Assembly (NCBI GenBank): GCA_016874005.1
Contig: VGVQ01000011.1
Location: 48,415 to 112,414 of the forward strand
Source: Gemmatimonadota bacterium
GTDB lineage: Bacteria; Gemmatimonadota; Gemmatimonadetes; Gemmatimonadales; GWC2-71-9
Length of the DNA stretch: 64,000 nucleotides
Direction of reading: 5' to 3'
Position 1 is the stretch's first letter. Each line of letters starts with the position of its first letter. The notes below the pieces were generated by a model, which searched no databases, was not told the origin of the DNA, and saw only the letters and a list, made by a program, of their open reading frames with translations. This document shows, in pieces, positions 1 to 64,000 of the stretch. The position numbers and the translations under genes are program-made.

Positions 1-1506
1 GCCGAGTTGGTCGACCGCAACTTTCGGATGAGCTGGCTCTGGCTCTTCGACCTGGCGACCAAAAAGAGCGCCGAGCTGGTCAAGGGTGATTTCACGGTGA
101 GCGAGCCCCGGTTTTCGCCGGATGGCACCCGCCTCGCGTTCGTGAGCCGTCCGACGCCGAAGGCCGACGACGGTTCGCTGTCGGACATCCACGTGGTGAC
201 CATCGCGACCGGGGCCGTGCGGCGGCTGATCGACAACCGGGGCCCGGACAACTCGCCCCGGTGGTCGCCGGATGGGCGATGGATCGCCTATAGCAGCCGG
301 GGCGACTCGCTCCGGGCGTTCGGCCAGCAGCAGCTGATGATCGTCGCCGCGGAGGGCGGGGCTCCGCGGCCGGTCACCCGCAGCTTCCTCTACCAGCCTG
401 GCCCGGTGACCTGGTCGGCCGACGGGCACACCCTCTACTTCAGCGCCGGGGTCCGGACCACCATCCAATACTTCTCGGTGCCGGCGTCCGGCGGCGAGCC
501 CAAGCAGCTCTCGACGGGCGCGGGCGTCCTCGGGACGGTGTCCACCAGCGCCGATGGCCGGATGGCCGCTGCCACCTTCACCGACGTGCAGCACCCCAAC
601 GACGTCTTCGCGATCCGGAGCGTGGCGCCATGGCAGGTCGCCAAGCTCACCGACCATAACCCGGAATTGGCCGGGATCGCGCGGGGCCGGAGTGAAGTGA
701 TCAAGTGGAAGAGCAGGGATGGAATGGAGATCGAAGGTGTCGTCGTCTACCCGATCGGGTACCAGCCGAACGGCGGCCGGCGGTGGCCCACCATGGCCTT
801 CATTCACGGCGGCCCGGCCGGCGCCTGGCTCGAGGACTTCCCCGGGCGGTGGGGTCACTACGCCCACGTCTACGCCGGGCAGGGCTGGCTGTCGTTCTAC
901 CCCAACGTACGGGGTTCGAGCAACTACGGGGAACGGTTTCTCAGGGCGAACGTCCGGGATTGGGGCGGCGGCGATTATCAGGATATCCAGACCGGTCTCG
1001 ACCACTTGATCCGTCTCGGCGTCTCCGACTCGACCCGGCTGGGCCAGGCGGGTTGGAGCTACGGCGGCTACATGACCGCCTGGACCCTGACCCAAACCAA
1101 CCGGTTCAAGGGCGTGATGGTGGGGGCCGGCCTGACCAACATGTTCTCGATGTACTCCACCAACGATCTCCAGACCACGCTCGAGAACTATTTCGGCGCC
1201 GAGCCATGGGACGACGAGGCCGCCTACCGGCGGGCCTCCGCCATGACGTTCATCAAGCAGGCCAAGACCCCGACGTTGATCCTCCATGGGCAGCAGGACC
1301 TCCGAGTGCCCATTGGTCAGGCACAAGAGCTGTACATGGGCCTCAAGAAGAACGAGGTGCCCGTCACCCTGGTATTCTACCCCCGGGCCGGACATGGGCT
1401 CACCGAGCCGAGGCATCAGCTCGACAAGATGAAGCGGGAATACGCCTTCTTTTCCAAGACGGTGCTCGGTATCGAGGTCAAAGAGAAACCGGAGTTGACG
1501 CCATGA
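1..1506 (+). CDS. S9 family (prolyl oligopeptidase/acylaminoacyl peptidase-like) serine peptidase, 5'-truncated by the window edge
   Basis: Frame is open from base 1. PD40-like propeller repeats (PRFSPDG, PRWSPDG), IHGGP motif, nucleophile GWSYGG, Asp in QDLRVP, His in AGHGL. Confidence 0.92.
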   Translation, partial: AELVDRNFRMSWLWLFDLATKKSAELVKGDFTVSEPRFSPDGTRLAFVSRPTPKADDGSLSDIHVVTIATGAVRRLIDNRGPDNSPRWSPDGRWIAYSSRGDSLRAFGQQQLMIVAAEGGAPRPVTRSFLYQPGPVTWSADGHTLYFSAGVRTTIQYFSVPASGGEPKQLSTGAGVLGTVSTSADGRMAAATFTDVQHPNDVFAIRSVAPWQVAKLTDHNPELAGIARGRSEVIKWKSRDGMEIEGVVVYPIGYQPNGGRRWPTMAFIHGGPAGAWLEDFPGRWGHYAHVYAGQGWLSFYPNVRGSSNYGERFLRANVRDWGGGDYQDIQTGLDHLIRLGVSDSTRLGQAGWSYGGYMTAWTLTQTNRFKGVMVGAGLTNMFSMYSTNDLQTTLENYFGAEPWDDEAAYRRASAMTFIKQAKTPTLILHGQQDLRVPIGQAQELYMGLKKNEVPVTLVFYPRAGHGLTEPRHQLDKMKREYAFFSKTVLGIEVKEKPELTP

Positions 1507-3518
1507 ATCGGTCGATTGCGTTGGGCGGGGCGCTGGCCGCGATGCTGCTGCTGGCCGGGAGCGGGCTGGCGCGAGCCCAGGGTGGGATCAGCGCGGAGCA
1601 GGCGGCCGGGATGCGGGTGCTGAGCAACGTGGCGGTGTCGCCGGATGGGCGATGGGTCCTCTACACGGTGACGACCGCCGATCTCAAAGCCAGTACCACC
1701 AACTCGGACCTCTGGCTGGTGGCGGCCACGGGCGGGGATCCGATCCGCCTCACCAACGGGAAGACCGTCGACGACCAGGGTCAGTGGTCGCCGGACGGCA
1801 AGTGGATCGCGTTCGTCTCCACCCGAGACGGCAAGCCGCAACTCTACCGGATCTCTCCGTTCGGCGGCGAAGCGACCAAGCTCACCGACAGCAAGGCTGG
1901 GGTCCGTTCCTTCGCGTGGGCGCCGGATGGCCGGCAGATCGCCTTCGTGGCGGGTCGGGATCCGACCCCGGACGAAGAGCGGAGACAGCGAGAGAAGGAC
2001 GACGCCATCGTCGTCGACGAGGGGTTCATCCCCACCCGGCTGAACCTGCTCGACCTCGGCACGGAGAAGGCCGCGGAACTGGTCAAAGCCGACGCCCAGA
2101 TCGGGTCGATTGCCTGGTCGCCTAACGGTCGCGCGATCGCCTACGTGACCACCCCGACCCCCAAGGCCGACGACGCCCGATTCTCCGACGTTCAGGTCGT
2201 GGACGTCGCGTCGGGGACGAGCCGCAAGGTGCTCGAGAGCCCGGGCCCGGACAACAACCCGAGCTGGTCGCCCGATGGCGCCTGGATCGCGCTCAGCACC
2301 CGGGGGCCCAAGGCCGTCTCGATCAGTCAGAGCCGCCTGGTGGTGGTGCCCGCCGCCGGTGGCGAACCGCGCCGAATCGGCGGCGATTTCCTCTATGAGG
2401 CCGGACCGACGACCTGGGCGCCGGATGGCAAGTCGCTCTACTTCTGGTCAGCGGTGAGGACCCGGTCGGAGTTGTTCCAGGTCTCGCTGGCCGGCGGGAC
2501 GCCGAAGCAGGTGTCGGACCTCCAGGGCTCGCTGGGGCTATTCGGCGGGGGCGCCCCGTCGATCAGCAAAGACGGCATGACCGTGGCGTTCCAGCGTTCC
2601 ACCATCGAGGCCCCGGATGAAGTGTATCTGGCTCGCCTGGAGGCGCCCTGGCGTCACACGAAACTCACCTCGCTCCACCCCGAGATCGCCTCGGCCTCCG
2701 TCGGAAAGGGCGAGGTGGTCCGGTGGAAGGGCAAAGATGGGCTCGAGGTCGAGGGGATCGTCGTGTACCCGGTCGGGTACCAGCCGGGACGCCGATACCC
2801 GACCGTCGCGATCATCCACGGCGGACCTTCCGGAGTGTGGAACGAGTCGTTTCCGGCCAACTGGTACAACTCGGCCCAGGTCTACGCCGGACAAGGGTGG
2901 GTGGCGTTCCTCCCTAACCCACGAGGATCGAGCGGCTACGGCGAGAAGTTCCTCGCGGCCAACTACCGCGATTGGGGTAACGGCGACTACCACGACATCC
3001 AGACCGGGCTCGACCACTTGATTCGGCGCGGGATCGCCGATTCCACCAAGCTGGCGCAAGGTGGTTGGAGTTACGGCGGCTACATGACCGCCTGGACCTT
3101 GACCCAGACCAACCGCTTCAAGGCGGTGATGGTCGGCGCCGGTCTCACCAACATGTACTCGATGTACTCCACCAACGACCTCCAGATGGTGCTGGAGGAG
3201 TACTTCGGCGCGGAGCCGTGGGACGACGAGACCGCCTACCGCCGAGCCTCGGCGATGATGCACATCAAGCAGGCGAGGACCCCGACCCTGATCATCCATG
3301 GCAAAGAAGACACCCGGGTTCCGATCGGTCAGGCCCAGGAGCTGTACATGGGCCTCAAGAAGAACGAGGTGCCGGTGGAGCTGGTCTTCTACCCCCGTGA
3401 GCCGCACGGGCTCCAGGAGCCGCGCCACGCCGCCGACAAGATCCAACGGGAGTACGACTTCTTCGCCAAATACGTCCTGGGGCTGGCCCCGAAGGAGCGA
3501 CCGGAGCTGGTGCCGTGA
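1503..3518 (+). CDS. S9 family serine peptidase with signal peptide (tandem paralog of the previous gene)
   Basis: Real start is ATG 1503 (ATGA overlap with upstream stop), not 705. Signal peptide MNRSIALGGALAAMLLLAGSGLARA, WSPDG repeats, GWSYGG, EDTRVP, EPHGL. Confidence 0.92.
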   Translation: MNRSIALGGALAAMLLLAGSGLARAQGGISAEQAAGMRVLSNVAVSPDGRWVLYTVTTADLKASTTNSDLWLVAATGGDPIRLTNGKTVDDQGQWSPDGKWIAFVSTRDGKPQLYRISPFGGEATKLTDSKAGVRSFAWAPDGRQIAFVAGRDPTPDEERRQREKDDAIVVDEGFIPTRLNLLDLGTEKAAELVKADAQIGSIAWSPNGRAIAYVTTPTPKADDARFSDVQVVDVASGTSRKVLESPGPDNNPSWSPDGAWIALSTRGPKAVSISQSRLVVVPAAGGEPRRIGGDFLYEAGPTTWAPDGKSLYFWSAVRTRSELFQVSLAGGTPKQVSDLQGSLGLFGGGAPSISKDGMTVAFQRSTIEAPDEVYLARLEAPWRHTKLTSLHPEIASASVGKGEVVRWKGKDGLEVEGIVVYPVGYQPGRRYPTVAIIHGGPSGVWNESFPANWYNSAQVYAGQGWVAFLPNPRGSSGYGEKFLAANYRDWGNGDYHDIQTGLDHLIRRGIADSTKLAQGGWSYGGYMTAWTLTQTNRFKAVMVGAGLTNMYSMYSTNDLQMVLEEYFGAEPWDDETAYRRASAMMHIKQARTPTLIIHGKEDTRVPIGQAQELYMGLKKNEVPVELVFYPREPHGLQEPRHAADKIQREYDFFAKYVLGLAPKERPELVP

Positions 3519-5101
3519 ACCGCTGGCTGACGATCTTCGCGGCCCCGGTCTGCCTGGCCGCGGCGCTCGCGGCGCAAGAGCCCGTCGATCTGCTGATCGC
3601 GGGCGGCACCGTCTACGACGGATCCGGTGGGACACCGTTCATCGCTGACGTCGGCATTCGGGGCGATCGGATCGTGTTCCTCGGGGATGCCGGTTTGGCC
3701 GGGATTCGGGCGGCGCGCACTCTCGATGCCGCTCGGCGGGTCGTGGCGCCGGGGTTCATCGACCCCCACACCCACGTCGACGGCGATCTCAGGAATCCGG
3801 CGACGCGTGGGCTGGTGCCGTTCCTGTTGCAGGGTGTCACGACCGTGATCTCCGGCAACGACGGTGGCGGGCCAGTCGACGTCGGCGCCGCGCTTCGCCG
3901 CCTCGAGGGCGGCGCGGGGACGAACGTGGCGTTCCTGGTGGGCCACGGCTCGATCCGGCGGGTCGTGCTGGGCATGTCCGACCGAGCCCCGAGCCCGACG
4001 GAGCTCGCTCGGATGGGGGCGATGGTCGCCCAGGCGATGGCCGACGGCGCGATCGGCCTCTCGACCGGCCTCTACTACGCGCCGGGCAGTTACGCGACGA
4101 CGGAGGAAGTCATCGAGTTGGCCCGAGTCGCCGGCGCCGCGGGTGGCTACTACGATTCCCACATTCGCGACGAGTCGAGCTACACGATCGGTCTCCTCGG
4201 GGCGGTCGACGAAACGATCCGGATCGGTCGGGAGGCCGGCGTGCCGGTCCACTTCGCCCACCTCAAGGCGCTCGGCGTCGACGTGTGGGGTCAAAGCGAT
4301 GCCGTGGTGGCCCGAATCCTGGCGGCTCGCGCCGCCGGCCTCCGGGTCACCGCCGATCAGTATCCCTACACCGCGTCGGGCACCGGGCTCGGCGCCTCGC
4401 TGCTGCCCCGGTGGGCCGAGGCGGGCGGCCGCGACTCGCTCCTCCGCCGCCTCGCCGATCCGGCGATCGCCGCCAGGCTCGAGAAGGAGATGGCCGAGAA
4501 TCTCCGCCGCCGCGGGGGAGCGGGATCGTTGTTGATCACCGGGGAGCCGGCCGCTTCACCCGCGGCAAGGGCTCGGATGCCGGCGGGCGGGAAGTGGAAG
4601 GGCAAGCGGCTCGCCGCTCTGGCCAGTGAGTTGGGCCTCGAGCCGGTCAAGGCGGCGATCGCGATCATCCAAGCGGGCGACGCGGGGATCGCCTCGTTCA
4701 ACATGAGCGAGGCCGATCTCGAGCACCTGATGCGGCAGGACTTCGTGGTCACCGGCTCCGACGGTTCCGACGGCCACCCTCGGAAATACGGGACCTTCCC
4801 GAAGAAGATCGCCAGCTATGTTCGGGAGAAAGGGGTCATCTCGCTCGCCCGGATGATTCAGGCGTCGAGCGCCCAGACCGCCGATCTCGCCAAGCTGACC
4901 GATCGGGGCCGGGTCGAGGTCGGCCGCCTCGCCGACCTGATCGTCTTCGATTCCGCGACGGTGGCCGATCGCTCGACCTATGAGCAGCCGGAGCGCCTGG
5001 CGGTCGGGATGGAGACCGTCATCGTGAACGGCCGGGTCGTGGTGACTGGCGGCCGTCCGATCGGCGCGCTCGCCGGTCGGCCCCTTCGGCGTGGCCGCTG
5101 A
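3515..5101 (+). CDS. N-acyl-D-amino-acid deacylase family amidohydrolase, secreted
   Basis: PGFIDPHTH metal motif, GLSTGLYYAPG, SHIRDE, ADQYPY, GSDG..HPRKYGTFP; N-terminal signal peptide; GTGA overlap with the upstream stop. Confidence 0.88.
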   Translation: MNRWLTIFAAPVCLAAALAAQEPVDLLIAGGTVYDGSGGTPFIADVGIRGDRIVFLGDAGLAGIRAARTLDAARRVVAPGFIDPHTHVDGDLRNPATRGLVPFLLQGVTTVISGNDGGGPVDVGAALRRLEGGAGTNVAFLVGHGSIRRVVLGMSDRAPSPTELARMGAMVAQAMADGAIGLSTGLYYAPGSYATTEEVIELARVAGAAGGYYDSHIRDESSYTIGLLGAVDETIRIGREAGVPVHFAHLKALGVDVWGQSDAVVARILAARAAGLRVTADQYPYTASGTGLGASLLPRWAEAGGRDSLLRRLADPAIAARLEKEMAENLRRRGGAGSLLITGEPAASPAARARMPAGGKWKGKRLAALASELGLEPVKAAIAIIQAGDAGIASFNMSEADLEHLMRQDFVVTGSDGSDGHPRKYGTFPKKIASYVREKGVISLARMIQASSAQTADLAKLTDRGRVEVGRLADLIVFDSATVADRSTYEQPERLAVGMETVIVNGRVVVTGGRPIGALAGRPLRRGR

Positions 5102-5106
5102 CGGCC

Positions 5107-6744
5107 GTGGCGACGATCTACGACCAAGGTCTCGAGCGGCGTCCGGCGAACTACGCCCCGCTCACGCCGTTAGGTTTTCTCGACTGGGCCGCCCGGGTCT
5201 ATCCCCAACGCACCAGCCTGATCCACGGGGCCCGGCGGTTCACCTGGGCCGAAACCGCCCGCCGGGCTCGGGCCTTGGCATCCGCCCTCCGCCGCCGCGG
5301 GGTCCGTCCCGGCGACACCGTCGCCGCGGTGCTGACCAACACGCCCGAGATGTACGAGTGCCACTTCGGCGTTCCCCTTGCCGGCGGCGTCCTCAACGCC
5401 ATCAACGTCCGACTCGATCCCGCCACCATTGCCTTCATTCTCGACCACGGCGAGGCGAAGGTGCTGCTGGTCGATCGGGAGTTCAGCGAGGTGGTCGGGC
5501 AAGCGTTGGCCCTGACAACCCGGCCGATGCTGGTCGTGGATGTCGACGATCCCGAGTACGCCGGTCCCGGCTCGGGGCTCGGCGCGGTCGAGTACGCCGC
5601 CCTCCTGGCCGAGGGAGATCCGGCGGACCGGTTCGACCCCCCGGCCGACGAATGGGACGCCATCGCCCTCAACTACACCTCCGGCACCACCGGCAATCCC
5701 AAGGGTGTGGTCTACCATCACCGCGGTGCCTACCTCAACGCCCTCAACCAGGCGATGCTCTGGGGCCTCACCCGGCACACCGTGTATCTCTGGACCCTCC
5801 CGATGTTCCACTGCAATGGGTGGTGCTTCCCGTGGTCGATGGCAGCGGTCGCCGGCACCAATGTCTGCCTCCGCCGGGTCGAGGTCGGCGCGATCTTCGC
5901 CGCGATCGCCGCCCACAGCGTCACCAACTACTGCGGCGCGCCGATCGTTCACAACACCATGCTCGCCGCTCCCGAGGCGCTCTGGGCCACCGTCCCCGGC
6001 CCGCTCAAGGCGTTCGTCGCCGGCGCGGCGCCCCCGGCCGCGACCATCGAGTCCCTGGCTCGGCGAGGGGTCGACCTCACCCATGTCTATGGGCTCACCG
6101 AGGTCTACGGCCCGGCGACGGTCTGCGCTCCGCAGGACGAGTGGGCGGCCCTCCCGGCGGCCGAGCAGGCTGTTCTCAATGGCCGCCAGGGCGTGCGGTA
6201 CCTGGTCGAGGAAGGCTTCGAAGTGCTCGATCCCGACACGATGCAACCGGTGCCCTGGGACGGGACCACCATCGGCGAAGTCATGTTCCGCGGCAACATC
6301 ACCATGAAGGGCTACCTCAAGAACCAGCGGGCCACCGAGGAAGCCTTCGCGGGCGGCTGGTTCCACTCGGGCGACCTGGCGGTGGTGTTCCCCGATGGCT
6401 ACGTCAAGATCCGCGACCGGGGGAAAGACATCATCATCTCGGGCGGTGAGAACATTTCCTCGATCGAGGTCGAGGACGCCTTGCATCACCATCCGGCGGT
6501 CTTCGCTGCCGCCGTCGTGGCAAAGCCGGATCCCAAATGGGGCGAGACTCCCTGCGCCTTCGTGGAGCTCAAGCCCGGGGCGGCCGTTTCCGAGCAGGAG
6601 CTGATCGACCATTGCCGGGCCCGGCTGGCCCATTTCAAAGCCCCGAAATCCGTGATGTTCGGCCCGTTGCCGAAGACCTCGACCGGCAAGATCCAGAAGT
6701 TCGTCCTTCGCCAGCAGGTCCGTTCCGCCTCCGCCATCGAGTGA
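5107..6744 (+). CDS. Acyl-CoA synthetase (AMP-forming ligase)
   Basis: YTSGTTGNPKG AMP-binding loop, YGLTE, WFHSGD, RGKDIIISGGENI, PKTSTGKIQK. Confidence 0.92.
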   Translation: MATIYDQGLERRPANYAPLTPLGFLDWAARVYPQRTSLIHGARRFTWAETARRARALASALRRRGVRPGDTVAAVLTNTPEMYECHFGVPLAGGVLNAINVRLDPATIAFILDHGEAKVLLVDREFSEVVGQALALTTRPMLVVDVDDPEYAGPGSGLGAVEYAALLAEGDPADRFDPPADEWDAIALNYTSGTTGNPKGVVYHHRGAYLNALNQAMLWGLTRHTVYLWTLPMFHCNGWCFPWSMAAVAGTNVCLRRVEVGAIFAAIAAHSVTNYCGAPIVHNTMLAAPEALWATVPGPLKAFVAGAAPPAATIESLARRGVDLTHVYGLTEVYGPATVCAPQDEWAALPAAEQAVLNGRQGVRYLVEEGFEVLDPDTMQPVPWDGTTIGEVMFRGNITMKGYLKNQRATEEAFAGGWFHSGDLAVVFPDGYVKIRDRGKDIIISGGENISSIEVEDALHHHPAVFAAAVVAKPDPKWGETPCAFVELKPGAAVSEQELIDHCRARLAHFKAPKSVMFGPLPKTSTGKIQKFVLRQQVRSASAIE

Positions 6745-6747
6745 GCC

Positions 6748-7533
6748 ATGACCGACACGACTCCGTACCTCCTCCGGCATCAGGAAGGCCCGGTGCTCGT
6801 CCTTACCATGAATCGGGGAGACCGGTTCAACCCGCTTTCGCGTGGGATGATCGACGCCCTTCAGGTCGAGCTGGATCGGATCGCGGAAGACTGCTCGGTT
6901 CGGGTGGTAGTGCTCGCCGCGAGCGGCCGCGGCTTTTCGGCCGGCCACGATCTCAAGGAGATGCGGGCCCACGTGGGCGACGATGCCTGGCAGCGAGGCT
7001 TGTTCGAGGCCTGCAGCCGGATGATGGTGCGGTTGACCGAGCTGCCCCAGCCCGTCATCGCTCGGGTCCACGGGATCGCCACCGCGGCCGGCTGCCAGCT
7101 GGTGTCGATGTGTGACCTCGCGGTCGCCGCCGACAGCGCGACGTTCGCGCTCCCCGGGGTCAGCATCGGGGTCTTCTGTTCCACGCCGGCTGTTGGGGTG
7201 GGGCGCAACGTCGGCCGAAAGCACGCCATGGAGATGCTGCTCACCGGGCAACCCATTTCGGCGGCGACGGCCTTGGAGTGGGGATTGGTGAATCGGGTGG
7301 TTCCCGCCGCCGACCTCGACCGCGCGATCGAGGAATTCACCCGCGCGATCTCCTCGAAGAGCGCCGCGACCATCGCCCTCGGCAAGCGGGTCTTCTATCG
7401 GCAGATCGAGCGGGGGCTCGAGCCGGCCTACGCCGCCGCGGGCGACGCCATGGCCTGCAACCTCGAGCTGCCCGACGCAGCCGAGGGCATCGACGCGTTC
7501 CTGGGGAAACGGGCCCCGGTGTGGCCCTCGTGA
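6748..7533 (+). CDS. Enoyl-CoA hydratase/isomerase (crotonase) family protein
   Basis: FSAGHDLKE, PVIARVHGIATAAGCQLVSMCDLAVA, EGIDAFLGKRAP. Confidence 0.9.
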   Translation: MTDTTPYLLRHQEGPVLVLTMNRGDRFNPLSRGMIDALQVELDRIAEDCSVRVVVLAASGRGFSAGHDLKEMRAHVGDDAWQRGLFEACSRMMVRLTELPQPVIARVHGIATAAGCQLVSMCDLAVAADSATFALPGVSIGVFCSTPAVGVGRNVGRKHAMEMLLTGQPISAATALEWGLVNRVVPAADLDRAIEEFTRAISSKSAATIALGKRVFYRQIERGLEPAYAAAGDAMACNLELPDAAEGIDAFLGKRAPVWPS

Positions 7534-7720
7534 CGTCGAAGTAACCGAATCGCCGCATTGTGCCAGGCCGGGCCGTTCGGCCCAGGCCCGAAACGGCAAG
7601 ATGTTGCCACCGATCGCATTGTAGCGGGTCGATCGCCGGGCGAAGGTTGGTGTGAAGCATCAACCGCGCCAGGGACGAGCACGCGTGATTCGATCGATCT
7701 TCGCTGGTGGATCCAGCCGA

Positions 7721-7984
7721 GTGGTCCGGTACCGTCAGGCACCGGCCGTTCTCAGCGTCGACCATGGACAAAAGACGGTGCTGCTCGATCCGAATTCCGA
7801 GCAGTTCTATGCGCTCGACGGCGCCGCCCAACGGATCTGGTCGCTGCTGGAGGCGCCCCGGGCGGCGGAGGAGATCGTCGCCTCGTTGCGGGAGGCGTAC
7901 CCGGTGTCCGCCGATGAACTTGCCGGCGATGTCACCGCATTCCTCGACGAAATGACCCAGCTGCGGCTGGTCGAGGCCAAATGA
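7721..7984 (+). CDS. PqqD-family RiPP recognition element (lasso B1/E protein)
   Basis: TVLLDPNSEQFYALDGAAQRIWSLL...EEIVASLREAY.V..DEL..DV..FL..M is the PqqD/RRE pattern. Start uncertain (GTG 7685 or 7721). Stop overlaps the B2 start (ATGA). Confidence 0.88.
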   Translation: MVRYRQAPAVLSVDHGQKTVLLDPNSEQFYALDGAAQRIWSLLEAPRAAEEIVASLREAYPVSADELAGDVTAFLDEMTQLRLVEAK

Positions 7985-8364
7985 GGCCCGCCTCGCCGCT
8001 GTGGTGCCTCATGGTCCTCGCCGCGGTGCGGACCTCGCTCAAGGCGGCGGGGTTCCGGCGGACGATCCGGTGGGCGCAACGACTTGCTCCGGCGCCGCAT
8101 CCCGAGGCCCGCCGAGAGTTGGTCGAGGCCCAGGCGCGCGCCGTGGCCGTGGCGGCCGCCTTCTTCCCCGGGCGAGCCATCTGCCTGGAGCAGTCGATCG
8201 CGCTCTACCTCGTGCTCCGTCGCCGGCGGGTCCCCGCCGTTCTTCGGATCGGCGTCCAGCCCTATCCGTTCGCCGCCCATGCGTGGGTCGAACTGGACGG
8301 CCAGCCGATCTACGAGAACGAAGACGATCTCGCCAAGTTCGTGGCCTTCCCCGGTCTCGCCTGA
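7981..8364 (+). CDS. Lasso peptide leader peptidase B2 (transglutaminase-like Cys protease)
   Basis: Catalytic Cys in AICLEQSIAL, LRIGV strand, and His in FAAHAWVELDG; flanked by RRE and cyclase. Confidence 0.9.
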   Translation: MRPASPLWCLMVLAAVRTSLKAAGFRRTIRWAQRLAPAPHPEARRELVEAQARAVAVAAAFFPGRAICLEQSIALYLVLRRRRVPAVLRIGVQPYPFAAHAWVELDGQPIYENEDDLAKFVAFPGLA

Positions 8365-10217
8365 TGAACCCGTTCCTGGTGGTCGTCGATCTCGACGGCG
8401 GATCGCTCGGACTCGACGCCCTGCAGCCCGGCCTCCCGGCGCTGTCGCAGAGCGACGGGCGAGTAGAGGTCCTCTGGAACGAATCCTGGGCCGCGGGGTG
8501 GGTGCCTTCGGCGACCTTCGAACGGCCGGGGTTCGTCTCCCAGCATGGGATCTTCGCGGTGGGCAACGTTCGGCTCTCGGGGCGACCGAAGGACGGAGCG
8601 CACCCCACGGCCGACCTGGTGCACCTGATCAACGAGTACCGCCGAGTCGGGCCGATGGCCGTCCGCGAGCTGATCGGCGACTTCAGCTTCGTGCTCTGGG
8701 ATAGTCACAACCGCCAGGTTCTGGCCGGTCGCGACGCGCTCGGGGTAAAGACCCTGTTCTGGCAACAGCGGGGACGCCGCCTGTATCTCTCCTCCCACCT
8801 CGACTGCCTCGAAGGCGCGGCCTACGATGGGGAGTTCATCGGGCACTTCCTGGTGGGCCTCCCCCACGCCACCGACCGCACCATCTACGCCGATGTTCAC
8901 CGGTTGCCGGCTGGCGCCATCCTCACTTGGAGCAAGAACCGGCTCGAGACCAGGAGGTTTTGGAGCCCCTCGGAGTTCATCGGCGTCGACCGGCGGATCG
9001 GGCTCCCCGACGCCGCGGCCGAGTTCCGGCGGTTGTTCGAGGAGGCCGTCGTGGCCCAGCTCGACGACCGGGTCCCGGCCTGGTCGCAGCTGTCGGGCGG
9101 CCTCGACTCGTCCGGGGTAGTCGGGGTCGCGTCGCGACTGGCCGATCGGGGGCAGGTGGCGCGGTTAGGCGGGACGGTGTCGGTGGTCGACTCACTCGGC
9201 GGTGGAGACGAGACCAAGTACTCCGACGCCGTCCTGGCCCGATACCCGTTGCCCAATGCCCAGCTGCTCGACTTCGGCGCCTGGCAGGCCGACGAGCAAG
9301 GACCGCCCCGCCAAGGCGAGCCGCGGATCTTCCTGCCGTTCTTCGCCCGGAGCCGGGCGATGAACGAGGCCGTCTTCGGCGGCGGGGGCCGAGTCCTCCT
9401 GAGCGGGTTCGGGTCGGACAATTACCTGGCCGGCCCCCACGGCTACCTGGCCGATTGGGTCCGCCAAGGCCGGCTCCTGGCCGCCGCCAAGCAGATCACC
9501 GACGTTGCGGTGGCGAGTCGGCGGTCGTTCTACCGAGTCGGCTTCGACAACGTGGTCCTCCCGCTCGTCCCGGCGTTTCTCAAGCGGCGGTGGCACGACG
9601 CCGCCGGCCAGCTGCCCCCGTGGATCGACGGCGGCTTTGCCCGCCGTCATGGCTTGATCGATCGCGCGGCTGGGATCGGCTTTCCGTCCGCTGGGTTGGG
9701 CGTGTTCGGCGATGCCCAGATGGTTGAGCTGGGGACGCTCGACCTGGCGCTCGAGCGCGGCATCTCGGAGGAAGGAATCGAGATGCGCTACCCGTTCCTC
9801 CATCGGCCGCTGGTCGAGTTCTGCTTGACCCTGCCGGCCACGCTCAAGATCGGGGCCGCTCGCAAGAAGCTGGTCATGCGTGAGGCCTTGTCGGATGTGC
9901 TCCCGCCGCTGGTCCGAGACCGCCCGGGGAAGGGGGGCATCGACGGGCGGATCGCCTGGTCACTGAGCCACGAGCGCGAGCTGCTGGGCCGATTGGTGGC
10001 GCAGAGCCGCCTGGCGGATCTGGGCTGCGTCGACGCCGGCCGGCTGGCAGCTGACCTCGCCCAGGCCCAAGCGGGCAACATCTGGTCGATCGGACCGCTC
10101 TTCGCCACCCTGGCGCTCGAAACCTGGCTGGCCGTTCGGGCCGGCCAGTATTCCGAATCTGTACCCGCAGGAGCCGCGGCAGGGGCCGCGGCCGAATCAC
10201 ACCAACCAAGGAGTTGA
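8364..10217 (+). CDS. Lasso peptide cyclase (asparagine-synthetase-like macrolactam synthetase, C protein)
   Basis: Start ATG 8364 overlaps the B2 stop. GDFSFVLWD, GRDALGVKTLF, ATP loop LSGGLDSS, SGFGSD, RYPFLHRPLVEF. No N-terminal Cys nucleophile of true AsnB. Confidence 0.88.
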   Translation: MNPFLVVVDLDGGSLGLDALQPGLPALSQSDGRVEVLWNESWAAGWVPSATFERPGFVSQHGIFAVGNVRLSGRPKDGAHPTADLVHLINEYRRVGPMAVRELIGDFSFVLWDSHNRQVLAGRDALGVKTLFWQQRGRRLYLSSHLDCLEGAAYDGEFIGHFLVGLPHATDRTIYADVHRLPAGAILTWSKNRLETRRFWSPSEFIGVDRRIGLPDAAAEFRRLFEEAVVAQLDDRVPAWSQLSGGLDSSGVVGVASRLADRGQVARLGGTVSVVDSLGGGDETKYSDAVLARYPLPNAQLLDFGAWQADEQGPPRQGEPRIFLPFFARSRAMNEAVFGGGGRVLLSGFGSDNYLAGPHGYLADWVRQGRLLAAAKQITDVAVASRRSFYRVGFDNVVLPLVPAFLKRRWHDAAGQLPPWIDGGFARRHGLIDRAAGIGFPSAGLGVFGDAQMVELGTLDLALERGISEEGIEMRYPFLHRPLVEFCLTLPATLKIGAARKKLVMREALSDVLPPLVRDRPGKGGIDGRIAWSLSHERELLGRLVAQSRLADLGCVDAGRLAADLAQAQAGNIWSIGPLFATLALETWLAVRAGQYSESVPAGAAAGAAAESHQPRS

Positions 10218-10219
10218 TC

Positions 10220-10342
10220 ATGTCGAACTACACCAAGCCGACCGTGACCAAGATTGGCTCGATCGTGCAGAAGACCGAGGGTGGCTGGACCTGGCAGGAC
10301 ATCGAGGTCATGAGCAAGCGGGGCTGCGGCAGCGGCAACTAG
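10220..10342 (+). CDS. Lasso peptide precursor A (40 aa): leader MSNYTKPTVTKIGSIVQKTE, core GGWTWQDIEVMSKRGCGSGN
   Basis: Translated by hand (below the ORF-track cutoff). AAGGAG at 10208-10213, ATG 10220, TAG 10340-10342. Y(-17), P(-14), V(-12), G(-8), T(-2); core starts with Gly and has Asp7/Glu9. Confidence 0.92.
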   Translation: MSNYTKPTVTKIGSIVQKTEGGWTWQDIEVMSKRGCGSGN

Positions 10343-10364
10343 TCGCCGGCCAAGACCCAGTTCG

Positions 10365-10391
10365 GGCGGGCGGGCGCCAAACCCGCCCGCC
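10365..10391 (+). terminator. GC-rich hairpin after the lasso precursor (terminator or mRNA-stabilising stem)
   Basis: GGCGGGCGGG-cgccaaa-CCCGCCCGCC is a perfect 10-bp stem; only TT follows, so termination may be leaky. Confidence 0.5.
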
Positions 10392-10478
10392 TTGGCGCGC
10401 CCTCAACATTCCCACCGGCAAGCCGATGCCCTAGATTGAGTTACCAGCGTTGACACACCGGCTCCCCAAGGAGTCCTG

Positions 10479-12956
10479 TTGACCGACCGCCGTAGGTTGT
10501 TGCCCGTCTGGTTCGTGCCTTGGATCCGCGGCGGCGGGTGGCTGGCTTTCGGTGCCGGCCTGAGCATCCTAACACTCACGATCCTTAGGCCCGGCTATGG
10601 CGGGCTCGCCGCCGTTCTCGTTCCGGGGTGGTCACTCGTTGCTGTCGTGTGGGCGGCGGCGGTCATTCGAGTGCGCAAGGGCGGAGCGGTTCGGCAAGCG
10701 GCTTTGGCAGCGCTCCTTGCCGTCGTGGCGTCGATGGGCATGGCCGTCGGGCTGTCGGGGGTCGGTCCGCCCCCAGCTTGGTTGCGCTGGCTGGCGATCG
10801 TTCACATGCCGTTGTTTGTGCTCAGCTTGCTCCTATGGCCGGCCCTCCGGCGGCCAAAGCAACAATGGCCCTATCTAATCATTGACCTGTCCATTCTGGC
10901 CGTTGCGCTCGGGCTTCTAGTGTGGAACGAGTGGTACCGGCCTGACGAGCCGCCCGACGTAGAACAAGTCCTTACCGTTGCGGGGCAGGTTTCGCTCCTC
11001 CTTGGCGTAAACATAGCCGTCGTGAGGCGTCCCAGGGAACGCCACTTCGCGTCGTTCATGCTTCTGGTATGGATGTCGATTGCCGTGTTCAGCGCGAACA
11101 CAGGCCTCGCGATCATGAACCCCGCGGAGAACGTCGCCGGTGCAATCGTCTCGATTGTGATGCCGACGGTTCTCCTCCTCGGCATCGCCTCCGCCGAAGC
11201 TCTCCGCGTTGAGCTCCGTTGGCCCTGGAAACGCACCGAAGGCGGCAGCCCAGTCCCTTGGATCGCGGTGCTGGCGATCACCTTCTTCGTCTTGAACCTG
11301 GTCTTCAACCAGAACGCCACTGGCGTCGGTCCCATCGTGCTCGGCGCCCTCGGCACCATGATCCTGCTGGTCATCCGCCAGGCCGTCACCGCCCGGCACA
11401 ACGCCCGGCTCCAGGCCGAGCGGGCCCAACTCGAGGCGGACGCCCGGATCGCGGCGTTGGTCCGGCACACCTCCGACGTCATCCTCATTACCGAGACCGA
11501 TCTCAAAATCCGATTTGCTTCGCCTTCCGCAACGGCGTTGCTGGGCCAGGATCCGGAGGACGTCGTCGGCCGCGACATTCTCTCGTTGGTCGAACCGGAT
11601 CTCCGCGAGGCCATCCAACTGATGGTGGCCGAACGCATCGCGGTGCCGGGGCAGAGCGCGGTGGCCAATTGGAAAATGCCGGGGCCCGGCGGGGACGTGC
11701 GCCGAGTCGAGGCGGTGGTCACCAACCTGGTCCATCAGCCGACCATCGGCGGCCTGGTGTTCACCCTGCGCGACCAGACCGAACGGGCCCTGCTCGAAGA
11801 ACAGCTCAATCAGGCCCAGAAGATGGAGGCCATCGGACAGCTGGCCGGCGGGGTCGCTCACGACTTCAACAACCTCCTCACCACCATCATGGGGCACAGC
11901 GAGGTCGGCCTCGAGATCCTCGAGCCCGGGCACCCCGTCCGGGACGACCTCGAGCAGGTGCTCAAGGCCTCCCAGCTCGCCGCCTCGCTCACCCGCCAAT
12001 TGCTCGCCTTCAGCCGAAAACAGGTGGTCGAGCCGAAGGTGATCAACGTGAGCGGCACCCTGGCCGAAGTGGTCCGGTTGCTCAAGCGCCTGATCAAGGA
12101 GGACGTCACCACGGTGCTCGACGTGGCCTCCGATCTTGGCCACGTCAAGATGGACCCCTCGCAACTCGAGCAGGTCGTCCTCAACCTCGCGGTCAATGCT
12201 CGCGACGCGATGCCCGAGGGCGGCCGACTCACGATTCGGGCCCGCCGCCAGTTGGTCGAACGGCAGATCACCGACGCCGTCATTCCGGTCGATCCGGGCG
12301 AGTACCTGGTGATCGAAGTATCCGACACCGGCGTTGGGATGGATGACGCAACCCAGCAACGGATCTTCGAGCCGTTCTTCACCACCAAACCGGTGGGGCG
12401 CGGTACTGGCCTCGGTCTGGCCAGCGTCTACGGCATCGTCCGACAGAACAGTGGTGGTCTGGTCCTGGTGAGCCAACTCGGCCGGGGGACCACCTTCACC
12501 GTGTACCTCCCCCGGATCGAAGCGGAGCCGGAACAGGCGGCGGCCGCCCCGCGGCGCCGACCGGTTCGCGGCGAGGGCGCCACGATCCTTCTGGTGGAAG
12601 ACGAAACCGCCCTCCGGGAGATCGCCGAGAAGGTGCTGCGCCGGGAGGGCTACCGGGTCCTGGTCGCCAGCGACGGCGACGAAGCCCTCATGCTCGCGGC
12701 GGGATCGCCCCATCCGATCGACCTGGTCCTCACCGACGTCATCATGCCCGGCATGTCCGGCAGCCAGATGGTGGCCGAGATGCGCAAGCTCAAGCCGATC
12801 TCCCGGGTCCTCTATATGTCGGGCTACCCGGGAGAGGATCTCATCGGGCGGCTCGGGATCGACGACCGACTCCTCCGGAAGCCCTTCACGCCCTTCGTCC
12901 TGGTCGAGAACATTCGGGCCGTGTTCGAAGGCCGCGAGGCGCCCAGCAACCCGTAA
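10479..12956 (+). CDS. Membrane-bound hybrid sensor histidine kinase (multi-TM sensor - PAS - HisKA - HATPase - REC)
   Basis: About 300-aa polytopic N-terminus; PAS ([10 protein letters not shown]...); H-box [21 protein letters not shown]; N-box [10 protein letters not shown]; DTGVGM and [16 protein letters not shown]; receiver LLVEDE...DVIMPGMSG...KPF. AAGGAG before a TTG start. Confidence 0.92.
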
Positions 12957-12959
12957 ACC

Positions 12960-13787
12960 GTGGATCTCGAGCGGTATTTCGAACGAATCGGCTATCGCGG
13001 TACCCCGAGCGGGAACCTCGAGACCCTCACCGCGATCCATCGCGCCCACCTCCTCGCCATCCCCTACGAGAACCTCGACATCCACCTCGGGCGGCGACTG
13101 GTGCTGGACCAGGACAGGAGCTATCAGAAGCTCGTGGTCGAGCGTCGAGGCGGCTGGTGCTACGAGATGAACGGCCTCTTCGCCGCGGTGCTGGAGCGAC
13201 TCGGCTTTCGGGTCACCAAGGCCTGGGGGACGGTGGGCCGAGCCAGCCGGGGCGAGGCGGTCGAGGGCAATCACCTGGTCTTGCTGGTCGATCTCGATCG
13301 GCGATACCTCGCCGACGTGGGCTTCGGCGATGGGTCGATCGATCCGCTCCCTCTCGAAGTCGGCGGCTATCGGACCGCCGGCTTCGAGGTCGCCATCGGC
13401 CGGGAAGGCGATCGCTGGGTGTTTCGGAACCACCAGTATGGGGCCGCGGCGGAGTTCGATTTCACCGAGGCGCCTCGGGTACTCGCCGACTTCCGGCCCC
13501 GGTCGGACGCGCTCCAGACCGAGCCCGATTCGCCCTTCGTCCAGAAAACCGTGGTCCAGCGGCACCGGCCGGAGGGCATCGTCACCCTCCGCGGGGCGGT
13601 CCGGTCGTTGGTCTCGCCGGGCGGGATCGAGCGCCGCACGTTGAAAGATCCAGTAGATTTTCAGCAGACCCTGGCGACCGATTTCGGGCTCGATCTCGGC
13701 GACCAGACCGCCCGGCTGTGGGCAATCATCGAGGAGCGACACCGCCAATGGCTCGCCGAATCCCCGGAGCAACCGCCGCGCTGCTGA
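12960..13787 (+). CDS. Arylamine N-acetyltransferase family protein
   Basis: YFERIGY, AIPYENLD, RRGGWCYEMNGLF (Cys), NHLVLLV (His), LADVGFG (Asp). Confidence 0.92.
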   Translation: MDLERYFERIGYRGTPSGNLETLTAIHRAHLLAIPYENLDIHLGRRLVLDQDRSYQKLVVERRGGWCYEMNGLFAAVLERLGFRVTKAWGTVGRASRGEAVEGNHLVLLVDLDRRYLADVGFGDGSIDPLPLEVGGYRTAGFEVAIGREGDRWVFRNHQYGAAAEFDFTEAPRVLADFRPRSDALQTEPDSPFVQKTVVQRHRPEGIVTLRGAVRSLVSPGGIERRTLKDPVDFQQTLATDFGLDLGDQTARLWAIIEERHRQWLAESPEQPPRC

Positions 13788-15460
13788 TCGCGGCTCTCGT
13801 CCCCCCATCGCTGGACGGCCAAATCGTCAATCGATTCGGGGTTCGGGTTCCGATGCGCGACCGGGTCGAGCTGGTGGCCAACCTCTGGCTGCCGGCCCCG
13901 ACCGGCAAGCACCCGACCATCCTGCTTCGAACCCCGTACGACAAGACGGCGCAGTATCGACGGTACCGGCTGGATCGATACCTCCAGGCCGGCTACGCCG
14001 TAATGGTCCAGGACACCCGCGGGCGGGGCGACTCCGAGGGACGCTTCGATTTCTACTTCCCGGAAGGCAAGGACGGCTACGACACCATCGAGTGGATCGC
14101 GCGGCAGAGCTGGTCCAACGGCCGGGTGGGCATGGACGGCGGCTCCTACCTCGGCGCGGTCCAGTGGCTCGCGGCCCGCGAGCGACCGCCCCACCTGGCC
14201 TGCATCATCCCGACCGCGTCGTCCGGGCGGCTTTTCGACGAGATCCCCTACCTCGGGGGGGCCTTTCGGCTCGACTGGGCGCTCGACTGGCTCAACCTCA
14301 CCGCCGAGCGGGTCAGTCAGGGCGATTTGAACGAGCTGGTCAAGTGGGACTCGCTCCTGCTCCAGCGCCCGCTGGCTCGCCTCGATTCGCTGTTAGGCAG
14401 GCCGATGGCGTTGTACCAGCGGATGCTGGCCCACTCCACCCTCGACGCCTACTGGCGCCGGATTCAATTCGGCCCCGAGGACTACGCCCGGATCGAGGTG
14501 CCGGTCCTCACCGTGACGGGCTGGTTCGACGGCGACCAGCCGGGCGCGTTGTCGTATTGGGACGGGATGGAGGCGTTGGGGCGCCCGAACAACCACTATC
14601 TGATCGTCGGGCCCTGGAATCACGGCCAGACCTATCTCGGCGGGGCCGTCAAGCAGGGGGAATTCGCCCTCGATTCGACCGCGATCTTCCCGATTCAGGA
14701 AGAACGGATCCGGTTCTTCGACTGGTGCCTCAAGCGAGCCACGCCGAGCTACGATGCGCCGCGGGCCCGGGTGTACCTGACCGGCCGGAACGGCTGGCTC
14801 GCCGGGGATCGCTACCCGCTTCGCGAGGTGAGCCCTCGACCGATATTCTTGGCGAGCGGGGGGCGGGCCAATACCCTCAACGGAGACGGCGCGCTCCGAT
14901 GGGAGCCATCGGCGGCCGCCGCGGTCGACACCTTCCGCTACGATCCCGACCGACCGGTGCCGAGCCGGCCGCTCGCGACCGACCACCGGCCGGTCGAGGA
15001 ACGAGCCGACGTCCTGGTGTATACCACCGAGGTCTTGACCGATCCGCTGGAGTTGCTCGGTCGGCCGATCGTCAAGCTGTGGGCCGCCACGGACGGCCCC
15101 GACACCGATTTCACCGCCAAGCTCCTCGACGTCTATCCCGACGGCCGGGCGGTGCTGCTCGGTCCCTCGCCGACCGGGGTGCGACGGGCCCGGTACCGCA
15201 ACGGGTACCTCCGCGAGGAACTGGTCACCCCGAACGAGCCGATCGAGTACACCATCGAGATGGCCGACATCGGCCATCGGCTGGCTGCCGGCCACCGACT
15301 CCGGTTGGAGATATCCAGCAGCGCCTTTCCGTTCATCGACCGCAACGCCAATACCGGCCGGCCGGTGGCCACCGATACCACCTGGCGGGTGGCCCGGCAG
15401 ACCGTCTTCCACGGCGCCGAGCGGCCGTCGCGGGTCGTGCTACCGGTGCTCGCTCCGTAG
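13748..15460 (+). CDS. CocE/NonD (S15) family hydrolase, secreted
   Basis: Likely start ATG 13748 (signal peptide). VPMRD, LLRTPY, QDTRGRGDSEG, nucleophile GGSYLG, TGWFD, GPWNH, C-terminal LRLEISSS.FP. Confidence 0.88.
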   Translation: MARRIPGATAALLIAALVPPSLDGQIVNRFGVRVPMRDRVELVANLWLPAPTGKHPTILLRTPYDKTAQYRRYRLDRYLQAGYAVMVQDTRGRGDSEGRFDFYFPEGKDGYDTIEWIARQSWSNGRVGMDGGSYLGAVQWLAARERPPHLACIIPTASSGRLFDEIPYLGGAFRLDWALDWLNLTAERVSQGDLNELVKWDSLLLQRPLARLDSLLGRPMALYQRMLAHSTLDAYWRRIQFGPEDYARIEVPVLTVTGWFDGDQPGALSYWDGMEALGRPNNHYLIVGPWNHGQTYLGGAVKQGEFALDSTAIFPIQEERIRFFDWCLKRATPSYDAPRARVYLTGRNGWLAGDRYPLREVSPRPIFLASGGRANTLNGDGALRWEPSAAAAVDTFRYDPDRPVPSRPLATDHRPVEERADVLVYTTEVLTDPLELLGRPIVKLWAATDGPDTDFTAKLLDVYPDGRAVLLGPSPTGVRRARYRNGYLREELVTPNEPIEYTIEMADIGHRLAAGHRLRLEISSSAFPFIDRNANTGRPVATDTTWRVARQTVFHGAERPSRVVLPVLAP

Positions 15461-17608
15461 ATACCGCTCGAAATGAGCCACCAGCTTGCCTAACAAGAAG
15501 CGGGCGTCGTGTTCCCGCTGGGTCCACCCGTGAGTCGCCCCCGGCGCGAAGACGAGGTCGAAGTCCTTGCCGAGCTTGATGAGATGCTCGGCCAGCACCA
15601 CCGAGGTCCGGAACGGCACCACGTCGTCCTGCATCCCATGGATGATGAGCAGCCGATCGCGGAGCCCGCCGGCGTACTGGCGGGCGTCCCCTCGGCTGAA
15701 GGCCTCGGGATGGGTTGCCGGCCGCCGAGCGATCGCGACGTCGTCGCTTCCGAAGAATCGCGGATCGGTCGCCGGAGCGCCCGCGACCCCGGCCTTGAAC
15801 AAGCCCGGTTTCTTGAACAGCGAATACACCGTGAGCGTCCCGCCGTAGCTCGAGCCCCAGATCCCCATCCGGCTGGTGTCCGCGTAGGGTAGGGTAGCCA
15901 GGTGCCTGGCGACGCTCTCGATGTCGCTGAGGTCGCCGCCACCCCAATCCATCAGGAACTTCTCCCGGAACTCGCGGCCGTACCCGGTGCTGCCTCGGAC
16001 ATCGACTTGGACCACGAGATAGCCCCGCTCCGCAAGCAGCCGCTGCACCAACCCGTAGAGCCCACCCCAACGATTCCGGACCGTGTTGGAGTACACCGGG
16101 CCGAAGATCACGGGGTACTTCCGACCGGGGTCGAATCCGGGCGGTTCGATGAGCTTGGCGTGGATCCGGTACGGATCCGTCAGGTGCGGCACCGACAGGT
16201 AGCGCGGCGCCCGGAGCCCCAGCCCGGAGAGCTCGGGCGCGGCGGACCGCGCGACGATCCGCTCGGCGCCGGTGGCGAGGTCGATCAGCGACAGGGCCGG
16301 CGGCGTCAGGTCGTCGCTATGGAGGATCGCCGCGCTCCGACCATCGGGCGACAGCGTCGGTTGATGAGACCCGGCCCGCGTCGTGATGCGGGTCGGGGTG
16401 CCCCCCCGGGCGGGGACCCGATACACCTGCCGTTCGGCCGGGCCCGCCGCGCTCGACACGTATACCACCGATGCGAGGGCGGGGGAGAGCTGGGGGACAG
16501 GCGCGCCGCGGTCGCCGTTGACGTCGGATCCGGTTGGGGTGAGCGGCTTGGGCGATCGCGATCCCGGCGGCAGCGAATAGAGCCGATACCAGTCGTCCAG
16601 GTCCGACACGAACAGGATCTCGCCCGGGTTAGGCCCCCAGGCCGAGGAGACCGCGTTGTAGATCCGGGTGGCTCGCTGGTCGTGCCAGCGCTCCGTCACC
16701 GTGCCGGCGAGCGGATCGGCCACCAGAAGCCAGCGGTCCTCGGCCGTGTCCGACTCCCGGTCGATCAGCAGTTCGCCCCGGGGCGACCACTGGAAGTCGA
16801 GGATCTGGACCGATTCCGGCTCGGCCAGCGGCAACTCGCGGAGCGTTCCCGTCGCGAGCTCGAGTACTCGGAGCATCCGCAACTCGTTCTGGTCGCCCGG
16901 GACACCCCGCCGGAGGTTGCTCATCGAGCTTTCGTCCGAGAGGTAGTAGGGAAACGGCATCACCCGGACCTGGCGGCGGTCGACCACCTGGAGCGCGATG
17001 AACCGGCCGTCGGGCGACCAGGCATAGGCGGGCCCGCCGCCCCAGACGTAGCGACCCACCTCGCGGTCCGGCTTGTGGTAGGTGCCCAAGCCGACTTGGC
17101 TCGATGCCGGCAGCGCCACCGAGGTGGCTCGGGTGGGGCTGCCGCCCGCGGTGGGCTGGAGCCAGAGATCCCCCTCGCTCAGGTAGCTCACGGTCCCGCC
17201 GTCCGGTGAGACCGCGATGTCGGCCTTCTCGCGATCGGCCGCCGCGAGCGCCCGCACGCTGCCGGCGAGCGGAACGAGCCAGAGCCTGCCGCGGTGCAGC
17301 GCGACGAGCGTCCGTCCATCCGGGAGCCAGGCGAATTCGCTCGTCCCCTCCCTGGTCAGTCGGGTCGGCACGCCGGTGCCGGAGCGTTCGACGACCCAGA
17401 GATCGCGGGGCTGGCCCGGAGTCTCGCTCCACAAGAACGCCAGAGCGCGGCTATCCGGTGACCAGATCGGCGAGGTGGGGGCGGGACCGACCAGCGGTCG
17501 CGCGGTCGAGACGATCCGGTCGACGGTGAGTTGGCCCGCGGCTTGGCCAGCGATCGTGGTCGGCGCCAGGGCGGCAAAGGCGAAGGCAAACGCGGCAGGG
17601 TTTCGCAT
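15440..17608 (-). CDS. S9 dipeptidyl-peptidase IV-like serine peptidase, secreted
   Basis: Signal peptide from ATG 17608; WSPD propeller repeats; DVRGSTGYG; GSSYGG; QDDVVP; ATHGW. Confidence 0.88.
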   Translation of the reverse strand: MRNPAAFAFAFAALAPTTIAGQAAGQLTVDRIVSTARPLVGPAPTSPIWSPDSRALAFLWSETPGQPRDLWVVERSGTGVPTRLTREGTSEFAWLPDGRTLVALHRGRLWLVPLAGSVRALAAADREKADIAVSPDGGTVSYLSEGDLWLQPTAGGSPTRATSVALPASSQVGLGTYHKPDREVGRYVWGGGPAYAWSPDGRFIALQVVDRRQVRVMPFPYYLSDESSMSNLRRGVPGDQNELRMLRVLELATGTLRELPLAEPESVQILDFQWSPRGELLIDRESDTAEDRWLLVADPLAGTVTERWHDQRATRIYNAVSSAWGPNPGEILFVSDLDDWYRLYSLPPGSRSPKPLTPTGSDVNGDRGAPVPQLSPALASVVYVSSAAGPAERQVYRVPARGGTPTRITTRAGSHQPTLSPDGRSAAILHSDDLTPPALSLIDLATGAERIVARSAAPELSGLGLRAPRYLSVPHLTDPYRIHAKLIEPPGFDPGRKYPVIFGPVYSNTVRNRWGGLYGLVQRLLAERGYLVVQVDVRGSTGYGREFREKFLMDWGGGDLSDIESVARHLATLPYADTSRMGIWGSSYGGTLTVYSLFKKPGLFKAGVAGAPATDPRFFGSDDVAIARRPATHPEAFSRGDARQYAGGLRDRLLIIHGMQDDVVPFRTSVVLAEHLIKLGKDFDLVFAPGATHGWTQREHDARFLLGKLVAHFERYLRSEHR

Positions 17609-17701
17609 GCCGAAGCTTGGCTCCACCGCCGTCGGGCGTCAAACCGGCGGCGGGAGTATTATTGGCGATCGTCTCACCATCGATCTCGAGGGCCACAGCG
17701 A

Positions 17702-19159
17702 GTGACTCCGGTCGGCATTCTCTCCGCGGCAGGCTACTTCCCGAGGTACCGCTTGAGCCGCGCGGCGATCGTCGCGGCCGGCGCCTGGTACGATCCCTCG
17801 CTCAAGGGTCTGTCCAAGTCGGACCGGTCGGTTTGCGACTGGGATGAAGACGTCGTCACCATGGCCACGGAGGCCGCTCGCACCGCGCTCGGCCCCGGTG
17901 TCCCTCGGCCCACCGCGCTGCTGCTCGCCTCGACCACCATGCCGTTCGCGGATCGGCAGAACAGCGCGGTCGTGGCGAGCGCGCTCGACCTCCCGGCCTC
18001 GACCCAGACGGTGGACGTGGGCCATTCGCAGCGGGCTGGCACGACCGCGCTCAAGCTGGCGCTCGAGTTGGGCGGCGGCCCGCGGCTCGTGGTGGCCGGC
18101 GACAAACGGATCGCCCGCACCGCGAGCCCGAACGACGCTCTCTTCGGGCACGGCGCCGCGGCGGTGACGGTCGGGACCGGACCGATCATCGCCGAGTACC
18201 TCGGGGGCGCCACCCGAACCCGAGACTTCGTCGATCATTTCCGGCGCACCGGTGACGACTACGACTACTACTGGGAAGAGCGCTGGATCCGCGACGAGGG
18301 GTACCTCAAGATCGTCTCAGAGGCCATCGCCTCGGCGCTGGCCGCGGCCGGGGTGGCCCCCAGTGCCGTGGACCGGCTGGTCTTCGCGGCTTCGATCCGC
18401 GGGGTCCGAGAGGCGGTGGCGAAAGCCGCCGGCATCGCGGCCGAGAAACTGGCCGACGAGTTGGCCGGAGGCGTCGGCGACACCGGGACCGCCCACCCCC
18501 TGCTCATGCTCGCCCACACCTTGGAGCAGGCGCTGCCCGGTCAGACCATCGTGGTGGTCGGCTTTGGCCAGGGCGCGGACGTCCTGGTGTTCCGGACCAC
18601 GGAGGCGGTCAAGCGCGGCGCCCCTGCTCGAACCGTCGCGAGTCAGATCGCGGCTGGCATCGTCGAGACCAACTACCTCAAGTTCCTGGCGTTCCACGGC
18701 GGTCTGGAGGTTCACTGGGGGATGCGCGCCGAGGTCGACGCGAAGACCGCCTTGAGCGCGGCCGCGCGGCACGAGGACCTCGAGCAGTTCGCCGCCGGTA
18801 AGTGCCCCAAGTGCGGAACCCTCCAGTTCCCGAGTTCCCGGATTTGCGTCAACCCTGGCTGTCGGCATCTGGGTCCCCAGGACCGCTTTCCGCTGGCCGA
18901 CGCCCCCTGTCGGGTCGGTTCGTTTACCGAGGACTGGCTCGCGTTCACGCCCCACCCGCCCGGTGTGTACGGGATGCTCGAGTTCGACGCCGGGGTGAAA
19001 CTGATGGCCCAATTCACCAGCGACGCGGCCGGGCGGATTCAGGTCGGCTCGCCGATGCGGATGGCCTTCCGCATCAAGGTCATTGACCGGGTTCGGGGCT
19101 ACGTCCGCTACTTCTGGAAGGCACAACCGCTCGACCTCGCGACACGGAGGGGATCATGA
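17702..19159 (+). CDS. HMG-CoA-synthase-like domain fused to Zn-ribbon/OB-fold (DUF35) domain
   Basis: Start GTG 17702. YFPRYRL, DEDVVTMA, GHGAAA, GDTGTAHP, GFGQGAD; C-terminal CPKC...CVNPGC and OB-fold ending YFWKA. Confidence 0.82.
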   Translation: MTPVGILSAAGYFPRYRLSRAAIVAAGAWYDPSLKGLSKSDRSVCDWDEDVVTMATEAARTALGPGVPRPTALLLASTTMPFADRQNSAVVASALDLPASTQTVDVGHSQRAGTTALKLALELGGGPRLVVAGDKRIARTASPNDALFGHGAAAVTVGTGPIIAEYLGGATRTRDFVDHFRRTGDDYDYYWEERWIRDEGYLKIVSEAIASALAAAGVAPSAVDRLVFAASIRGVREAVAKAAGIAAEKLADELAGGVGDTGTAHPLLMLAHTLEQALPGQTIVVVGFGQGADVLVFRTTEAVKRGAPARTVASQIAAGIVETNYLKFLAFHGGLEVHWGMRAEVDAKTALSAAARHEDLEQFAAGKCPKCGTLQFPSSRICVNPGCRHLGPQDRFPLADAPCRVGSFTEDWLAFTPHPPGVYGMLEFDAGVKLMAQFTSDAAGRIQVGSPMRMAFRIKVIDRVRGYVRYFWKAQPLDLATRRGS

Positions 19160-20355
19160 CCGGATTCCGCGACAAGGTTGCCATCATCGGGATGGGTTGT
19201 TCCAAGTTCGGCGAACGTTTCGATGCCGACGCGGATACCTTGCTCGTCGAGGCGTTCACCGAGGCGCTCGCCGACGCGAAGATCGAGGCCAACGCCATCG
19301 ACGCCGCCTGGTACTCGGTACTCTTCGACACCATGAGCATGGGCTCGTCGGGGACCGGCGCCAGCGAGGTGCTGCGGCTCGACAACGTCGCCACGACCCG
19401 AGTCGAGAACATGTGTGCCTCCGGCACCGAGGCCCTCCGGGGCGCGGCCTACGCCGTCGCCGCCGGGGCGGCCAAGATCGCGCTGGCCATCGGGGCCGAG
19501 AAGCTCAAGGACACCGGGTATGGCGGTCTGCCGGGCGGGAGCATGGGGGCGGTGAACGATCTCTATTGGCCGCACTTGAGCGCCCCGGGAGCGTTCGCCC
19601 AGCTGGCCACCGCGTACGCCGCCAAACACCGGATCGATCGGGCCGACCTCAAGAAGGCGATCGCCACGGTGAGTTGGAAGAGCCATCAGAACGGCGCCAT
19701 CAATCCCAAGGCTCACCTCCGAAAGGCGGTCGACCTCGACACCATCCTGAACGCGCCGATCATCGCCGAGCCGCTCGGCCTGTTCGACTGTTGCGGGGTG
19801 AGCGATGGCGCGGCCTGCGCGATCGTGACCACGCCGGAGATCGCCAGGAGCCTCGGGCACACCGACCTGGTGACCATCAAGGCGCTCCAGTTGGCCAACA
19901 GCAACGGCTTCGAGGCCAACAGCCCCGCCTGGGATGGGAGCTATTTCGTCACCACCCGCAAGGCGGCGAAACGCGCCTACGCCGAGGCCGGGATCGCCGA
20001 TCCTCGCCGCGAGCTGAGCATGACGGAAGTGCACGACTGCTTTTCGATCACCGAGCTGGTCACGATGGAAGATCTGGGGCTTTCCGAGGAAGGCCAGGCG
20101 CCGCGCGATGTCCTCGACGGGGTCTTCAACAGCGACGGGAAGGTTCCCTGCCAGATCGACGGCGGGCTCAAGTGTTTCGGCCATCCGATCGGGGCGTCAG
20201 GGCTAAGAATGGGTTACGAGATGTACTTGCAGCTCAAGGGTCGGGCCGGTCAGCGCCAGCTCCCCAACCCGGTCATGGGTCTCACCCACAACCTGGGCGG
20301 GTTCCCCCATCGCAACGTGAGCGCGATCTCGATCCTGGGCCGCCACGACGCCTGA
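19156..20355 (+). CDS. SCP2/SCP-x-type thiolase (acetyl-CoA acyltransferase)
   Basis: RVENMCASG (Cys), SDGAAC, EVHDCF, GGLKCFGHPIGASG; ATGA-coupled to the upstream gene. Confidence 0.9.
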   Translation: MTGFRDKVAIIGMGCSKFGERFDADADTLLVEAFTEALADAKIEANAIDAAWYSVLFDTMSMGSSGTGASEVLRLDNVATTRVENMCASGTEALRGAAYAVAAGAAKIALAIGAEKLKDTGYGGLPGGSMGAVNDLYWPHLSAPGAFAQLATAYAAKHRIDRADLKKAIATVSWKSHQNGAINPKAHLRKAVDLDTILNAPIIAEPLGLFDCCGVSDGAACAIVTTPEIARSLGHTDLVTIKALQLANSNGFEANSPAWDGSYFVTTRKAAKRAYAEAGIADPRRELSMTEVHDCFSITELVTMEDLGLSEEGQAPRDVLDGVFNSDGKVPCQIDGGLKCFGHPIGASGLRMGYEMYLQLKGRAGQRQLPNPVMGLTHNLGGFPHRNVSAISILGRHDA

Positions 20356-20372
20356 CGGCGGGGGCCGCCGTC
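20354..20372. terminator. Hairpin between convergent genes
   Basis: GACGGCGG-ggg-CCGCCGTC between the thiolase stop and the aminotransferase stop. Confidence 0.4.
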
Positions 20373-20377
20373 GTCCG

Positions 20378-21649
20378 TCACGCCGAGGCGGCGGCCCGAA
20401 CGGCGTTCACGAACGCGTCGATCTCCTCCACCGTGGTGAAAACGTTGGGCGTCACCCGAACGCCCTCCCACTCGCCGGAGACCGTCCGGGCCCGGGTGTG
20501 GATCAGATGCTTGGTGACCAGATATTCGACCAGCGCGTCGGCGCTCATCGACCCGAGCGACAGGGTGCCCAAGGCACAGGCCTGGGCTCGGTCGAACGAG
20601 GTCAGCAGTCGGACTCCCTTGACTTGCTCGACCCCCCGCATCCACCGCTCCCGGAGATAGTTGAAACGGGCCGCCTTGCGGTCGAATCCGATCGCGGTAT
20701 GGAAGGTGAGCGCATCGCTCACCGCGTTGCGCAGCGCGATCGGGTAGGTCCCGATCTGCTCGAACTTCCGGATGTTGCCGTCCTGCTCGGGCGGGGCCGC
20801 GTAGAGGGGCCAGATATCCCGGATCCGATCCCGCCGGACGTAGAGGAATCCGTTGCCGACCGGGGCGGTGAGCCATTTGTGGAGGCTGGTTCCGTAGACG
20901 TCGCACTCGAGGTCGTCGCGGGTGAACGGGAACTGGGCAAAGGTGTGCCCGCCGTCGACGATCGAGGTGATCCCGCGCTGCCTGGCGTACTGACAAATCC
21001 GCTTGACCGGGAAGATCTGCCCGGTGGTGTAGGTCATGTGACAGACGTGGATCACCCGGGTCCGGTCGGTGACCGCGCCGATGACCCGCTGGTAGAGGTC
21101 GTCGAGGCTCTTCGGGGGCACCGGGAACGAGATCGGTCTGACCACCACCCCATCTCGGCGGGCCCGCTGATACCAACCGCCTAACATCCGCGGATAGTCC
21201 TGGGTGGTGATGACGACCTCGTCGCCGCGCGCGAGCGTCAGGCCGAACTGGGCGGAGAGCAGCGCCTCGGTGGTGTTGCGGGTCAACGCCAACTCCTCCG
21301 GGTCGCATCCGAAGGTCGCCGCCAGCCGCCGCCGAACCAATTCCACTTCGGGGTAGAGCAGGTCGTCGACGTACAACGACGGGCTCATGTTGGTGATGGT
21401 CCAATATCGGTTCATCGCCTCGGCGACCACCCGCGGGGCCGGGCTGACGCTGCCGCTGTTGAGGTTGATCTGGTTGGCGTCGATGGTGAACGCCTGGCGA
21501 ACCGATAGCCAGAACGACTCGTCTTGGGCCACATCCGCGGCGGGGCTGCCGTCGGCTCGGCGGAGGGCCGGCTCGAGCAGCCGAAGGGCGTTGGGGCGCA
21601 TCGCGATGGCCGCCGCGGCGCCGGATGCCACCAAGGTACGTCGATCCAT
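20378..21649 (-). CDS. Class V PLP-dependent enzyme (isopenicillin-N-epimerase/selenocysteine-lyase-like) with Tat-like leader
   Basis: Start ATG 21649 (MDRRTLVASGAAAA); LNSGSVSP, RNTTEAL, IVDGGH, PLP Lys in SLHKWL. Confidence 0.82.
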   Translation of the reverse strand: MDRRTLVASGAAAAIAMRPNALRLLEPALRRADGSPAADVAQDESFWLSVRQAFTIDANQINLNSGSVSPAPRVVAEAMNRYWTITNMSPSLYVDDLLYPEVELVRRRLAATFGCDPEELALTRNTTEALLSAQFGLTLARGDEVVITTQDYPRMLGGWYQRARRDGVVVRPISFPVPPKSLDDLYQRVIGAVTDRTRVIHVCHMTYTTGQIFPVKRICQYARQRGITSIVDGGHTFAQFPFTRDDLECDVYGTSLHKWLTAPVGNGFLYVRRDRIRDIWPLYAAPPEQDGNIRKFEQIGTYPIALRNAVSDALTFHTAIGFDRKAARFNYLRERWMRGVEQVKGVRLLTSFDRAQACALGTLSLGSMSADALVEYLVTKHLIHTRARTVSGEWEGVRVTPNVFTTVEEIDAFVNAVRAAASA

Positions 21650-21752
21650 GTCCAAGTATCGCAACGGCTTGGGCAAAAGCAAGGGTTTTTCCCAACTTGT
21701 TCTCTCGGGGACCAACTCGAATATTGAGCGCGAGTTCGTTCCGGGAGGATGA

Positions 21753-21959
21753 GTGGAGTTCGTCGAAAAGCTGGCTCGCGGGGTGTTCATGGTCCTGGCG
21801 ATCGCCTTGTTTGGCTGGGTCATCGCGTTGCTGGCGATCGAATCGGCCTGGCGGCGGTGGCGCGAAGGAAGCAAGCGGCGGGAGGACGGCGTCTATGCCG
21901 CCCGGCCTGGGCTCCGCCCGACTACGGAGTTCCGAACCCGTCGAATGGCGTCCTGGTAG
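21753..21959 (+). CDS. Small hypothetical single-pass membrane protein
   Basis: GGAGG ahead of GTG; one hydrophobic segment then a basic tail; fills the gap between the aminotransferase and the tRNA. Confidence 0.4.
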   Translation: MEFVEKLARGVFMVLAIALFGWVIALLAIESAWRRWREGSKRREDGVYAARPGLRPTTEFRTRRMASW

Positions 21960-22059
21960 GCGGAGTCGCCTGGTACGGTTGAGCCACCTTGACGGAGGTG
22001 GTGGCGATGAGCGGGCGTGGCTGGATGGTGGATTGCTGGCGACCCGCGCGGCGAGTCCA

Positions 22060-22132
22060 TGGAGCGGACCGGGATCGAACCGGTGACCCCCTGCTTGCAA
22101 AGCAGGTGCTCTCCCAACTGAGCTACCGCCCC
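22060..22132 (-). tRNA. tRNA-Ala (UGC), CCA not encoded
   Basis: Reverse complement GGGGCGGTAGCTCAGTTGGGAGAGCACCTGCTTTGCAAGCAGGGGGTCACCGGTTCGATCCCGGTCCGCTCCA: cloverleaf, TGC anticodon, G3:U70 identity pair, TTCGA T-loop. Confidence 0.97.
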
Positions 22133-22209
22133 TCGCACCCAGACCACCCGGTGTGGGCGCCGGAACAAGATAACCGCTCCGGCCCCGACGCCCCACCCTC
22201 GGTCGTACG

Positions 22210-23091
22210 CTACCCCGCCGCCGCCTCAGCCGCCCGGACGATCGGCGCGTACATCTCGCGCATCACCGCGGTAATCCGTTCACCCGCGCCTTTCGGCGAC
22301 CCGGCCTGATAGGGTGGCGCCGGGTCATACTCGATGTTGAGCTGCAGTGCCTTGGCGTATTTCTCCGTCGTCATTCGGGCGGCCAGCGTCAGCCCGAAAT
22401 CGATCCCCGCGGACACCCCAGCCGCGGTAATCCGATTCCGATCCTCGACCACCCGCGCGTTGACTGGCGTGGCGCCGAGCTTCGCCAGCACCGGATGGGT
22501 GACCCAATGGGTCGTGGCGCGATACCCCGTGAGAAGCCCGGCGGCACCGAGCACCAGCGAACCGGTACAGACGCTGGTGACGTACTTCGCCGTGGCGCCA
22601 TGGCGGCGAAGGAACCCGAGCAGCGCCGGATCGCGCATCATGGCCACCGTGCCCTCGCCGCCCCCGGGGACGAACAACACGTCGAGCGGTCCGCCGACCT
22701 CGTCAAACGTGGCGGTCGGCACGAACGTCAGCCCGCCGGCGGCAACCGGGGCCTTTGACTTCGCGACGATGTGGACTCGAGTGTTCATCAACCCGCTCAA
22801 CACCGAGTGAGGGCCCACGAGGTCCAGCGGGAACATTCCGGGGTAGATCACCATCGCGATCTGTCGCGGGGTGGCGGGGTGGATTCGGGCTTTGCCGGCC
22901 GCGTCATCGCTCAAGGCATCGACGAGCCGCTGCATTCCCTGGTCGTGGGTCTGTGGCTCTTGTGCAGCGGCCGGCTGATGATCGACCAACGTGAGCGGAC
23001 CGAGTGCGGCCAGCGCGGCCAGGTGTCGCCCAAACTCGCGGCGTCCGATGCCGGTGGCCGTGGCGGGGCGGGTGTGTTCAAGACGGGTCAT
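22210..23091 (-). CDS. DJ-1/PfpI family protein, isonitrile-hydratase (InhA)-like, with Tat signal
   Basis: IGRREFG twin-arginine leader; PLDLVGP (Asp), FVPGG, TSVCTGSL (Cys-Thr), AGVSAGID, EYDPAPPY.AGSP tail. Confidence 0.82.
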   Translation of the reverse strand: MTRLEHTRPATATGIGRREFGRHLAALAALGPLTLVDHQPAAAQEPQTHDQGMQRLVDALSDDAAGKARIHPATPRQIAMVIYPGMFPLDLVGPHSVLSGLMNTRVHIVAKSKAPVAAGGLTFVPTATFDEVGGPLDVLFVPGGGEGTVAMMRDPALLGFLRRHGATAKYVTSVCTGSLVLGAAGLLTGYRATTHWVTHPVLAKLGATPVNARVVEDRNRITAAGVSAGIDFGLTLAARMTTEKYAKALQLNIEYDPAPPYQAGSPKGAGERITAVMREMYAPIVRAAEAAAG

Positions 23092-24401
23092 CGGAGTTCT
23101 CCAATGGTTCCGGATCGGGCCACGACCTGATGGGCGTGAGTGGTATTGTAGTGGCGCCAGGCCTCGACGCTGAGGTTGTCCCCGTCCACGTTGGCGGGTT
23201 CGGCGGCGGCGTGGGCCTGGGCCGCTCGAGGGCCCTGCTCCTGCCAGAGCACCGTAAACCGCCCGCGATGGAACACGAGGGTGGGGTAGTCAGCAATCTG
23301 CTCCGGCGTGCTCAGGACAACTTCCGAGAGGAAGCTGACTCCGCCGTCCAGCGAGGCTCGGGCAAGAACGCGCGGTTCCGAGCTGGTGCCGTCGTCCCAC
23401 GCGACCATTACCTGATCCCGGTCGCCAACCGCGAGTTGCACGTGGGACGGTCGGGAACGATCGCTCAGGCGGAGGGCCACGGGGGCGCCAAAGTGGCGGC
23501 CACCGTCGTCGGAGCGAACATACTTGACGCCGGCCGCCCCCGGCTTGCCGGTCCACCAACCCAAGTGGAGCCGGCCTAACTGGTCGGCGACCAACGCCGG
23601 TCCGGCGTCTGGGCACCCGTTGACCTCCCAGTCGTCCGGGTAGGCTCGAACCGGATCGGACCAGGTGACTCCGCGGTCCGCGGACCGGGCCACCACGATG
23701 TCTCGGATTCCGCCCGGGAGTATCTTGCGCCACGCGAGATACGCGGTATCGCCTACGCTGGCGATGGCAACCCGGCAACACTCGCACGAGCCGTCGCGAT
23801 CCACCATCCGGTTCGAGGCCCAGGTGGCTCCACCATCGACGGAGTGGCTCACGTAGACTCGGATCGTGTCGCTTCGTTGATCGAGCCAGCCCACATAGAT
23901 GGTGCCGTCGGCGCCGACATGGAGGGCGTGGTCGTTGCGGTAACGGCCCAGCGCCCCGTCGTCGGCCACGGAGACCGGCGGGTGCCAGGTTCTTCCACCG
24001 TCGCCCGATCGAGCGAAACGGAGCCCCCCGCGCCGAGCGTTGGGCCCGGAGGTGGCGATGATGGAATACAGCAGGTAGAGGTCGCCCCGGGGCCCGGTCG
24101 CGATCTTCGGAGGGGTCTCGCGATCGGCCTGAAACTCCCCTAACGAGTCGAGCAGTTCAACGGGCGCCACGCTGTCCGTCATCGCGAAGAGGCGGTTTGG
24201 CACGCCGCGGCCACCCCCGATCCACGCATAGGCCCGGACTCCATTGGGGCCCGCGGCGATCGTCGGGGCGGCCCCGCCCGTGCCGGCCGCGTTCAGCACC
24301 CGGAGCGGATCGAGTGTCATGGCGGCCTTCGACGCGCCGGGCGGCTCGCAGCCCGCGGTCCAGACCGCCGTCAGCAGTATCAGAGAGCGTGCCTCGGTCA
24401 T
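23088..24401 (-). CDS. BNR/Asp-box (sialidase-fold) lipoprotein with CECC and CPxxGP motifs
   Basis: Lipobox-like TAGC; repeated S.DGG.TW Asp boxes; SCECCR and NGCPDAGP; ATGA-coupled on both sides. Confidence 0.78.
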   Translation of the reverse strand: MTEARSLILLTAVWTAGCEPPGASKAAMTLDPLRVLNAAGTGGAAPTIAAGPNGVRAYAWIGGGRGVPNRLFAMTDSVAPVELLDSLGEFQADRETPPKIATGPRGDLYLLYSIIATSGPNARRGGLRFARSGDGGRTWHPPVSVADDGALGRYRNDHALHVGADGTIYVGWLDQRSDTIRVYVSHSVDGGATWASNRMVDRDGSCECCRVAIASVGDTAYLAWRKILPGGIRDIVVARSADRGVTWSDPVRAYPDDWEVNGCPDAGPALVADQLGRLHLGWWTGKPGAAGVKYVRSDDGGRHFGAPVALRLSDRSRPSHVQLAVGDRDQVMVAWDDGTSSEPRVLARASLDGGVSFLSEVVLSTPEQIADYPTLVFHRGRFTVLWQEQGPRAAQAHAAAEPANVDGDNLSVEAWRHYNTTHAHQVVARSGTIGELR

Positions 24402-24751
24402 GGGGCCACCGAGAAGCTGAACCGGCCGCGCACCGCGTGGCCGTCGTCACCGGCGGTGCGCCACGAGACGGTGTACTTGCCGGGGGAGAGGGGTCCCGCG
24501 ACGTCGACCGCGATCGACTTGGGGTCGTCGGTCGCCCGGGGATTGCCGATGGCGACGTTGCCGCTGTCGGCGGTTGTGAGGGTGATTCTGCTCAAGGCTG
24601 GTTGCACTTTCTCGGTGAACCAGAGGCGAATCTCCTTGGGCGAACCGACCGTCTGGCCAGCCGCCGGGAGACTCTTGTCAAGACGATTGTGCACCGCAAA
24701 GATAGGTGCCATCACGGTCAACGCCGCGACGGTACTGGCGAAAAACCACAT
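24398..24751 (-). CDS. copC: CopC-family periplasmic copper-binding protein
   Basis: Start ATG 24751; signal peptide then mature His (HNRLDKSLPA), LWFTE, GKYTVSWR, DDGH. Confidence 0.85.
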   Translation of the reverse strand: MWFFASTVAALTVMAPIFAVHNRLDKSLPAAGQTVGSPKEIRLWFTEKVQPALSRITLTTADSGNVAIGNPRATDDPKSIAVDVAGPLSPGKYTVSWRTAGDDGHAVRGRFSFSVAP

Positions 24752-24852
24752 GGAATACCCCCCACGAGGACACTGGCGCTGGTGGGTGCTGCCCCAGCGA
24801 CGAGATGACGCCCAGCCAGCCAATCTGGATGGGCCCGTGCGGCCGACGTCTT

Positions 24853-25191
24853 CTAGAGCGACCGAGGAGGGGCTGTAGCGAACGGGAGCCAGTGGGGTCG
24901 AGCCGCCGCTGGGAGCACGGGATCCAGCGGCCACCATGCGGGTGGGGCGGTGTGCCTGGGCGCGGTCGGGGCGGCAACCGGACGGGTGGCCGGCCCGAAC
25001 GAGGTGCTACAGGTGGCGGCGCAGATGCAGCTGTGATGGGCGCCGGTGGGCGGCGCCTCAGACTTGTGGTGGCGATGTTCCGCGCTGCCCGCCGCCGGCA
25101 ACTCGCATCGGACCGAGGCCGCCACCGCGGCTTGGAACGAAAACAGTCCGAGGGCGAGGCTGAGGACCGCTCGGCGGATTCGGGCGACCAT
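24853..25191 (-). CDS. His/Cys-rich, Pro-rich leader protein resembling DUF2946/CruR-type upstream ORFs
   Basis: Signal-like N-terminus, HRHH...HHSCICAATC, Pro-rich linker, C-terminal HWLPFATAPP about 100 nt upstream of copC. Confidence 0.6.
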   Translation of the reverse strand: MVARIRRAVLSLALGLFSFQAAVAASVRCELPAAGSAEHRHHKSEAPPTGAHHSCICAATCSTSFGPATRPVAAPTAPRHTAPPAWWPLDPVLPAAARPHWLPFATAPPRSL

Positions 25192-25250
25192 GGCTATCAA
25201 GTGTCGCCCGGCTGATCGATCCTGTCAACACACCGATTGGGCAGCCCGCC

Positions 25251-25472
25251 GGTCCCGGCCAGGATCGGGAGCCCGGCGTCGAACAGTTGCTTGACGTTCC
25301 GCATCGCGGTGCCAGAGGCCTCGCCTAACCGTCGAGCCATCATGGAAGCCGCCACGGAGCGAGCCTTGTTGGGGGGTGGGCGCCCAGCTCCGCGTTGTAG
25401 TTAGGGAAGAGGATCTCGCAGGAGCGGGTGGTCGAGGAGGCGCAGATCCCGGAGCCGGCGGCCCGCGAACGC
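25251..25472 (-). pseudogene. Degenerate internal fragment of a paralog of the adjacent amidohydrolase
   Basis: Translates with two frameshifts as AFAGRRLRDLRLLDHPLL / ILFPNYNAELGAH / RSVAASMMARRLGEASGTAMRNVKQLFDAGLPILAGT. The intact gene (about 25837-26060) reads SFAGRRFRDLSFLDHPLL..VLPPGYRTDLLAH..RSGADSAAARRLGEALGTAMRNVKRLADAGVPILAGT. Confidence 0.8.
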
Positions 25473-25506
25473 GGAACGCCCCCACCCGCCGCCGGGCGAG
25501 GGGCCG

Positions 25507-26844
25507 TCAATGTGGCCGGAGCGGACTCGGCCGGTGGTCGATCTCTCGGCGCGGGTCGAACCGAAGCGCGGCCCGGTTCACCTCGACTCCCCGTTGCAGC
25601 ACCGCCACCACGTTTCGGGTATCGCTGATCCGCTCGGCGGGGTTGCCCCGCACGATCAACAGGTCCGCCGCCTTGCCCGGCGCGACGGTGCCCCAGTCCG
25701 CCCGCTCGTCGATGAACCGGGCCGCGCGCCCCGTGGCGGCCGCGATCGCCTGGAGCGGCGTCAATCCGGCCTCGACCAACAGCTCCAACTCCCGCTGCAG
25801 TCCTTCGCCGTAGTAGTCGCCTGGATAGGGAGCGTCGGTGCCGGCCAAGATCGGCACCCCCGCGTCGGCCAGGCGCTTGACGTTCCGCATCGCGGTCCCG
25901 AGTGCCTCGCCTAACCGCCGCGCCGCGGCCGAATCGGCCCCGGACCGGGGCCGGTCCCGATGGGCCAGGAGATCGGTGCGGTATCCCGGCGGGAGCACGT
26001 CCTTGAGGAGCGGGTGATCGAGGAAGGAGAGATCGCGGAACCGTCTGCCCGCGAACGACTCGTAGACCGCGAGGGTGGAGATGACCGCGATGCGGTGTTC
26101 CGCGAGGTAGCGAGCCGCCTCGTCGGTGACCGGCTGGGTGCCCGCGTGCGCAAAGGCGGCGATCCCGGTCCGAGCCGAGCCGATCGAGCCGTTCCGGCCC
26201 CCCACGTCCGCGATGACCCGGAGTCCGCGCGTCTTCGCGGTATCGACCAGCGCGGCGAGCATCGAGTCACTCAACCCCACGTATCCCTTGAGGAAGCTCA
26301 CGCCCGCCGTCTTGAGCACCTCGACGAAATGGGGCAGCTGCGCCGGAGTCGAAATGGCGTTCGAGATGTCGGGCCAGAGCGGGCGGGGGCCGTCGTTCAC
26401 CGGCCCGACGTAGTGGATCCGCGGTCCCGCCAGCCGGCCCGCGTCGACCTCGGCCTTGAGCTGCTTGACCCACGAGGTGACGTTTCCGGGGTCGAGCACC
26501 GTCGTCACCCCGGAGTACAGCAGCGAACCGAGCATCCGCCTGAACCCGAAGAAATCCACCGCCTCGCCGTCCCATCCACCGGTGAGATGGGTGTGCATGT
26601 CCGTCAGGCCGGGCAGGACGGTGAGTCCTTCGCCGCGAATCACTCGTGCCCCGGCCGGGGCGCGAACCTCGGGGCCGACCGCCTCGATCCGGCCGTCTCG
26701 GATGACGACCGTGACCCCGGCCATTGGGGCAACGCCGGTTCCGTCGATGACTCGCGCGCCGGTGATGGCGATGGCTGGTTGACCGGCGGCCGATGCCGTG
26801 GCGAGGACGGTCAACAGGCCGGTCACGGCGACGGCAGGTTGCAT
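25507..26844 (-). CDS. Secreted metal-dependent amidohydrolase
   Basis: Signal peptide; PGLTDMHTH, SGVTTV, LAGTDA, ELELLVEAGLTP, GKAADLL. Confidence 0.85.
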   Translation of the reverse strand: MQPAVAVTGLLTVLATASAAGQPAIAITGARVIDGTGVAPMAGVTVVIRDGRIEAVGPEVRAPAGARVIRGEGLTVLPGLTDMHTHLTGGWDGEAVDFFGFRRMLGSLLYSGVTTVLDPGNVTSWVKQLKAEVDAGRLAGPRIHYVGPVNDGPRPLWPDISNAISTPAQLPHFVEVLKTAGVSFLKGYVGLSDSMLAALVDTAKTRGLRVIADVGGRNGSIGSARTGIAAFAHAGTQPVTDEAARYLAEHRIAVISTLAVYESFAGRRFRDLSFLDHPLLKDVLPPGYRTDLLAHRDRPRSGADSAAARRLGEALGTAMRNVKRLADAGVPILAGTDAPYPGDYYGEGLQRELELLVEAGLTPLQAIAAATGRAARFIDERADWGTVAPGKAADLLIVRGNPAERISDTRNVVAVLQRGVEVNRAALRFDPRREIDHRPSPLRPH

Positions 26845-26850
26845 CTCGAG

Positions 26851-27999
26851 TTACTCCGGTCGAAGTCGGCGGACCGCCGGCGCGAGCACCAGCAGGCCGA
26901 GGACGCAGTAGAGGCCGATGACCACGAAGCCCGCCGGATACGACCCGGTGGCGTCGACCACTTGGCCGACCAGTGGCTGGCCCAGAAAACCGAGGCTGTA
27001 GAGCGCCTGGTAGAGCCCGTAGACCTGTCCCGAGCGATCGGCGGCGAACAGGAAGGCGGGCATCGCCAGGAGCGCGGGCATCGCCAGCGCCAGCGACACC
27101 CCGAAGACCGCCGCGGCCCCCCGGGGCGCGATCCCCGGCCCGAAGAACGTGGCCGCGGCCACCAACGCCAGCAGCGTCGCGACCACCACGAAGCCGGCGG
27201 CCGTGGCGGGCCTGAGTTGCGACGAGAACGCCGGCTTCAAGATCAGGGCCACCAGCGCGTACGACCCCACGATCGCGGAAGCCTCGGTGAGCGGAAATCC
27301 GCGCCCGACCAGCATGTCGGGACCGAACGACAGGATGCCCTCGGTGCCGATGCTGTACCCGGCGTAACCGAGCGCCAGGATCCAGGCGCCGGCGCCTAAC
27401 GAGAGCGGGTTGAAACGCGGCGCCGCTCCCTCCGCGATCGTCGCCGGGCGCGGGAGCAGGAGCAGCAGCGCGGCGCCGCCGGCGCAGGCCGCGGTGAGAA
27501 CCTGGAGGGCCCCGTGCCAGCCATCGGACGCCGCCGCGGACGCCAGGACGTTGAGGGAGAGCCAGACCCCGGCGGTAAACGAGATGGTGTAGATCCCCAT
27601 CACGAACCCGAGTTCGCGCCGGCCGGCGAAGGTGGCGCCGAGCAGCTTCGGCGCCCCGATCATGTGGGCGTTCATCCCGATCGAGAACACCAAGCGCCCC
27701 GCGGCCAGGCCCCAGAACGAGGAGGCCACCGCCATCAGGCCGATTCCCACGACGATCAGGGCCCAGCAGGGCAAGAGGACGCGGCGGATCGGGTAACGGT
27801 CGAAGGCCCACCCGATCGGCAACGAGATCAGGACCCCGGGCAGGTACCACAAGCCGCTGATGATCCCTCCCTGGGCCCGACTGATGCCGAGGTCCTGGAT
27901 CCAGAGGTTGAGCAGGGGGTAGTTCGCCGCGAACGCGGTCATCCCGATCGTGGTCGTCACCATCACCAGCGCCAGCACCACCCAACGGTTATTCGGCAT
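26851..27999 (-). CDS. MFS transporter
   Basis: About 12 hydrophobic segments; motif A-like GWAFDRYPIRR; AGRLVFSIG. Confidence 0.8.
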   Translation of the reverse strand: MPNNRWVVLALVMVTTTIGMTAFAANYPLLNLWIQDLGISRAQGGIISGLWYLPGVLISLPIGWAFDRYPIRRVLLPCWALIVVGIGLMAVASSFWGLAAGRLVFSIGMNAHMIGAPKLLGATFAGRRELGFVMGIYTISFTAGVWLSLNVLASAAASDGWHGALQVLTAACAGGAALLLLLPRPATIAEGAAPRFNPLSLGAGAWILALGYAGYSIGTEGILSFGPDMLVGRGFPLTEASAIVGSYALVALILKPAFSSQLRPATAAGFVVVATLLALVAAATFFGPGIAPRGAAAVFGVSLALAMPALLAMPAFLFAADRSGQVYGLYQALYSLGFLGQPLVGQVVDATGSYPAGFVVIGLYCVLGLLVLAPAVRRLRPE

Positions 28000-29257
28000 C
28001 GGCGCCTCGAGCGGACTTCGAGGATTGGACCTCCGAGCTGGCCACCAGGGCGGTGGCGGCGAGGTTGCCGGTGACGTTCACCACCGTGGCGAACATGTCG
28101 GGCAGGGCGTCCACCGCGATCAGGATCCCGATCCCTTCCACCGGGAGCCCCACCGCGGTGAACAAGGGTGCCAGCAACAGAAAGGCCCCCCGGGGAACCC
28201 CGGGTGCCCCGAAGGAAAGGAACACCGCGGCCAGAGCCACCAAGAGGACCGAACCGGTGCCGAGCGGAATCTGGTAGAACCAGCTCACGAACAGCATCCC
28301 GACCAGCCACGCCACCGGAGCCGCCAGCTTGAACACCGAGACCGCCAGGGGGAGCACGAACCCGGAGACCCGCTGGGGAATGCCGAGGGGACCTTCCGCG
28401 GCCTCGATCAGCGCCGGCAGAGTGGCGATGGACGAGCTCGAGCTGATCCCGATCAGCTGAACCGGAAGCGCGGCCTTGGCGAACCGGCGGATCGGGACTT
28501 TGGCCCCGATCGCGACCACGGGGTAGAGCAGGGCGGTCACCACCAGGCAGGCGATCCCGTACACCAGGATGTAGAAGCCGATCGCCCCGGCGGCCTTGAG
28601 ACCGGTCGTGGCGGCGAGCTGGTACATCAGCGCGAACACCCCGATCGGCGCCAGCCCGATGACCCACCGGACGATCACGAGCATGGTGTCCGCCACCGCC
28701 CGGAAGAACCTGAGCAAGGTGTCGCGAGGGGCCGATTCGATCCGGAGCATCGCGAGGGCGAAGAGCACCGTGAAGAGGATCACCGACACCATCGCCCCGT
28801 CGGCGAGGGCGGCGAACGGATTGGTCGGCAGGAGGGTGGTGATCCAGGCCGCGAAGGTGGGCGCCTGGCCGCTCGCGGCCAGCTGGCTCGCCGCTTCCTC
28901 GGCGCCTTGAGGCAGCGGCGGCCGGCCGGCTGGATCGAGCGGAAGGAGCCCGAACACCCGAGGGGCGACCGGCGTCATCACCACCGCGGCGCCGATCAGT
29001 AACAACACGAACACGAGCAGGGTCCGGCCTCCCAGCCGGCCGACCATCTTGACTTCCGCGGTCGAGGCGACGGCCGTGATCACCAGCGCGATGACCAGGG
29101 GAAGGACGGTCATCCGAATGGCGTTGATCCAGATCGAGCCGATCGGCCCGAGCCAGTCCGCGGCGACCCGCCAGGGACCGGCCTCGGTGCTCGAAGCGAA
29201 CGTTCCCAGGGCGAGCCCGGCGGCCAGGGCAACCGCCACGCGGGTGTTGGCGCTCAT
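27989..29257 (-). CDS. Dicarboxylate/amino acid:cation symporter (DAACS, GltP-like)
   Basis: Start ATG 29257; IRMTVLPLV, PTNPF, LAPIGVFAL, SSSSIATLP, APGVP, D..PDMFATVVNVTG. Confidence 0.88.
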   Translation of the reverse strand: MSANTRVAVALAAGLALGTFASSTEAGPWRVAADWLGPIGSIWINAIRMTVLPLVIALVITAVASTAEVKMVGRLGGRTLLVFVLLLIGAAVVMTPVAPRVFGLLPLDPAGRPPLPQGAEEAASQLAASGQAPTFAAWITTLLPTNPFAALADGAMVSVILFTVLFALAMLRIESAPRDTLLRFFRAVADTMLVIVRWVIGLAPIGVFALMYQLAATTGLKAAGAIGFYILVYGIACLVVTALLYPVVAIGAKVPIRRFAKAALPVQLIGISSSSSIATLPALIEAAEGPLGIPQRVSGFVLPLAVSVFKLAAPVAWLVGMLFVSWFYQIPLGTGSVLLVALAAVFLSFGAPGVPRGAFLLLAPLFTAVGLPVEGIGILIAVDALPDMFATVVNVTGNLAATALVASSEVQSSKSARGADAE

Positions 29258-29347
29258 CGGTCCTCGGCGGCGGTCGACGGTGACGGGTTTGACGGGTCTT
29301 CCCGACCCAATGTATTCATTTCCCACCTTCACGGAAGCCGGCCCTCG

Positions 29348-31240
29348 GTGACCAGCGACGATCGACGGCTCGGAATGGACCGCCCCATTTCCCGGCGGGA
29401 CTTCCTCGACGGCGTGGCCATCGCGATCGGGGCAACCCCGTTGAGCCGTTTGGGGAACCAGCCGGCTCTGGTGGCCGACTATCCACCCTCGCGAACCGGA
29501 CTCCGGGGTTCCCACCCCGGCTCGTTCGAGATCTTCCACAGCCTGCGCGATGGCCGCTACTGGAGCACGGCGCCTAACGCCAGCGACAGCGGCGAGCGCT
29601 ATGACGTGGTGATCGTCGGGGCCGGGATCTCAGGCCTCGCCGCCGCCCATTACTACCGCCGGGCCGTTCCCCGGGCCCGGATCCTGATCCTCGACAACCA
29701 CGACGACTTCGGTGGCCACGCCAAGCGCAACGAGTTCAGCCACGAGGGCCGAACCTACCTGGGCTACGGAGGTACTCAGTCGATCGAAAGCCCCGGCGAG
29801 TACAGTCCGACGGCCAAGGCCCTCCTCCGGGAACTCGGGATCAAGGTGGAGAACTACCGTCTCCATCTCGATCGGGCGCTTCACCGCCGCCATCGGCTGA
29901 TGCCGGCCACCTTTTTCGATCGGGAGACGTTCGGGACCGACGCCCTGGTCCGGGAAGGCCCGGAAGGTGCCCTGGCCGGGTGGGCCGACCGCGCTCCCCT
30001 GTCGGCCGCCGCCAAACGCGATCTCCTCCGTCTCGACCGGGAGCCGTTCGATCCCTTTCCAGGCGAGTCGAGCCAGGCCAAGCGGCTTCGGCTCGCCCGG
30101 ATGAGCTACCGCGATTTCCTCACCAAGGTGTGGCAGGTGGACCCAGCGGTCGGGCAGGTCTTCCAGGCCTCGACCCACAGCCTCTTCGGAGCCGGAATCG
30201 ACGCGGTCTCGGCCCAGGACGCATTCGGGTTAGGGCTCCCCGGGTTCAAGGGACTCGGGCTCGCCGCGGCCCCGGGGCCTGGTCAAAATCACGATGCGGT
30301 CCGCAGTCGCGCGGCGGAGCAGTTCTACTTCCACTTCCCGGATGGCAACGCGACCATCGCCCGGCTCCTGGTGCGCCGCTTGATTCCCGCGGCGGTACCC
30401 GGGGCGTCGGTGGACGACGTCGTCACGGCGCGGGTGGATTACGCCGCGCTCGACCGACCCGAGTCCGGCGTCCGGATCCGCCTGTCGAGCCCGGTGGTTC
30501 GGGTGCGGCACCTCGGCGATCCCACGACGGCACCGGAGGTGGAGGTCAGCTACGCCCAGCCCAACCGGCTGGCCACCGTTCGGGCCAGAGCCGTCGTCCT
30601 CGCCTGCTGGCATGCCCCGATTCCCTACCTCTGCCCGGAACTCCCGGCCGAGCAGAAGAAGGCTCTGTCGTTCGCCGTCAAGGTGCCACTGGTCTACACC
30701 AACGTCCTGGTCAGAAACTGGCGGCCGTTCGTCAAGCTCGGCGTGAGCCGAATCGAATGCCCGGCCGGGTTCTATTCCGCGATCGAGCTCGACGCTCCGG
30801 TCTCGATCGGGCGGTACCGGCACCCCCGGGATCCCGATCAGCCGATCGTGCTCCACCTCTCCCGCGCTGGCTGCAAACCGGGCCTCCCCATTCGCGAGCA
30901 GCACCGGGTCGGCCGGATCGAGCTGTTCTCGACAGCTTTCGAGACGCTCGAACGGCGGACCCGCGACCAATTGGCCCGAGTCCTCGGGCCCGGGGGTTTC
31001 GACCCCGCGGCCGACATCCTGGCCATGACGGTGAACCGCTGGCCGCACGGCTACGCCTATCAATACAACTCGCTCTGGGACGACTTCTGGCTTCGCGGCG
31101 AGGCGGGACCCTGCGAGCTGGCCCGGCGCCCATTCGGTCGAATCGCGATCGCCAACAGCGACGCCGGGGCCTATTCCTATACCGATGCGGCCATCGACCA
31201 CGCCTTCCGGGCGGTGGAGGAACTGGGGCGCCTAACGTAA
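29348..31240 (+). CDS. Spermidine dehydrogenase (SpdH)-like FAD-dependent oxidoreductase with Tat motif
   Basis: ISRRDFLDG, YPP.RTGLRGSHPGSFE, VVIVGAGISGLAAA, DNHDDFGGHAKRNEF, VNRWPHGYAY, IAIANSDAG. Confidence 0.8.
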   Translation: MTSDDRRLGMDRPISRRDFLDGVAIAIGATPLSRLGNQPALVADYPPSRTGLRGSHPGSFEIFHSLRDGRYWSTAPNASDSGERYDVVIVGAGISGLAAAHYYRRAVPRARILILDNHDDFGGHAKRNEFSHEGRTYLGYGGTQSIESPGEYSPTAKALLRELGIKVENYRLHLDRALHRRHRLMPATFFDRETFGTDALVREGPEGALAGWADRAPLSAAAKRDLLRLDREPFDPFPGESSQAKRLRLARMSYRDFLTKVWQVDPAVGQVFQASTHSLFGAGIDAVSAQDAFGLGLPGFKGLGLAAAPGPGQNHDAVRSRAAEQFYFHFPDGNATIARLLVRRLIPAAVPGASVDDVVTARVDYAALDRPESGVRIRLSSPVVRVRHLGDPTTAPEVEVSYAQPNRLATVRARAVVLACWHAPIPYLCPELPAEQKKALSFAVKVPLVYTNVLVRNWRPFVKLGVSRIECPAGFYSAIELDAPVSIGRYRHPRDPDQPIVLHLSRAGCKPGLPIREQHRVGRIELFSTAFETLERRTRDQLARVLGPGGFDPAADILAMTVNRWPHGYAYQYNSLWDDFWLRGEAGPCELARRPFGRIAIANSDAGAYSYTDAAIDHAFRAVEELGRLT

Positions 31241-31327
31241 GGGCCGGCTCGGGCGGATTTGCCAAATGGCCGGTTTCGGGCGATCCTTGGATGACGCACG
31301 GTGGTCCTTCACGAAAAAGGGGGCGGT

Positions 31328-31894
31328 ATGCGACACCCGATGGGGACGATCTCGGCGGGGCTGCTGGTGTTGGCACTCGGCGCCTGCGCCAAGGGCTCGG
31401 CCGAGCGGGCGATCACCGCCGCGGAGAAGGCCGTCGCCGGAATCCAGGCCGATGCGAGCAAGATCGCTCCCGCAGAGCTGAAGGCGCTGACCGACAGCAT
31501 CGCGGCGATGAAGGCCCACGTCGCAGCCGGCGATCACCGGGCAGCCTTGATGGGGGGACGGAGCGTCGCCACCGGAGCCCGCGACCTGGGCTCGAGTCTC
31601 GCCACCAGGAAGGAGCAACTCACCACCAGCTTCAACGCCGTCGCCGGCGAACTCCCGGCCCAGCTCACCGCCGTCCTCGCCCGGATCAAGGAACTCCAGG
31701 GACTTCGCCGCCTCCCCGGCGGAATCGATCCCGCCAAGTTCTCGGCCTTGGCCGCGGATGCTGGAGGCTGGGAAACGGCATGGAAGGCCGCGGCCGACGG
31801 ATTCGCGGCTGGCAACTTGTCGGAGGCCCTTTCCCAAGCCCGGGCCATTGCCACCAAGGTCGCGGATGCCAGAAGCCTGCTGGGCATGAGCTGA
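31328..31894 (+). CDS. Hypothetical alpha-helical lipoprotein
   Basis: ATG 31328 after a purine-rich RBS; lipobox LGAC; Ala-rich helical body; codon usage typical of the window. Confidence 0.65.
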   Translation: MRHPMGTISAGLLVLALGACAKGSAERAITAAEKAVAGIQADASKIAPAELKALTDSIAAMKAHVAAGDHRAALMGGRSVATGARDLGSSLATRKEQLTTSFNAVAGELPAQLTAVLARIKELQGLRRLPGGIDPAKFSALAADAGGWETAWKAAADGFAAGNLSEALSQARAIATKVADARSLLGMS

Positions 31895-32009
31895 AGTCGG
31901 TGCGGGCTGCATTGGTCTGCACCATGGCGCATTTCCCTGCACAGTGGAACGCGACGAGTCGGTCCTGACGGCTTCCGCTAACACGAACAACGACAACTAG
32001 TTGGACCGT

Positions 32010-32025
32010 CGGCCCCAAGCTTGCT
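32010..32025 (+). promoter_or_regulatory. Putative sigma-54 (-24/-12) promoter of the pilin-like gene
   Basis: cGGccccaagcttGCt: GG-N10-GC with TTGCT at -12; imperfect palindrome TGCACCATGGCGCA at 31918-31931 could be an enhancer. Confidence 0.5.
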
Positions 32026-32055
32026 GCTGGTGGTGCGAGCAAGGGGAAGATTTCG

Positions 32056-32535
32056 ATGCGCCACACCACAGCCGCCAGGATGACCGACCGAAGCCGCCTA
32101 GGACGGGCGGGGTTCACGCTTATCGAGCTGCTCGCCGTGCTCGTGGTCAGCGGCGTGCTGGCGTCGGTGGCGATCAGTCGGGTCCGCTACACCATCGAAC
32201 AGGCCAGGACCGCCCGAGCCATCGGTGATCTGCGGGCGCTGTCCGCCGACATTCAGGGCTATCTCGCGGCGGCCCAAACGCTGCCGCCCTCGCTCGCGGA
32301 TGTCGACCGAGCCGGCATGCTCGATCCCTGGGGCCGGCCCTACGTATACGTAGTCTTTGCCTTCGGCGGGACGCCTCGAACCGATGCCTTCGGTGTCGAC
32401 CTCAACACCGACTTCGATATCTACAGTAACGGCCCGGATGGCAACTCATCCCTGGCCTTGAGCTCGGCCGCCGCGCTCGACGACGTGTTGCGTGGCAATG
32501 ACGGAGGGTTCCTTGGCCGAGGATCGAGGTACTAA
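32056..32535 (+). CDS. Type IV pilin / GspG-like pseudopilin (prepilin N-methylation motif)
   Basis: AG|FTLIELLAVLVV cleavage site; DPWGRPYVY and FDIYSNGPDG GspG-like motifs. Confidence 0.85.
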   Translation: MRHTTAARMTDRSRLGRAGFTLIELLAVLVVSGVLASVAISRVRYTIEQARTARAIGDLRALSADIQGYLAAAQTLPPSLADVDRAGMLDPWGRPYVYVVFAFGGTPRTDAFGVDLNTDFDIYSNGPDGNSSLALSSAAALDDVLRGNDGGFLGRGSRY

Positions 32536-32541
32536 CCAACT

Positions 32542-33192
32542 ATGAGCGCACCAGTCACCCCTGAAAAACCGGTCACGGCCCAGCCCGTCGCCCCGGCACC
32601 CGCCGCCGACCAGGATCCGTCCAGCTACGTGTCGGGCATCGCGGACGGGAACCTCGCCACCCCGATGCGGCTGCGGGACTATCTCGCTGGGGTGGGCGTG
32701 GTCTTCCGCTTGTCCAGGCGGGACAAAGTCGCCGAGCGACGAGCCCTCGCTGAGGAGGTGGCCGCGCTCGAGGCCAAGCGGATCCGGATCCCGGTCCGGG
32801 CCATCCTCAAAGTGCTTGCGCCGGTCGCGGCGGTGGCGATCGCCTGGTCCGCCTACGAGCGATTCGGTGGCGCTCCGCTGCCCGAGGCGGTATCGGGGAC
32901 CTGGACCACCCAGGACGGCAAATACAAAGGGCGGAATTTCTGGATCAACGGCGAGTCGGTGGCTTTCCAGACCGGAGAGAGTACCAACAACTTCACCATC
33001 TACCCGATCCGGAAGGTCACCACTCGCGAGGCGTCTGATACCCTCGTGGTGGCCGTGGATTACGAGACCGAGGGCCAACGCGCCACGCTGACACTGAGCT
33101 ACCTCGGGGCCCCGGCACCGGAGATCCGCCTGGTCAACCAGCCGTCGATCCGCTGGACCCGGGTCGGCGATGCCCCGGTCATGTCGCGTTAG
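32542..33192 (+). CDS. Hypothetical single-TM protein co-transcribed with the pilin
   Basis: Starts 6 nt after the pilin stop; one hydrophobic segment then a beta-rich domain (SGTWTT). Confidence 0.6.
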   Translation: MSAPVTPEKPVTAQPVAPAPAADQDPSSYVSGIADGNLATPMRLRDYLAGVGVVFRLSRRDKVAERRALAEEVAALEAKRIRIPVRAILKVLAPVAAVAIAWSAYERFGGAPLPEAVSGTWTTQDGKYKGRNFWINGESVAFQTGESTNNFTIYPIRKVTTREASDTLVVAVDYETEGQRATLTLSYLGAPAPEIRLVNQPSIRWTRVGDAPVMSR

Positions 33193-33272
33193 CTCCCCGT
33201 CAGCCCGGTCCGGGTTACCCTAGTCGGAGCCGCAGTTAGAGGTAGATTGGCCTCATCACCACGAGGCCAATC

Positions 33273-34271
33273 ATGCCTGTCAGAATCCTGAATCAACAGC
33301 AGGTCACCGCCTTGTTGCCGATGGCCGAGTGCGTCGACCTCATGGGGAAGACCCTCGAGACCTTGTCGGCCGGCGGTGCCATCTTGCCGTTGCGAACCAT
33401 GCTCCGGCTGCCGGACAACCGCGGCATCTTCGGTTCGATGCCCTCCTACCTCAACCCCCCGGACGCTATCGGGCTCAAGGCGATCACGGTCATCCCGGGC
33501 AACGAGGGGACCAAGTACGACTCCCACCAGGGGGTCGTGCTGCTCTTCGAGGCCAAACACGGTTCCCTCGAGGCGATCCTGGACGCCAGCTCGATCACCG
33601 CGATCCGCACCGCCGCGGTGAGCGGGGTGGCCACCCGGGTGTTGGCGCGGCCCGATGCCGGTGACCTCGCCATTCTCGGCAGCGGGGTGCAGGCGCAAAC
33701 CCATCTCGACGCGGTGGCGGTGGCCCGCCAGCTCCGCCGGGTCCGGGTGTGGAGTCGAAGCCGAGCCAACGCCGAGGCCTTTCGGACCCAGGCGGCGGGA
33801 CGCTCACCTTGCCCAATCGAGGTGTGCGAGACCGCCGAAGCGGCCGTTCGGGGGGCCGACGTGGTCTGCGCCGTCACCGCCGCCCGGACCCCGATCATCG
33901 AGCGCCGCTGGCTCAGCGATGGGGTGCATCTCAATCTCGTCGGCTCGAGCCAGCCCACGACCCGGGAGGCCGATAGCGACACCATGGCGGCGGCGCGGGT
34001 CTATTGCGACCGGCGGGAGTCCTTGCTGGCCGAAAGTGGGGACTTCCTGATCCCGAAGTCCGAGGGCCGCTTTGGCGACGATCACCTGGTTGGCGAACTC
34101 GGCGACGTCCTCCTTGGCAAGGTCCCGGGCCGTCGCTCCGTCAGCGACATCACCGTCTTCAAGTCCCTCGGGCTCGCGATCGAAGACCTTGCCTCGGCCC
34201 ATCTGGTAACCCGCCGGGCCGAGGCCCAAGGGATCGGCACCGTGCTCGAGATCGGCGGCCTCCGCCATTAG
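33273..34271 (+). CDS. Ornithine cyclodeaminase / mu-crystallin (ketimine reductase, alanine dehydrogenase) family
   Basis: GLKAITV.PGN, ITAIRTAAVS, ILGSGVQAQTH, ITVFKSLGLAIEDL. Confidence 0.9.
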   Translation: MPVRILNQQQVTALLPMAECVDLMGKTLETLSAGGAILPLRTMLRLPDNRGIFGSMPSYLNPPDAIGLKAITVIPGNEGTKYDSHQGVVLLFEAKHGSLEAILDASSITAIRTAAVSGVATRVLARPDAGDLAILGSGVQAQTHLDAVAVARQLRRVRVWSRSRANAEAFRTQAAGRSPCPIEVCETAEAAVRGADVVCAVTAARTPIIERRWLSDGVHLNLVGSSQPTTREADSDTMAAARVYCDRRESLLAESGDFLIPKSEGRFGDDHLVGELGDVLLGKVPGRRSVSDITVFKSLGLAIEDLASAHLVTRRAEAQGIGTVLEIGGLRH

Positions 34272-34281
34272 GCGGCCGCCC

Positions 34282-34401
34282 GTCGATCCCGTGACCTTGG
34301 CCGCCGCGGCCGGTCTGGGGCTCCTGTTGGCGCTGGCGAGCGCGTTGTCTGCCTGGCGCGCCAGGACGACCGACCCGGTGCAGCCGCTCCGCCGCGACTG
34401 A
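34282..34401 (+). pseudogene. C-terminal remnant of an FtsX/MacB (ADOP-type) ABC permease
   Basis: VDPVTLAAAAGLGLLLALASALSAWRARTTDPVQPLRRD* matches the DP.T...(P)ARRA..DP..ALR.(D/E) terminus; no upstream gene body. Confidence 0.6.
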
Positions 34402-34464
34402 GACCAGCCGCTTACCTCTCCCGGGGCGATACCGTACATTCGGGCATCGTCCCGACCCCCGACC

Positions 34465-35571
34465 GTGCGCTTCGTTCTCAACCGCTTCCGCGAGCCCGGG
34501 CCGTTCCCCGTGCCGTCCGCCGAACCCGTGCGGGCGTTTCACCGATCGTTGGCCGGCTACCAACCCACCCAGCTCTATCGGTTGACCGGCTTGGCGCGGA
34601 GCCTCGGCATCCGGGACCTCTACCTCAAATACGAGGGGACCCGGTTTGGTCTCGGCGCCTTCAAGGCGCTGGGCGGCTCGTGGGCTCTCCACCGGTTGCT
34701 GGCGACCCGGCCGGGGACCTTCTCGACGGTGTCCACCGCGAGCGAGGGGAACCACGGTCGGTCGGTGGCCTGGGCCGCTCGCCTGATGAAGGTGCCGTGC
34801 GTGATCTTCCTGCCGGCCCATGCCGCCCCGGAGCGGATCGCCAACATCGAGAAGGAAGGCGCCACGGTCGTACTGGTCGACGGCACCTATGAGGACGCGG
34901 TCCGCCGGTGCGACACCGAAAGCCGGGCGCGGGGTTGGCAGATCGTCTCGGATGTCGGCTATCCCGGCTACCTGGAGATTCCGCCGCTGGTCGTCGAGGG
35001 GTATCGAACCCTCTATCTCGAAATCGACGAGCAGTTAGGCGCTCAGGGCCTTGCTGGTCCCGATCTCGTCCTCATCCCGGGCGGCGTGGGCGGGATCCTC
35101 CACGCCGGCATCGACCACTACCGGGCTCTCGCCAACCCGCCAGCGATCGTCGCGGTGGAGCCGGCGGCCGCCGACTGCCTGGCCGCCTCGCTCGCCTCGC
35201 CCGACGGTCAGCCCGCGGTGTCCAGTGGCGACCGGAACACCACGCTGGCCTGCCTCAACTGCGCCGAAGTGTCGCTCCCGTCCTGGCCGGCGATTCGCCG
35301 CGGGGTCGACGCCGTGCTCGCTGTCGACGACGACGCGGCCATCGACGCGGTGCGGCGGCTCGACCGGCCGGTCGCGCCGGACCCGAGGATCGAAGCGGGG
35401 AACTCCGGGGCCGCCGCGACCGGCGGGCTGCTCGCCATCGCGGCCGACCCTCGCTGTGCCGAGCTCAAGCGGGCGCTCGGGGTTGACCCCAACACCGTTG
35501 CGTTGGCGATCTGCACCGAGGGCGCCATCGACCGAACCGAATTCCTTCGAGTAACCGGAGCGACACGATGA
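34465..35571 (+). CDS. Diaminopropionate ammonia-lyase family PLP enzyme
   Basis: YQPT.L, E.TRFGLGAFKALGGS (PLP Lys), ASEGNHGRSVAWAA, GTYEDAV, GGVG, LACLNCAE. Confidence 0.82.
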   Translation: MRFVLNRFREPGPFPVPSAEPVRAFHRSLAGYQPTQLYRLTGLARSLGIRDLYLKYEGTRFGLGAFKALGGSWALHRLLATRPGTFSTVSTASEGNHGRSVAWAARLMKVPCVIFLPAHAAPERIANIEKEGATVVLVDGTYEDAVRRCDTESRARGWQIVSDVGYPGYLEIPPLVVEGYRTLYLEIDEQLGAQGLAGPDLVLIPGGVGGILHAGIDHYRALANPPAIVAVEPAAADCLAASLASPDGQPAVSSGDRNTTLACLNCAEVSLPSWPAIRRGVDAVLAVDDDAAIDAVRRLDRPVAPDPRIEAGNSGAAATGGLLAIAADPRCAELKRALGVDPNTVALAICTEGAIDRTEFLRVTGATR

Positions 35572-37199
35572 TTCGAACGACCCTCTGCCTCGTCCTCGCG
35601 GCGCTGACGACCGCAACAGCTGTCGCGGCCCAAACCCGCCCGGCGGCGCCGGCCGATTCGCTCGACCTGGTGATCGCCGGCGGACGGATCGTCGACGGCA
35701 CCGGCCGTCCGGGGTTTCTCGGCGAGGTCGGCATCCGGGGCGGCTGGATCGTTCGGGTCGGTCCCGCGGGGTCGCTCCGGCGGGTCCCCGCTCGGCAGCG
35801 GGTCAACGCCACCGGGCAGGTCATTTCGCCGGGATTCGTCGATGTCCACTCGCACACGGTCGACGCCATCCTCGGGGCGGAGCGCCGCTGGAACGAGGGG
35901 GTGGTGCGCCAGGGCGTCACCACGGTGCTCGGAGGGCCCGATGGCGGTTACGCCCCCGAGATGATGCACCGGGTGATCCGGTCCCTCGCCGCCCAAGGCG
36001 CCGGCACCAACGTCGCGCTGTACGTGGGCCACAACGGCGTTCGCCGAGCGGTCATGGCCAACGCCCAGCGGGCCCCAACCCCGGACGAGCTGGAGCGGAT
36101 GAAGGCCCTGGTGAAGGAAGGGATGGAACTTGGCGCGGTTGGGCTCTCCTCCGGCCTCATGTACGAGCCAGGGATGTTCAGTACCACCGACGAGGTGGTC
36201 GAGCTGGCCAAAGTGGTGGCGCCGTACCGCGGCGGCTACGACTCCCATGTCCGCGACCCTGTGAAGCGATTCCTCTGGTCGGACCAGGAGTGCATCGAGA
36301 TCGGCGAGCGGGCCGGCGTGGCGCCGAAGATCGGCCACGAGAAGGCAGTGGGGCTCGAGAACGCCGGCAAGATCTGGGACGTGATCGCGATGGTGAACGC
36401 CGCCCGGGCCCGCGGGCTCGACGCCGTCACCGATCAGTACCCCTACGATGGCGCCGCGACCTCGAACCTGGACAATATCGTCGTCCTGCCCAAGGACCTC
36501 CGCGGCCAGTCGGCCTTCGACTTGAAGGCGGCGCTCCGCGATCCCGCGGTCCGGGCCAGGTTCAAGGAGGCCAGCGAGAATGGGGTCGATGGCGGCTTCG
36601 CCTGGCTCAAGGCCACCGGGTATACCAGCATGCGGATCACCACCAGCCCCGAGCAACCGGCTCTGGTCGGCAAGTACCTCTCCGAGCTCGCCACCGAGCG
36701 CCGACTCGATCCGTTCGACTTGCTCGCCGAGCTGCTGCTGGGCGCGACCAAGCCGATCGGGATCACGCTGGGCGCCATCAAGGAGGCCGATGTGAGGGCC
36801 CTGATGGTGCAACCGTGGAACATGATCGCGAGCGACGGCGGCTACGTCGACGCCAAGACATCGACCATGGGGCACCCTCGCTCGACCGGCACCTTCCCGA
36901 GAGTGCTCGGCCACTACGTCCGGGAGGTCAAGCTCTTGACCCTCGAGGAGGCGGTCCGGAAGATGACCTCGTTGCCGGCCGACTGGAGCGGGCTGCGCGA
37001 CCGAGGCCGGATCCAGGAAGGGCAGGCGGCGGACATTGCCATCTTCGACCCCCGGACGGTGGCCGACCGCTCGACCTGGAGCGAGCCCAGTCTGATGTCG
37101 GTCGGGGTCCGTGACGTGCTCGTCGGCGGCGAATTCGTGCTCCGAGGCGGCGAGATGACCGGTCGGTCACCAGGTCGGTACCTCCGCGCCCGGCGGTGA
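35568..37199 (+). CDS. N-acyl-D-amino-acid deacylase family amidohydrolase, secreted
   Basis: Signal peptide; [34 protein letters not shown]...[10 protein letters not shown]. Confidence 0.88.
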
Positions 37200-37264
37200 T
37201 TGCCAACCGCTCGCCGCTGGGTTTGATTGCCCCGATCCCAACCCGTTTCGCCGAGGATTCTCCC

Positions 37265-37795
37265 ATGCCCGTCGCTCCGCCGATCAACCTCAAGAAGTGG
37301 GTGGAGGAGCACCGCGATCTCCTCAAACCGCCGGTTGGCAACAAGATGATCTGGCAGGATGCCGAGTTTCTGGTCATGGCCGTGGGTGGGCCGAACCAGC
37401 GCAAGGACTTCCACGTCGAGGACGGCGAAGAGTTCTTCTACCAGGTCGAGGGCGACATCGTCGTCCGGATCATCGAGGACGGCAAGGTCCGCGACGTCCC
37501 GATCAGGGAAGGGGAGATGTTCCTGCTCCCCGCGGGGATTCCCCATTCTCCCCAGCGGCCGGCCAACACGGTCGGGCTGGTGATCGAGCGGCAGCGGCAA
37601 GAGGGGGAGCACGACCACCTCCGCTGGTTCTGCGAGAAGTGCGGCGAGATGCTCTACGACGCCAGCTTCGAGCTGGTCGACCTCGGCAAACAGCTCAAGC
37701 CGCTGATGGAGAGCTTCTTCGCCGACGAGAAGAAGCGGACCTGCGGGAAGTGCGGGACCGTCATGGCTCCGCCGGCGCCGACTACGAGCAAGTGA
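37265..37795 (+). CDS. nbaC: 3-hydroxyanthranilate 3,4-dioxygenase
   Basis: Start ATG 37265; [31 protein letters not shown], rubredoxin-like CEKC/CGKC. Confidence 0.95.
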
Positions 37796-38883
37796 TCGAG
37801 GGCACCGGCAGTGGCTGGGACGAGGCGGCGCGGCCACGACCTGCCGCGCCCCTCGTTGCCTCGCCGGAGACCTTCCGCGTCGATCTCCACACCCACATTC
37901 TCCCCGAAACCTGGCCCAGCCTCCGCGACCGTTACGGATACGGCGGTTTCGTCGAGTTGGACCACTTCGCTCCCTGCCGAGCCCGGATGGTGGTCGACGG
38001 CAGGTTGTTTCGCGAGATCGAGGACAACTGCTGGGACCCGGCCCGCCGGCTCGAGGATTGCGACCGTCACCGGGTCAACCTGCAGGTCTTGAGCACCGTG
38101 CCGGTGATGTTCAGCTACTGGGCCAGGGCCGCCGACGCGGCCGATCTGTCGAGGCTGCTCAACGATCACCTTGCCTGGGTGGTCGCTGCCAACCCCAAGC
38201 GGTTCGTGGGTCTCGGCACGGTGCCGCTCCAGGCGCCGGACCTGGCGATCCAGGAGCTCGAGCGGGCGGTGCTCGACCTCGGTCTCGCCGGGGTCCAGAT
38301 CGGCACCCACGTCAACGAGTGGAACCTCGACGCACCCGAGCTGTTCGAGTTCTTCGCCCGGGCGGCCGAGTTGGGTGCCGCGATCTTCGTGCACCCGTGG
38401 GAAATGCTCGCCCCGGAACGGATGCGGCGGTATTGGCTGCCTTGGCTGATCGGGATGCCAACCGAGTCGGCACTGGCGATCGCCTCGCTCCTCTTCGGCG
38501 GAGTCCTGGAGCGGCTTCCCACTCTCCGGATCTGCTTCGCCCACGGGGGCGGGAGCTTCGCGGCGGTCCAGGGACGCCTGGAGCACGGATTCCAGGCTCG
38601 GCCCGACCTGGTGGCGGTGGACAACCCTCACCCGCCTTCGAAGTACCTCGGCCGGTTCTACCTCGACTCGCTGACCCACGATCCCGAGCTACTCCGGCGC
38701 CTGATCGGACTGGTGGGGGCCGATCGCGTGGCGTTAGGCACCGACTACCCGTTTCCCTTGGGCGAGCTGGTGCCCGGCGCCATGATCGACGGGATGGCGG
38801 ACTTGACACCCGACACCAAGGCCTGGCTCTTCCATCGGACCGCGCTGCAATTCCTCAATCGACCCCTGAGCATGTTCCTATGA
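37792..38883 (+). CDS. nbaD: 2-amino-3-carboxymuconate-6-semialdehyde decarboxylase (ACMSD)
   Basis: [50 protein letters not shown]; start approximate. Confidence 0.92.
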
Positions 38884-40163
38884 GCGATCCCGGACCGTAC
38901 CAGAACACCGAGGCATGGGCCCTCGCCGCCGACCGCGCCGATCCGCTCTCGACGATGCGCGAGGAGTTCGTCTTCCCCCGGGACCGCGACGGCGCGCCGC
39001 TGGTCTACCTCTGCGGCAATTCCCTCGGCCTGATGCCCAAGGCGGTGCCGGCGCTCCTCGAGGAGGAACTCGACGAGTGGGGGCGCCTCGGGGTCGAAGC
39101 CCACCTGCAGTCCCGGCGCCCCTGGTTCTCCTACCACGAGCAGTTTCGGGAGACCGGGGCGCGGCTCGTCGGCGCCCGGCCCGGCGAAGTCGTGATGATG
39201 AACTCGCTCACCGTCAATCTCCACTTGATGCTGGTGAGCTTCTACCGGCCGGCGGGCCGGCGGCACAAGATCGTCATCGAGCGGGCGGCGTTCCCGTCGG
39301 ACACCTACGCCGTGGCCACCCACCTCGCCACCCGCGGGTACGATCCGGCCGAGGCCCTGATTCAGCTGGCCCCCGATCCCGGCCGCGCCACGATCGCCAC
39401 CGAATCGGTGGAACGCCTCCTGGCCGAGCGCGGGGACGAAATCGCGCTGGTTCTGCTCCCCGGGGTGCAGTACTACACCGGGCAGCTGTTCGACATCCCC
39501 CGGATCACCGCCGCGGCGCAGCGGGCCGGTGCGGTCGCCGGGTTCGACCTGGCCCACGCGGCGGGGAACGTGCCGCTGGCGCTGCACGATTGGGGCGTCG
39601 ACTTCGCGGCGTGGTGCTCCTACAAGTACCTCAATGCCGGATCCGGCGCGATCGCGGGGTGCTTCGTCCATGAGCGGCACGGCAAGGACTTGGCGATACC
39701 TCGATACGCGGGCTGGTGGGGCAACGACCCGGCCACCCGGTTCCGGCTCCACCTGAACGAATCGTTCCTGCCCCGCGAGGGGGCCGACGGCTGGCAGATC
39801 AGCAATCCGCCCCTGCTGTCGATGACCCCTTTGCTCGCCTCGATCGAGCAATTCGACCGGGTCGGGATGGCCGCGCTCCGCGCCAAGTCGCTTCGGCTCA
39901 CCGGGTACCTCGAGTACCTGATCGATCAGCTCGGCGGCGGCCGGATCGAGCAAATCACCCCGCGCGATCCGGCGGCCAGGGGGGCCCAGTTGAGCCTTCT
40001 GGTGCGAGACGGTGCCCGGGCGCTCTTCGACCGGCTCAGGGCGGGTCATGTCCTCGGCGATTTTCGCCAGCCGGATGTCATCCGGCTCTCGCCGGCACCG
40101 ATCTACAACAGTTTCCACGACGTCTGGCAGGCGGGTCGGGCCTTGGCCGAGGCGCTCCGATGA
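38880..40163 (+). CDS. kynU: Kynureninase
   Basis: [40 protein letters not shown] (PLP Lys), GWWG, ISNPP. Confidence 0.95.
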
Positions 40164-41503
40164 CCAGCCCGCATACCGATCGGCGGGTGGTCGTCGTGGG
40201 CGCCGGCCTGGTCGGGTCGATGCTCGCGGCGCTGCTGGGGCGGGAAGGGTATCGGGTGACGGTGATCGAACGGCGAGGCGACCCCAGGCGGAGCGAGATG
40301 GCCGCCGGGCGGAGCATCAACCTCGCCATCAGCGAACGGGGGCTCAATGCCCTCGCCAAGCTGGACCTGGCCCAGGACATCCTGGCGTTAGGCGTCCCGC
40401 TCTATGGCCGGATGATCCACCCGGTGACCGGCCCGCTCGCCTATCAGCCCTACGGGGTCGAACGTCAGGCCATCAACTCCTTCTCCCGCGGCGAGCTCAA
40501 CTTGGCGCTGGTCAAAGCCGCCGGGGCCGCCCCCAACGTCACCCTCGAATTCTCCCGCCGTTGCCTCGACGTGGACCTCGAGGCCGGCACGGTGAGCCAC
40601 GTCGACGCCGCGACCGGCGGCGATCCGCGGACCACGAGCGGGATCATCATCGGGACCGACGGCGCCTACTCCGCGGTCCGGGCGGCCATGCAGCGCCGGG
40701 AGCAACAGGATTACTCCCAGAGCTACCTGCCCCAGGGCTACAAGGAACTCTGGATCCCGGCCGCACCGGGCGGCAGCCCGGCGCTCGAACGCAACGCCAT
40801 GCACATCTGGCCCCGTGGGCCGTTCATGATGATGGCCATGGCCAATCTCGATGCCACCTTCACTCTGACGCTCTACCTCCCGATGACCGGGCCCAACAGT
40901 TTCGCCGAACTTGATACCCCGGATCGGGTCCGGAGCTTCTTCGAGCGCAACTTCCCCGATGCCATCCCGATCATGCCGAGCCTCCTGGAGGATTTCGCCA
41001 CCAACCCGGCCAGTTCGTTGGTGACCGTCCGGACCTATCCCTGGGCCATCGCCGATCGGGTCCTCCTGGCCGGCGACGCCGCCCACGCCATCGTGCCCTT
41101 CTACGGCCAAGGTGCCAACGCCGGATTCGAGGACTGTCTCGAGCTGCTCGCGCAGGTGGCCAGCACCCCGCACGACCTCGCCGGCGCCTTCGACCGGTAT
41201 CAACGAGCCCGGAAGCCCAACACCGACGCCATCGCCGATCTTGCCCTGGCCAACTTCGTCGAGATGCGGGACCACGTCGCCTCGAAGGGATTCCTGCTCA
41301 AGAAGCAGTTCGAGCAGTTGCTCCACAAGCTGTTCCCCAGGTACTTCGTCCCGCTCTACTCGATGATTTCGTTCTCCCTGATTCCCTACGCCACGGCCCG
41401 GGCTCGGGCCCAGGCCCAGGCCAGAACCCTGCGCCGGATCGGAGTGGGTCTCGTCATTCTGGCGCTGGGGATCGTGGGCTGGTCCCTCTTCTTTCCCGGG
41501 TAA
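40160..41503 (+). CDS. kmo: Kynurenine 3-monooxygenase
   Basis: GAGLVG, GRSINLAISERG, DGAYSAVR, HIWPR, GDAAHAIVPFYGQG.NAGFED, NFVEMRD. Confidence 0.93.
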   Translation: MTSPHTDRRVVVVGAGLVGSMLAALLGREGYRVTVIERRGDPRRSEMAAGRSINLAISERGLNALAKLDLAQDILALGVPLYGRMIHPVTGPLAYQPYGVERQAINSFSRGELNLALVKAAGAAPNVTLEFSRRCLDVDLEAGTVSHVDAATGGDPRTTSGIIIGTDGAYSAVRAAMQRREQQDYSQSYLPQGYKELWIPAAPGGSPALERNAMHIWPRGPFMMMAMANLDATFTLTLYLPMTGPNSFAELDTPDRVRSFFERNFPDAIPIMPSLLEDFATNPASSLVTVRTYPWAIADRVLLAGDAAHAIVPFYGQGANAGFEDCLELLAQVASTPHDLAGAFDRYQRARKPNTDAIADLALANFVEMRDHVASKGFLLKKQFEQLLHKLFPRYFVPLYSMISFSLIPYATARARAQAQARTLRRIGVGLVILALGIVGWSLFFPG

Positions 41504-41509
41504 GCCCCC

Positions 41510-42292
41510 ATGCCGGTCACCTACGCCTCCTATCTCAAGCTCGACCAGTTGCTCGACCTCCAAGAACCCAAGTCGAGTCCGGCTGAGCACGACGAGCTGC
41601 TCTTCATCGTCATTCACCAGACCTACGAGCTGTGGTTCAAGCAGCTCCTCCACGAGCTCGACAAGGTTGCCCGCGACTTCGCCGGCAACGACCTCTTCGG
41701 CGCCATCGCGACCTTCAAACGGGTCCGCACCATCATGAAGACGCTGGTGGGGCAACTCGATATCCTCGAGACCATGACCCCGCTCTCCTTTGCCTCGTTC
41801 CGAAACCGGCTCGATACCGCCTCGGGATTTCAGTCCTACCAGTTTCGCGAGGTCGAGTTCTTCCTGGGGTACAAGCGCCCCAACGTCACCGCGCCGATCC
41901 CTGACGGCGAGGCCGGGAAGGCTCGGGCCATCGGGCGGCTCGGCCAGCCCAGCCTGGTCGACGGGTTCTACCGGTTCCTGGCCCACCGAGGGGTGGTGGT
42001 GCCCGAGTCACTGCTCGCCAAGCCGATCACGGAGCCAACCGAGTCCAGCGAGGCGCTCCAGGAGGAGCTGCTGCGGATCTACCGGACCAGCCCCGAGTTG
42101 GTGATCCTCTTCGAGCTGATGTTGGATTTCGACGAAGGAATGCAGGAGTGGCGCTACCGCCACGTCAAGTTGGTCGAGCGGACCATCGGCGCCAAGCAAG
42201 GGACCGGCGGCTCGGCGGGGGTCGAGTTCCTCAAGACCTCGCTCTTCAAGCCGTTGTTCCCGGACCTCTGGGTGGTCCGGCACCGGATGTGA
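41510..42292 (+). CDS. kynA: Tryptophan 2,3-dioxygenase
   Basis: YASYLKLDQLL, HDELLFIVIHQTYELWFK, ASGFQSYQFR, WRYRH...VERTIG.K.GTGGS.G. Confidence 0.95.
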   Translation: MPVTYASYLKLDQLLDLQEPKSSPAEHDELLFIVIHQTYELWFKQLLHELDKVARDFAGNDLFGAIATFKRVRTIMKTLVGQLDILETMTPLSFASFRNRLDTASGFQSYQFREVEFFLGYKRPNVTAPIPDGEAGKARAIGRLGQPSLVDGFYRFLAHRGVVVPESLLAKPITEPTESSEALQEELLRIYRTSPELVILFELMLDFDEGMQEWRYRHVKLVERTIGAKQGTGGSAGVEFLKTSLFKPLFPDLWVVRHRM

Positions 42293-42709
42293 TCAGTCGA
42301 TGGTCGCGATCACCTTGAGCTCGATCGCGATGGCGGTCGGCAGGGCGCCGACTTCCACCGTGGTCCGAGCCGGTTGGTTGGTGGTGAAGTACTCGGCGTA
42401 GATCCGGTTGAAGGTCGGGAAGTCCGCCCGCATGTCGGTCAGAAACACCGTCACGTCGACCATCTTGTCCCAGCTCGACCCGGCATCCTCCAGGATGGTT
42501 CGGATGTTGGCGAACACCTGGTGGCATTGTTGCCCGATGTCGTACCCCGTCCGCGCTCCATCCGGGCCATACACGTTGCCCGGGATCTCGTTGCTTCCCG
42601 GGATCCGGGGTCCGATGCCCGACAAGAACAGGAGTCCGCCCACTCGGCGGGCGTGGGGGTACGCCCCGACCGGTTTTGGCGCTCGTCCCGAACGCACCGT
42701 CTCGTCCAT
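42293..42709 (-). CDS. RidA-family 2-aminomuconate deaminase
   Basis: Start ATG 42709 after GGAG; PVGAYPHARR, LFLSGIGPR, PARTTVEV.ALPT.IAIELK; pathway context. Confidence 0.85.
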   Translation of the reverse strand: MDETVRSGRAPKPVGAYPHARRVGGLLFLSGIGPRIPGSNEIPGNVYGPDGARTGYDIGQQCHQVFANIRTILEDAGSSWDKMVDVTVFLTDMRADFPTFNRIYAEYFTTNQPARTTVEVGALPTAIAIELKVIATID

Positions 42710-42735
42710 CGCTCCTCCGATCCTCGAGGCTCTAA

Positions 42736-44187
42736 TCAGAGCTTGATGCAGACGTTCTTCGGCTCGGTGAAGAACCGGATCGCCTCGTCGCCGCCTTCCC
42801 GCCCGACCCCGCTCTGCCGCATTCCGCCGAAGGGGACCCGGAGGTCTCGCAGCAGCCAGCAGTTGACCCAGATCGTCCCGCACTGCACCTGCTCGGCGAC
42901 CCGGTGGGCTCGGGTGAGGTTCTCGGTCCACAGCGACGCCGCGAGTCCGTAGTTGCTGTCGTTGGCCATCGCGACCGCCTCGGCCTCGGTGTGAAAGGGC
43001 GTCACCGTCACGACCGGTCCGAAGATCTCCTCCTGGTTGGTGCGGCACCCCATCGAGAGGCCGGTGACGATGCTCGGCGCCACGAAGTAGCCGCTCCGGC
43101 ACCGCGGAGGCAGCCGCTCGGGTGGGACCGGACCGCCGCCGAGCACCACTCGCCCGCCTTCCTCTCGAGCCAGGTCGAGGTAGCCGAGTACCTTGGCGCG
43201 GTGGCCTTCGCTGATCAAGGCGCCGAACTCGGTCCCGGGCTCGAGTGGGTCGCCGATCGCCAGTCGGCTCACCGCGCCAGCGAAGCGGTCCAGGAAGCTA
43301 TGATAGATCGATGCTTCGACCAGGATCCGGGAGCCGCAGAGGCAGATCTCGCCCTGGTTGGCGAACGCCGATCGGACGATGGCCGGCAGATCCCGATCCA
43401 GGTTCGCGTCACCGAACACGACGGTTGGGTTCTTCCCGCCCAGTTCGAGCGTCAGCTTCTTGAACTTGGGGGCCGCCGCTTTCGCGATCGCCGCCCCGGT
43501 GACCGTGCCTCCGGTGAACGAGATGGTCCGGACGTCGGGATGGTCCACCAACGCCGCGCCGGCCTGAGCCCCGAGGCCATGGACCAGGTTGAGCACCCCC
43601 GGCGGGAGCCCGACCTCGCTGCAGATCTCGCCCAGCGCGTGGGCCGTGCTCGGGGTCAGTTCCGACGGCTTGGCGACCGCGGTGTTCCCGGTCGCGATGG
43701 CCGGCGCGATCTTCCAGGACAGCAAATAGAGCGGCAGGTTCCAGGGCGAGATCAAGCCCGCCACCCCGCGGGGCCGCCGCAGGGTGTAGTTGAGCGCCTG
43801 ATGATCGGTCGGGTGCGACTCGGTGGCACCGTGCAGAATGGCGGTGGCGAAGAACCGGAAGTTCGCCGCGGCGCGAGGGATGTCGAGGGTCCGGGCCAGG
43901 GTGAGCGGCTTGCCGGTGTCTTCCGATTCGAGCCGAGCCAACTCGTCGCTTCGGGCGTCGATGCCGGCCGCGATCGCGAGCAGGAGCCGGCTTCGCTCGG
44001 CGGCGGGTGTGTGCGACCAGGGGTCGAAGGCGGCTCGGGCCGCGGCCACCGCGGCGGCCACGTCGGCCGCGCCGCTCGCCGGGACCCGGGCGAGCGGGCC
44101 GCCCGTCGCGGGCTCGGGCTTGTCGAGGTACTCGCCGCCCGCCGGAGGAGCCTGGCGTCCGTCGATGTAGTTGGCGATGGTCCGCAC
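42736..44187 (-). CDS. 2-aminomuconate-6-semialdehyde dehydrogenase (ALDH8/HMSADH-like)
   Basis: DIPRAAANFRFF, ISPWNLPLYLL, LELGGKN, NQGEICLCGSR, EEIFGP, NCWLLRDLRVPFGG. Confidence 0.9.
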   Translation of the reverse strand: MRTIANYIDGRQAPPAGGEYLDKPEPATGGPLARVPASGAADVAAAVAAARAAFDPWSHTPAAERSRLLLAIAAGIDARSDELARLESEDTGKPLTLARTLDIPRAAANFRFFATAILHGATESHPTDHQALNYTLRRPRGVAGLISPWNLPLYLLSWKIAPAIATGNTAVAKPSELTPSTAHALGEICSEVGLPPGVLNLVHGLGAQAGAALVDHPDVRTISFTGGTVTGAAIAKAAAPKFKKLTLELGGKNPTVVFGDANLDRDLPAIVRSAFANQGEICLCGSRILVEASIYHSFLDRFAGAVSRLAIGDPLEPGTEFGALISEGHRAKVLGYLDLAREEGGRVVLGGGPVPPERLPPRCRSGYFVAPSIVTGLSMGCRTNQEEIFGPVVTVTPFHTEAEAVAMANDSNYGLAASLWTENLTRAHRVAEQVQCGTIWVNCWLLRDLRVPFGGMRQSGVGREGGDEAIRFFTEPKNVCIKL

Positions 44188-44196
44188 GGGCGCTCC

Positions 44197-44973
44197 TTAC
44201 AGGGCGGTGATCCGGCCGCCGTCGACCGGGAGGCTCACGCCGGTGATGTAGCTCGCGGCCGGGCTGGCGAGGAACAGCACCGCCGCGGCGATCTCCGCCG
44301 GCGTCCCGATCCTGCCTAACGGAATCTCCCGGACCATCTCGTCGGTGATCTCGGCGACGCTCCGGCCGGTCGCGGCTGCCCGATTCGCGATCACCTGGTC
44401 GAGCCGCCCGGTCTGGGTGGCTCCGGGCAGGACGTTGTTCACCGTGATGCCGTCGCGACCCAGCTCGCCGGCGAGGGTCTTGGCCCAGCTGGCCACCGCG
44501 CCGCGGGTGGTGTTCGACACCCCGAGCCCCGGCAGCGGCTGCTTCACCGAGGTCGAGACGATGTTGATGATGCGGCCGTAACCGGCGGCCCGCATCCCGG
44601 GGATCACCGCTTGGGCCAGCAGGTGATTGGCGAGCAGATGTTGCCGGAACGCGGCGACGAACGCTTCGGGCTGGGCCGTGGCGATCGGTCCGCCCGGAGG
44701 GCCGCCGGTGTTGTTGACCAAAATATGGACCGGCCCGTTGGCCCCGATCCAGCGAGCCACCGCGCCGGCGGCGGCGGCCGGATCGTCGAGGTCGGCGACC
44801 AGAGTGGAGTGGGCCGCGCTGCCTGGCAACGCCCGCGCCGCGGTGGCCAACCGGCCGGCATCGCGCGACAGGAGGAGGAGCCGCGCGCCGGCAGTGGCCA
44901 GCGCCTCCGCGCTGGCCCGGCCGATGCCGCTGGTGCTGCCGCAGACCAGGGCTGTCTTGTTCGTCAGAGGCAT
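44197..44973 (-). CDS. SDR family oxidoreductase
   Basis: GSTSGIG, NNTGGPP, VSTSVKQP, SNTTR in place of YxxxK, NVLPG. Confidence 0.85.
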   Translation of the reverse strand: MPLTNKTALVCGSTSGIGRASAEALATAGARLLLLSRDAGRLATAARALPGSAAHSTLVADLDDPAAAAGAVARWIGANGPVHILVNNTGGPPGGPIATAQPEAFVAAFRQHLLANHLLAQAVIPGMRAAGYGRIINIVSTSVKQPLPGLGVSNTTRGAVASWAKTLAGELGRDGITVNNVLPGATQTGRLDQVIANRAAATGRSVAEITDEMVREIPLGRIGTPAEIAAAVLFLASPAASYITGVSLPVDGGRITAL

Positions 44974-45037
44974 GGCGGGAAGTGTAGGCGGGCGACCGCG
45001 TGGTTGGGAGGCCCGGCCTCTCGGGCCTTGAGAGCGA

Positions 45038-45074
45038 CGAGCCCCCGCGCGCCGTCAAGGCACGCGGGGGCTCG
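45038..45074 (-). terminator. Hairpin downstream of the minus-strand susD
   Basis: CGAGCCCCCGCG...CGCGGGGGCTCG, a 12-bp perfect stem about 20 nt past the stop. Confidence 0.55.
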
Positions 45075-45092
45075 AAGGGCGGAGCAACAAGC

Positions 45093-46406
45093 CTACGGCG
45101 TCTGGACGGTGCAGTTGGTCGGAGTGTAGTTCGAATTGTTCTCCTCCGGTTGCGGCACGATCAAGGTCGCTTGGGTCCCGCGGGTCAGGCCCTGCTTGTG
45201 ATAGGCGCCCGTCGGGTACACCGACTCCTTGGTCCGGTTGTACTGCCGGACCAACCGACGCAGATCGCCCAAACGGTGCGATGTCAGATACATCCAGAAC
45301 GCCCGTTCGCGGAACATCAGATCCTCCCGGGCGGTCTGGGTTCCGGGATCGGTGAGCGCGCCCAGCGCGGCCACGGTGGCACGGGCCGCGTTGAGCCGCC
45401 CGAGCCAGACGTCGACGTCATTGGCCTGCAGCGCCGCCTCGGCCTGGATCAGCCGGGCCTCGATCCCGGTCACCATCGGCACCGGGGAGTCGATGCTGGG
45501 GTATTTCTTCTGGACCACCATCGGGGTGACGCCGTCGTTCCGAGAGGCGCCCGTCGCCGTCACCGGGATCCGCGGATCCGCGGCGCTCGCGAACGGCAGC
45601 CCATTCGTTCCTTCCCGATCCGGCACGGAGTAGATGTCGCTCGCCGTAGTGAGCTGGATCTGGTTGGTCTGGCGGCCAGGCGGGGGCGAGTGGATGAAGT
45701 CATAGCTGAACGACGTCGGTACCGACGCGACCGCCGTGCCCGCCTGGGCGAACTGCCCCTGATTGAGCAGGGCCCGGCCACGCAGCACCGCCACCAGATT
45801 CCCGATCCTGGCGTCGGATCCGGCAGGGCCGGCTGCCGAGTTGAGCCGGTCGATCGCGCGCCCAAATAGCTGCGTCGTGGTGAGCGGCGTGCCCAGTTCG
45901 AACGGCTCTCGTTCCGACACCGGCGTGCCTGAGCAGAACAGCTCGCCGAACAGGATGTAGCTCAACGCCGAGAGGGCGTAGAGCTCCCCGGCCCTGACGT
46001 CCGTCGCCGGGAACTTCTTCGCCGCAAACTCGAGCGCCGTGCGGGCGCGATGGAGTGCCAGGTAGGGTCCGCCAGGAACCCCGCCTCCGGTCGCGACGCT
46101 ATTGGTGGTCAGCACACCGCGGAGGTCCCACTCCCGGACCGCCGGCGGAGTGCTCGCGTGCATCAGCTCGTCGGTGAACAGTCCGGAGAAGATGCTGGTC
46201 CCCGTGCCGCCAGTCACCGCGACGACCAGGTCGGAGACAGCGCCGGCGTAGAGGGCGGTGAGGCCCTCGGGGGTCTCGAGGTTCTCCGGTTTGATGACGT
46301 CCGGGGTGTCGGGGCGGAGAATGTCGTCCTTGGAGCATGAGGCCGTCAGCGCGGCGAGCAACAGCGCCGCGGAGACTCGGATCATGCCCATCGTGTTGAT
46401 TGTCAT
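45093..46406 (-). CDS. RagB/SusD-like outer-membrane lipoprotein
   Basis: Lipobox TASC; GLFTDE; EARLIQAEAAL; FRERAFWMY..SHRLGDLRR; directly after SusC. Confidence 0.85.
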   Translation of the reverse strand: MTINTMGMIRVSAALLLAALTASCSKDDILRPDTPDVIKPENLETPEGLTALYAGAVSDLVVAVTGGTGTSIFSGLFTDELMHASTPPAVREWDLRGVLTTNSVATGGGVPGGPYLALHRARTALEFAAKKFPATDVRAGELYALSALSYILFGELFCSGTPVSEREPFELGTPLTTTQLFGRAIDRLNSAAGPAGSDARIGNLVAVLRGRALLNQGQFAQAGTAVASVPTSFSYDFIHSPPPGRQTNQIQLTTASDIYSVPDREGTNGLPFASAADPRIPVTATGASRNDGVTPMVVQKKYPSIDSPVPMVTGIEARLIQAEAALQANDVDVWLGRLNAARATVAALGALTDPGTQTAREDLMFRERAFWMYLTSHRLGDLRRLVRQYNRTKESVYPTGAYHKQGLTRGTQATLIVPQPEENNSNYTPTNCTVQTP

Positions 46407-46425
46407 CGGGCTCGTTCCTCTTCGC

Positions 46426-49400
46426 CTAGAAGCCGAGGTTGATCCGCAGGATGCCGATCACCGGCTGGGCCTGCTGGACGAAGTTGTAGTTGGTGTCGTC
46501 TCGTGACTGGGTGTTGTTCTCTGGGTCCCAGCTCTTGAAGCCGTACTTCTTGATCCAGAGGTTCCGGCCCGTGAGCGTGACGTTCATGCTCCGAGCGCCG
46601 AAGACCCGAGCCAGGCTGACCGGGGCGTTGTAGGTGAGCGAGGCTTCCCGGAGCCGGATGTGCTCGGCGTTTTCGGCGAAGGAACCGAATGCCCGGGGCC
46701 CGGCGACGGCCTTGGCCTGATCCTCGAGTGAGGCGTTCGGGTCGTGGAGCTGTTCGCAGTTCACCTGGAAGGCGCAGCGGAACAGGTCGTTCACGTTGAG
46801 AGTGACGTACCCGCCTCGATAGTCGATCTGACCGCCAAGGCGCAACTTGTTCTTGAAGAGGCTCAAGCTGGTGTTCACGGCCATGGTCCGAGTCGGGATG
46901 GTGGAGCCGTGGAAGATCAGGGTGTCGGTCACCACCACTTCGCTCGGACTGATCGCGCCATCGCCGTTGGCATCGTTGAAGCTGGTCAAACCCTGCCACC
47001 AGAGCCCGAACATCGGATAGCCGGGAATGTTCTTGAACCCGAATCCGACGATCGGTGGAACCCCGGGCGCCAGGGACACGAGCCGGTTCCGGTTGCCGGC
47101 CGCCTCGACCTGGAGGTCCCACACGATGTTGCGCGTCTCGATGACGCGGGCGTTGACCGATACCTCAATGCCCTTGTTGCTGACGACGCCGACGTTTTCG
47201 AGGCGGGCCGAGACGCCGCCCACCGAGTACGGCTGGGTCCGCAACACCAAGGCGTCCTCGGTTCGCTTGTTGTAGCCGGTGACCTCGATGTTGACCCGGT
47301 TGTCGAGCAGCCCGATGTCGAACCCGCCCTCGATCTCGCGCGACCGTTCCGGCTTGAGGTTCGCGTCGCCGAGCCCGCCCAGCGTCACGCCCGGAATGGA
47401 AGGCTGCCCGAAGATCGACGACGTCACCGGGCTGGCGTAGGTCAGCGCGTCGAGCGGCCGGGGCGATTGACCGGTGGCCCCGTAGGCCGCCCGGACCCGG
47501 AAGCTGTTGAGCAGCCCCCGATCGCGGTTCTCCAGCACCACCCACGAGCCGGACAGCTTCGGATAGCGCGCCGAGCGGAATTCGGCACCGAAAGCGCTGT
47601 TGTCGTCGATCCGGAGCGCGCCGGTGATGAAGAGCCGATCATCGAGGCTGAACTGCTGCTCGACGTAGGTGCCCAGCGTGATGACGTCGGTCGTCTGCTC
47701 GTTGAGCGATTTCTGGGCCCCGGCGCTCAGCGAGATGATCCCCGGTGGCAGAATGTCGGCTTGGGCGAAGACCGCGAACAGCTTGTCGTGGTTGTATTGG
47801 GCCCCGAAGCTGGTCTTGGCGCCGATTCGCTTGAGCAGCGAGTACTGCGCGGTGGCGTTCAGGTCGACCGTGTACTTGGTATCGATCAAACGGTTGAACA
47901 TCCGTTTGCCCTGGTTCTCGGTGCCGCAGGTCACGCAGCCCTGGCCGCGGAGCACGTTCTGTTCGTCGACGTAGCCGAGATAATCGAGACCGACGGTGGC
48001 CCGGGTCGACAGCCACGAGAGCGGCCGCCAGTTCACCGTCCCGCTGTTGATGTAGTGGTCGTTCTTCCGGTAGGTCTCTTCGCCGATCGAGTTACCGGGA
48101 CGAGAGAAGCCGTAGCCGCCGGTCGTGGCGAACACCGCCGGGTTGGCCGAGCCGAACATCGCCGTCCCGATCATCGACTGGAAGTTGTCGCCGGTCTGCG
48201 GGAGACGGATGTTGTTGACGATGAAACCGGACGACACCGAGATGTCGAGGTTCGATCGCGGGCTCGATGTCAAGTTGACGCGGAAGTTGTACTTGTTGAA
48301 GTGGTTCGGGCGCCGCTGGGTCCGGGGAATCTCGTCGACGCTGCCCAACCCCCGACGGCCTACCAGGAATTCGGCTTCGCTGTTCGGGAGCTTGAGCACG
48401 CCGTCCTCGATCTCGGTTTCGGCGGAGAGGAAATACCGCAGGGCGTCCGAGCCACCCGACAGGCTCGCCCCGAGCTGCTGGCGGCTCCCGGTGGTAAACG
48501 GGGTCGAAGCGGGATTGTTCAGGAGGTCGAGGCTGTATCGCTGCTCGACCTGGCAAACGCCGGTCTTCTCCTGCCACGTCAGGCAGTCGGCGTTGGCCCC
48601 CACCCGCTTGTTGAAGTAAGTGCTCGGGTAGGTGTAGGTGTCTTTGAGCACCCCGGCCTCCGCCCAGCTCGTCCATTGCGGAGCGCCGGCTCGACCCCGT
48701 TTGGTGGTGACCCGGATCACGCCGTTGGCGGCCTGGGTGCCGTAGAGCGTCGCGGCCGAGGGACCTTTGACGATCTCGATCGTCTCGATTTCCTCGGGGT
48801 TCAGGTCGTTGAGCTTCGAGACGGTCCCGCCCCCGATGAAGGCACCGGCCGGGGCGTCGGCCGCCACTCGGATCCCGTCGATGTAGAGCAGGGGATCGTT
48901 CGAGAGCGACACCGAGCTGACCCCGCGGATTCGGACCCGGGCCCCGGTGCCGCTCGTCCCATTGCTCTGGAGCACCGAGACGCCCGCCACTCGGCCGCTC
49001 AGCACTTGGGCGAGGTTGGTGGTCGGAGCCGTTTCCACGAGCTGCGCGGTCTGGATCTTCCCGACCGTGTTGCCCAACTCTCGGGTCGCCTGGTCACCGG
49101 TGGCTGTCGTCACGATCTCTTCCAGCTGGAACGGCACCGCCTTGAGCGCCCAGTCGAGGGTCGCCGAGCCGCCGGCGGCAATCGTCACCGTCCTGGTCTG
49201 CGAGCCGTAGCCCAGCATGAAGATCCGAATCGAGTGCTGCCCGGGGGTGAGCCCACGCAGCGTGTACTGGCCCGCCTGAGTCGAGAGGGTGTACACCTGT
49301 TGCGTGACGGCCTGGATCCGGGCGCCGGCCAGGGGCTGGCCGGTCGCTTCGTCGGTCACCTTGCCGGTGAGGGTGCCCGGCTGGGCCGCGGCGGTACTCG

Positions 49401-49464
49401 CCACCAATAGCGAGCCGAGGATGAGCGAGGCTGCGCGAACTCGCCCAAAGACTGATCGTCCCAT
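46426..49464 (-). CDS. SusC/RagA-type TonB-dependent receptor
   Basis: Start ATG 49464 (GAGGT RBS); carboxypeptidase-regulatory-like N-domain; LEEIVTT TonB box; plug DLNPEEIETIEIVKGPSAATLYG.QAANGVI.VTTKRG; LKPERS.E; C-terminal Phe. Confidence 0.93.
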   Translation of the reverse strand: MGRSVFGRVRAASLILGSLLVASTAAAQPGTLTGKVTDEATGQPLAGARIQAVTQQVYTLSTQAGQYTLRGLTPGQHSIRIFMLGYGSQTRTVTIAAGGSATLDWALKAVPFQLEEIVTTATGDQATRELGNTVGKIQTAQLVETAPTTNLAQVLSGRVAGVSVLQSNGTSGTGARVRIRGVSSVSLSNDPLLYIDGIRVAADAPAGAFIGGGTVSKLNDLNPEEIETIEIVKGPSAATLYGTQAANGVIRVTTKRGRAGAPQWTSWAEAGVLKDTYTYPSTYFNKRVGANADCLTWQEKTGVCQVEQRYSLDLLNNPASTPFTTGSRQQLGASLSGGSDALRYFLSAETEIEDGVLKLPNSEAEFLVGRRGLGSVDEIPRTQRRPNHFNKYNFRVNLTSSPRSNLDISVSSGFIVNNIRLPQTGDNFQSMIGTAMFGSANPAVFATTGGYGFSRPGNSIGEETYRKNDHYINSGTVNWRPLSWLSTRATVGLDYLGYVDEQNVLRGQGCVTCGTENQGKRMFNRLIDTKYTVDLNATAQYSLLKRIGAKTSFGAQYNHDKLFAVFAQADILPPGIISLSAGAQKSLNEQTTDVITLGTYVEQQFSLDDRLFITGALRIDDNSAFGAEFRSARYPKLSGSWVVLENRDRGLLNSFRVRAAYGATGQSPRPLDALTYASPVTSSIFGQPSIPGVTLGGLGDANLKPERSREIEGGFDIGLLDNRVNIEVTGYNKRTEDALVLRTQPYSVGGVSARLENVGVVSNKGIEVSVNARVIETRNIVWDLQVEAAGNRNRLVSLAPGVPPIVGFGFKNIPGYPMFGLWWQGLTSFNDANGDGAISPSEVVVTDTLIFHGSTIPTRTMAVNTSLSLFKNKLRLGGQIDYRGGYVTLNVNDLFRCAFQVNCEQLHDPNASLEDQAKAVAGPRAFGSFAENAEHIRLREASLTYNAPVSLARVFGARSMNVTLTGRNLWIKKYGFKSWDPENNTQSRDDTNYNFVQQAQPVIGILRINLGF

Positions 49465-49863
49465 CGATACCTCGTCGTGGAAGATTGACATGAGCCGGTG
49501 CTGCGACCCCCGGTTGATGGCTCGACTGGCAACCGAGGAGCGGCGTCGTGCTCCCGTGACAGATCCCTGTCTCGTCGGGAAAATGCTGAGACGCCATTGG
49601 TCGCCCGAACCTCTCGGGCGCCGTCGACTCCGGTTTGTCGCTGTGTTTCTCTAATATGCGGCTCATCCCGAGAACCGCAACCCCGGCCGCGAAACCGTGG
49701 CCCCGCGGCCCGCATCGGCAGAGGGCTGTTGCCCGGCGAGATGCCGAGGGGACGAACGGGGCGCTGGCCGAACTGCCACCGTCGGATTCAAACGGCGCCC
49801 CCGCCGAGACGAGCGGCTGGCGCCATTTGGCGACCGAGTCGTCCCCGTCGAGGCACCCCAAAC

Positions 49864-49873
49864 CTGTATACAA
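49864..49873. promoter_or_regulatory. Candidate GntR-type operator CTGTATACAA
   Basis: AT-rich near-palindrome in the divergent susC intergenic region; related words at 50043, 61068 and 61080. Confidence 0.5.
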
Positions 49874-50042
49874 ACGACACGGAACCCGTGTCGGTCCGAC
49901 TCGCGGAAACGACACGTGGAATCAGGGGCCCACACGGCAAATCGCTTCGGGCCAATTGGTTAGCCGGCTGTGGCTGGTCGGTACGGGCGTTGCCACCCTG
50001 CCGGGGCAGGGGACGGACAAGGCCTTTCCTTGGCCGACCGCT

Positions 50043-50057
50043 TTGGATACAATCCAA
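50043..50057. promoter_or_regulatory. Candidate operator TTGGATACAA(TCCAA) overlapping a TACAAT -10-like hexamer
   Basis: 35-50 nt upstream of the susC GTG; also forms the TTGGAT-aca-ATCCAA inverted repeat. Confidence 0.5.
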
Positions 50058-50091
50058 CGTTCGTTGGTTTTCCACCCCAAGGAGGCACGCG

Positions 50092-53000
50092 GTGAGACAA
50101 CGTCGGTTGCGAGGGGTTCTCGCAGTCGCTCTGCTCGGGCTCGTGGTTGGCTCCGCCCAGGCCCAGCAAAGCTCCATCTCCGGGAAAGTGACGGATCAGT
50201 CGAACGGCCAACCCTTGGCCGGCGCGCGGGTCCAAGCCACCGGAACGAATTACATCGGTATCACCAACGCCCAGGGCACCTACACCATCCGCGCGGTCAA
50301 TGCCGGTTCGTACACCCTACGGGTCGTGATGCTGGGGTATGCCTCCCAGACCCGTTCCGTGACGGTCACGGCGGGCCAGGCAGCCACCGCCGATTGGACC
50401 CTCAACGCCGTCCCGTTCACCCTCGAGGAGATCGTGACGACGGCGACGGGTGAGCAGCTCAAGCGCGAGCTGGGGAACACCGTCGCGAACATCGAGGCAA
50501 CCCAGTTGGTCCAGCAGGCCCAGACCCCGGACTTGAGCGCCGTGCTGAACGGCCGCGTGGCGGGCGTCACGGTCATCCAGAACGACGGCGTGGCCGGCTC
50601 CGGCTCCCGGATCCGGATCCGAGGGATCAGCTCGGCATCGCTGTCCAACGACCCGCTCCTCTACGTCGACGGCGTTCGCGTCGCCGAACGGGGACAGGCC
50701 TTGTCGGTGTATGCCGGCGGCGGCTCGCCCTCGTTCTTGAACGACGTCAACCCGGAAGAGATCGAGAACATCGAGATCGTCAAAGGCCCCTCCGCGGCCA
50801 CCCTCTACGGGACCCAGGCGGCCAACGGCGTCATTCGAATCACCACCAAGCGCGGGAAGGCCGGCCCCGCCAAGTGGAGCCTCTACACCGAGCAAGGGCT
50901 GGTCGAAGACCCGAGCAAGTACCTCGACGTCTGGTTTTCTCGCGGGACGAACGGCAACCAGTGCTTCGTCTTCGTTCAGGCATTGGGTGGCTGCACAATC
51001 CAGAGCCTTCACCACCTCAACTTGATGCGGGACGAGCCATATCGGGCCCTCAAGACCGCTTATCGCTATCAGTATGGAGCCCAGGTCAGCGGGGGGACCG
51101 ACGCGGCCCGCTATTTCGTCGCCGCGGAATTCGAGGACCAGGAAGGTCTGTTCAAGATGCCCAAAGCGGAGATCGACTTCCTCAATCAGGTCCGCGGGGA
51201 TGTCCCGATCCCGAGTGAGCAGCTCGAGCCGAACCACCTCCGGAAGATCAACCTCCGGAGCAACCTCAACGCCTCGCTCTCGAGCAAGGCGGACGTCTCG
51301 CTCTCGCTTGGCTATACCAACAACGACAACCTGATTCCCCAGACCGGTGACAACCTCGAGGGGATCCTGGCGACCTCGACCTATGGTACGGCCAACCCCT
51401 CGGCGCCGCAGCCCTATGGCTTCGCTCGGCCGGCGTTCGGGTTCTCCAACACGATCTATCGCAAGAGCAACCACTTCATCCAGAGCGGAACCGCCAACTT
51501 CCGCCCCACCAACTGGCTTTCGACCCGGGCCACCGTGGGGCTCGATTACATCGGCTACGAGGATCAGGGCCTCGCCCGCAACGGCGAGTCCTGTCCATTC
51601 TGCGGCAACGGCCAAGGGTACCGGTCCCTCAATCGGTTCCAGAGCTACAAGTACTCGGTCGACCTCGGGGCCACCGCCACGGTGTCGCTGACCAACAGGA
51701 TCGGAAGCAAGACCTCCGTCGGGGCGCAGTACAATCGCGACAACCTGACCGCGTCGCTCAACTTCGGCGCGGTGCTCCCGCCCGGCGCCGAGACCTTCAC
51801 CGGGGCGGCTAACAAGACCTCGTCCGAGCTGACGACTCGTTTCGTCACGCTCGGCAGCTACATCGAGCAGCAGTTCAGTCTCGACGATCGCCTCTTCCTG
51901 ACCGGCGCCGTCCGGGTGGACCAGAACAGCGCCTTCGGTGAGGACAGCCGCTCCGCGACCTACCCCAAGGTCGCCGGCTCGTGGGTGGCGCTCGAGCAGC
52001 GTGAGAAGGGGCTCATCAGCTCGCTCCGACTCCGGGCCGCCTACGGCGCCTCCGGTCAGCAGCCGGGCCCGCTCGACGCCATTCAGTTCTACACCGGCAC
52101 GACCAATGCCGTGTTCGGCGGCAACCAACCCGGCGTGAGCTTGGGCAACCTGCGCGATTTCAACAGCGGCCTTGGCAATAGGCTGCTTCGTCCGGAACGG
52201 TCACAGGAGATCGAAACCGGCTTCGACGTCGGCTTGCTCGGCGGCCGGGTGAACCTCGAGGCCACCGTCTACCGGAAGGACACCAAGGACGCCCTCGTCC
52301 AGCGGCTCCTGGCCGGGTCGCTCGGCGCGGTCAACGCCCGGACTGACAACGTCGGGAAGGTCCGCAACGAGGGCATCGAGATCTCGCTCTTCAGCCGGAT
52401 CATCGATGCCTCGAGCTTCCAGTGGGATGCCCAGCTGGAGATCTCCGGCAACCGCAATCGGCTCCGTGAGCTGGCCGAGGGCGTGCCGCCGATCACCGGG
52501 TTCGGCTTCCAGCAGCGGGTCGGCTTCCCGCTCTACGGCGGTTGGTGGCCCCGAATCACCGATTGGGGCGATGCCGACAACAATGGTGTCATCACCCCGA
52601 ACGAAGTGACCGTGAGCGACACCGCCGAGTTCCTGGGCCCGACGATTCCTACCAGAACCCTGGCGCTCAACAACAACATCACCCTGTTCAAGGGCAAGCT
52701 CCGCATTGGCGCCCAGGTCGAGTACAAGGGCGGCTTCAACTCGCTCGAAGTGAGCACCATGTTCCAGTGCCTGTTCGTGGGCAACTGCCAAGCTATGAAC
52801 GACCCGTCGGCGTCGCTCTGGGACCAGGCCCGAGCCCTCTCCGGCGTGTTCGGCGACTATGCCGAGGATGCCTCCTTCATCCGGCTCCGCGAGGCCAACA
52901 TCGCCTGGACTTTGCCGGTTTCATGGGCGCGGTTGATCGGGGCCTCGAATGGCAACCTGACGCTCACCGGCCGTAACCTTCTCCACCACCTGCCCAACTT

Positions 53001-53121
53001 CGGCGGCTGGGATTCGGAGATCAACACCGCGGCGGGCGTCGCGGGCGATGGGCCGAATTACAACTTCGTCCAGCCCGGCCAGCCGCGGTTCTTCACGTTC
53101 CGCGTCAACCTGAGCTACTGA
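50092..53121 (+). CDS. SusC/RagA-type TonB-dependent receptor (divergent paralog)
   Basis: AAGGAGG then GTG 50092; signal peptide; same plug motif (DVNPEEIENIEIVKGPSAATLYG); C-terminal aromatic Tyr. Confidence 0.93.
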   Translation: MRQRRLRGVLAVALLGLVVGSAQAQQSSISGKVTDQSNGQPLAGARVQATGTNYIGITNAQGTYTIRAVNAGSYTLRVVMLGYASQTRSVTVTAGQAATADWTLNAVPFTLEEIVTTATGEQLKRELGNTVANIEATQLVQQAQTPDLSAVLNGRVAGVTVIQNDGVAGSGSRIRIRGISSASLSNDPLLYVDGVRVAERGQALSVYAGGGSPSFLNDVNPEEIENIEIVKGPSAATLYGTQAANGVIRITTKRGKAGPAKWSLYTEQGLVEDPSKYLDVWFSRGTNGNQCFVFVQALGGCTIQSLHHLNLMRDEPYRALKTAYRYQYGAQVSGGTDAARYFVAAEFEDQEGLFKMPKAEIDFLNQVRGDVPIPSEQLEPNHLRKINLRSNLNASLSSKADVSLSLGYTNNDNLIPQTGDNLEGILATSTYGTANPSAPQPYGFARPAFGFSNTIYRKSNHFIQSGTANFRPTNWLSTRATVGLDYIGYEDQGLARNGESCPFCGNGQGYRSLNRFQSYKYSVDLGATATVSLTNRIGSKTSVGAQYNRDNLTASLNFGAVLPPGAETFTGAANKTSSELTTRFVTLGSYIEQQFSLDDRLFLTGAVRVDQNSAFGEDSRSATYPKVAGSWVALEQREKGLISSLRLRAAYGASGQQPGPLDAIQFYTGTTNAVFGGNQPGVSLGNLRDFNSGLGNRLLRPERSQEIETGFDVGLLGGRVNLEATVYRKDTKDALVQRLLAGSLGAVNARTDNVGKVRNEGIEISLFSRIIDASSFQWDAQLEISGNRNRLRELAEGVPPITGFGFQQRVGFPLYGGWWPRITDWGDADNNGVITPNEVTVSDTAEFLGPTIPTRTLALNNNITLFKGKLRIGAQVEYKGGFNSLEVSTMFQCLFVGNCQAMNDPSASLWDQARALSGVFGDYAEDASFIRLREANIAWTLPVSWARLIGASNGNLTLTGRNLLHHLPNFGGWDSEINTAAGVAGDGPNYNFVQPGQPRFFTFRVNLSY

Positions 53122-53174
53122 ACGCACGACCCGGACCGGGGCGGCAACCGCCGCCCCAATGGAGACGATACCAG

Positions 53175-54503
53175 ATGAGAACCACTACCGCACTGGCGTT
53201 CGCCCGAGGGCTCCGCGGTCTGGCCGCGGCCGCCGTGGTCGCGTTCGCCGCGGGTTGCTCGACCGACGACCTCCTCCAGGTCGAACGCCCCGACGTCATT
53301 CCACCCGAGTCGCTCCAAGGTGCGCTCGGAGCCACTGCCCTGTACAACGGCGCCATCGGCGACATGGCGTTCGCCCAGGGCAACTTCAGCGGCTTGATGC
53401 TCGCCTCGGGCCTCTTCAGCGACGAGTTCCGGTTCGGCGGGACCCCGCCTGAGGTCCGCCAGTTCGACTTGGGCGCGATTCAAGTGGAGAACGCCTTCTC
53501 CCAAGGGATCTGGCTCAACATGCATCGCGGTCGCCAAGCCGCGGAGAAAGCGGCGGTCGCCGTCGCCGCGGTCAACGCGGCCGATGGCCGCGTCGCGGAG
53601 TTGAAAGGCCTCGCGGCGCTCGCCACCATCTGGATCGGCGAGACCTACTGCAGCGGGACCCCGTTCAGCGACTTCGGACCGCCCGAGGTGTTCGGCGCCC
53701 CGCTGTCGACCCAGCAGACCATGGATCGGGCGATCACCCTGATCAACGAAGGACAGGCGTTCGCGGCCGCGACACCGCGGGTCAAGAACTTCCTGGCCGT
53801 GCTCAAGGGCCGAGCGCTTCTCAACAACGGTCAGTTCGCCGCGGCGGCGACGGCCGTCGCCTCGGTTCCGATCGACTTCGTCTACGAGTTCTTCTACTCC
53901 GCGGCCGACGCCCGGACCCAGAACACCATGAAGGGCTTCATCTACGACTTCGACTACATGTCGGTGTCCGACGGTGAAGGCGGCAACGGCCTCAACTACG
54001 CCTCGGCCAACGATCCCCGAGTTCCGGTCACTCAGGACTTCGGCCCGGTCTCCCGGTTCGACGGCCGGACCCCGATGTTCCAGTTCCCGCTCTACAACAG
54101 CTTCGGTAGCCCGATCATCAACGCCTCCGGCAAAGAGGCCGTGTTGATCAAAGCGGAGGCCGCGCTCCAGGCCAACAACATCAGCGTCTGGCTGGCGCGA
54201 CTCAACGAGGTCCGGGCCACCCGCACCGACCTCCCTGGTCTCACCGATCCGGGGACGGCGGCCGCTCGGGTCAATCTGATGTTCCGCGAACGGGCCTTCT
54301 GGATGTTCGCCACCGCCCACCGCCTGGGCGACATGCGCCGATTGGTGCGGCAGTACAGCCGGGCCTCGAACACGATCTTCCCGACCGGGCCGTACCACAA
54401 GGACCAGCTGACCCGCGGAAACCAGGCCAGCATCATCATTCCGCAGACGGAACAGAACAACCCGAATTACAGCGCCTCGGCTTGCGATCCAACCAAGGCG
54501 TAA
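53175..54503 (+). CDS. RagB/SusD-like outer-membrane lipoprotein
   Basis: Lipobox AAGC; GLFSDE; FRERAFWMF..AHRLGDMRR; clear paralog of 45093-46406. Confidence 0.85.
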   Translation: MRTTTALAFARGLRGLAAAAVVAFAAGCSTDDLLQVERPDVIPPESLQGALGATALYNGAIGDMAFAQGNFSGLMLASGLFSDEFRFGGTPPEVRQFDLGAIQVENAFSQGIWLNMHRGRQAAEKAAVAVAAVNAADGRVAELKGLAALATIWIGETYCSGTPFSDFGPPEVFGAPLSTQQTMDRAITLINEGQAFAAATPRVKNFLAVLKGRALLNNGQFAAAATAVASVPIDFVYEFFYSAADARTQNTMKGFIYDFDYMSVSDGEGGNGLNYASANDPRVPVTQDFGPVSRFDGRTPMFQFPLYNSFGSPIINASGKEAVLIKAEAALQANNISVWLARLNEVRATRTDLPGLTDPGTAAARVNLMFRERAFWMFATAHRLGDMRRLVRQYSRASNTIFPTGPYHKDQLTRGNQASIIIPQTEQNNPNYSASACDPTKA

Positions 54504-54544
54504 CCCGGGCCGCCCCAACGGGGCCCGCTCTGACCCGCAGCACG

Positions 54545-54571
54545 GAGGAGCCGCCGATGAGGCGGCTCCTC
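54545..54571 (+). terminator. Hairpin downstream of the plus-strand susD
   Basis: GAGGAGCCGCC-gatga-GGCGGCTCCTC, an 11-bp stem followed by a pyrimidine-rich tract. Confidence 0.55.
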
Positions 54572-54600
54572 TCGTTCCCACTCGGCGCTAGATTGGGACC

Positions 54601-55767
54601 ATGACCCTGCCAATCGACCGGTCCTGGTGCCTCGAGACCCTCGCCAGCCTCGTCCGGATCAACTCCATCAACTCCACCCTCCGCCCAGGCGCTCCCGGCG
54701 AGGCCGAGATTGGCCACTATACCGCCACCCGACTCGGCGAGATCGGCCTCGAGGTAAGAACCCACGAACCACAGCCCGGCCGAATCAGCGTCACCGGCCG
54801 CCTCATAGGCACCGGCGGCGGCAGAACGCTGATGCTCAACGGGCATTACGACACCGTCGACGTCGACAACATGCCAGAGCCATTCTCGGCCGCGGTGCGC
54901 CACGGCAGGCTCTATGGCCGGGGCGCGTTCGACATGAAGGGCGCGGTCGCCGCCTGCATGACGGCCGCGAAAGCGCTGAAGGACTCCGGCCGGAAGCTCC
55001 GCGGCGACCTCATCGTGGCCGCCGTCGCCGACGAGGAGTACGGCAGTGTCGGCACCGCGGACCTGGCCAAAGCAATCAAGGTCGACGGCGCCATCGTCAC
55101 CGAGCCCACCGCGCTGCGAACCTGCCTGGCCCACAAAGGCTATCTCTGGATCGAGGTCGAGACTCGCGGCAAGGCCGCCCACGGAAGCCGGTTCGCCGAA
55201 GGAATCGACGCCAATGTCCGGATGGGTCGCTTCCTCACGGAGCTGGAGCGGCTCGAGCGAGAGCTCCGGGCCCGGCCGCCGCACCCGCTGGTGGGCCCTC
55301 CGTCGCTTCACGCCGCCACCCTCAATGGCGGCACCGGGCTCAGCACCTACGCCGACCGATGCCGCCTGGTCATCGAACGGCGCACCGTACCCGGCGAGAC
55401 CGAGGCCTCGGTCATGGGCGAGATCGAAACCATCCTCGCCCGGCTTCGTTCCGCCGATCCAACCCTGCAGATCTCGGCCAAACCGTTCTTCGTCCGGAAC
55501 CCGTTCGAGGTCTCGCCGGCCGCGACCATCGTGTCGGAGCTCGCCGCCGCCGCCGAATCGGTGCTGGGGGCTCGGCCAGCCAGCTTCGGCGACACCCCAT
55601 GGATGGACTCGGCCCTGCTCGCGGAGGCCGGCGTCGAGGTGGTGGTGTTCGGGCCCTCCGGGGCGGGGGCCCACGCGGTCGAGGAGTGGGTCGACTTGGA
55701 GAGCGTCTACCAGACCGCCGCGGTCCTCGCGGAGACGGCGGTGCGCTATTGTGGAGTGTCGTCATGA
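54601..55767 (+). CDS. ArgE/DapE (M20) family deacylase
   Basis: LNGHYDTV, GRGAFDMKG, ADEEYGS, IVTEPT, GKAAHGS, WMDS, GAHAVEE. Confidence 0.9.
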   Translation: MTLPIDRSWCLETLASLVRINSINSTLRPGAPGEAEIGHYTATRLGEIGLEVRTHEPQPGRISVTGRLIGTGGGRTLMLNGHYDTVDVDNMPEPFSAAVRHGRLYGRGAFDMKGAVAACMTAAKALKDSGRKLRGDLIVAAVADEEYGSVGTADLAKAIKVDGAIVTEPTALRTCLAHKGYLWIEVETRGKAAHGSRFAEGIDANVRMGRFLTELERLERELRARPPHPLVGPPSLHAATLNGGTGLSTYADRCRLVIERRTVPGETEASVMGEIETILARLRSADPTLQISAKPFFVRNPFEVSPAATIVSELAAAAESVLGARPASFGDTPWMDSALLAEAGVEVVVFGPSGAGAHAVEEWVDLESVYQTAAVLAETAVRYCGVSS

Positions 55768-57089
55768 GCCACGTCTTTGGCCGCTTCACCACCTTCACCA
55801 TGCCCACCCTGGTTCGGGGCGAGGGCAGCTACCTCTACGACGCCGGCGGAAAGCGGTATCTCGACGCCTGCGGCGGCGCGGCGGTGACCTGTATCGGTCA
55901 CGGCAACGCCCGGGTCGGTGCCGCCATCGCCGAGCAACTCGCCAAGGTCTCGTACTGCGCCACGACGTTCTTCACCAGCGAGCCCGCCGAGGCGCTGGCC
56001 GACGAGTTGATCCGCGACGCGCCGGCCGGACTCACCAAGGTGTTCTTCGGCAGCGGCGGCTCGGAGCAGATCGAAGGAACTCTCAAGCTGGCCCGCCAAT
56101 ACGCCCTCGCGATCGGGGAGCCGAGCCGGACCCGGTTCATCTCCCGCCGCCAGAGTTTCCACGGCAACACCCTGGGGGCGCTCGGGGTGACCGGCTATCC
56201 CAAGCGGCGGGAGCCCTACCTGCCGATGATCGTCGATTCGACCAAGATCGCGCCCTGCTACGGCTATCGCGGCCAGCACGACGGGGAGACCGCCGAGGCC
56301 TACGGGCTCCGGGTCGCCAACGAGCTGGAGGAGGCCCTCGAGCGCCTCGGCCCGAAGACGGTGATCGGGTTCATCGCCGAAACGATGGTCGGGGCCACGT
56401 TAGGCGCGGTCCCGGCGGTGCCGGGATATTTCCGCCGGATCCGGGAGATCTGCGACCGGCACGGCATCCTCTTCATCATCGACGAAATCATGTCGGGGAT
56501 GGGCCGGACCGGCACCCGCTACGCCATCGCCGAGGAAGGGGCGGCCCCCGACCTGATCGTGCTCGCCAAGGGACTCGGCGCCGGCTTTCAGCCGGTCAGC
56601 GCCACCCTGGTCCACGACCGGATCTACCAGGCCATTCACAAGGCCCACGGCCTCTTGGTACACGGCCACACCTACCAGGCCCACCCGGTGGCGTGCGCCG
56701 CGTCGCTTGCGGTCCAGCACGTCATCCGCGACGAGAATCTGCTGGCCAACGTCCGGAAGCAGGGGGCCTACCTGGAGGCGAGTCTCCGGCGCGCCTTCGG
56801 CGACCACCCGAACGTCGGCGATATCCGGGGGCGAGGCCTCTTCTGGGGCGTCGAGTTCGTCGCCGACCGGGCCACCAAGCGCCCCTTCCCCGCGGCCCGG
56901 GCCGTCGGGTGGAACCTCAGCCGGGCGGCGTTAGGTCACGGGATGATGTTCTATCCAGGAATGGCCACCGCCGACGGCGTCGACGGCGATCACCTGATCC
57001 TCGCCCCGGCCTACACCACCACCGCCGGGGAAGTCGACGAGATGGTGGCCGGGATGGTGGCGACCGTGAAGGAGGTGCTCGGCCAGTGA
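55764..57089 (+). CDS. Class III PLP aminotransferase
   Basis: ATG 55764; YLDACGGAAV..IGH, SFHGNTLG, IIDEIMSGMGRTG, PDL..LAKGL, HGHTYQAHP. Confidence 0.9.
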   Translation: MSHVFGRFTTFTMPTLVRGEGSYLYDAGGKRYLDACGGAAVTCIGHGNARVGAAIAEQLAKVSYCATTFFTSEPAEALADELIRDAPAGLTKVFFGSGGSEQIEGTLKLARQYALAIGEPSRTRFISRRQSFHGNTLGALGVTGYPKRREPYLPMIVDSTKIAPCYGYRGQHDGETAEAYGLRVANELEEALERLGPKTVIGFIAETMVGATLGAVPAVPGYFRRIREICDRHGILFIIDEIMSGMGRTGTRYAIAEEGAAPDLIVLAKGLGAGFQPVSATLVHDRIYQAIHKAHGLLVHGHTYQAHPVACAASLAVQHVIRDENLLANVRKQGAYLEASLRRAFGDHPNVGDIRGRGLFWGVEFVADRATKRPFPAARAVGWNLSRAALGHGMMFYPGMATADGVDGDHLILAPAYTTTAGEVDEMVAGMVATVKEVLGQ

Positions 57090-58351
57090 GCCTCGCGACT
57101 ACCGAGCCGCCCGTTCGATCCGTACCTTTCGGGATGCGCCTCTCACCTCTCGGGTTCGGCTTGCTGCTCGCGACTTCGGCCGCCGCGCCGGTCGGGGCCC
57201 ACGCCCAGCCCAACGACGCCGTCCTGATCCGCGGCGGCACCATCCACACTGCCGCCGGTGCCCCGATCCAGAACGGGTCCGTCCTCCTTCGCGGCGGCAA
57301 GATCGTCGCGATCGGGTCCACCGTCACCGCGCCCGCGGGAGCGCGAGTCATCGACGCCTCGGGCCGGGATGTCGTCCCGGGCTTCATCGACAATCACGCC
57401 CACATCGGCGCCAAGACCACCGACCTCAACGATTTCCCGATGGTCATCGGCCCCCAGCATCGGTTCCTCGACGTCATCGATGCCTTCTCCGATGACTGGA
57501 AGCGGGCGGTCTCCGGCGGGGTGACCACGGTGGTGACCGGGCCTGGCAGCGGCGAGAACGTGAGCGGGATGGCCGTCGTGATGAAGACCTTCGGCGGAGC
57601 CGATCTCTCCAAGCGGATCCTGCTCGAAAAGGGCGGGATGAAGTTCGCCATGGGCCCCAAGTCGCGGGACCGCTACCCAACGACCTCGATGGGCGTCGCC
57701 GCCAGTCTCCGCCAATACCTGATCAAGACCCAGGAGTACCTGGCCGCCCAGAAGAAGTGGGAGGACGACGGCCGCAAGGGTAATCCGCCGGCCCGCGACT
57801 TGGGCTACGAGAGCATGGCCGAGGTGCTCACCAAGCGGACCTACGTCCGAGCCCACGTCCACAGCGCCACCGACGTGATGACCCTGGTCCGGCTCAAGGA
57901 CGAGTTCGGGTTCGACCTCACCCTCCATCACTCCACCGAGGCGTACAAGGTGGCGCCCGAGTTGGCCAAACGCGGCATCTCCGCGGTGGTGCTGCCGTTA
58001 GGCCCCCGGATCGGGATCAGCGAAGATGCCATGGCGGGCCCGTACCTGCTCTGGAAAGCCGGCGTCAAGATCGCGATGCATGCCGACGCCCCGGTGATCG
58101 ACCAGAAATGGCTCCGGCTCTGCGCCTCGCTGGCGATGCGCTACGGGATTCCCGAAGACGAGGCCCTCAAGATGGTGACCAGGAATGCCGCCGAAATTGC
58201 CCGGGTGGCCGACCGAGTCGGCAGCCTCGAGGTGGGGAAGGATGGCGACCTGGTGATCTTCGACGGACCCTGGTACGAGCCCAGGTCGCGAGTCCAGTTC
58301 GTGCTCGGCGACGGCCAGGTGATCTTCGACCGGGCCGCGGAGGGCAACTGA
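57086..58351 (+). CDS. Secreted amidohydrolase (imidazolonepropionase-like fold), metal ligands intact
   Basis: PGFIDNHAHIG, MKFAMG (carbamylatable Lys), RAHVH, LHHST, HADAPV; start GTG 57086 or ATG 57134. Confidence 0.82.
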   Translation: MSLATTEPPVRSVPFGMRLSPLGFGLLLATSAAAPVGAHAQPNDAVLIRGGTIHTAAGAPIQNGSVLLRGGKIVAIGSTVTAPAGARVIDASGRDVVPGFIDNHAHIGAKTTDLNDFPMVIGPQHRFLDVIDAFSDDWKRAVSGGVTTVVTGPGSGENVSGMAVVMKTFGGADLSKRILLEKGGMKFAMGPKSRDRYPTTSMGVAASLRQYLIKTQEYLAAQKKWEDDGRKGNPPARDLGYESMAEVLTKRTYVRAHVHSATDVMTLVRLKDEFGFDLTLHHSTEAYKVAPELAKRGISAVVLPLGPRIGISEDAMAGPYLLWKAGVKIAMHADAPVIDQKWLRLCASLAMRYGIPEDEALKMVTRNAAEIARVADRVGSLEVGKDGDLVIFDGPWYEPRSRVQFVLGDGQVIFDRAAEGN

Positions 58352-58353
58352 CC

Positions 58354-59649
58354 ATGCTCGCTTCGGTCCATTCCCGGCCGGCCCCGCTGGCGTGGGCGGC
58401 GCTGACACTCGGACTCGCCTTGCCCGCCGCTCACCGGTCGGCCCAGGCGCAGGACAAACCGGTCGTCATTCGCGGCGGGACCGTCCTGCCCATCAGCGGA
58501 CCCGCCATTCCCAACGGCACCGTGGTGCTCCGGGGCGGCAAGATCGCCGCGGTGGGCGCCAACGTCCCGGTGCCGGCGGGTGCCACCGTCGTCGACGCCA
58601 GGGGCCGTTACGTCATGCCCGGCGTGGTCGACGCGGCCTCGCACATCGGGATCGGGGCCACCGACCTCAACGAGACCAGCGATCCGATGACGCCGGGGCT
58701 CCGCGCCATCGAGAGCTACAACCCGTTCGGCGAGTTCGGCGCGGGGCAGCCCGGGCCGCTCCGGAACAAGGAGGCGCTCTCCGGCGGCGTCACCACCATG
58801 TACATCGCCCCGGCCGACGCCTCGCTCTTGGGCGGCCAGGGCGCGGTGGTCAAGACCGCGGGCCCCGACCTCGACGGCGTCATCGTTCGGGAACCGGCGG
58901 CCATCGACATGACGTTAGGCACCCCGCCCAAGACCGCCGCTCGGGCCCGGAACCGCGACCCGGCCACCCGGATGGCCGAGGTGGCGATGCTCCGGCAGCT
59001 CCTGATCAAGGCCCAGGAGTATCGCCGCAACAAGCAGGCGAACCCCACCCTGGCCCGCGACCTCGGGATGGAAGCGCTCGACCGGCTGCTCTCCCGGGAA
59101 ATCCCGGGCCGGATCCAGGCCAACGCCGCCACCGACATCCGCTCGGCGCTCCGGCTGGCCCAGGAGTTCGGCTTCGACCTGATCGTCGACGGCGGCGCCG
59201 GGGCCTGGGAGATGAAGGACGAGCTGGCGGCCCGCCGGGTCCCGGTGGTCTTGGGCCAGGTCTCCCATCCCTACGTCAGCAACGAGGAGATCCCCGATAC
59301 CCAGGATTATCCCCCGGTCGACGAGCGCCTCGCCTCCCGGCTGACCGGAGCGGGGATCAAGACCGCCATTGCCACCTTCTCACGGGCGTTCGGTTCGTTG
59401 GCGCCAGCCGGAACCGGCAAGTGGCTTTTGATCGACGCCGGGATCGCCGCCGGGTTCGGGATGACCGAGGACCAGGTCTTGAAGGCCGTCACCCTGATTC
59501 CCGCCGAGATCCTCGGGGTGGCGGAGCGGGTCGGCAGCCTCGAGGTCGGGAAGGACGCCGACGTGGTGATTCTCGATGGGCCGCCGCTCAGCGTGAAGAC
59601 TTGGGTCCGCCAGGTGTACCTGAACGGTGAGCTGGTTTACCAGAAATGA
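58354..59649 (+). CDS. Secreted amidohydrolase paralog with degenerate metal ligands
   Basis: Same fold markers (GGVTT, GSLEVGKDAD) but DAASHIG, IDMTLG, RIQAN and VDGG replace the ligand positions. Confidence 0.78.
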   Translation: MLASVHSRPAPLAWAALTLGLALPAAHRSAQAQDKPVVIRGGTVLPISGPAIPNGTVVLRGGKIAAVGANVPVPAGATVVDARGRYVMPGVVDAASHIGIGATDLNETSDPMTPGLRAIESYNPFGEFGAGQPGPLRNKEALSGGVTTMYIAPADASLLGGQGAVVKTAGPDLDGVIVREPAAIDMTLGTPPKTAARARNRDPATRMAEVAMLRQLLIKAQEYRRNKQANPTLARDLGMEALDRLLSREIPGRIQANAATDIRSALRLAQEFGFDLIVDGGAGAWEMKDELAARRVPVVLGQVSHPYVSNEEIPDTQDYPPVDERLASRLTGAGIKTAIATFSRAFGSLAPAGTGKWLLIDAGIAAGFGMTEDQVLKAVTLIPAEILGVAERVGSLEVGKDADVVILDGPPLSVKTWVRQVYLNGELVYQK

Positions 59650-59788
59650 AGGCTCGCCCGCGACTCGGCTATTGGTTGCCCCGGCTCAACACCGCCGCCC
59701 CGGACCCACCGGGGATCGGCGGTCGCGATTGGCGCCGCTGTCGCTGGTAGTAACGACCTCCTTCACTCGAACCTCGGGCAACCACACC

Positions 59789-60883
59789 ATGTGCCTCATT
59801 CGCGCCGACAACATCGGCTCCATGCTCCGTCCACCAACGCTGCTGGCCGCGCGCCAGCAGCACGCCAATGGCTCCCTCGACGATCGGGCTCTCCGGGAAG
59901 CGGAGGACCGGGCCGTCGACTTCTGTATCGCGGTGCAGGAGCTCACCGGGATCGGCGTCGTCACCGACGGCGAGATGCGCCGGAACGTCTTCGCGTCCAG
60001 TCTCGCGCAAGCGGTCGAAGGGTTCGGTCCGGTCGCCGGCAACACGGTCGACTGGTTCACCATGGAGGGGAAGAAAGAAACCAGCCCGGTCACCGTCGGG
60101 CTCACCAGCAAGATGAAACGGAAGCGGCACCTGTCGTCGGAGGAGTTCGTCTACCTCCGGGCCCAGACCCGCCGCCCGACCAAGATCACCATCCCGAGCC
60201 CCACGATGTACGCCTACTACTGGGTCCCCGGGGTCAGCACCGCCGCCTATCCCACCACCGCGGCGTACCTCGCGGATGTCACCGACATTCTCCGCGATGA
60301 GGTCGAGGAGTTGGTTCGGCTCGGCTGCGACTACATCCAGTTCGACGCGCCCGAGTTCGGGATGGTGCTCGATCCCCACCAGCAGGCCTGGTTCGCGAGC
60401 AAGGGTTTCGATCCGAAACGTCTGGTGCACGACGGGATCGAGATGATGAACGCGATCATGAAAGGCTACCACGACCGGTGCACCTTCGGCCTCCACGTCT
60501 GCCGGGGGAACGACGCCAACCGGTACATGGGGAAGGGCGGCTACGCCGCCATCGCGGAGGAGATCCTCCGCCGAACCGACGCCAAGGTGCTCCTTCTCGA
60601 GTACGACGACGAGCGGAGCGGCGATTTCTCGCCGTTGGGACGCACCGCCGAGGACAAGATTGTCTGCCTTGGGCTGATCACCACCAAGCGCCCCCGAGAA
60701 GAAACAGAGGTGGAGGTCATCGCCCGGATCCACGAGGCGGCCAAGTACCTGCCGCTCGACCGGCTGACCTTGAGCACCCAGTGCGGCTTCGCCTCGGTGG
60801 CCAAGGGCAACAACATCCCGTTCGAGCTTCAGGAGCGAAAGCTCGCCCTGGTGGCCCGAGTGGCCAAAGCTGTGTGGGGCTAG
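59789..60883 (+). CDS. Cobalamin-independent methionine synthase II-like (single-barrel MetE/YxjH family) Zn protein
   Basis: ATG 59789; IGSMLRP, VTDGEMRR, YIQFDAP, Zn ligands LHVCRGN, LLEYD, STQCGFAS. Confidence 0.85.
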   Translation: MCLIRADNIGSMLRPPTLLAARQQHANGSLDDRALREAEDRAVDFCIAVQELTGIGVVTDGEMRRNVFASSLAQAVEGFGPVAGNTVDWFTMEGKKETSPVTVGLTSKMKRKRHLSSEEFVYLRAQTRRPTKITIPSPTMYAYYWVPGVSTAAYPTTAAYLADVTDILRDEVEELVRLGCDYIQFDAPEFGMVLDPHQQAWFASKGFDPKRLVHDGIEMMNAIMKGYHDRCTFGLHVCRGNDANRYMGKGGYAAIAEEILRRTDAKVLLLEYDDERSGDFSPLGRTAEDKIVCLGLITTKRPREETEVEVIARIHEAAKYLPLDRLTLSTQCGFASVAKGNNIPFELQERKLALVARVAKAVWG

Positions 60884-61039
60884 CGATACCCGGCTCGCGA
60901 GGGGGCCGTGTCAAGATGACACGCACCCCTCCGACCTGTGTCGTTCCATCATCTCGGAGGCCGCTCAACATCCCCGAAACCGCTTGATTTGGGCCCCCCG
61001 GGCGGGCGCGACAGGTGCTCTTGGGACCAGTCGGCCCTC

Positions 61040-61089
61040 TTGCGAACCGGCGCTTCGAGTGCCATTATTGTATACACCGTTGGACACAA
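61040..61089 (+). promoter_or_regulatory. Sigma-70-like promoter (TTGCGA-17-CATTAT, extended -10) with two operator-like words TTGTATACAC and TTGGACACAA
   Basis: -35 at 61040-61045, TG at 61060-61061, -10 at 61063-61068; operators at 61068-61077 and 61080-61089. Confidence 0.55.
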
Positions 61090-61178
61090 TTCTTTGGTTG
61101 AGCCGGTCAAGGATCACCTTGGCCATGCCGGATAGCGTTTTAGAGCTAGTTCATCGAAACTCTCGCACGGGAGGACGT

Positions 61179-64000
61179 ATGGTCCAGCAGGTCGTGTGGG
61201 CGGTCGGTCGATGGCGCGCGGTCGCGGGGGCGGTGGTTGCCGCCCTGGCGCTGGCGTTGCCGTCGGGCCTATCCGCTCAGCAGGGGAGTGTAGCCGGAAC
61301 GGTGGTCGATGCCAAGACGGGTCGGGCCCTTGCCGATGCCACAGTGCGGGTCGAGGGCACCGAGCTGGGTGCTCGGACCGGGACTCGGGGTGATTTCCGG
61401 ATCACCGGGGTGACCGGCTCGACCTTGAGCCTCCGGATCACCCGGATCGGGTACCAAGCGATGACCGTATCGGCCAACAACGGCGATCAATCGCTTCGCA
61501 CCGCGATGAACGAGCTGGTGGTCAAGCTGGACGAGCTGGTCGTGACGGGTACCGCCGGCGAAGCCTCCAAGCGGACCGTCGGTAATGCGGTCGGCAACGT
61601 TCAGGTGGCCAACACCCTGCAGTTGGTCGGGCCGCCGGCCAAGGTCCAGGACCTCCTCTCGGTCAACGTACCGGGTGTCCGGATCATGCGGGCCTCGGGC
61701 GCCATCGGCACGGGTGGAACCACCCGTATCCGAGGCTCAGGCAGCTTGAGCTTGTCGAACGAGCCGCTGATCTACATCGACGGCGTTCGGGCCAACAACC
61801 AGGCCGCGGTTCGGAGCTTCGGGTTCAACGGCCAGGAGAGTCCGTCCCGAATCAACGACCTGAACCCGGAAGAGATCGAGTCGATCGAGGTGCTCAAGGG
61901 CCCCTCGGCGGCCACGATTTACGGAACGGAAGCCTCGAACGGCGTGATCCAGATCATCACCAAGCGAGGCCGAGCGGGGCGTCCGACCATCGAAACCCAC
62001 ATGGATGCCGGCGCCAATTGGCTCGCCAATCCGGAAGGGCGCTATCCGGAGAACTACTACCTCCGCCGCGGCGGCGATTATCGTAACGCGGACGACATCA
62101 AGGTCTTCAACCCCCAGAAGTTCCAGGTCGAGAACAACATCCAGCGCCTCGGCGCCGATGGGAAGCTCCACGGGCCGGGGATCTTCACCACCGGCACGCC
62201 GATCGCGGCCGGCGCCAGCATCAGTGGCGGCAACGACCAGCTCCGCTACTTCTTCTCGAGCGACTTCAATCGGGACGAGGGTGCGGTGGACTACAACTGG
62301 CAGAACAAGTACGCCGGTCGGGCCAACCTGAGCTACTCGACCTCCGACAGCAAGTTCAAGATCGATCTGAGCTTGGGCGCGGTCCGGTCGCGCACCCGAG
62401 GTGCCTCGGGCACTCAGCCGGTGACCACCACCATCATGTGGGCCTGCAACTTCCCCTGGTGCGAGCCGAATCCGGCGAGCCCCACCACCACCGGGTGGAA
62501 CGGCGCCGGGCATGGGTTCCAGTTCTATCGGCCCGAGGATTACTACGGCGTCGAAGGGTTCGACAACATCGATCGGACCACCTTCAGCCTTCAGCTCAAT
62601 CACCGGCCGTTGTCGTGGCTCCGCCACCGCCTCACCATCGGTCCCGACTTCACCAACAACAAGTCGTCGCAGCTGGTCTATCGCGACCCGACCGGGTACA
62701 ACCCGTTCTTCGCTGCGAGTTTGGGCCAGAAGCAGTCGATGGGCCTGCGGAGCACATTCCTCACCATCGATTACGGCGCCAACGCCGATTGGAACGTCTC
62801 CAAGAACCTGATCGCCTCGACGGCGGCCGGGGTCCAGTACTACTACAAGCAGTTCGATCAGCAGATCTCCCAGGGCTTCGAGTTCCCGGTCCCCGGTCCC
62901 GGCGACGTGGGCAGCGGCGCCCGCCGCGATGCCATCGAGACCTTCCAGGAGAACAAGACCTTCGGCCTCTACGCTCAGGAGCAGTTGGCGTTCAAGAACC
63001 GGCTGTTCCTCACCGCGGCCCTTCGAGCCGACGGCAACTCGGCTTTCGGGGCCAACTTCGAAGCGGCGTATTATCCCAAGTTCAGCTTCTCCTGGGTGCT
63101 GTCCGACGAACCGTTCATGGCCAACTCAGGCCTCTTCTCGCAGCTCAAGCTGCGGGGCGCCTGGGGCAAGGCCGGTCTCCAGCCTGACGTGTTCTCCGCC
63201 ATTCAGACCTACGGCGCCGCGGTGGGCTCCCTCGGCCTGGGCGGCGTGACCCCGCGGAACTTCGGTAACCCGGACCTGAAGCCCGAGGTCGGGGTCGAGA
63301 CCGAGGTCGGGTTCGATGCCGGCCTGTTCGATCAGAAGCTCGGCGTCGAGTTCACGTTCTACAACAAGGACATCGAAGACGCCATCATCTCGGCGCCGCT
63401 CAAACCCTCACGCGGCTTCCCCGGGGTCCAGTTCCTCAACATCGGAAAGACCCGGAACCGTGGCATCGAGCTGGCGCTCGATGGCTCGCCGGTCAACAAG
63501 AAGAGCTGGGGCGTCGATCTCCGCGGCACCATCGCCACCAACAGCAGCGAGATCGTGACGCTCGGCGAGGATATCGCTCCGATCTTCGTGGGCTCGAGTT
63601 TCATCCAGCAGTGGAACGTGCCCGGCTACGCGCCGAACGCGTTCTTCTACCGTAAAGTCCTCAGCGCCGATCTGACCACCTCGACCGTGGCTGGCCTGTG
63701 GACCTTGCCGTCGGCCACCAACGCGCTGTGCGAGGGCGGCGCTCTGATTCCGGGGACCAATCTCTCGGCTGGCGGTGGCGCGGCGGTTCCCTGCTCCCAA
63801 GCGCCGTTGATCTACGCTGGCCGGCCCACGCCGTCGTGGAACGGCTCCTTCAGCGCCACGATTCGAGTGGGCTCGCGGCTCCGGATTCTCGGCTTGGTCG
63901 ACTACGTCGGTGGACACCACGCCGCCGTCGGCGACGTCGGGGCCCAGCACACCTTCTTCCGCAACTCCCTCGAGTCGATCCGCGGCAACCCGATCGTCGA
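61179..64000 (+). CDS. Third SusC/RagA-type TonB-dependent receptor, 3'-truncated by the window edge (absent from the ORF track)
   Basis: GGGAGG then ATG 61179; MVQQ..signal peptide..QGSVAGTVVDAKTG; LDELVVTG; DLNPEEIESIEVLKGPSAATIYGTEASNGVIQIITKRG; GNPDLKPE; no stop seen before the window end. Confidence 0.9.
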   Translation, partial: MVQQVVWAVGRWRAVAGAVVAALALALPSGLSAQQGSVAGTVVDAKTGRALADATVRVEGTELGARTGTRGDFRITGVTGSTLSLRITRIGYQAMTVSANNGDQSLRTAMNELVVKLDELVVTGTAGEASKRTVGNAVGNVQVANTLQLVGPPAKVQDLLSVNVPGVRIMRASGAIGTGGTTRIRGSGSLSLSNEPLIYIDGVRANNQAAVRSFGFNGQESPSRINDLNPEEIESIEVLKGPSAATIYGTEASNGVIQIITKRGRAGRPTIETHMDAGANWLANPEGRYPENYYLRRGGDYRNADDIKVFNPQKFQVENNIQRLGADGKLHGPGIFTTGTPIAAGASISGGNDQLRYFFSSDFNRDEGAVDYNWQNKYAGRANLSYSTSDSKFKIDLSLGAVRSRTRGASGTQPVTTTIMWACNFPWCEPNPASPTTTGWNGAGHGFQFYRPEDYYGVEGFDNIDRTTFSLQLNHRPLSWLRHRLTIGPDFTNNKSSQLVYRDPTGYNPFFAASLGQKQSMGLRSTFLTIDYGANADWNVSKNLIASTAAGVQYYYKQFDQQISQGFEFPVPGPGDVGSGARRDAIETFQENKTFGLYAQEQLAFKNRLFLTAALRADGNSAFGANFEAAYYPKFSFSWVLSDEPFMANSGLFSQLKLRGAWGKAGLQPDVFSAIQTYGAAVGSLGLGGVTPRNFGNPDLKPEVGVETEVGFDAGLFDQKLGVEFTFYNKDIEDAIISAPLKPSRGFPGVQFLNIGKTRNRGIELALDGSPVNKKSWGVDLRGTIATNSSEIVTLGEDIAPIFVGSSFIQQWNVPGYAPNAFFYRKVLSADLTTSTVAGLWTLPSATNALCEGGALIPGTNLSAGGGAAVPCSQAPLIYAGRPTPSWNGSFSATIRVGSRLRILGLVDYVGGHHAAVGDVGAQHTFFRNSLESIRGNPIV

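What the first reader, a model, noticed from the sequence alone, without database searches (positions are those of the whole stretch)
7721..10342. Lasso-peptide cluster with all four core genes and an unannotated 40-aa precursor
Seen: translationally coupled RRE (B1) - B2 protease - Asn-synthetase-like cyclase, then a small ORF whose AAGGAG RBS lies in the last cyclase codons: MSNYTKPTVTKIGSIVQKTE|GGWTWQDIEVMSKRGCGSGN. Known: lasso leaders carry YxxPxL at -17/-14/-12, Gly near -8 and Thr at -2, and cores start with Gly (or Ala/Ser/Cys) with Asp/Glu at 7-9. All are met here, with Val in place of Leu at -12. I do not recognise the core as a characterised lasso peptide, the precursor sits last (B1-B2-C-A), and the host looks like a lineage from which I know no characterised lasso peptide.
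Basis: partly seen in the sequence, partly recalled or inferred. Interest (0 to 1): 0.9.

Follow-up and report, generated by a model that had tools for sequence, protein, structure and literature searches.

The report
Lasso-peptide gene cluster in a lake Gemmatimonadales genome
This is a real, intact gene cluster for a knotted ("lasso") peptide in an uncultured lake bacterium; its peptide family is new and rare, but the biosynthetic system is an ordinary example of a well-known kind.

Summary
Window 7652-10342 (+) carries four tightly packed genes. They are a PqqD-type leader-binding protein (B1), a transglutaminase-like leader protease (B2), an Asn-synthetase-like cyclase (C), and a 40-aa precursor (A) with its own AAGGAG ribosome site.

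The precursor is a real gene. Seventeen related genomes carry 17 distinct versions in the same place, each with a GGAG-type ribosome site. Invariant residues are Tyr-17, Pro-14, Thr-11, Gly-8, Thr-2, Gly1, Glu9 and Arg14.

Asp7 occurs only in the window and its two nearest relatives. The ring is therefore most likely Gly1-Glu9, with Arg14 as the probable plug. The predicted 20-residue product weighs 2148.947 Da.

The host belongs to Gemmatimonadales and the DNA recurs in lake-water metagenomes. The precursor family is very small: 10 representatives among 1.84 billion proteins.

"Precursor last" is common in other phyla. Lasso clusters have already been predicted in Gemmatimonadota.

New here are a many-pass-membrane hybrid histidine kinase that is always inherited with the cluster, a conserved upstream DNA element, and a conserved hairpin after the precursor.

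Verdict: a new member of a known kind, of moderate interest. No product or expression data exist.

The parts
7595..7621 (+). Conserved upstream DNA element, GGCAAGATGTTGCC-N7-GCATTG (general form GGCRR-N4-YYGCC-N7-GYMTTG). Probable promoter or operator of the B1-B2-C-A operon.
   Evidence: Present 128-168 nt upstream of the B1 'R(Y/F)R' codon in 10 of 10 loci, although the upstream gene differs between them. One match in the 3.88-Mb genome and none for the reversed control. GG and GC are invariant with fixed spacing, which resembles a sigma-54 -24/-12 site. The genome encodes sigma-54. Function not tested.
7685..7984 (+). B1: PqqD-like leader-recognition protein (RRE). Most likely start GTG 7685; alternative starts are GTG 7652 and GTG 7721.
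   Evidence: PF05402, E 1.3e-16. NF033536 and NF033530 lasso PqqD models at about 42 bits, below their cut-offs of 80 and 70. Closest solved relatives are TbiB1 5v1u (E 1.3e-6), 9x90_B (a lasso PqqD chaperone) and TfuB1 6jx3_B. Orthologue alignment is A3.
7981..8364 (+). B2: transglutaminase-like cysteine protease that removes the leader.
   Evidence: PF13471, E 1.1e-26. NF033537 lasso_biosyn_B2, 95.9 bits, above the cut-off of 33. Cys68, His100 and Asp106 are invariant in 10 of 10 orthologues. The AlphaFold model has pLDDT 86.8. Only weak fold matches were found, to transglutaminase-like cysteine proteases; the best is 3isr at E 0.07.
8364..10217 (+). C: Asn-synthetase-like, ATP-dependent lasso cyclase (isopeptide-bond former).
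   Evidence: PF00733, E 3.5e-32, and PF13537. The best NCBIfam model is NF033535, lasso peptide isopeptide bond-forming cyclase, at E 4.6e-57 and 194 bits, below its strict cut-off of 525. The SGGLDSS motif (residues 244-250) is invariant in 10 of 10 orthologues, and the protein starts MNPF with no Cys2.
10208..10213 (+). AAGGAG ribosome-binding site of the precursor gene, inside the last codons of C.
   Evidence: Read directly from the sequence. A GGAG-type site lies upstream of the start in all 17 precursor genes.
10220..10342 (+). A: 40-aa lasso precursor. Leader is 10220-10279 (MSNYTKPTVTKIGSIVQKTE), core is 10280-10339 (GGWTWQDIEVMSKRGCGSGN), stop is 10340-10342.
   Evidence: NF033521 lasso_leader_L3, E 0.0066, 16.4 bits, below the cut-off of 19. 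In the family alignment A2, Tyr-17, Pro-14, Thr-11, Gly-8, Thr-2, Gly1, Glu9 and Arg14 are invariant in 18 of 18 sequences. Synonymous codon use at invariant residues was confirmed.
10364..10392 (+). GC-rich hairpin (11-bp perfect stem, 7-nt loop) after the precursor. Probable terminator, attenuator or 3'-end stabiliser.
   Evidence: Fold; its energy z-score is only -0.77 in this GC-rich sequence. A strong stem-loop of unrelated sequence lies within the first 110 nt after the precursor stop in 11 of 11 loci. The simple terminator scan missed it because it lacks a T-run.
10479..12956 (+). Hybrid histidine kinase co-inherited with the cluster. It has about 9-10 membrane-spanning segments (residues 18-299), then PAS, HisKA, HATPase and a receiver domain. 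Start is TTG 10479, with AAGGAG at 10468-10473.
   Evidence: Pfam domains; hydropathy. It lies immediately downstream of the precursor in 9 of 9 long loci. Its N-terminal domain was found in 19 of 41 related genomes, all 19 of which carry the cyclase orthologue. It is missing from the 97%-complete same-genus genome G014, which keeps the upstream flank.

Best explanation
This is a functional split-B lasso-peptide operon, B1-B2-C-A, in an uncultured freshwater Gemmatimonadales bacterium.

Proposed mechanism, with steps inferred from what is known of lasso biosynthesis:
1. The 40-aa precursor is translated from its own AAGGAG site.
2. B1 binds the leader through the Tyr-17 / Pro-14 / Val-12 motif.
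3. B2 (Cys68-His100-Asp106) cuts after Glu-1, guided by Thr-2.
4. The cyclase uses ATP (SGGLDSS loop) to activate the side chain of Glu9 and joins it to the amine of Gly1.
5. This closes a 9-residue ring around the tail, with the invariant Arg14 as the most likely plug.

The product would be a 20-residue class II lasso peptide with no internal disulfide and one free Cys16. Its predicted monoisotopic mass is 2148.947 Da.

The operon appears to be read from a conserved upstream element and to end at a conserved hairpin. The many-pass-membrane hybrid histidine kinase next door is inherited with it as one block and most likely regulates, or responds to, peptide production.

Shown here: gene identities, catalytic motifs, conservation of the precursor family, and the linkage. 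Inferred: every chemical step, threading, the plug, the role of the kinase, and the biological activity, which remains unknown.
For: Gene families. B2 is above the curated lasso B2 cut-off. A lasso-specific model is the best NCBIfam hit for each of B1, C and A.

Solved relatives: B1 is related to the solved lasso leader-binding proteins TbiB1 and TfuB1.

Catalytic motifs: SGGLDSS in C is invariant in 10 of 10 orthologues. Cys/His/Asp in B2 is invariant in 10 of 10.

Orthologues: orthologous cyclases (44-73% identity) occur in 18 of 40 related genomes. A C-terminal fragment occurs in one more, G010.

Precursor: a family member lies directly after the cyclase in 17 of 17 loci that extend that far. 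The 4 loci without one are cut by a contig end inside the cyclase. There are 8 invariant positions, including Gly1, Glu9 and Arg14, each encoded by at least 2 synonymous codons. Ten further family members come from a scan of 1.84 billion proteins. All have Gly1 and Arg five residues after the ring Glu; Glu is at position 9 in 9 of them and at position 8 in 1.

Defining features as stated in print: an N-terminal amine joined to Asp/Glu at positions 7-9, a YxxPxL leader motif, and Thr at -2 (PMC6784204, passages).

Block inheritance with the kinase.

Flanking elements: hairpin in 11 of 11 loci; upstream element in 10 of 10.

Population data: the DNA is identical in contigs from three other lake-water runs. 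A 97-98% variant shows no change inside the precursor gene.
Against: There is no product, mass or expression evidence.

The NCBIfam scores of B1 (42 bits against cut-offs of 80 and 70), C (194 against 525) and A (16.4 against 19) are all below their curated cut-offs. Family assignment for those three therefore rests on Pfam, best-hit identity and context.

No exporter, immunity gene or isopeptidase is part of the conserved block.

The window peptide also has Asp7, so a 7-residue ring cannot be excluded from sequence alone.

The hairpin's folding energy is not better than shuffled sequence (z -0.77).

Linkage to the kinase rests on closely related genomes, which are not independent observations. 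No extra co-variation was seen between the kinase sensor domain and the peptide core.
Confidence: 0.8

Rival explanations
1. Same cluster and precursor, but in this strain the ring closes on Asp7 to give a 7-residue ring, leaving a 13-residue tail.
For: Asp7 lies within the allowed 7-9 range (PMC6784204). It is present in the window, in its closest relative (L002) and in P0002.
Against: Asp7 is absent from 15 of 18 aligned family members and from all 10 further representatives. Glu9 is invariant in 18 of 18 and present in 9 of the other 10. The cyclases are orthologous, and Arg keeps a fixed distance of 5 residues after the Glu in 28 of 28 sequences.
Confidence: 0.1
2. The lasso peptide is a self-produced signal sensed by the adjacent many-pass-membrane hybrid histidine kinase. 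On this view the five genes form a peptide-signalling cassette rather than an antibiotic cluster.
For: The five genes B1-B2-C-A-kinase form one block in 9 of 9 long loci, while both flanks vary. The kinase's sensor domain was found only in genomes that carry the cyclase: 19 with both, 1 with the cyclase only (on a 3.1-kb contig), 0 with the kinase only, and 21 with neither, out of 41. The sensor is buried in the membrane, has no Pfam family, and diverges far faster (24-55% identity) than the cytoplasmic part (58-80%). No exporter or immunity gene lies in the block.
Against: All positive genomes belong to two neighbouring genera, so the co-occurrence may be a single inherited event. Kinases in lasso clusters are already known as regulators of production (HumG/MslG, PMC7168211 passages; Firmicutes, PMC7533575 passages). 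A conserved hairpin separates the precursor from the kinase. Sensor and core distances do not co-vary beyond phylogeny: partial r 0.27 (p 0.08) and 0.02 (p 0.47), from 8 genomes. No partner DNA-binding regulator is in the block.
Confidence: 0.15
3. The small ORF is not the substrate, or the cluster is a silent relic that makes nothing.
For: No RNA or product data exist. The precursor's NCBIfam leader score is below the cut-off.
Against: The ORF, its ribosome site and its key residues are under purifying selection across 17 genomes. All three enzymes keep their catalytic motifs. No frameshifts or internal stops were seen in 10 orthologous cyclases. The region is intact in contigs from four other runs.
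Confidence: 0.04

Closest known systems
Split-B (B1 + B2) lasso-peptide pathways whose leader-binding proteins are solved: TbiB1 (PDB 5v1u/5v1v) and TfuB1 of the fusilassin pathway (6jx3)
   Same: Separate PqqD-like B1 and transglutaminase-like B2, plus an Asn-synthetase-like cyclase. The leader carries the YxxPxL-type motif and Thr at -2, and the core starts with Gly. B1 matches TbiB1 at E 1.3e-6. The motif definition comes from PMC6784204.
   Different: The host is Gemmatimonadales, not Actinobacteria or Thermobaculum. The leader has Val instead of Leu at -12. The gene order is B1-B2-C-A. The core matches no sequence in my searches. The block has no ABC exporter.
Capistruin (Burkholderia; class II). 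Its ring and plug details are recalled from memory, not from any call.
   Same: As I recall it, a roughly 19-20 residue class II peptide with a 9-residue ring starting at Gly1 and an Arg a few residues after the ring acting as the plug. This is the closest architectural analogue of the predicted Gly1-Glu9 ring with Arg14. The review passages confirm only that it has 19 residues and is class II.
   Different: Capistruin uses a fused B protein, a proteobacterial type of leader and a dedicated exporter (recalled). Its ring acceptor is Asp rather than Glu (recalled). I did not compare the sequences.
Class I lasso clusters of Streptomyces that carry a sensor kinase and response regulators (humidimycin HumG/R1/R2; MS-271 MslG/R1/R2)
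   Same: A histidine kinase gene belongs to the lasso cluster and influences production (PMC7168211, passages).
   Different: Those clusters also encode two DNA-binding response regulators, four ABC-transporter proteins and disulfide oxidoreductases. Here there is a single hybrid kinase with a roughly 300-residue many-pass-membrane sensor and its own receiver domain, and none of the other accessory genes.
Lasso clusters predicted by genome mining in Gemmatimonadota MAGs
   Same: The same phylum and the same class of cluster. The authors report them in 29 marine MAGs (PMC11316326, passages).
   Different: That report gives counts only in the text I could read. It gives no precursor family, ring prediction or kinase linkage.

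Membership tests
Lasso-peptide biosynthetic gene cluster (RiPP class) | Asn-synthetase-like ATP-dependent cyclase (C) with the SGGxDS nucleotide-binding loop | tested here: met
   PF00733, E 3.5e-32. The best NCBIfam hit is the lasso cyclase model NF033535, at 194 bits, below its cut-off of 525. SGGLDSS is invariant in 10 of 10 orthologues.
Lasso-peptide biosynthetic gene cluster (RiPP class) | Transglutaminase-like Cys-His-Asp leader protease (B or B2) | tested here: met
   NF033537, 95.9 bits, above the cut-off of 33. PF13471, E 1.1e-26. Cys68, His100 and Asp106 are invariant in 10 of 10. That these three form the catalytic triad is from general knowledge of the family.
Lasso-peptide biosynthetic gene cluster (RiPP class) | PqqD-like leader-recognition element (B1, or the N-terminal part of B) | tested here: met
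   PF05402, E 1.3e-16, above its cut-off. Homology to TbiB1, 9x90_B and TfuB1. The lasso-specific NCBIfam models score about 42 bits, below their cut-offs of 80 and 70.
Lasso-peptide biosynthetic gene cluster (RiPP class) | Adjacent short precursor with Thr at -2, a small first core residue, and Asp/Glu at core position 7-9 | tested here: met
   Thr-2, Gly1 and Glu9 are invariant in 18 of 18 sequences. Definition from PMC6784204.
Lasso-peptide biosynthetic gene cluster (RiPP class) | The product is a dehydrated, threaded lariat (isopeptide ring with the tail held inside) | not testable with these tools
   Needs expression, MS, protease and heat tests, and NMR.
Class II lasso peptide (no disulfide bridge) | No pair of cysteines able to form an internal disulfide | tested here: met
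   The core has a single Cys, at position 16. Class definition from PMC6784204.
NCBIfam NF033521 lasso_leader_L3 leader family | Score at or above the curated cut-off of 19 bits | tested here: not met
   16.4 bits, E 0.0066, over leader residues 4-23. It resembles the family but is not a member by the curated threshold.
Sigma-54 (-24/-12) promoter, for the 7595-7621 element | Invariant GG and GC with the spacing seen in known promoters; sigma-54 and activator proteins present in the genome | tested here: inconclusive
   GG and GC are invariant in 10 of 10 loci. The spacing is one base shorter than in the E. coli examples listed in PMC2831329, although that paper's consensus allows N4-5. The genome has a sigma-54 gene, and 8 of its 11 matches to the activator family are at E <= 1e-23. 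My genome-wide spacing counts were uninformative.
Peptide-pheromone signalling cassette (agr-like; definition recalled from memory) | The processed peptide is sensed by the neighbouring many-pass-membrane histidine kinase, which feeds back on the operon | not testable with these tools
   Only block inheritance is shown. The co-variation test gave no signal.

The most novel reading that the evidence does not exclude
The five-gene block B1-B2-C-A plus the many-pass-membrane hybrid histidine kinase is a lasso-peptide signalling cassette. The threaded peptide would be the cognate signal of the kinase's membrane-embedded sensor. The kinase would feed, through a phosphorelay, onto the conserved -24/-12-like element upstream of B1. 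This would make it a quorum-sensing-like circuit built on a lasso peptide in Gemmatimonadales.
Probability: 0.12. Interest if true: 0.7.

Novelty: new member of a known kind. Interest (0 to 1): 0.35.

Why it matters
Within what I could search, no lasso peptide from Gemmatimonadota has been made or characterised. This cluster is compact (2.7 kb, four genes) and comes with a clear, testable prediction: a Gly1-Glu9 ring, an Arg14 plug and a mass of 2148.947 Da. That makes it an easy target for heterologous or cell-free production.

The family of about 28 natural variants has hypervariable ring residues 2-8 and a fixed Glu-x4-Arg frame. It is a ready-made map of substrate tolerance for one cyclase lineage.

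The strict co-inheritance with an unusual membrane-embedded hybrid kinase gives a concrete way to ask what lasso peptides do for their producers. That question is still largely open for clusters without exporters.

If none of this holds up, it is simply one more of the many predicted lasso clusters.

Tried and rejected
Single-protein scan of genome contigs with the cyclase: 40 pattern matches, none confirmed. The alignment-based scan then worked.

RNA evidence: no RNA holder was listed among the 14 runs returned. The four runs I laid are DNA contigs and cannot show expression.

PDB sequence search with the precursor profile: only chance-level hits, E >= 0.47. Chains under 20 residues are not in that library, so most mature lasso peptides could not be compared.

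B2 against PDB by sequence: nothing relevant. By fold: only weak transglutaminase-like matches, best E 0.07.

Rfam on 7300-10700: no family at E <= 0.1.

Sigma-70 promoter scan: 0 sites. The terminator scan found 2 sites inside genes and missed the real hairpin.

Literature searches: the phrase 'downstream of the cyclase' together with lasso terms gave 0 papers. Four short substrings of the leader or core gave 0 papers. Main texts only were searched. Supplements are closed, and large catalogues of predicted lasso precursors live in supplements, so the sequence may be listed there.

Isopeptidase idea: S9-family peptidase genes lie at 1-3518 and at 15440-17626. The upstream pair is also kept (60-75% identity) in G014, which lacks the cluster. 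I therefore do not count them as part of the system.

The N-acetyltransferase at 12960-13787 as a tailoring enzyme: among the three loci checked for it besides the window (L102, L105, L108), it lies next to the kinase only in the closest relative, L102. Rejected.

Second copy of the GGCAA-N4-WTGCC half-motif before the kinase (window 10417-10430): seen in 1 of 10 loci only. Treated as chance.

Sensor-core co-variation (partial Mantel test, 8 genomes; L103 was dropped because its kinase frame lacks most of the sensor): no signal.

Genome-wide test of which GG/GC spacing this organism uses: raw counts follow codon periodicity. My crude filter for intergenic sites fails in this high-GC genome. 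No conclusion.

ESM Atlas on the kinase sensor: nearest clusters are unnamed membrane proteins (score 0.91). MASE3 and MASE4 appear only at 0.81-0.82, which is a lead only.

Complex prediction (B1 alignment with precursor alignment) did not complete, so there is no result of any kind on B1-leader binding.


Full report
WHAT IS THERE

Between 7652 and 10342 on the + strand lie four genes with overlapping or near-touching ends.

- The first frame (7652..7984) is a PqqD-family protein: PF05402, E 1.3e-16, 61.1 bits against a cut-off of 23.4.
- The second (7981..8364) is a transglutaminase-like protein: PF13471, E 1.1e-26. It passes the curated NCBIfam model for lasso B2 proteins: NF033537, 95.9 bits against a cut-off of 33.
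- The third (8364..10217) is an asparagine-synthetase homologue: PF00733, E 3.5e-32, plus GATase_7. Its best NCBIfam model is the lasso isopeptide-bond-forming cyclase NF033535: E 4.6e-57, 194 bits, below that model's strict cut-off of 525.
It matches no Pfam family. It gives a weak match to the NCBIfam lasso leader model NF033521: 16.4 bits against a cut-off of 19, E 0.0066.

ATGA is shared at 7981-7984. TGATG is shared at 8362-8366. AAGGAG at 10208-10213 lies inside the last cyclase codons, 6 nt before the precursor ATG.

The only correction to the coordinates concerns the B1 start. GTG 7721 is one of three in-frame starts. GTG 7685 gives an N-terminus (MIRSIF...) that parallels the MGLLSIF... 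of relatives.

IS THE SMALL ORF REAL?

A search of 41 related genomes with the cyclase found orthologues (44-73% identity) in 18 genomes besides the window's own. A C-terminal fragment turned up in one more.

I fetched those loci. In every locus whose contig extends beyond the cyclase stop there is a short ORF of the same family directly after the cyclase. That makes 17 genomes and 17 distinct sequences. The four loci without one (L016, L018, L019, L020) are cut by a contig end inside the cyclase. Each of the 17 has a GGAG-type ribosome site upstream of its start.

I aligned these with one further database relative, P0002 (85% identical). Eight positions are invariant in 18 of 18 sequences: Tyr-17, Pro-14, Thr-11, Gly-8, Thr-2, Gly1, Glu9 and Arg14. 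Val-12 is nearly invariant. Each invariant residue is encoded by two or three different codons among the 17 DNA sequences, so selection acts on the protein. Core positions 2-8 are hypervariable, as expected for a RiPP family.

An exhaustive profile search of 1.84 billion representative proteins found only 10 further family members at E <= 0.001. All have Gly1. Nine have Glu at position 9 and one has it at position 8. In all of them Arg sits five residues after that Glu.

A profile scan of 401 genomes sampled across the phylum gave six strong matches (E <= 2.5e-20), in two genera. It also gave four weak ones (E 4e-4 to 0.0098). Two of those lie inside long open frames, and one is in an unpublished genome. 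The family is therefore real, small and phylogenetically narrow.

ENZYMES

Ten orthologous cyclases share an invariant SGGLDSS loop at residues 244-250. They begin MNPF..., so they lack the N-terminal cysteine that glutamine-dependent asparagine synthetases use; that last point is general knowledge.

Ten B2 orthologues keep Cys68, His100 and Asp106. A confident model of B2 (pLDDT 86.8) finds only weak matches in the PDB. Several of them are transglutaminase-like cysteine proteases; the best is at E 0.07.

B1 is homologous to solved lasso leader-binding proteins: TbiB1 5v1u at E 1.3e-6, 9x90_B, 9x8z_B and TfuB1 6jx3_B. By sequence the cyclase reaches only a hydroxyamidotransferase (7ylz), beta-lactam synthetase and asparagine synthetases.

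MOST LIKELY MECHANISM

A review I read in passages (PMC6784204) states three rules. Lasso peptides join the N-terminal amine to Asp or Glu at position 7, 8 or 9. The leaders of split-B systems carry YxxPxL. Thr at -2 is highly conserved.

All three are met here, with Val for Leu at -12. The window peptide has both Asp7 and Glu9. Only Glu9 is conserved across the family, and Asp7 appears in 3 of 18 sequences. I therefore predict a Gly1-Glu9 nine-residue ring.

The fixed Glu-x4-Arg spacing, seen in 28 of 28 sequences, points to Arg14 as the plug. The conserved hydrophobic residue at position 11 is Met or Phe in 16 of the 17 locus sequences. It probably sits on the other side of the ring. This is inference; I recall a similar Arg plug in capistruin, but that comes from no call.

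The mature 20-mer would weigh 2148.947 Da, against 2166.958 Da for the linear form. It has one Cys and so belongs to class II. Every chemical step is inferred from the family, not shown.

HOST AND SETTING

The closest named loci found with the cyclase alignment are MAGs labelled Gemmatimonadales or Gemmatimonadaceae bacterium.

The DNA occurs in 14 listed lake-water metagenome runs. Four of them hold at least half of the sampled words, and one of those four may be the source sample. Contigs from three runs are identical over the parts they cover. A fourth run carries a 97-98% variant with 5 differences in 10188-10600, and all 5 lie outside the precursor gene.

WHAT ELSE BELONGS TO IT

Comparison of nine long loci shows the order B1-B2-C-A-kinase in 9 of 9. 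tblastn missed the precursor in two of them, and the motif search found it there.

The flanks vary. Upstream is either an amidohydrolase directly or an amidohydrolase followed by an acyl-CoA synthetase and an enoyl-CoA hydratase. Of the three loci checked for the downstream genes besides the window, only the closest relative has the N-acetyltransferase and S15 peptidase.

The kinase is an 825-residue hybrid. It has about 9-10 hydrophobic segments in residues 18-299, with no Pfam family there. These are followed by PAS, HisKA, HATPase and a receiver domain.

Its N-terminal 320 residues were found in 19 of 41 related genomes. All 19 also have the cyclase orthologue or, in G010, a fragment of it. 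One genome has the cyclase without the sensor, but there the cyclase sits on a 3.1-kb contig. No genome has the sensor without the cyclase. Twenty-one have neither.

In G014 (same genus, 97% complete) the amidohydrolase, synthetase and hydratase are present and syntenic. The lasso genes and the kinase orthologue are both missing. Only paralogues matching the cytoplasmic part were found. The five genes therefore behave as one inherited block. These genomes are close kin, so this is suggestive and not statistical proof.

Two non-coding features are also conserved by position.

(i) A strong GC-rich hairpin follows the precursor stop in 11 of 11 loci, with unrelated sequences. In the window it is an 11-bp stem at 10364-10392. 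Its energy is not exceptional for this base composition (z -0.77).

(ii) A 27-nt element, GGCRR-N4-YYGCC-N7-GYMTTG, lies 128-168 nt upstream of the B1 R(Y/F)R codon in 10 of 10 loci. In the window it is at 7595-7621, and it occurs once in the 3.88-Mb genome. Its invariant GG and GC recall a sigma-54 -24/-12 promoter. The spacing is one base shorter than in the E. coli examples tabulated in PMC2831329, although that paper's consensus allows N4-5 (passages). The genome encodes sigma-54, and 8 of its 11 matches to the activator family are at E <= 1e-23. I could not settle whether this is a sigma-54 promoter.

COMPARISON WITH WHAT IS KNOWN

This is a textbook split-B lasso system. The order B1-B2-C is shared by many loci from Acidobacteriota, cyanobacteria, Nitrospira, Rokubacteria, Mesorhizobium and a haloarchaeon recovered.

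A simple leader and core motif scan of the 37 loci with B genes found candidate precursors after the cyclase in 12 and before the B genes in 4; one locus has both. These are regex hits only and are not verified. 'Precursor last' is therefore not unusual.

Kinases inside lasso clusters are known. HumG and MslG influence production (PMC7168211, passages), and kinases occur in ruminal Firmicutes clusters (PMC7533575, passages). The hybrid many-pass-membrane type seen here, without a partner regulator or transporter, differs from those.

Lasso clusters have been counted in 29 marine Gemmatimonadota MAGs (PMC11316326, passages). Searches for 'lasso peptide' with Gemmatimonad* returned 20 papers and with Gemmatimonas 4 papers. 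I judged these from titles and abstract openings only, apart from PMC11316326, which I read in passages. None reports a characterised product. No paper text holds the core or leader words. Supplements were closed, so catalogues of predicted precursors could not be checked.

VERDICT

The refinement is a Gly1-Glu9 ring, an Arg14 plug, and a five-gene inherited block with its own upstream element and hairpin.

This is a new member of a known kind, from a phylum without a characterised lasso peptide. Interest is moderate (0.35). The boldest reading still allowed is a lasso-peptide signalling cassette. It has linkage in its favour and nothing more; a co-variation test gave no signal.

Noticed in passing
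window 1-3518 (+) and 15440-17626 (-); also 13790-15460 (+): The neighbourhood is rich in peptidases. There are two tandem PD40 plus S9 prolyl-oligopeptidase-family genes upstream, a third S9 (DPP-IV-like) gene downstream, and an S15 X-Pro dipeptidyl-peptidase. I recall that lasso isopeptidases belong to the S9 family, but the upstream pair is also kept in G014, which lacks the cluster. No link is inferred.
   Followed up: partly
window 12960-13787 (+): An arylamine N-acetyltransferase (PF00797, E 1.9e-53) lies directly after the kinase. Of the three loci checked for it besides the window, only the closest relative (L102) has it there.
   Followed up: partly
P0012: One family member has the ring Glu at position 8 instead of 9 and keeps the Glu-x4-Arg spacing. 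This is a natural ring-size variant within one precursor family.
   Followed up: no
L023:2384-2700 (+) and L080:4801-5150 (+): A Gemmatimonadaceae MAG whose cyclase is 35% identical, and a Halosimplex (archaeal) locus, each carry two tandem candidate precursors of other families directly after the cyclase. These are regex hits only.
   Followed up: no
L103 (G005:C23), kinase frame at about 5008-6954 (-): In this relative the open frame of the kinase is only 671 aa and aligns from query residue 182. Most of the membrane sensor is missing or lies in another frame.
   Followed up: no
window 10417-10430 (+): A second GGCAA-N4-ATGCC site, followed by TAGATTG, lies between the hairpin and the kinase start. 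It was found in the window only, 1 of 10 loci. The adjacent CCGATGCCCTAGATT is shared with the closest relative.
   Followed up: partly
window 7600-10600 against run X5: A 2025 lake-water run carries a 97-98% variant of the cluster. It has many substitutions in B1, B2 and C, and none inside the 123-nt precursor gene. With about 3 changes expected there, this is only weakly informative.
   Followed up: partly
window 5107-7533 (+): The acyl-CoA synthetase and enoyl-CoA hydratase pair sits between the amidohydrolase and B1 in the window, L102, L108 and the cluster-less G014. No match to either gene was found in that gap in L103-L105 and L109. The cluster's upstream junction is therefore variable.
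   Followed up: partly
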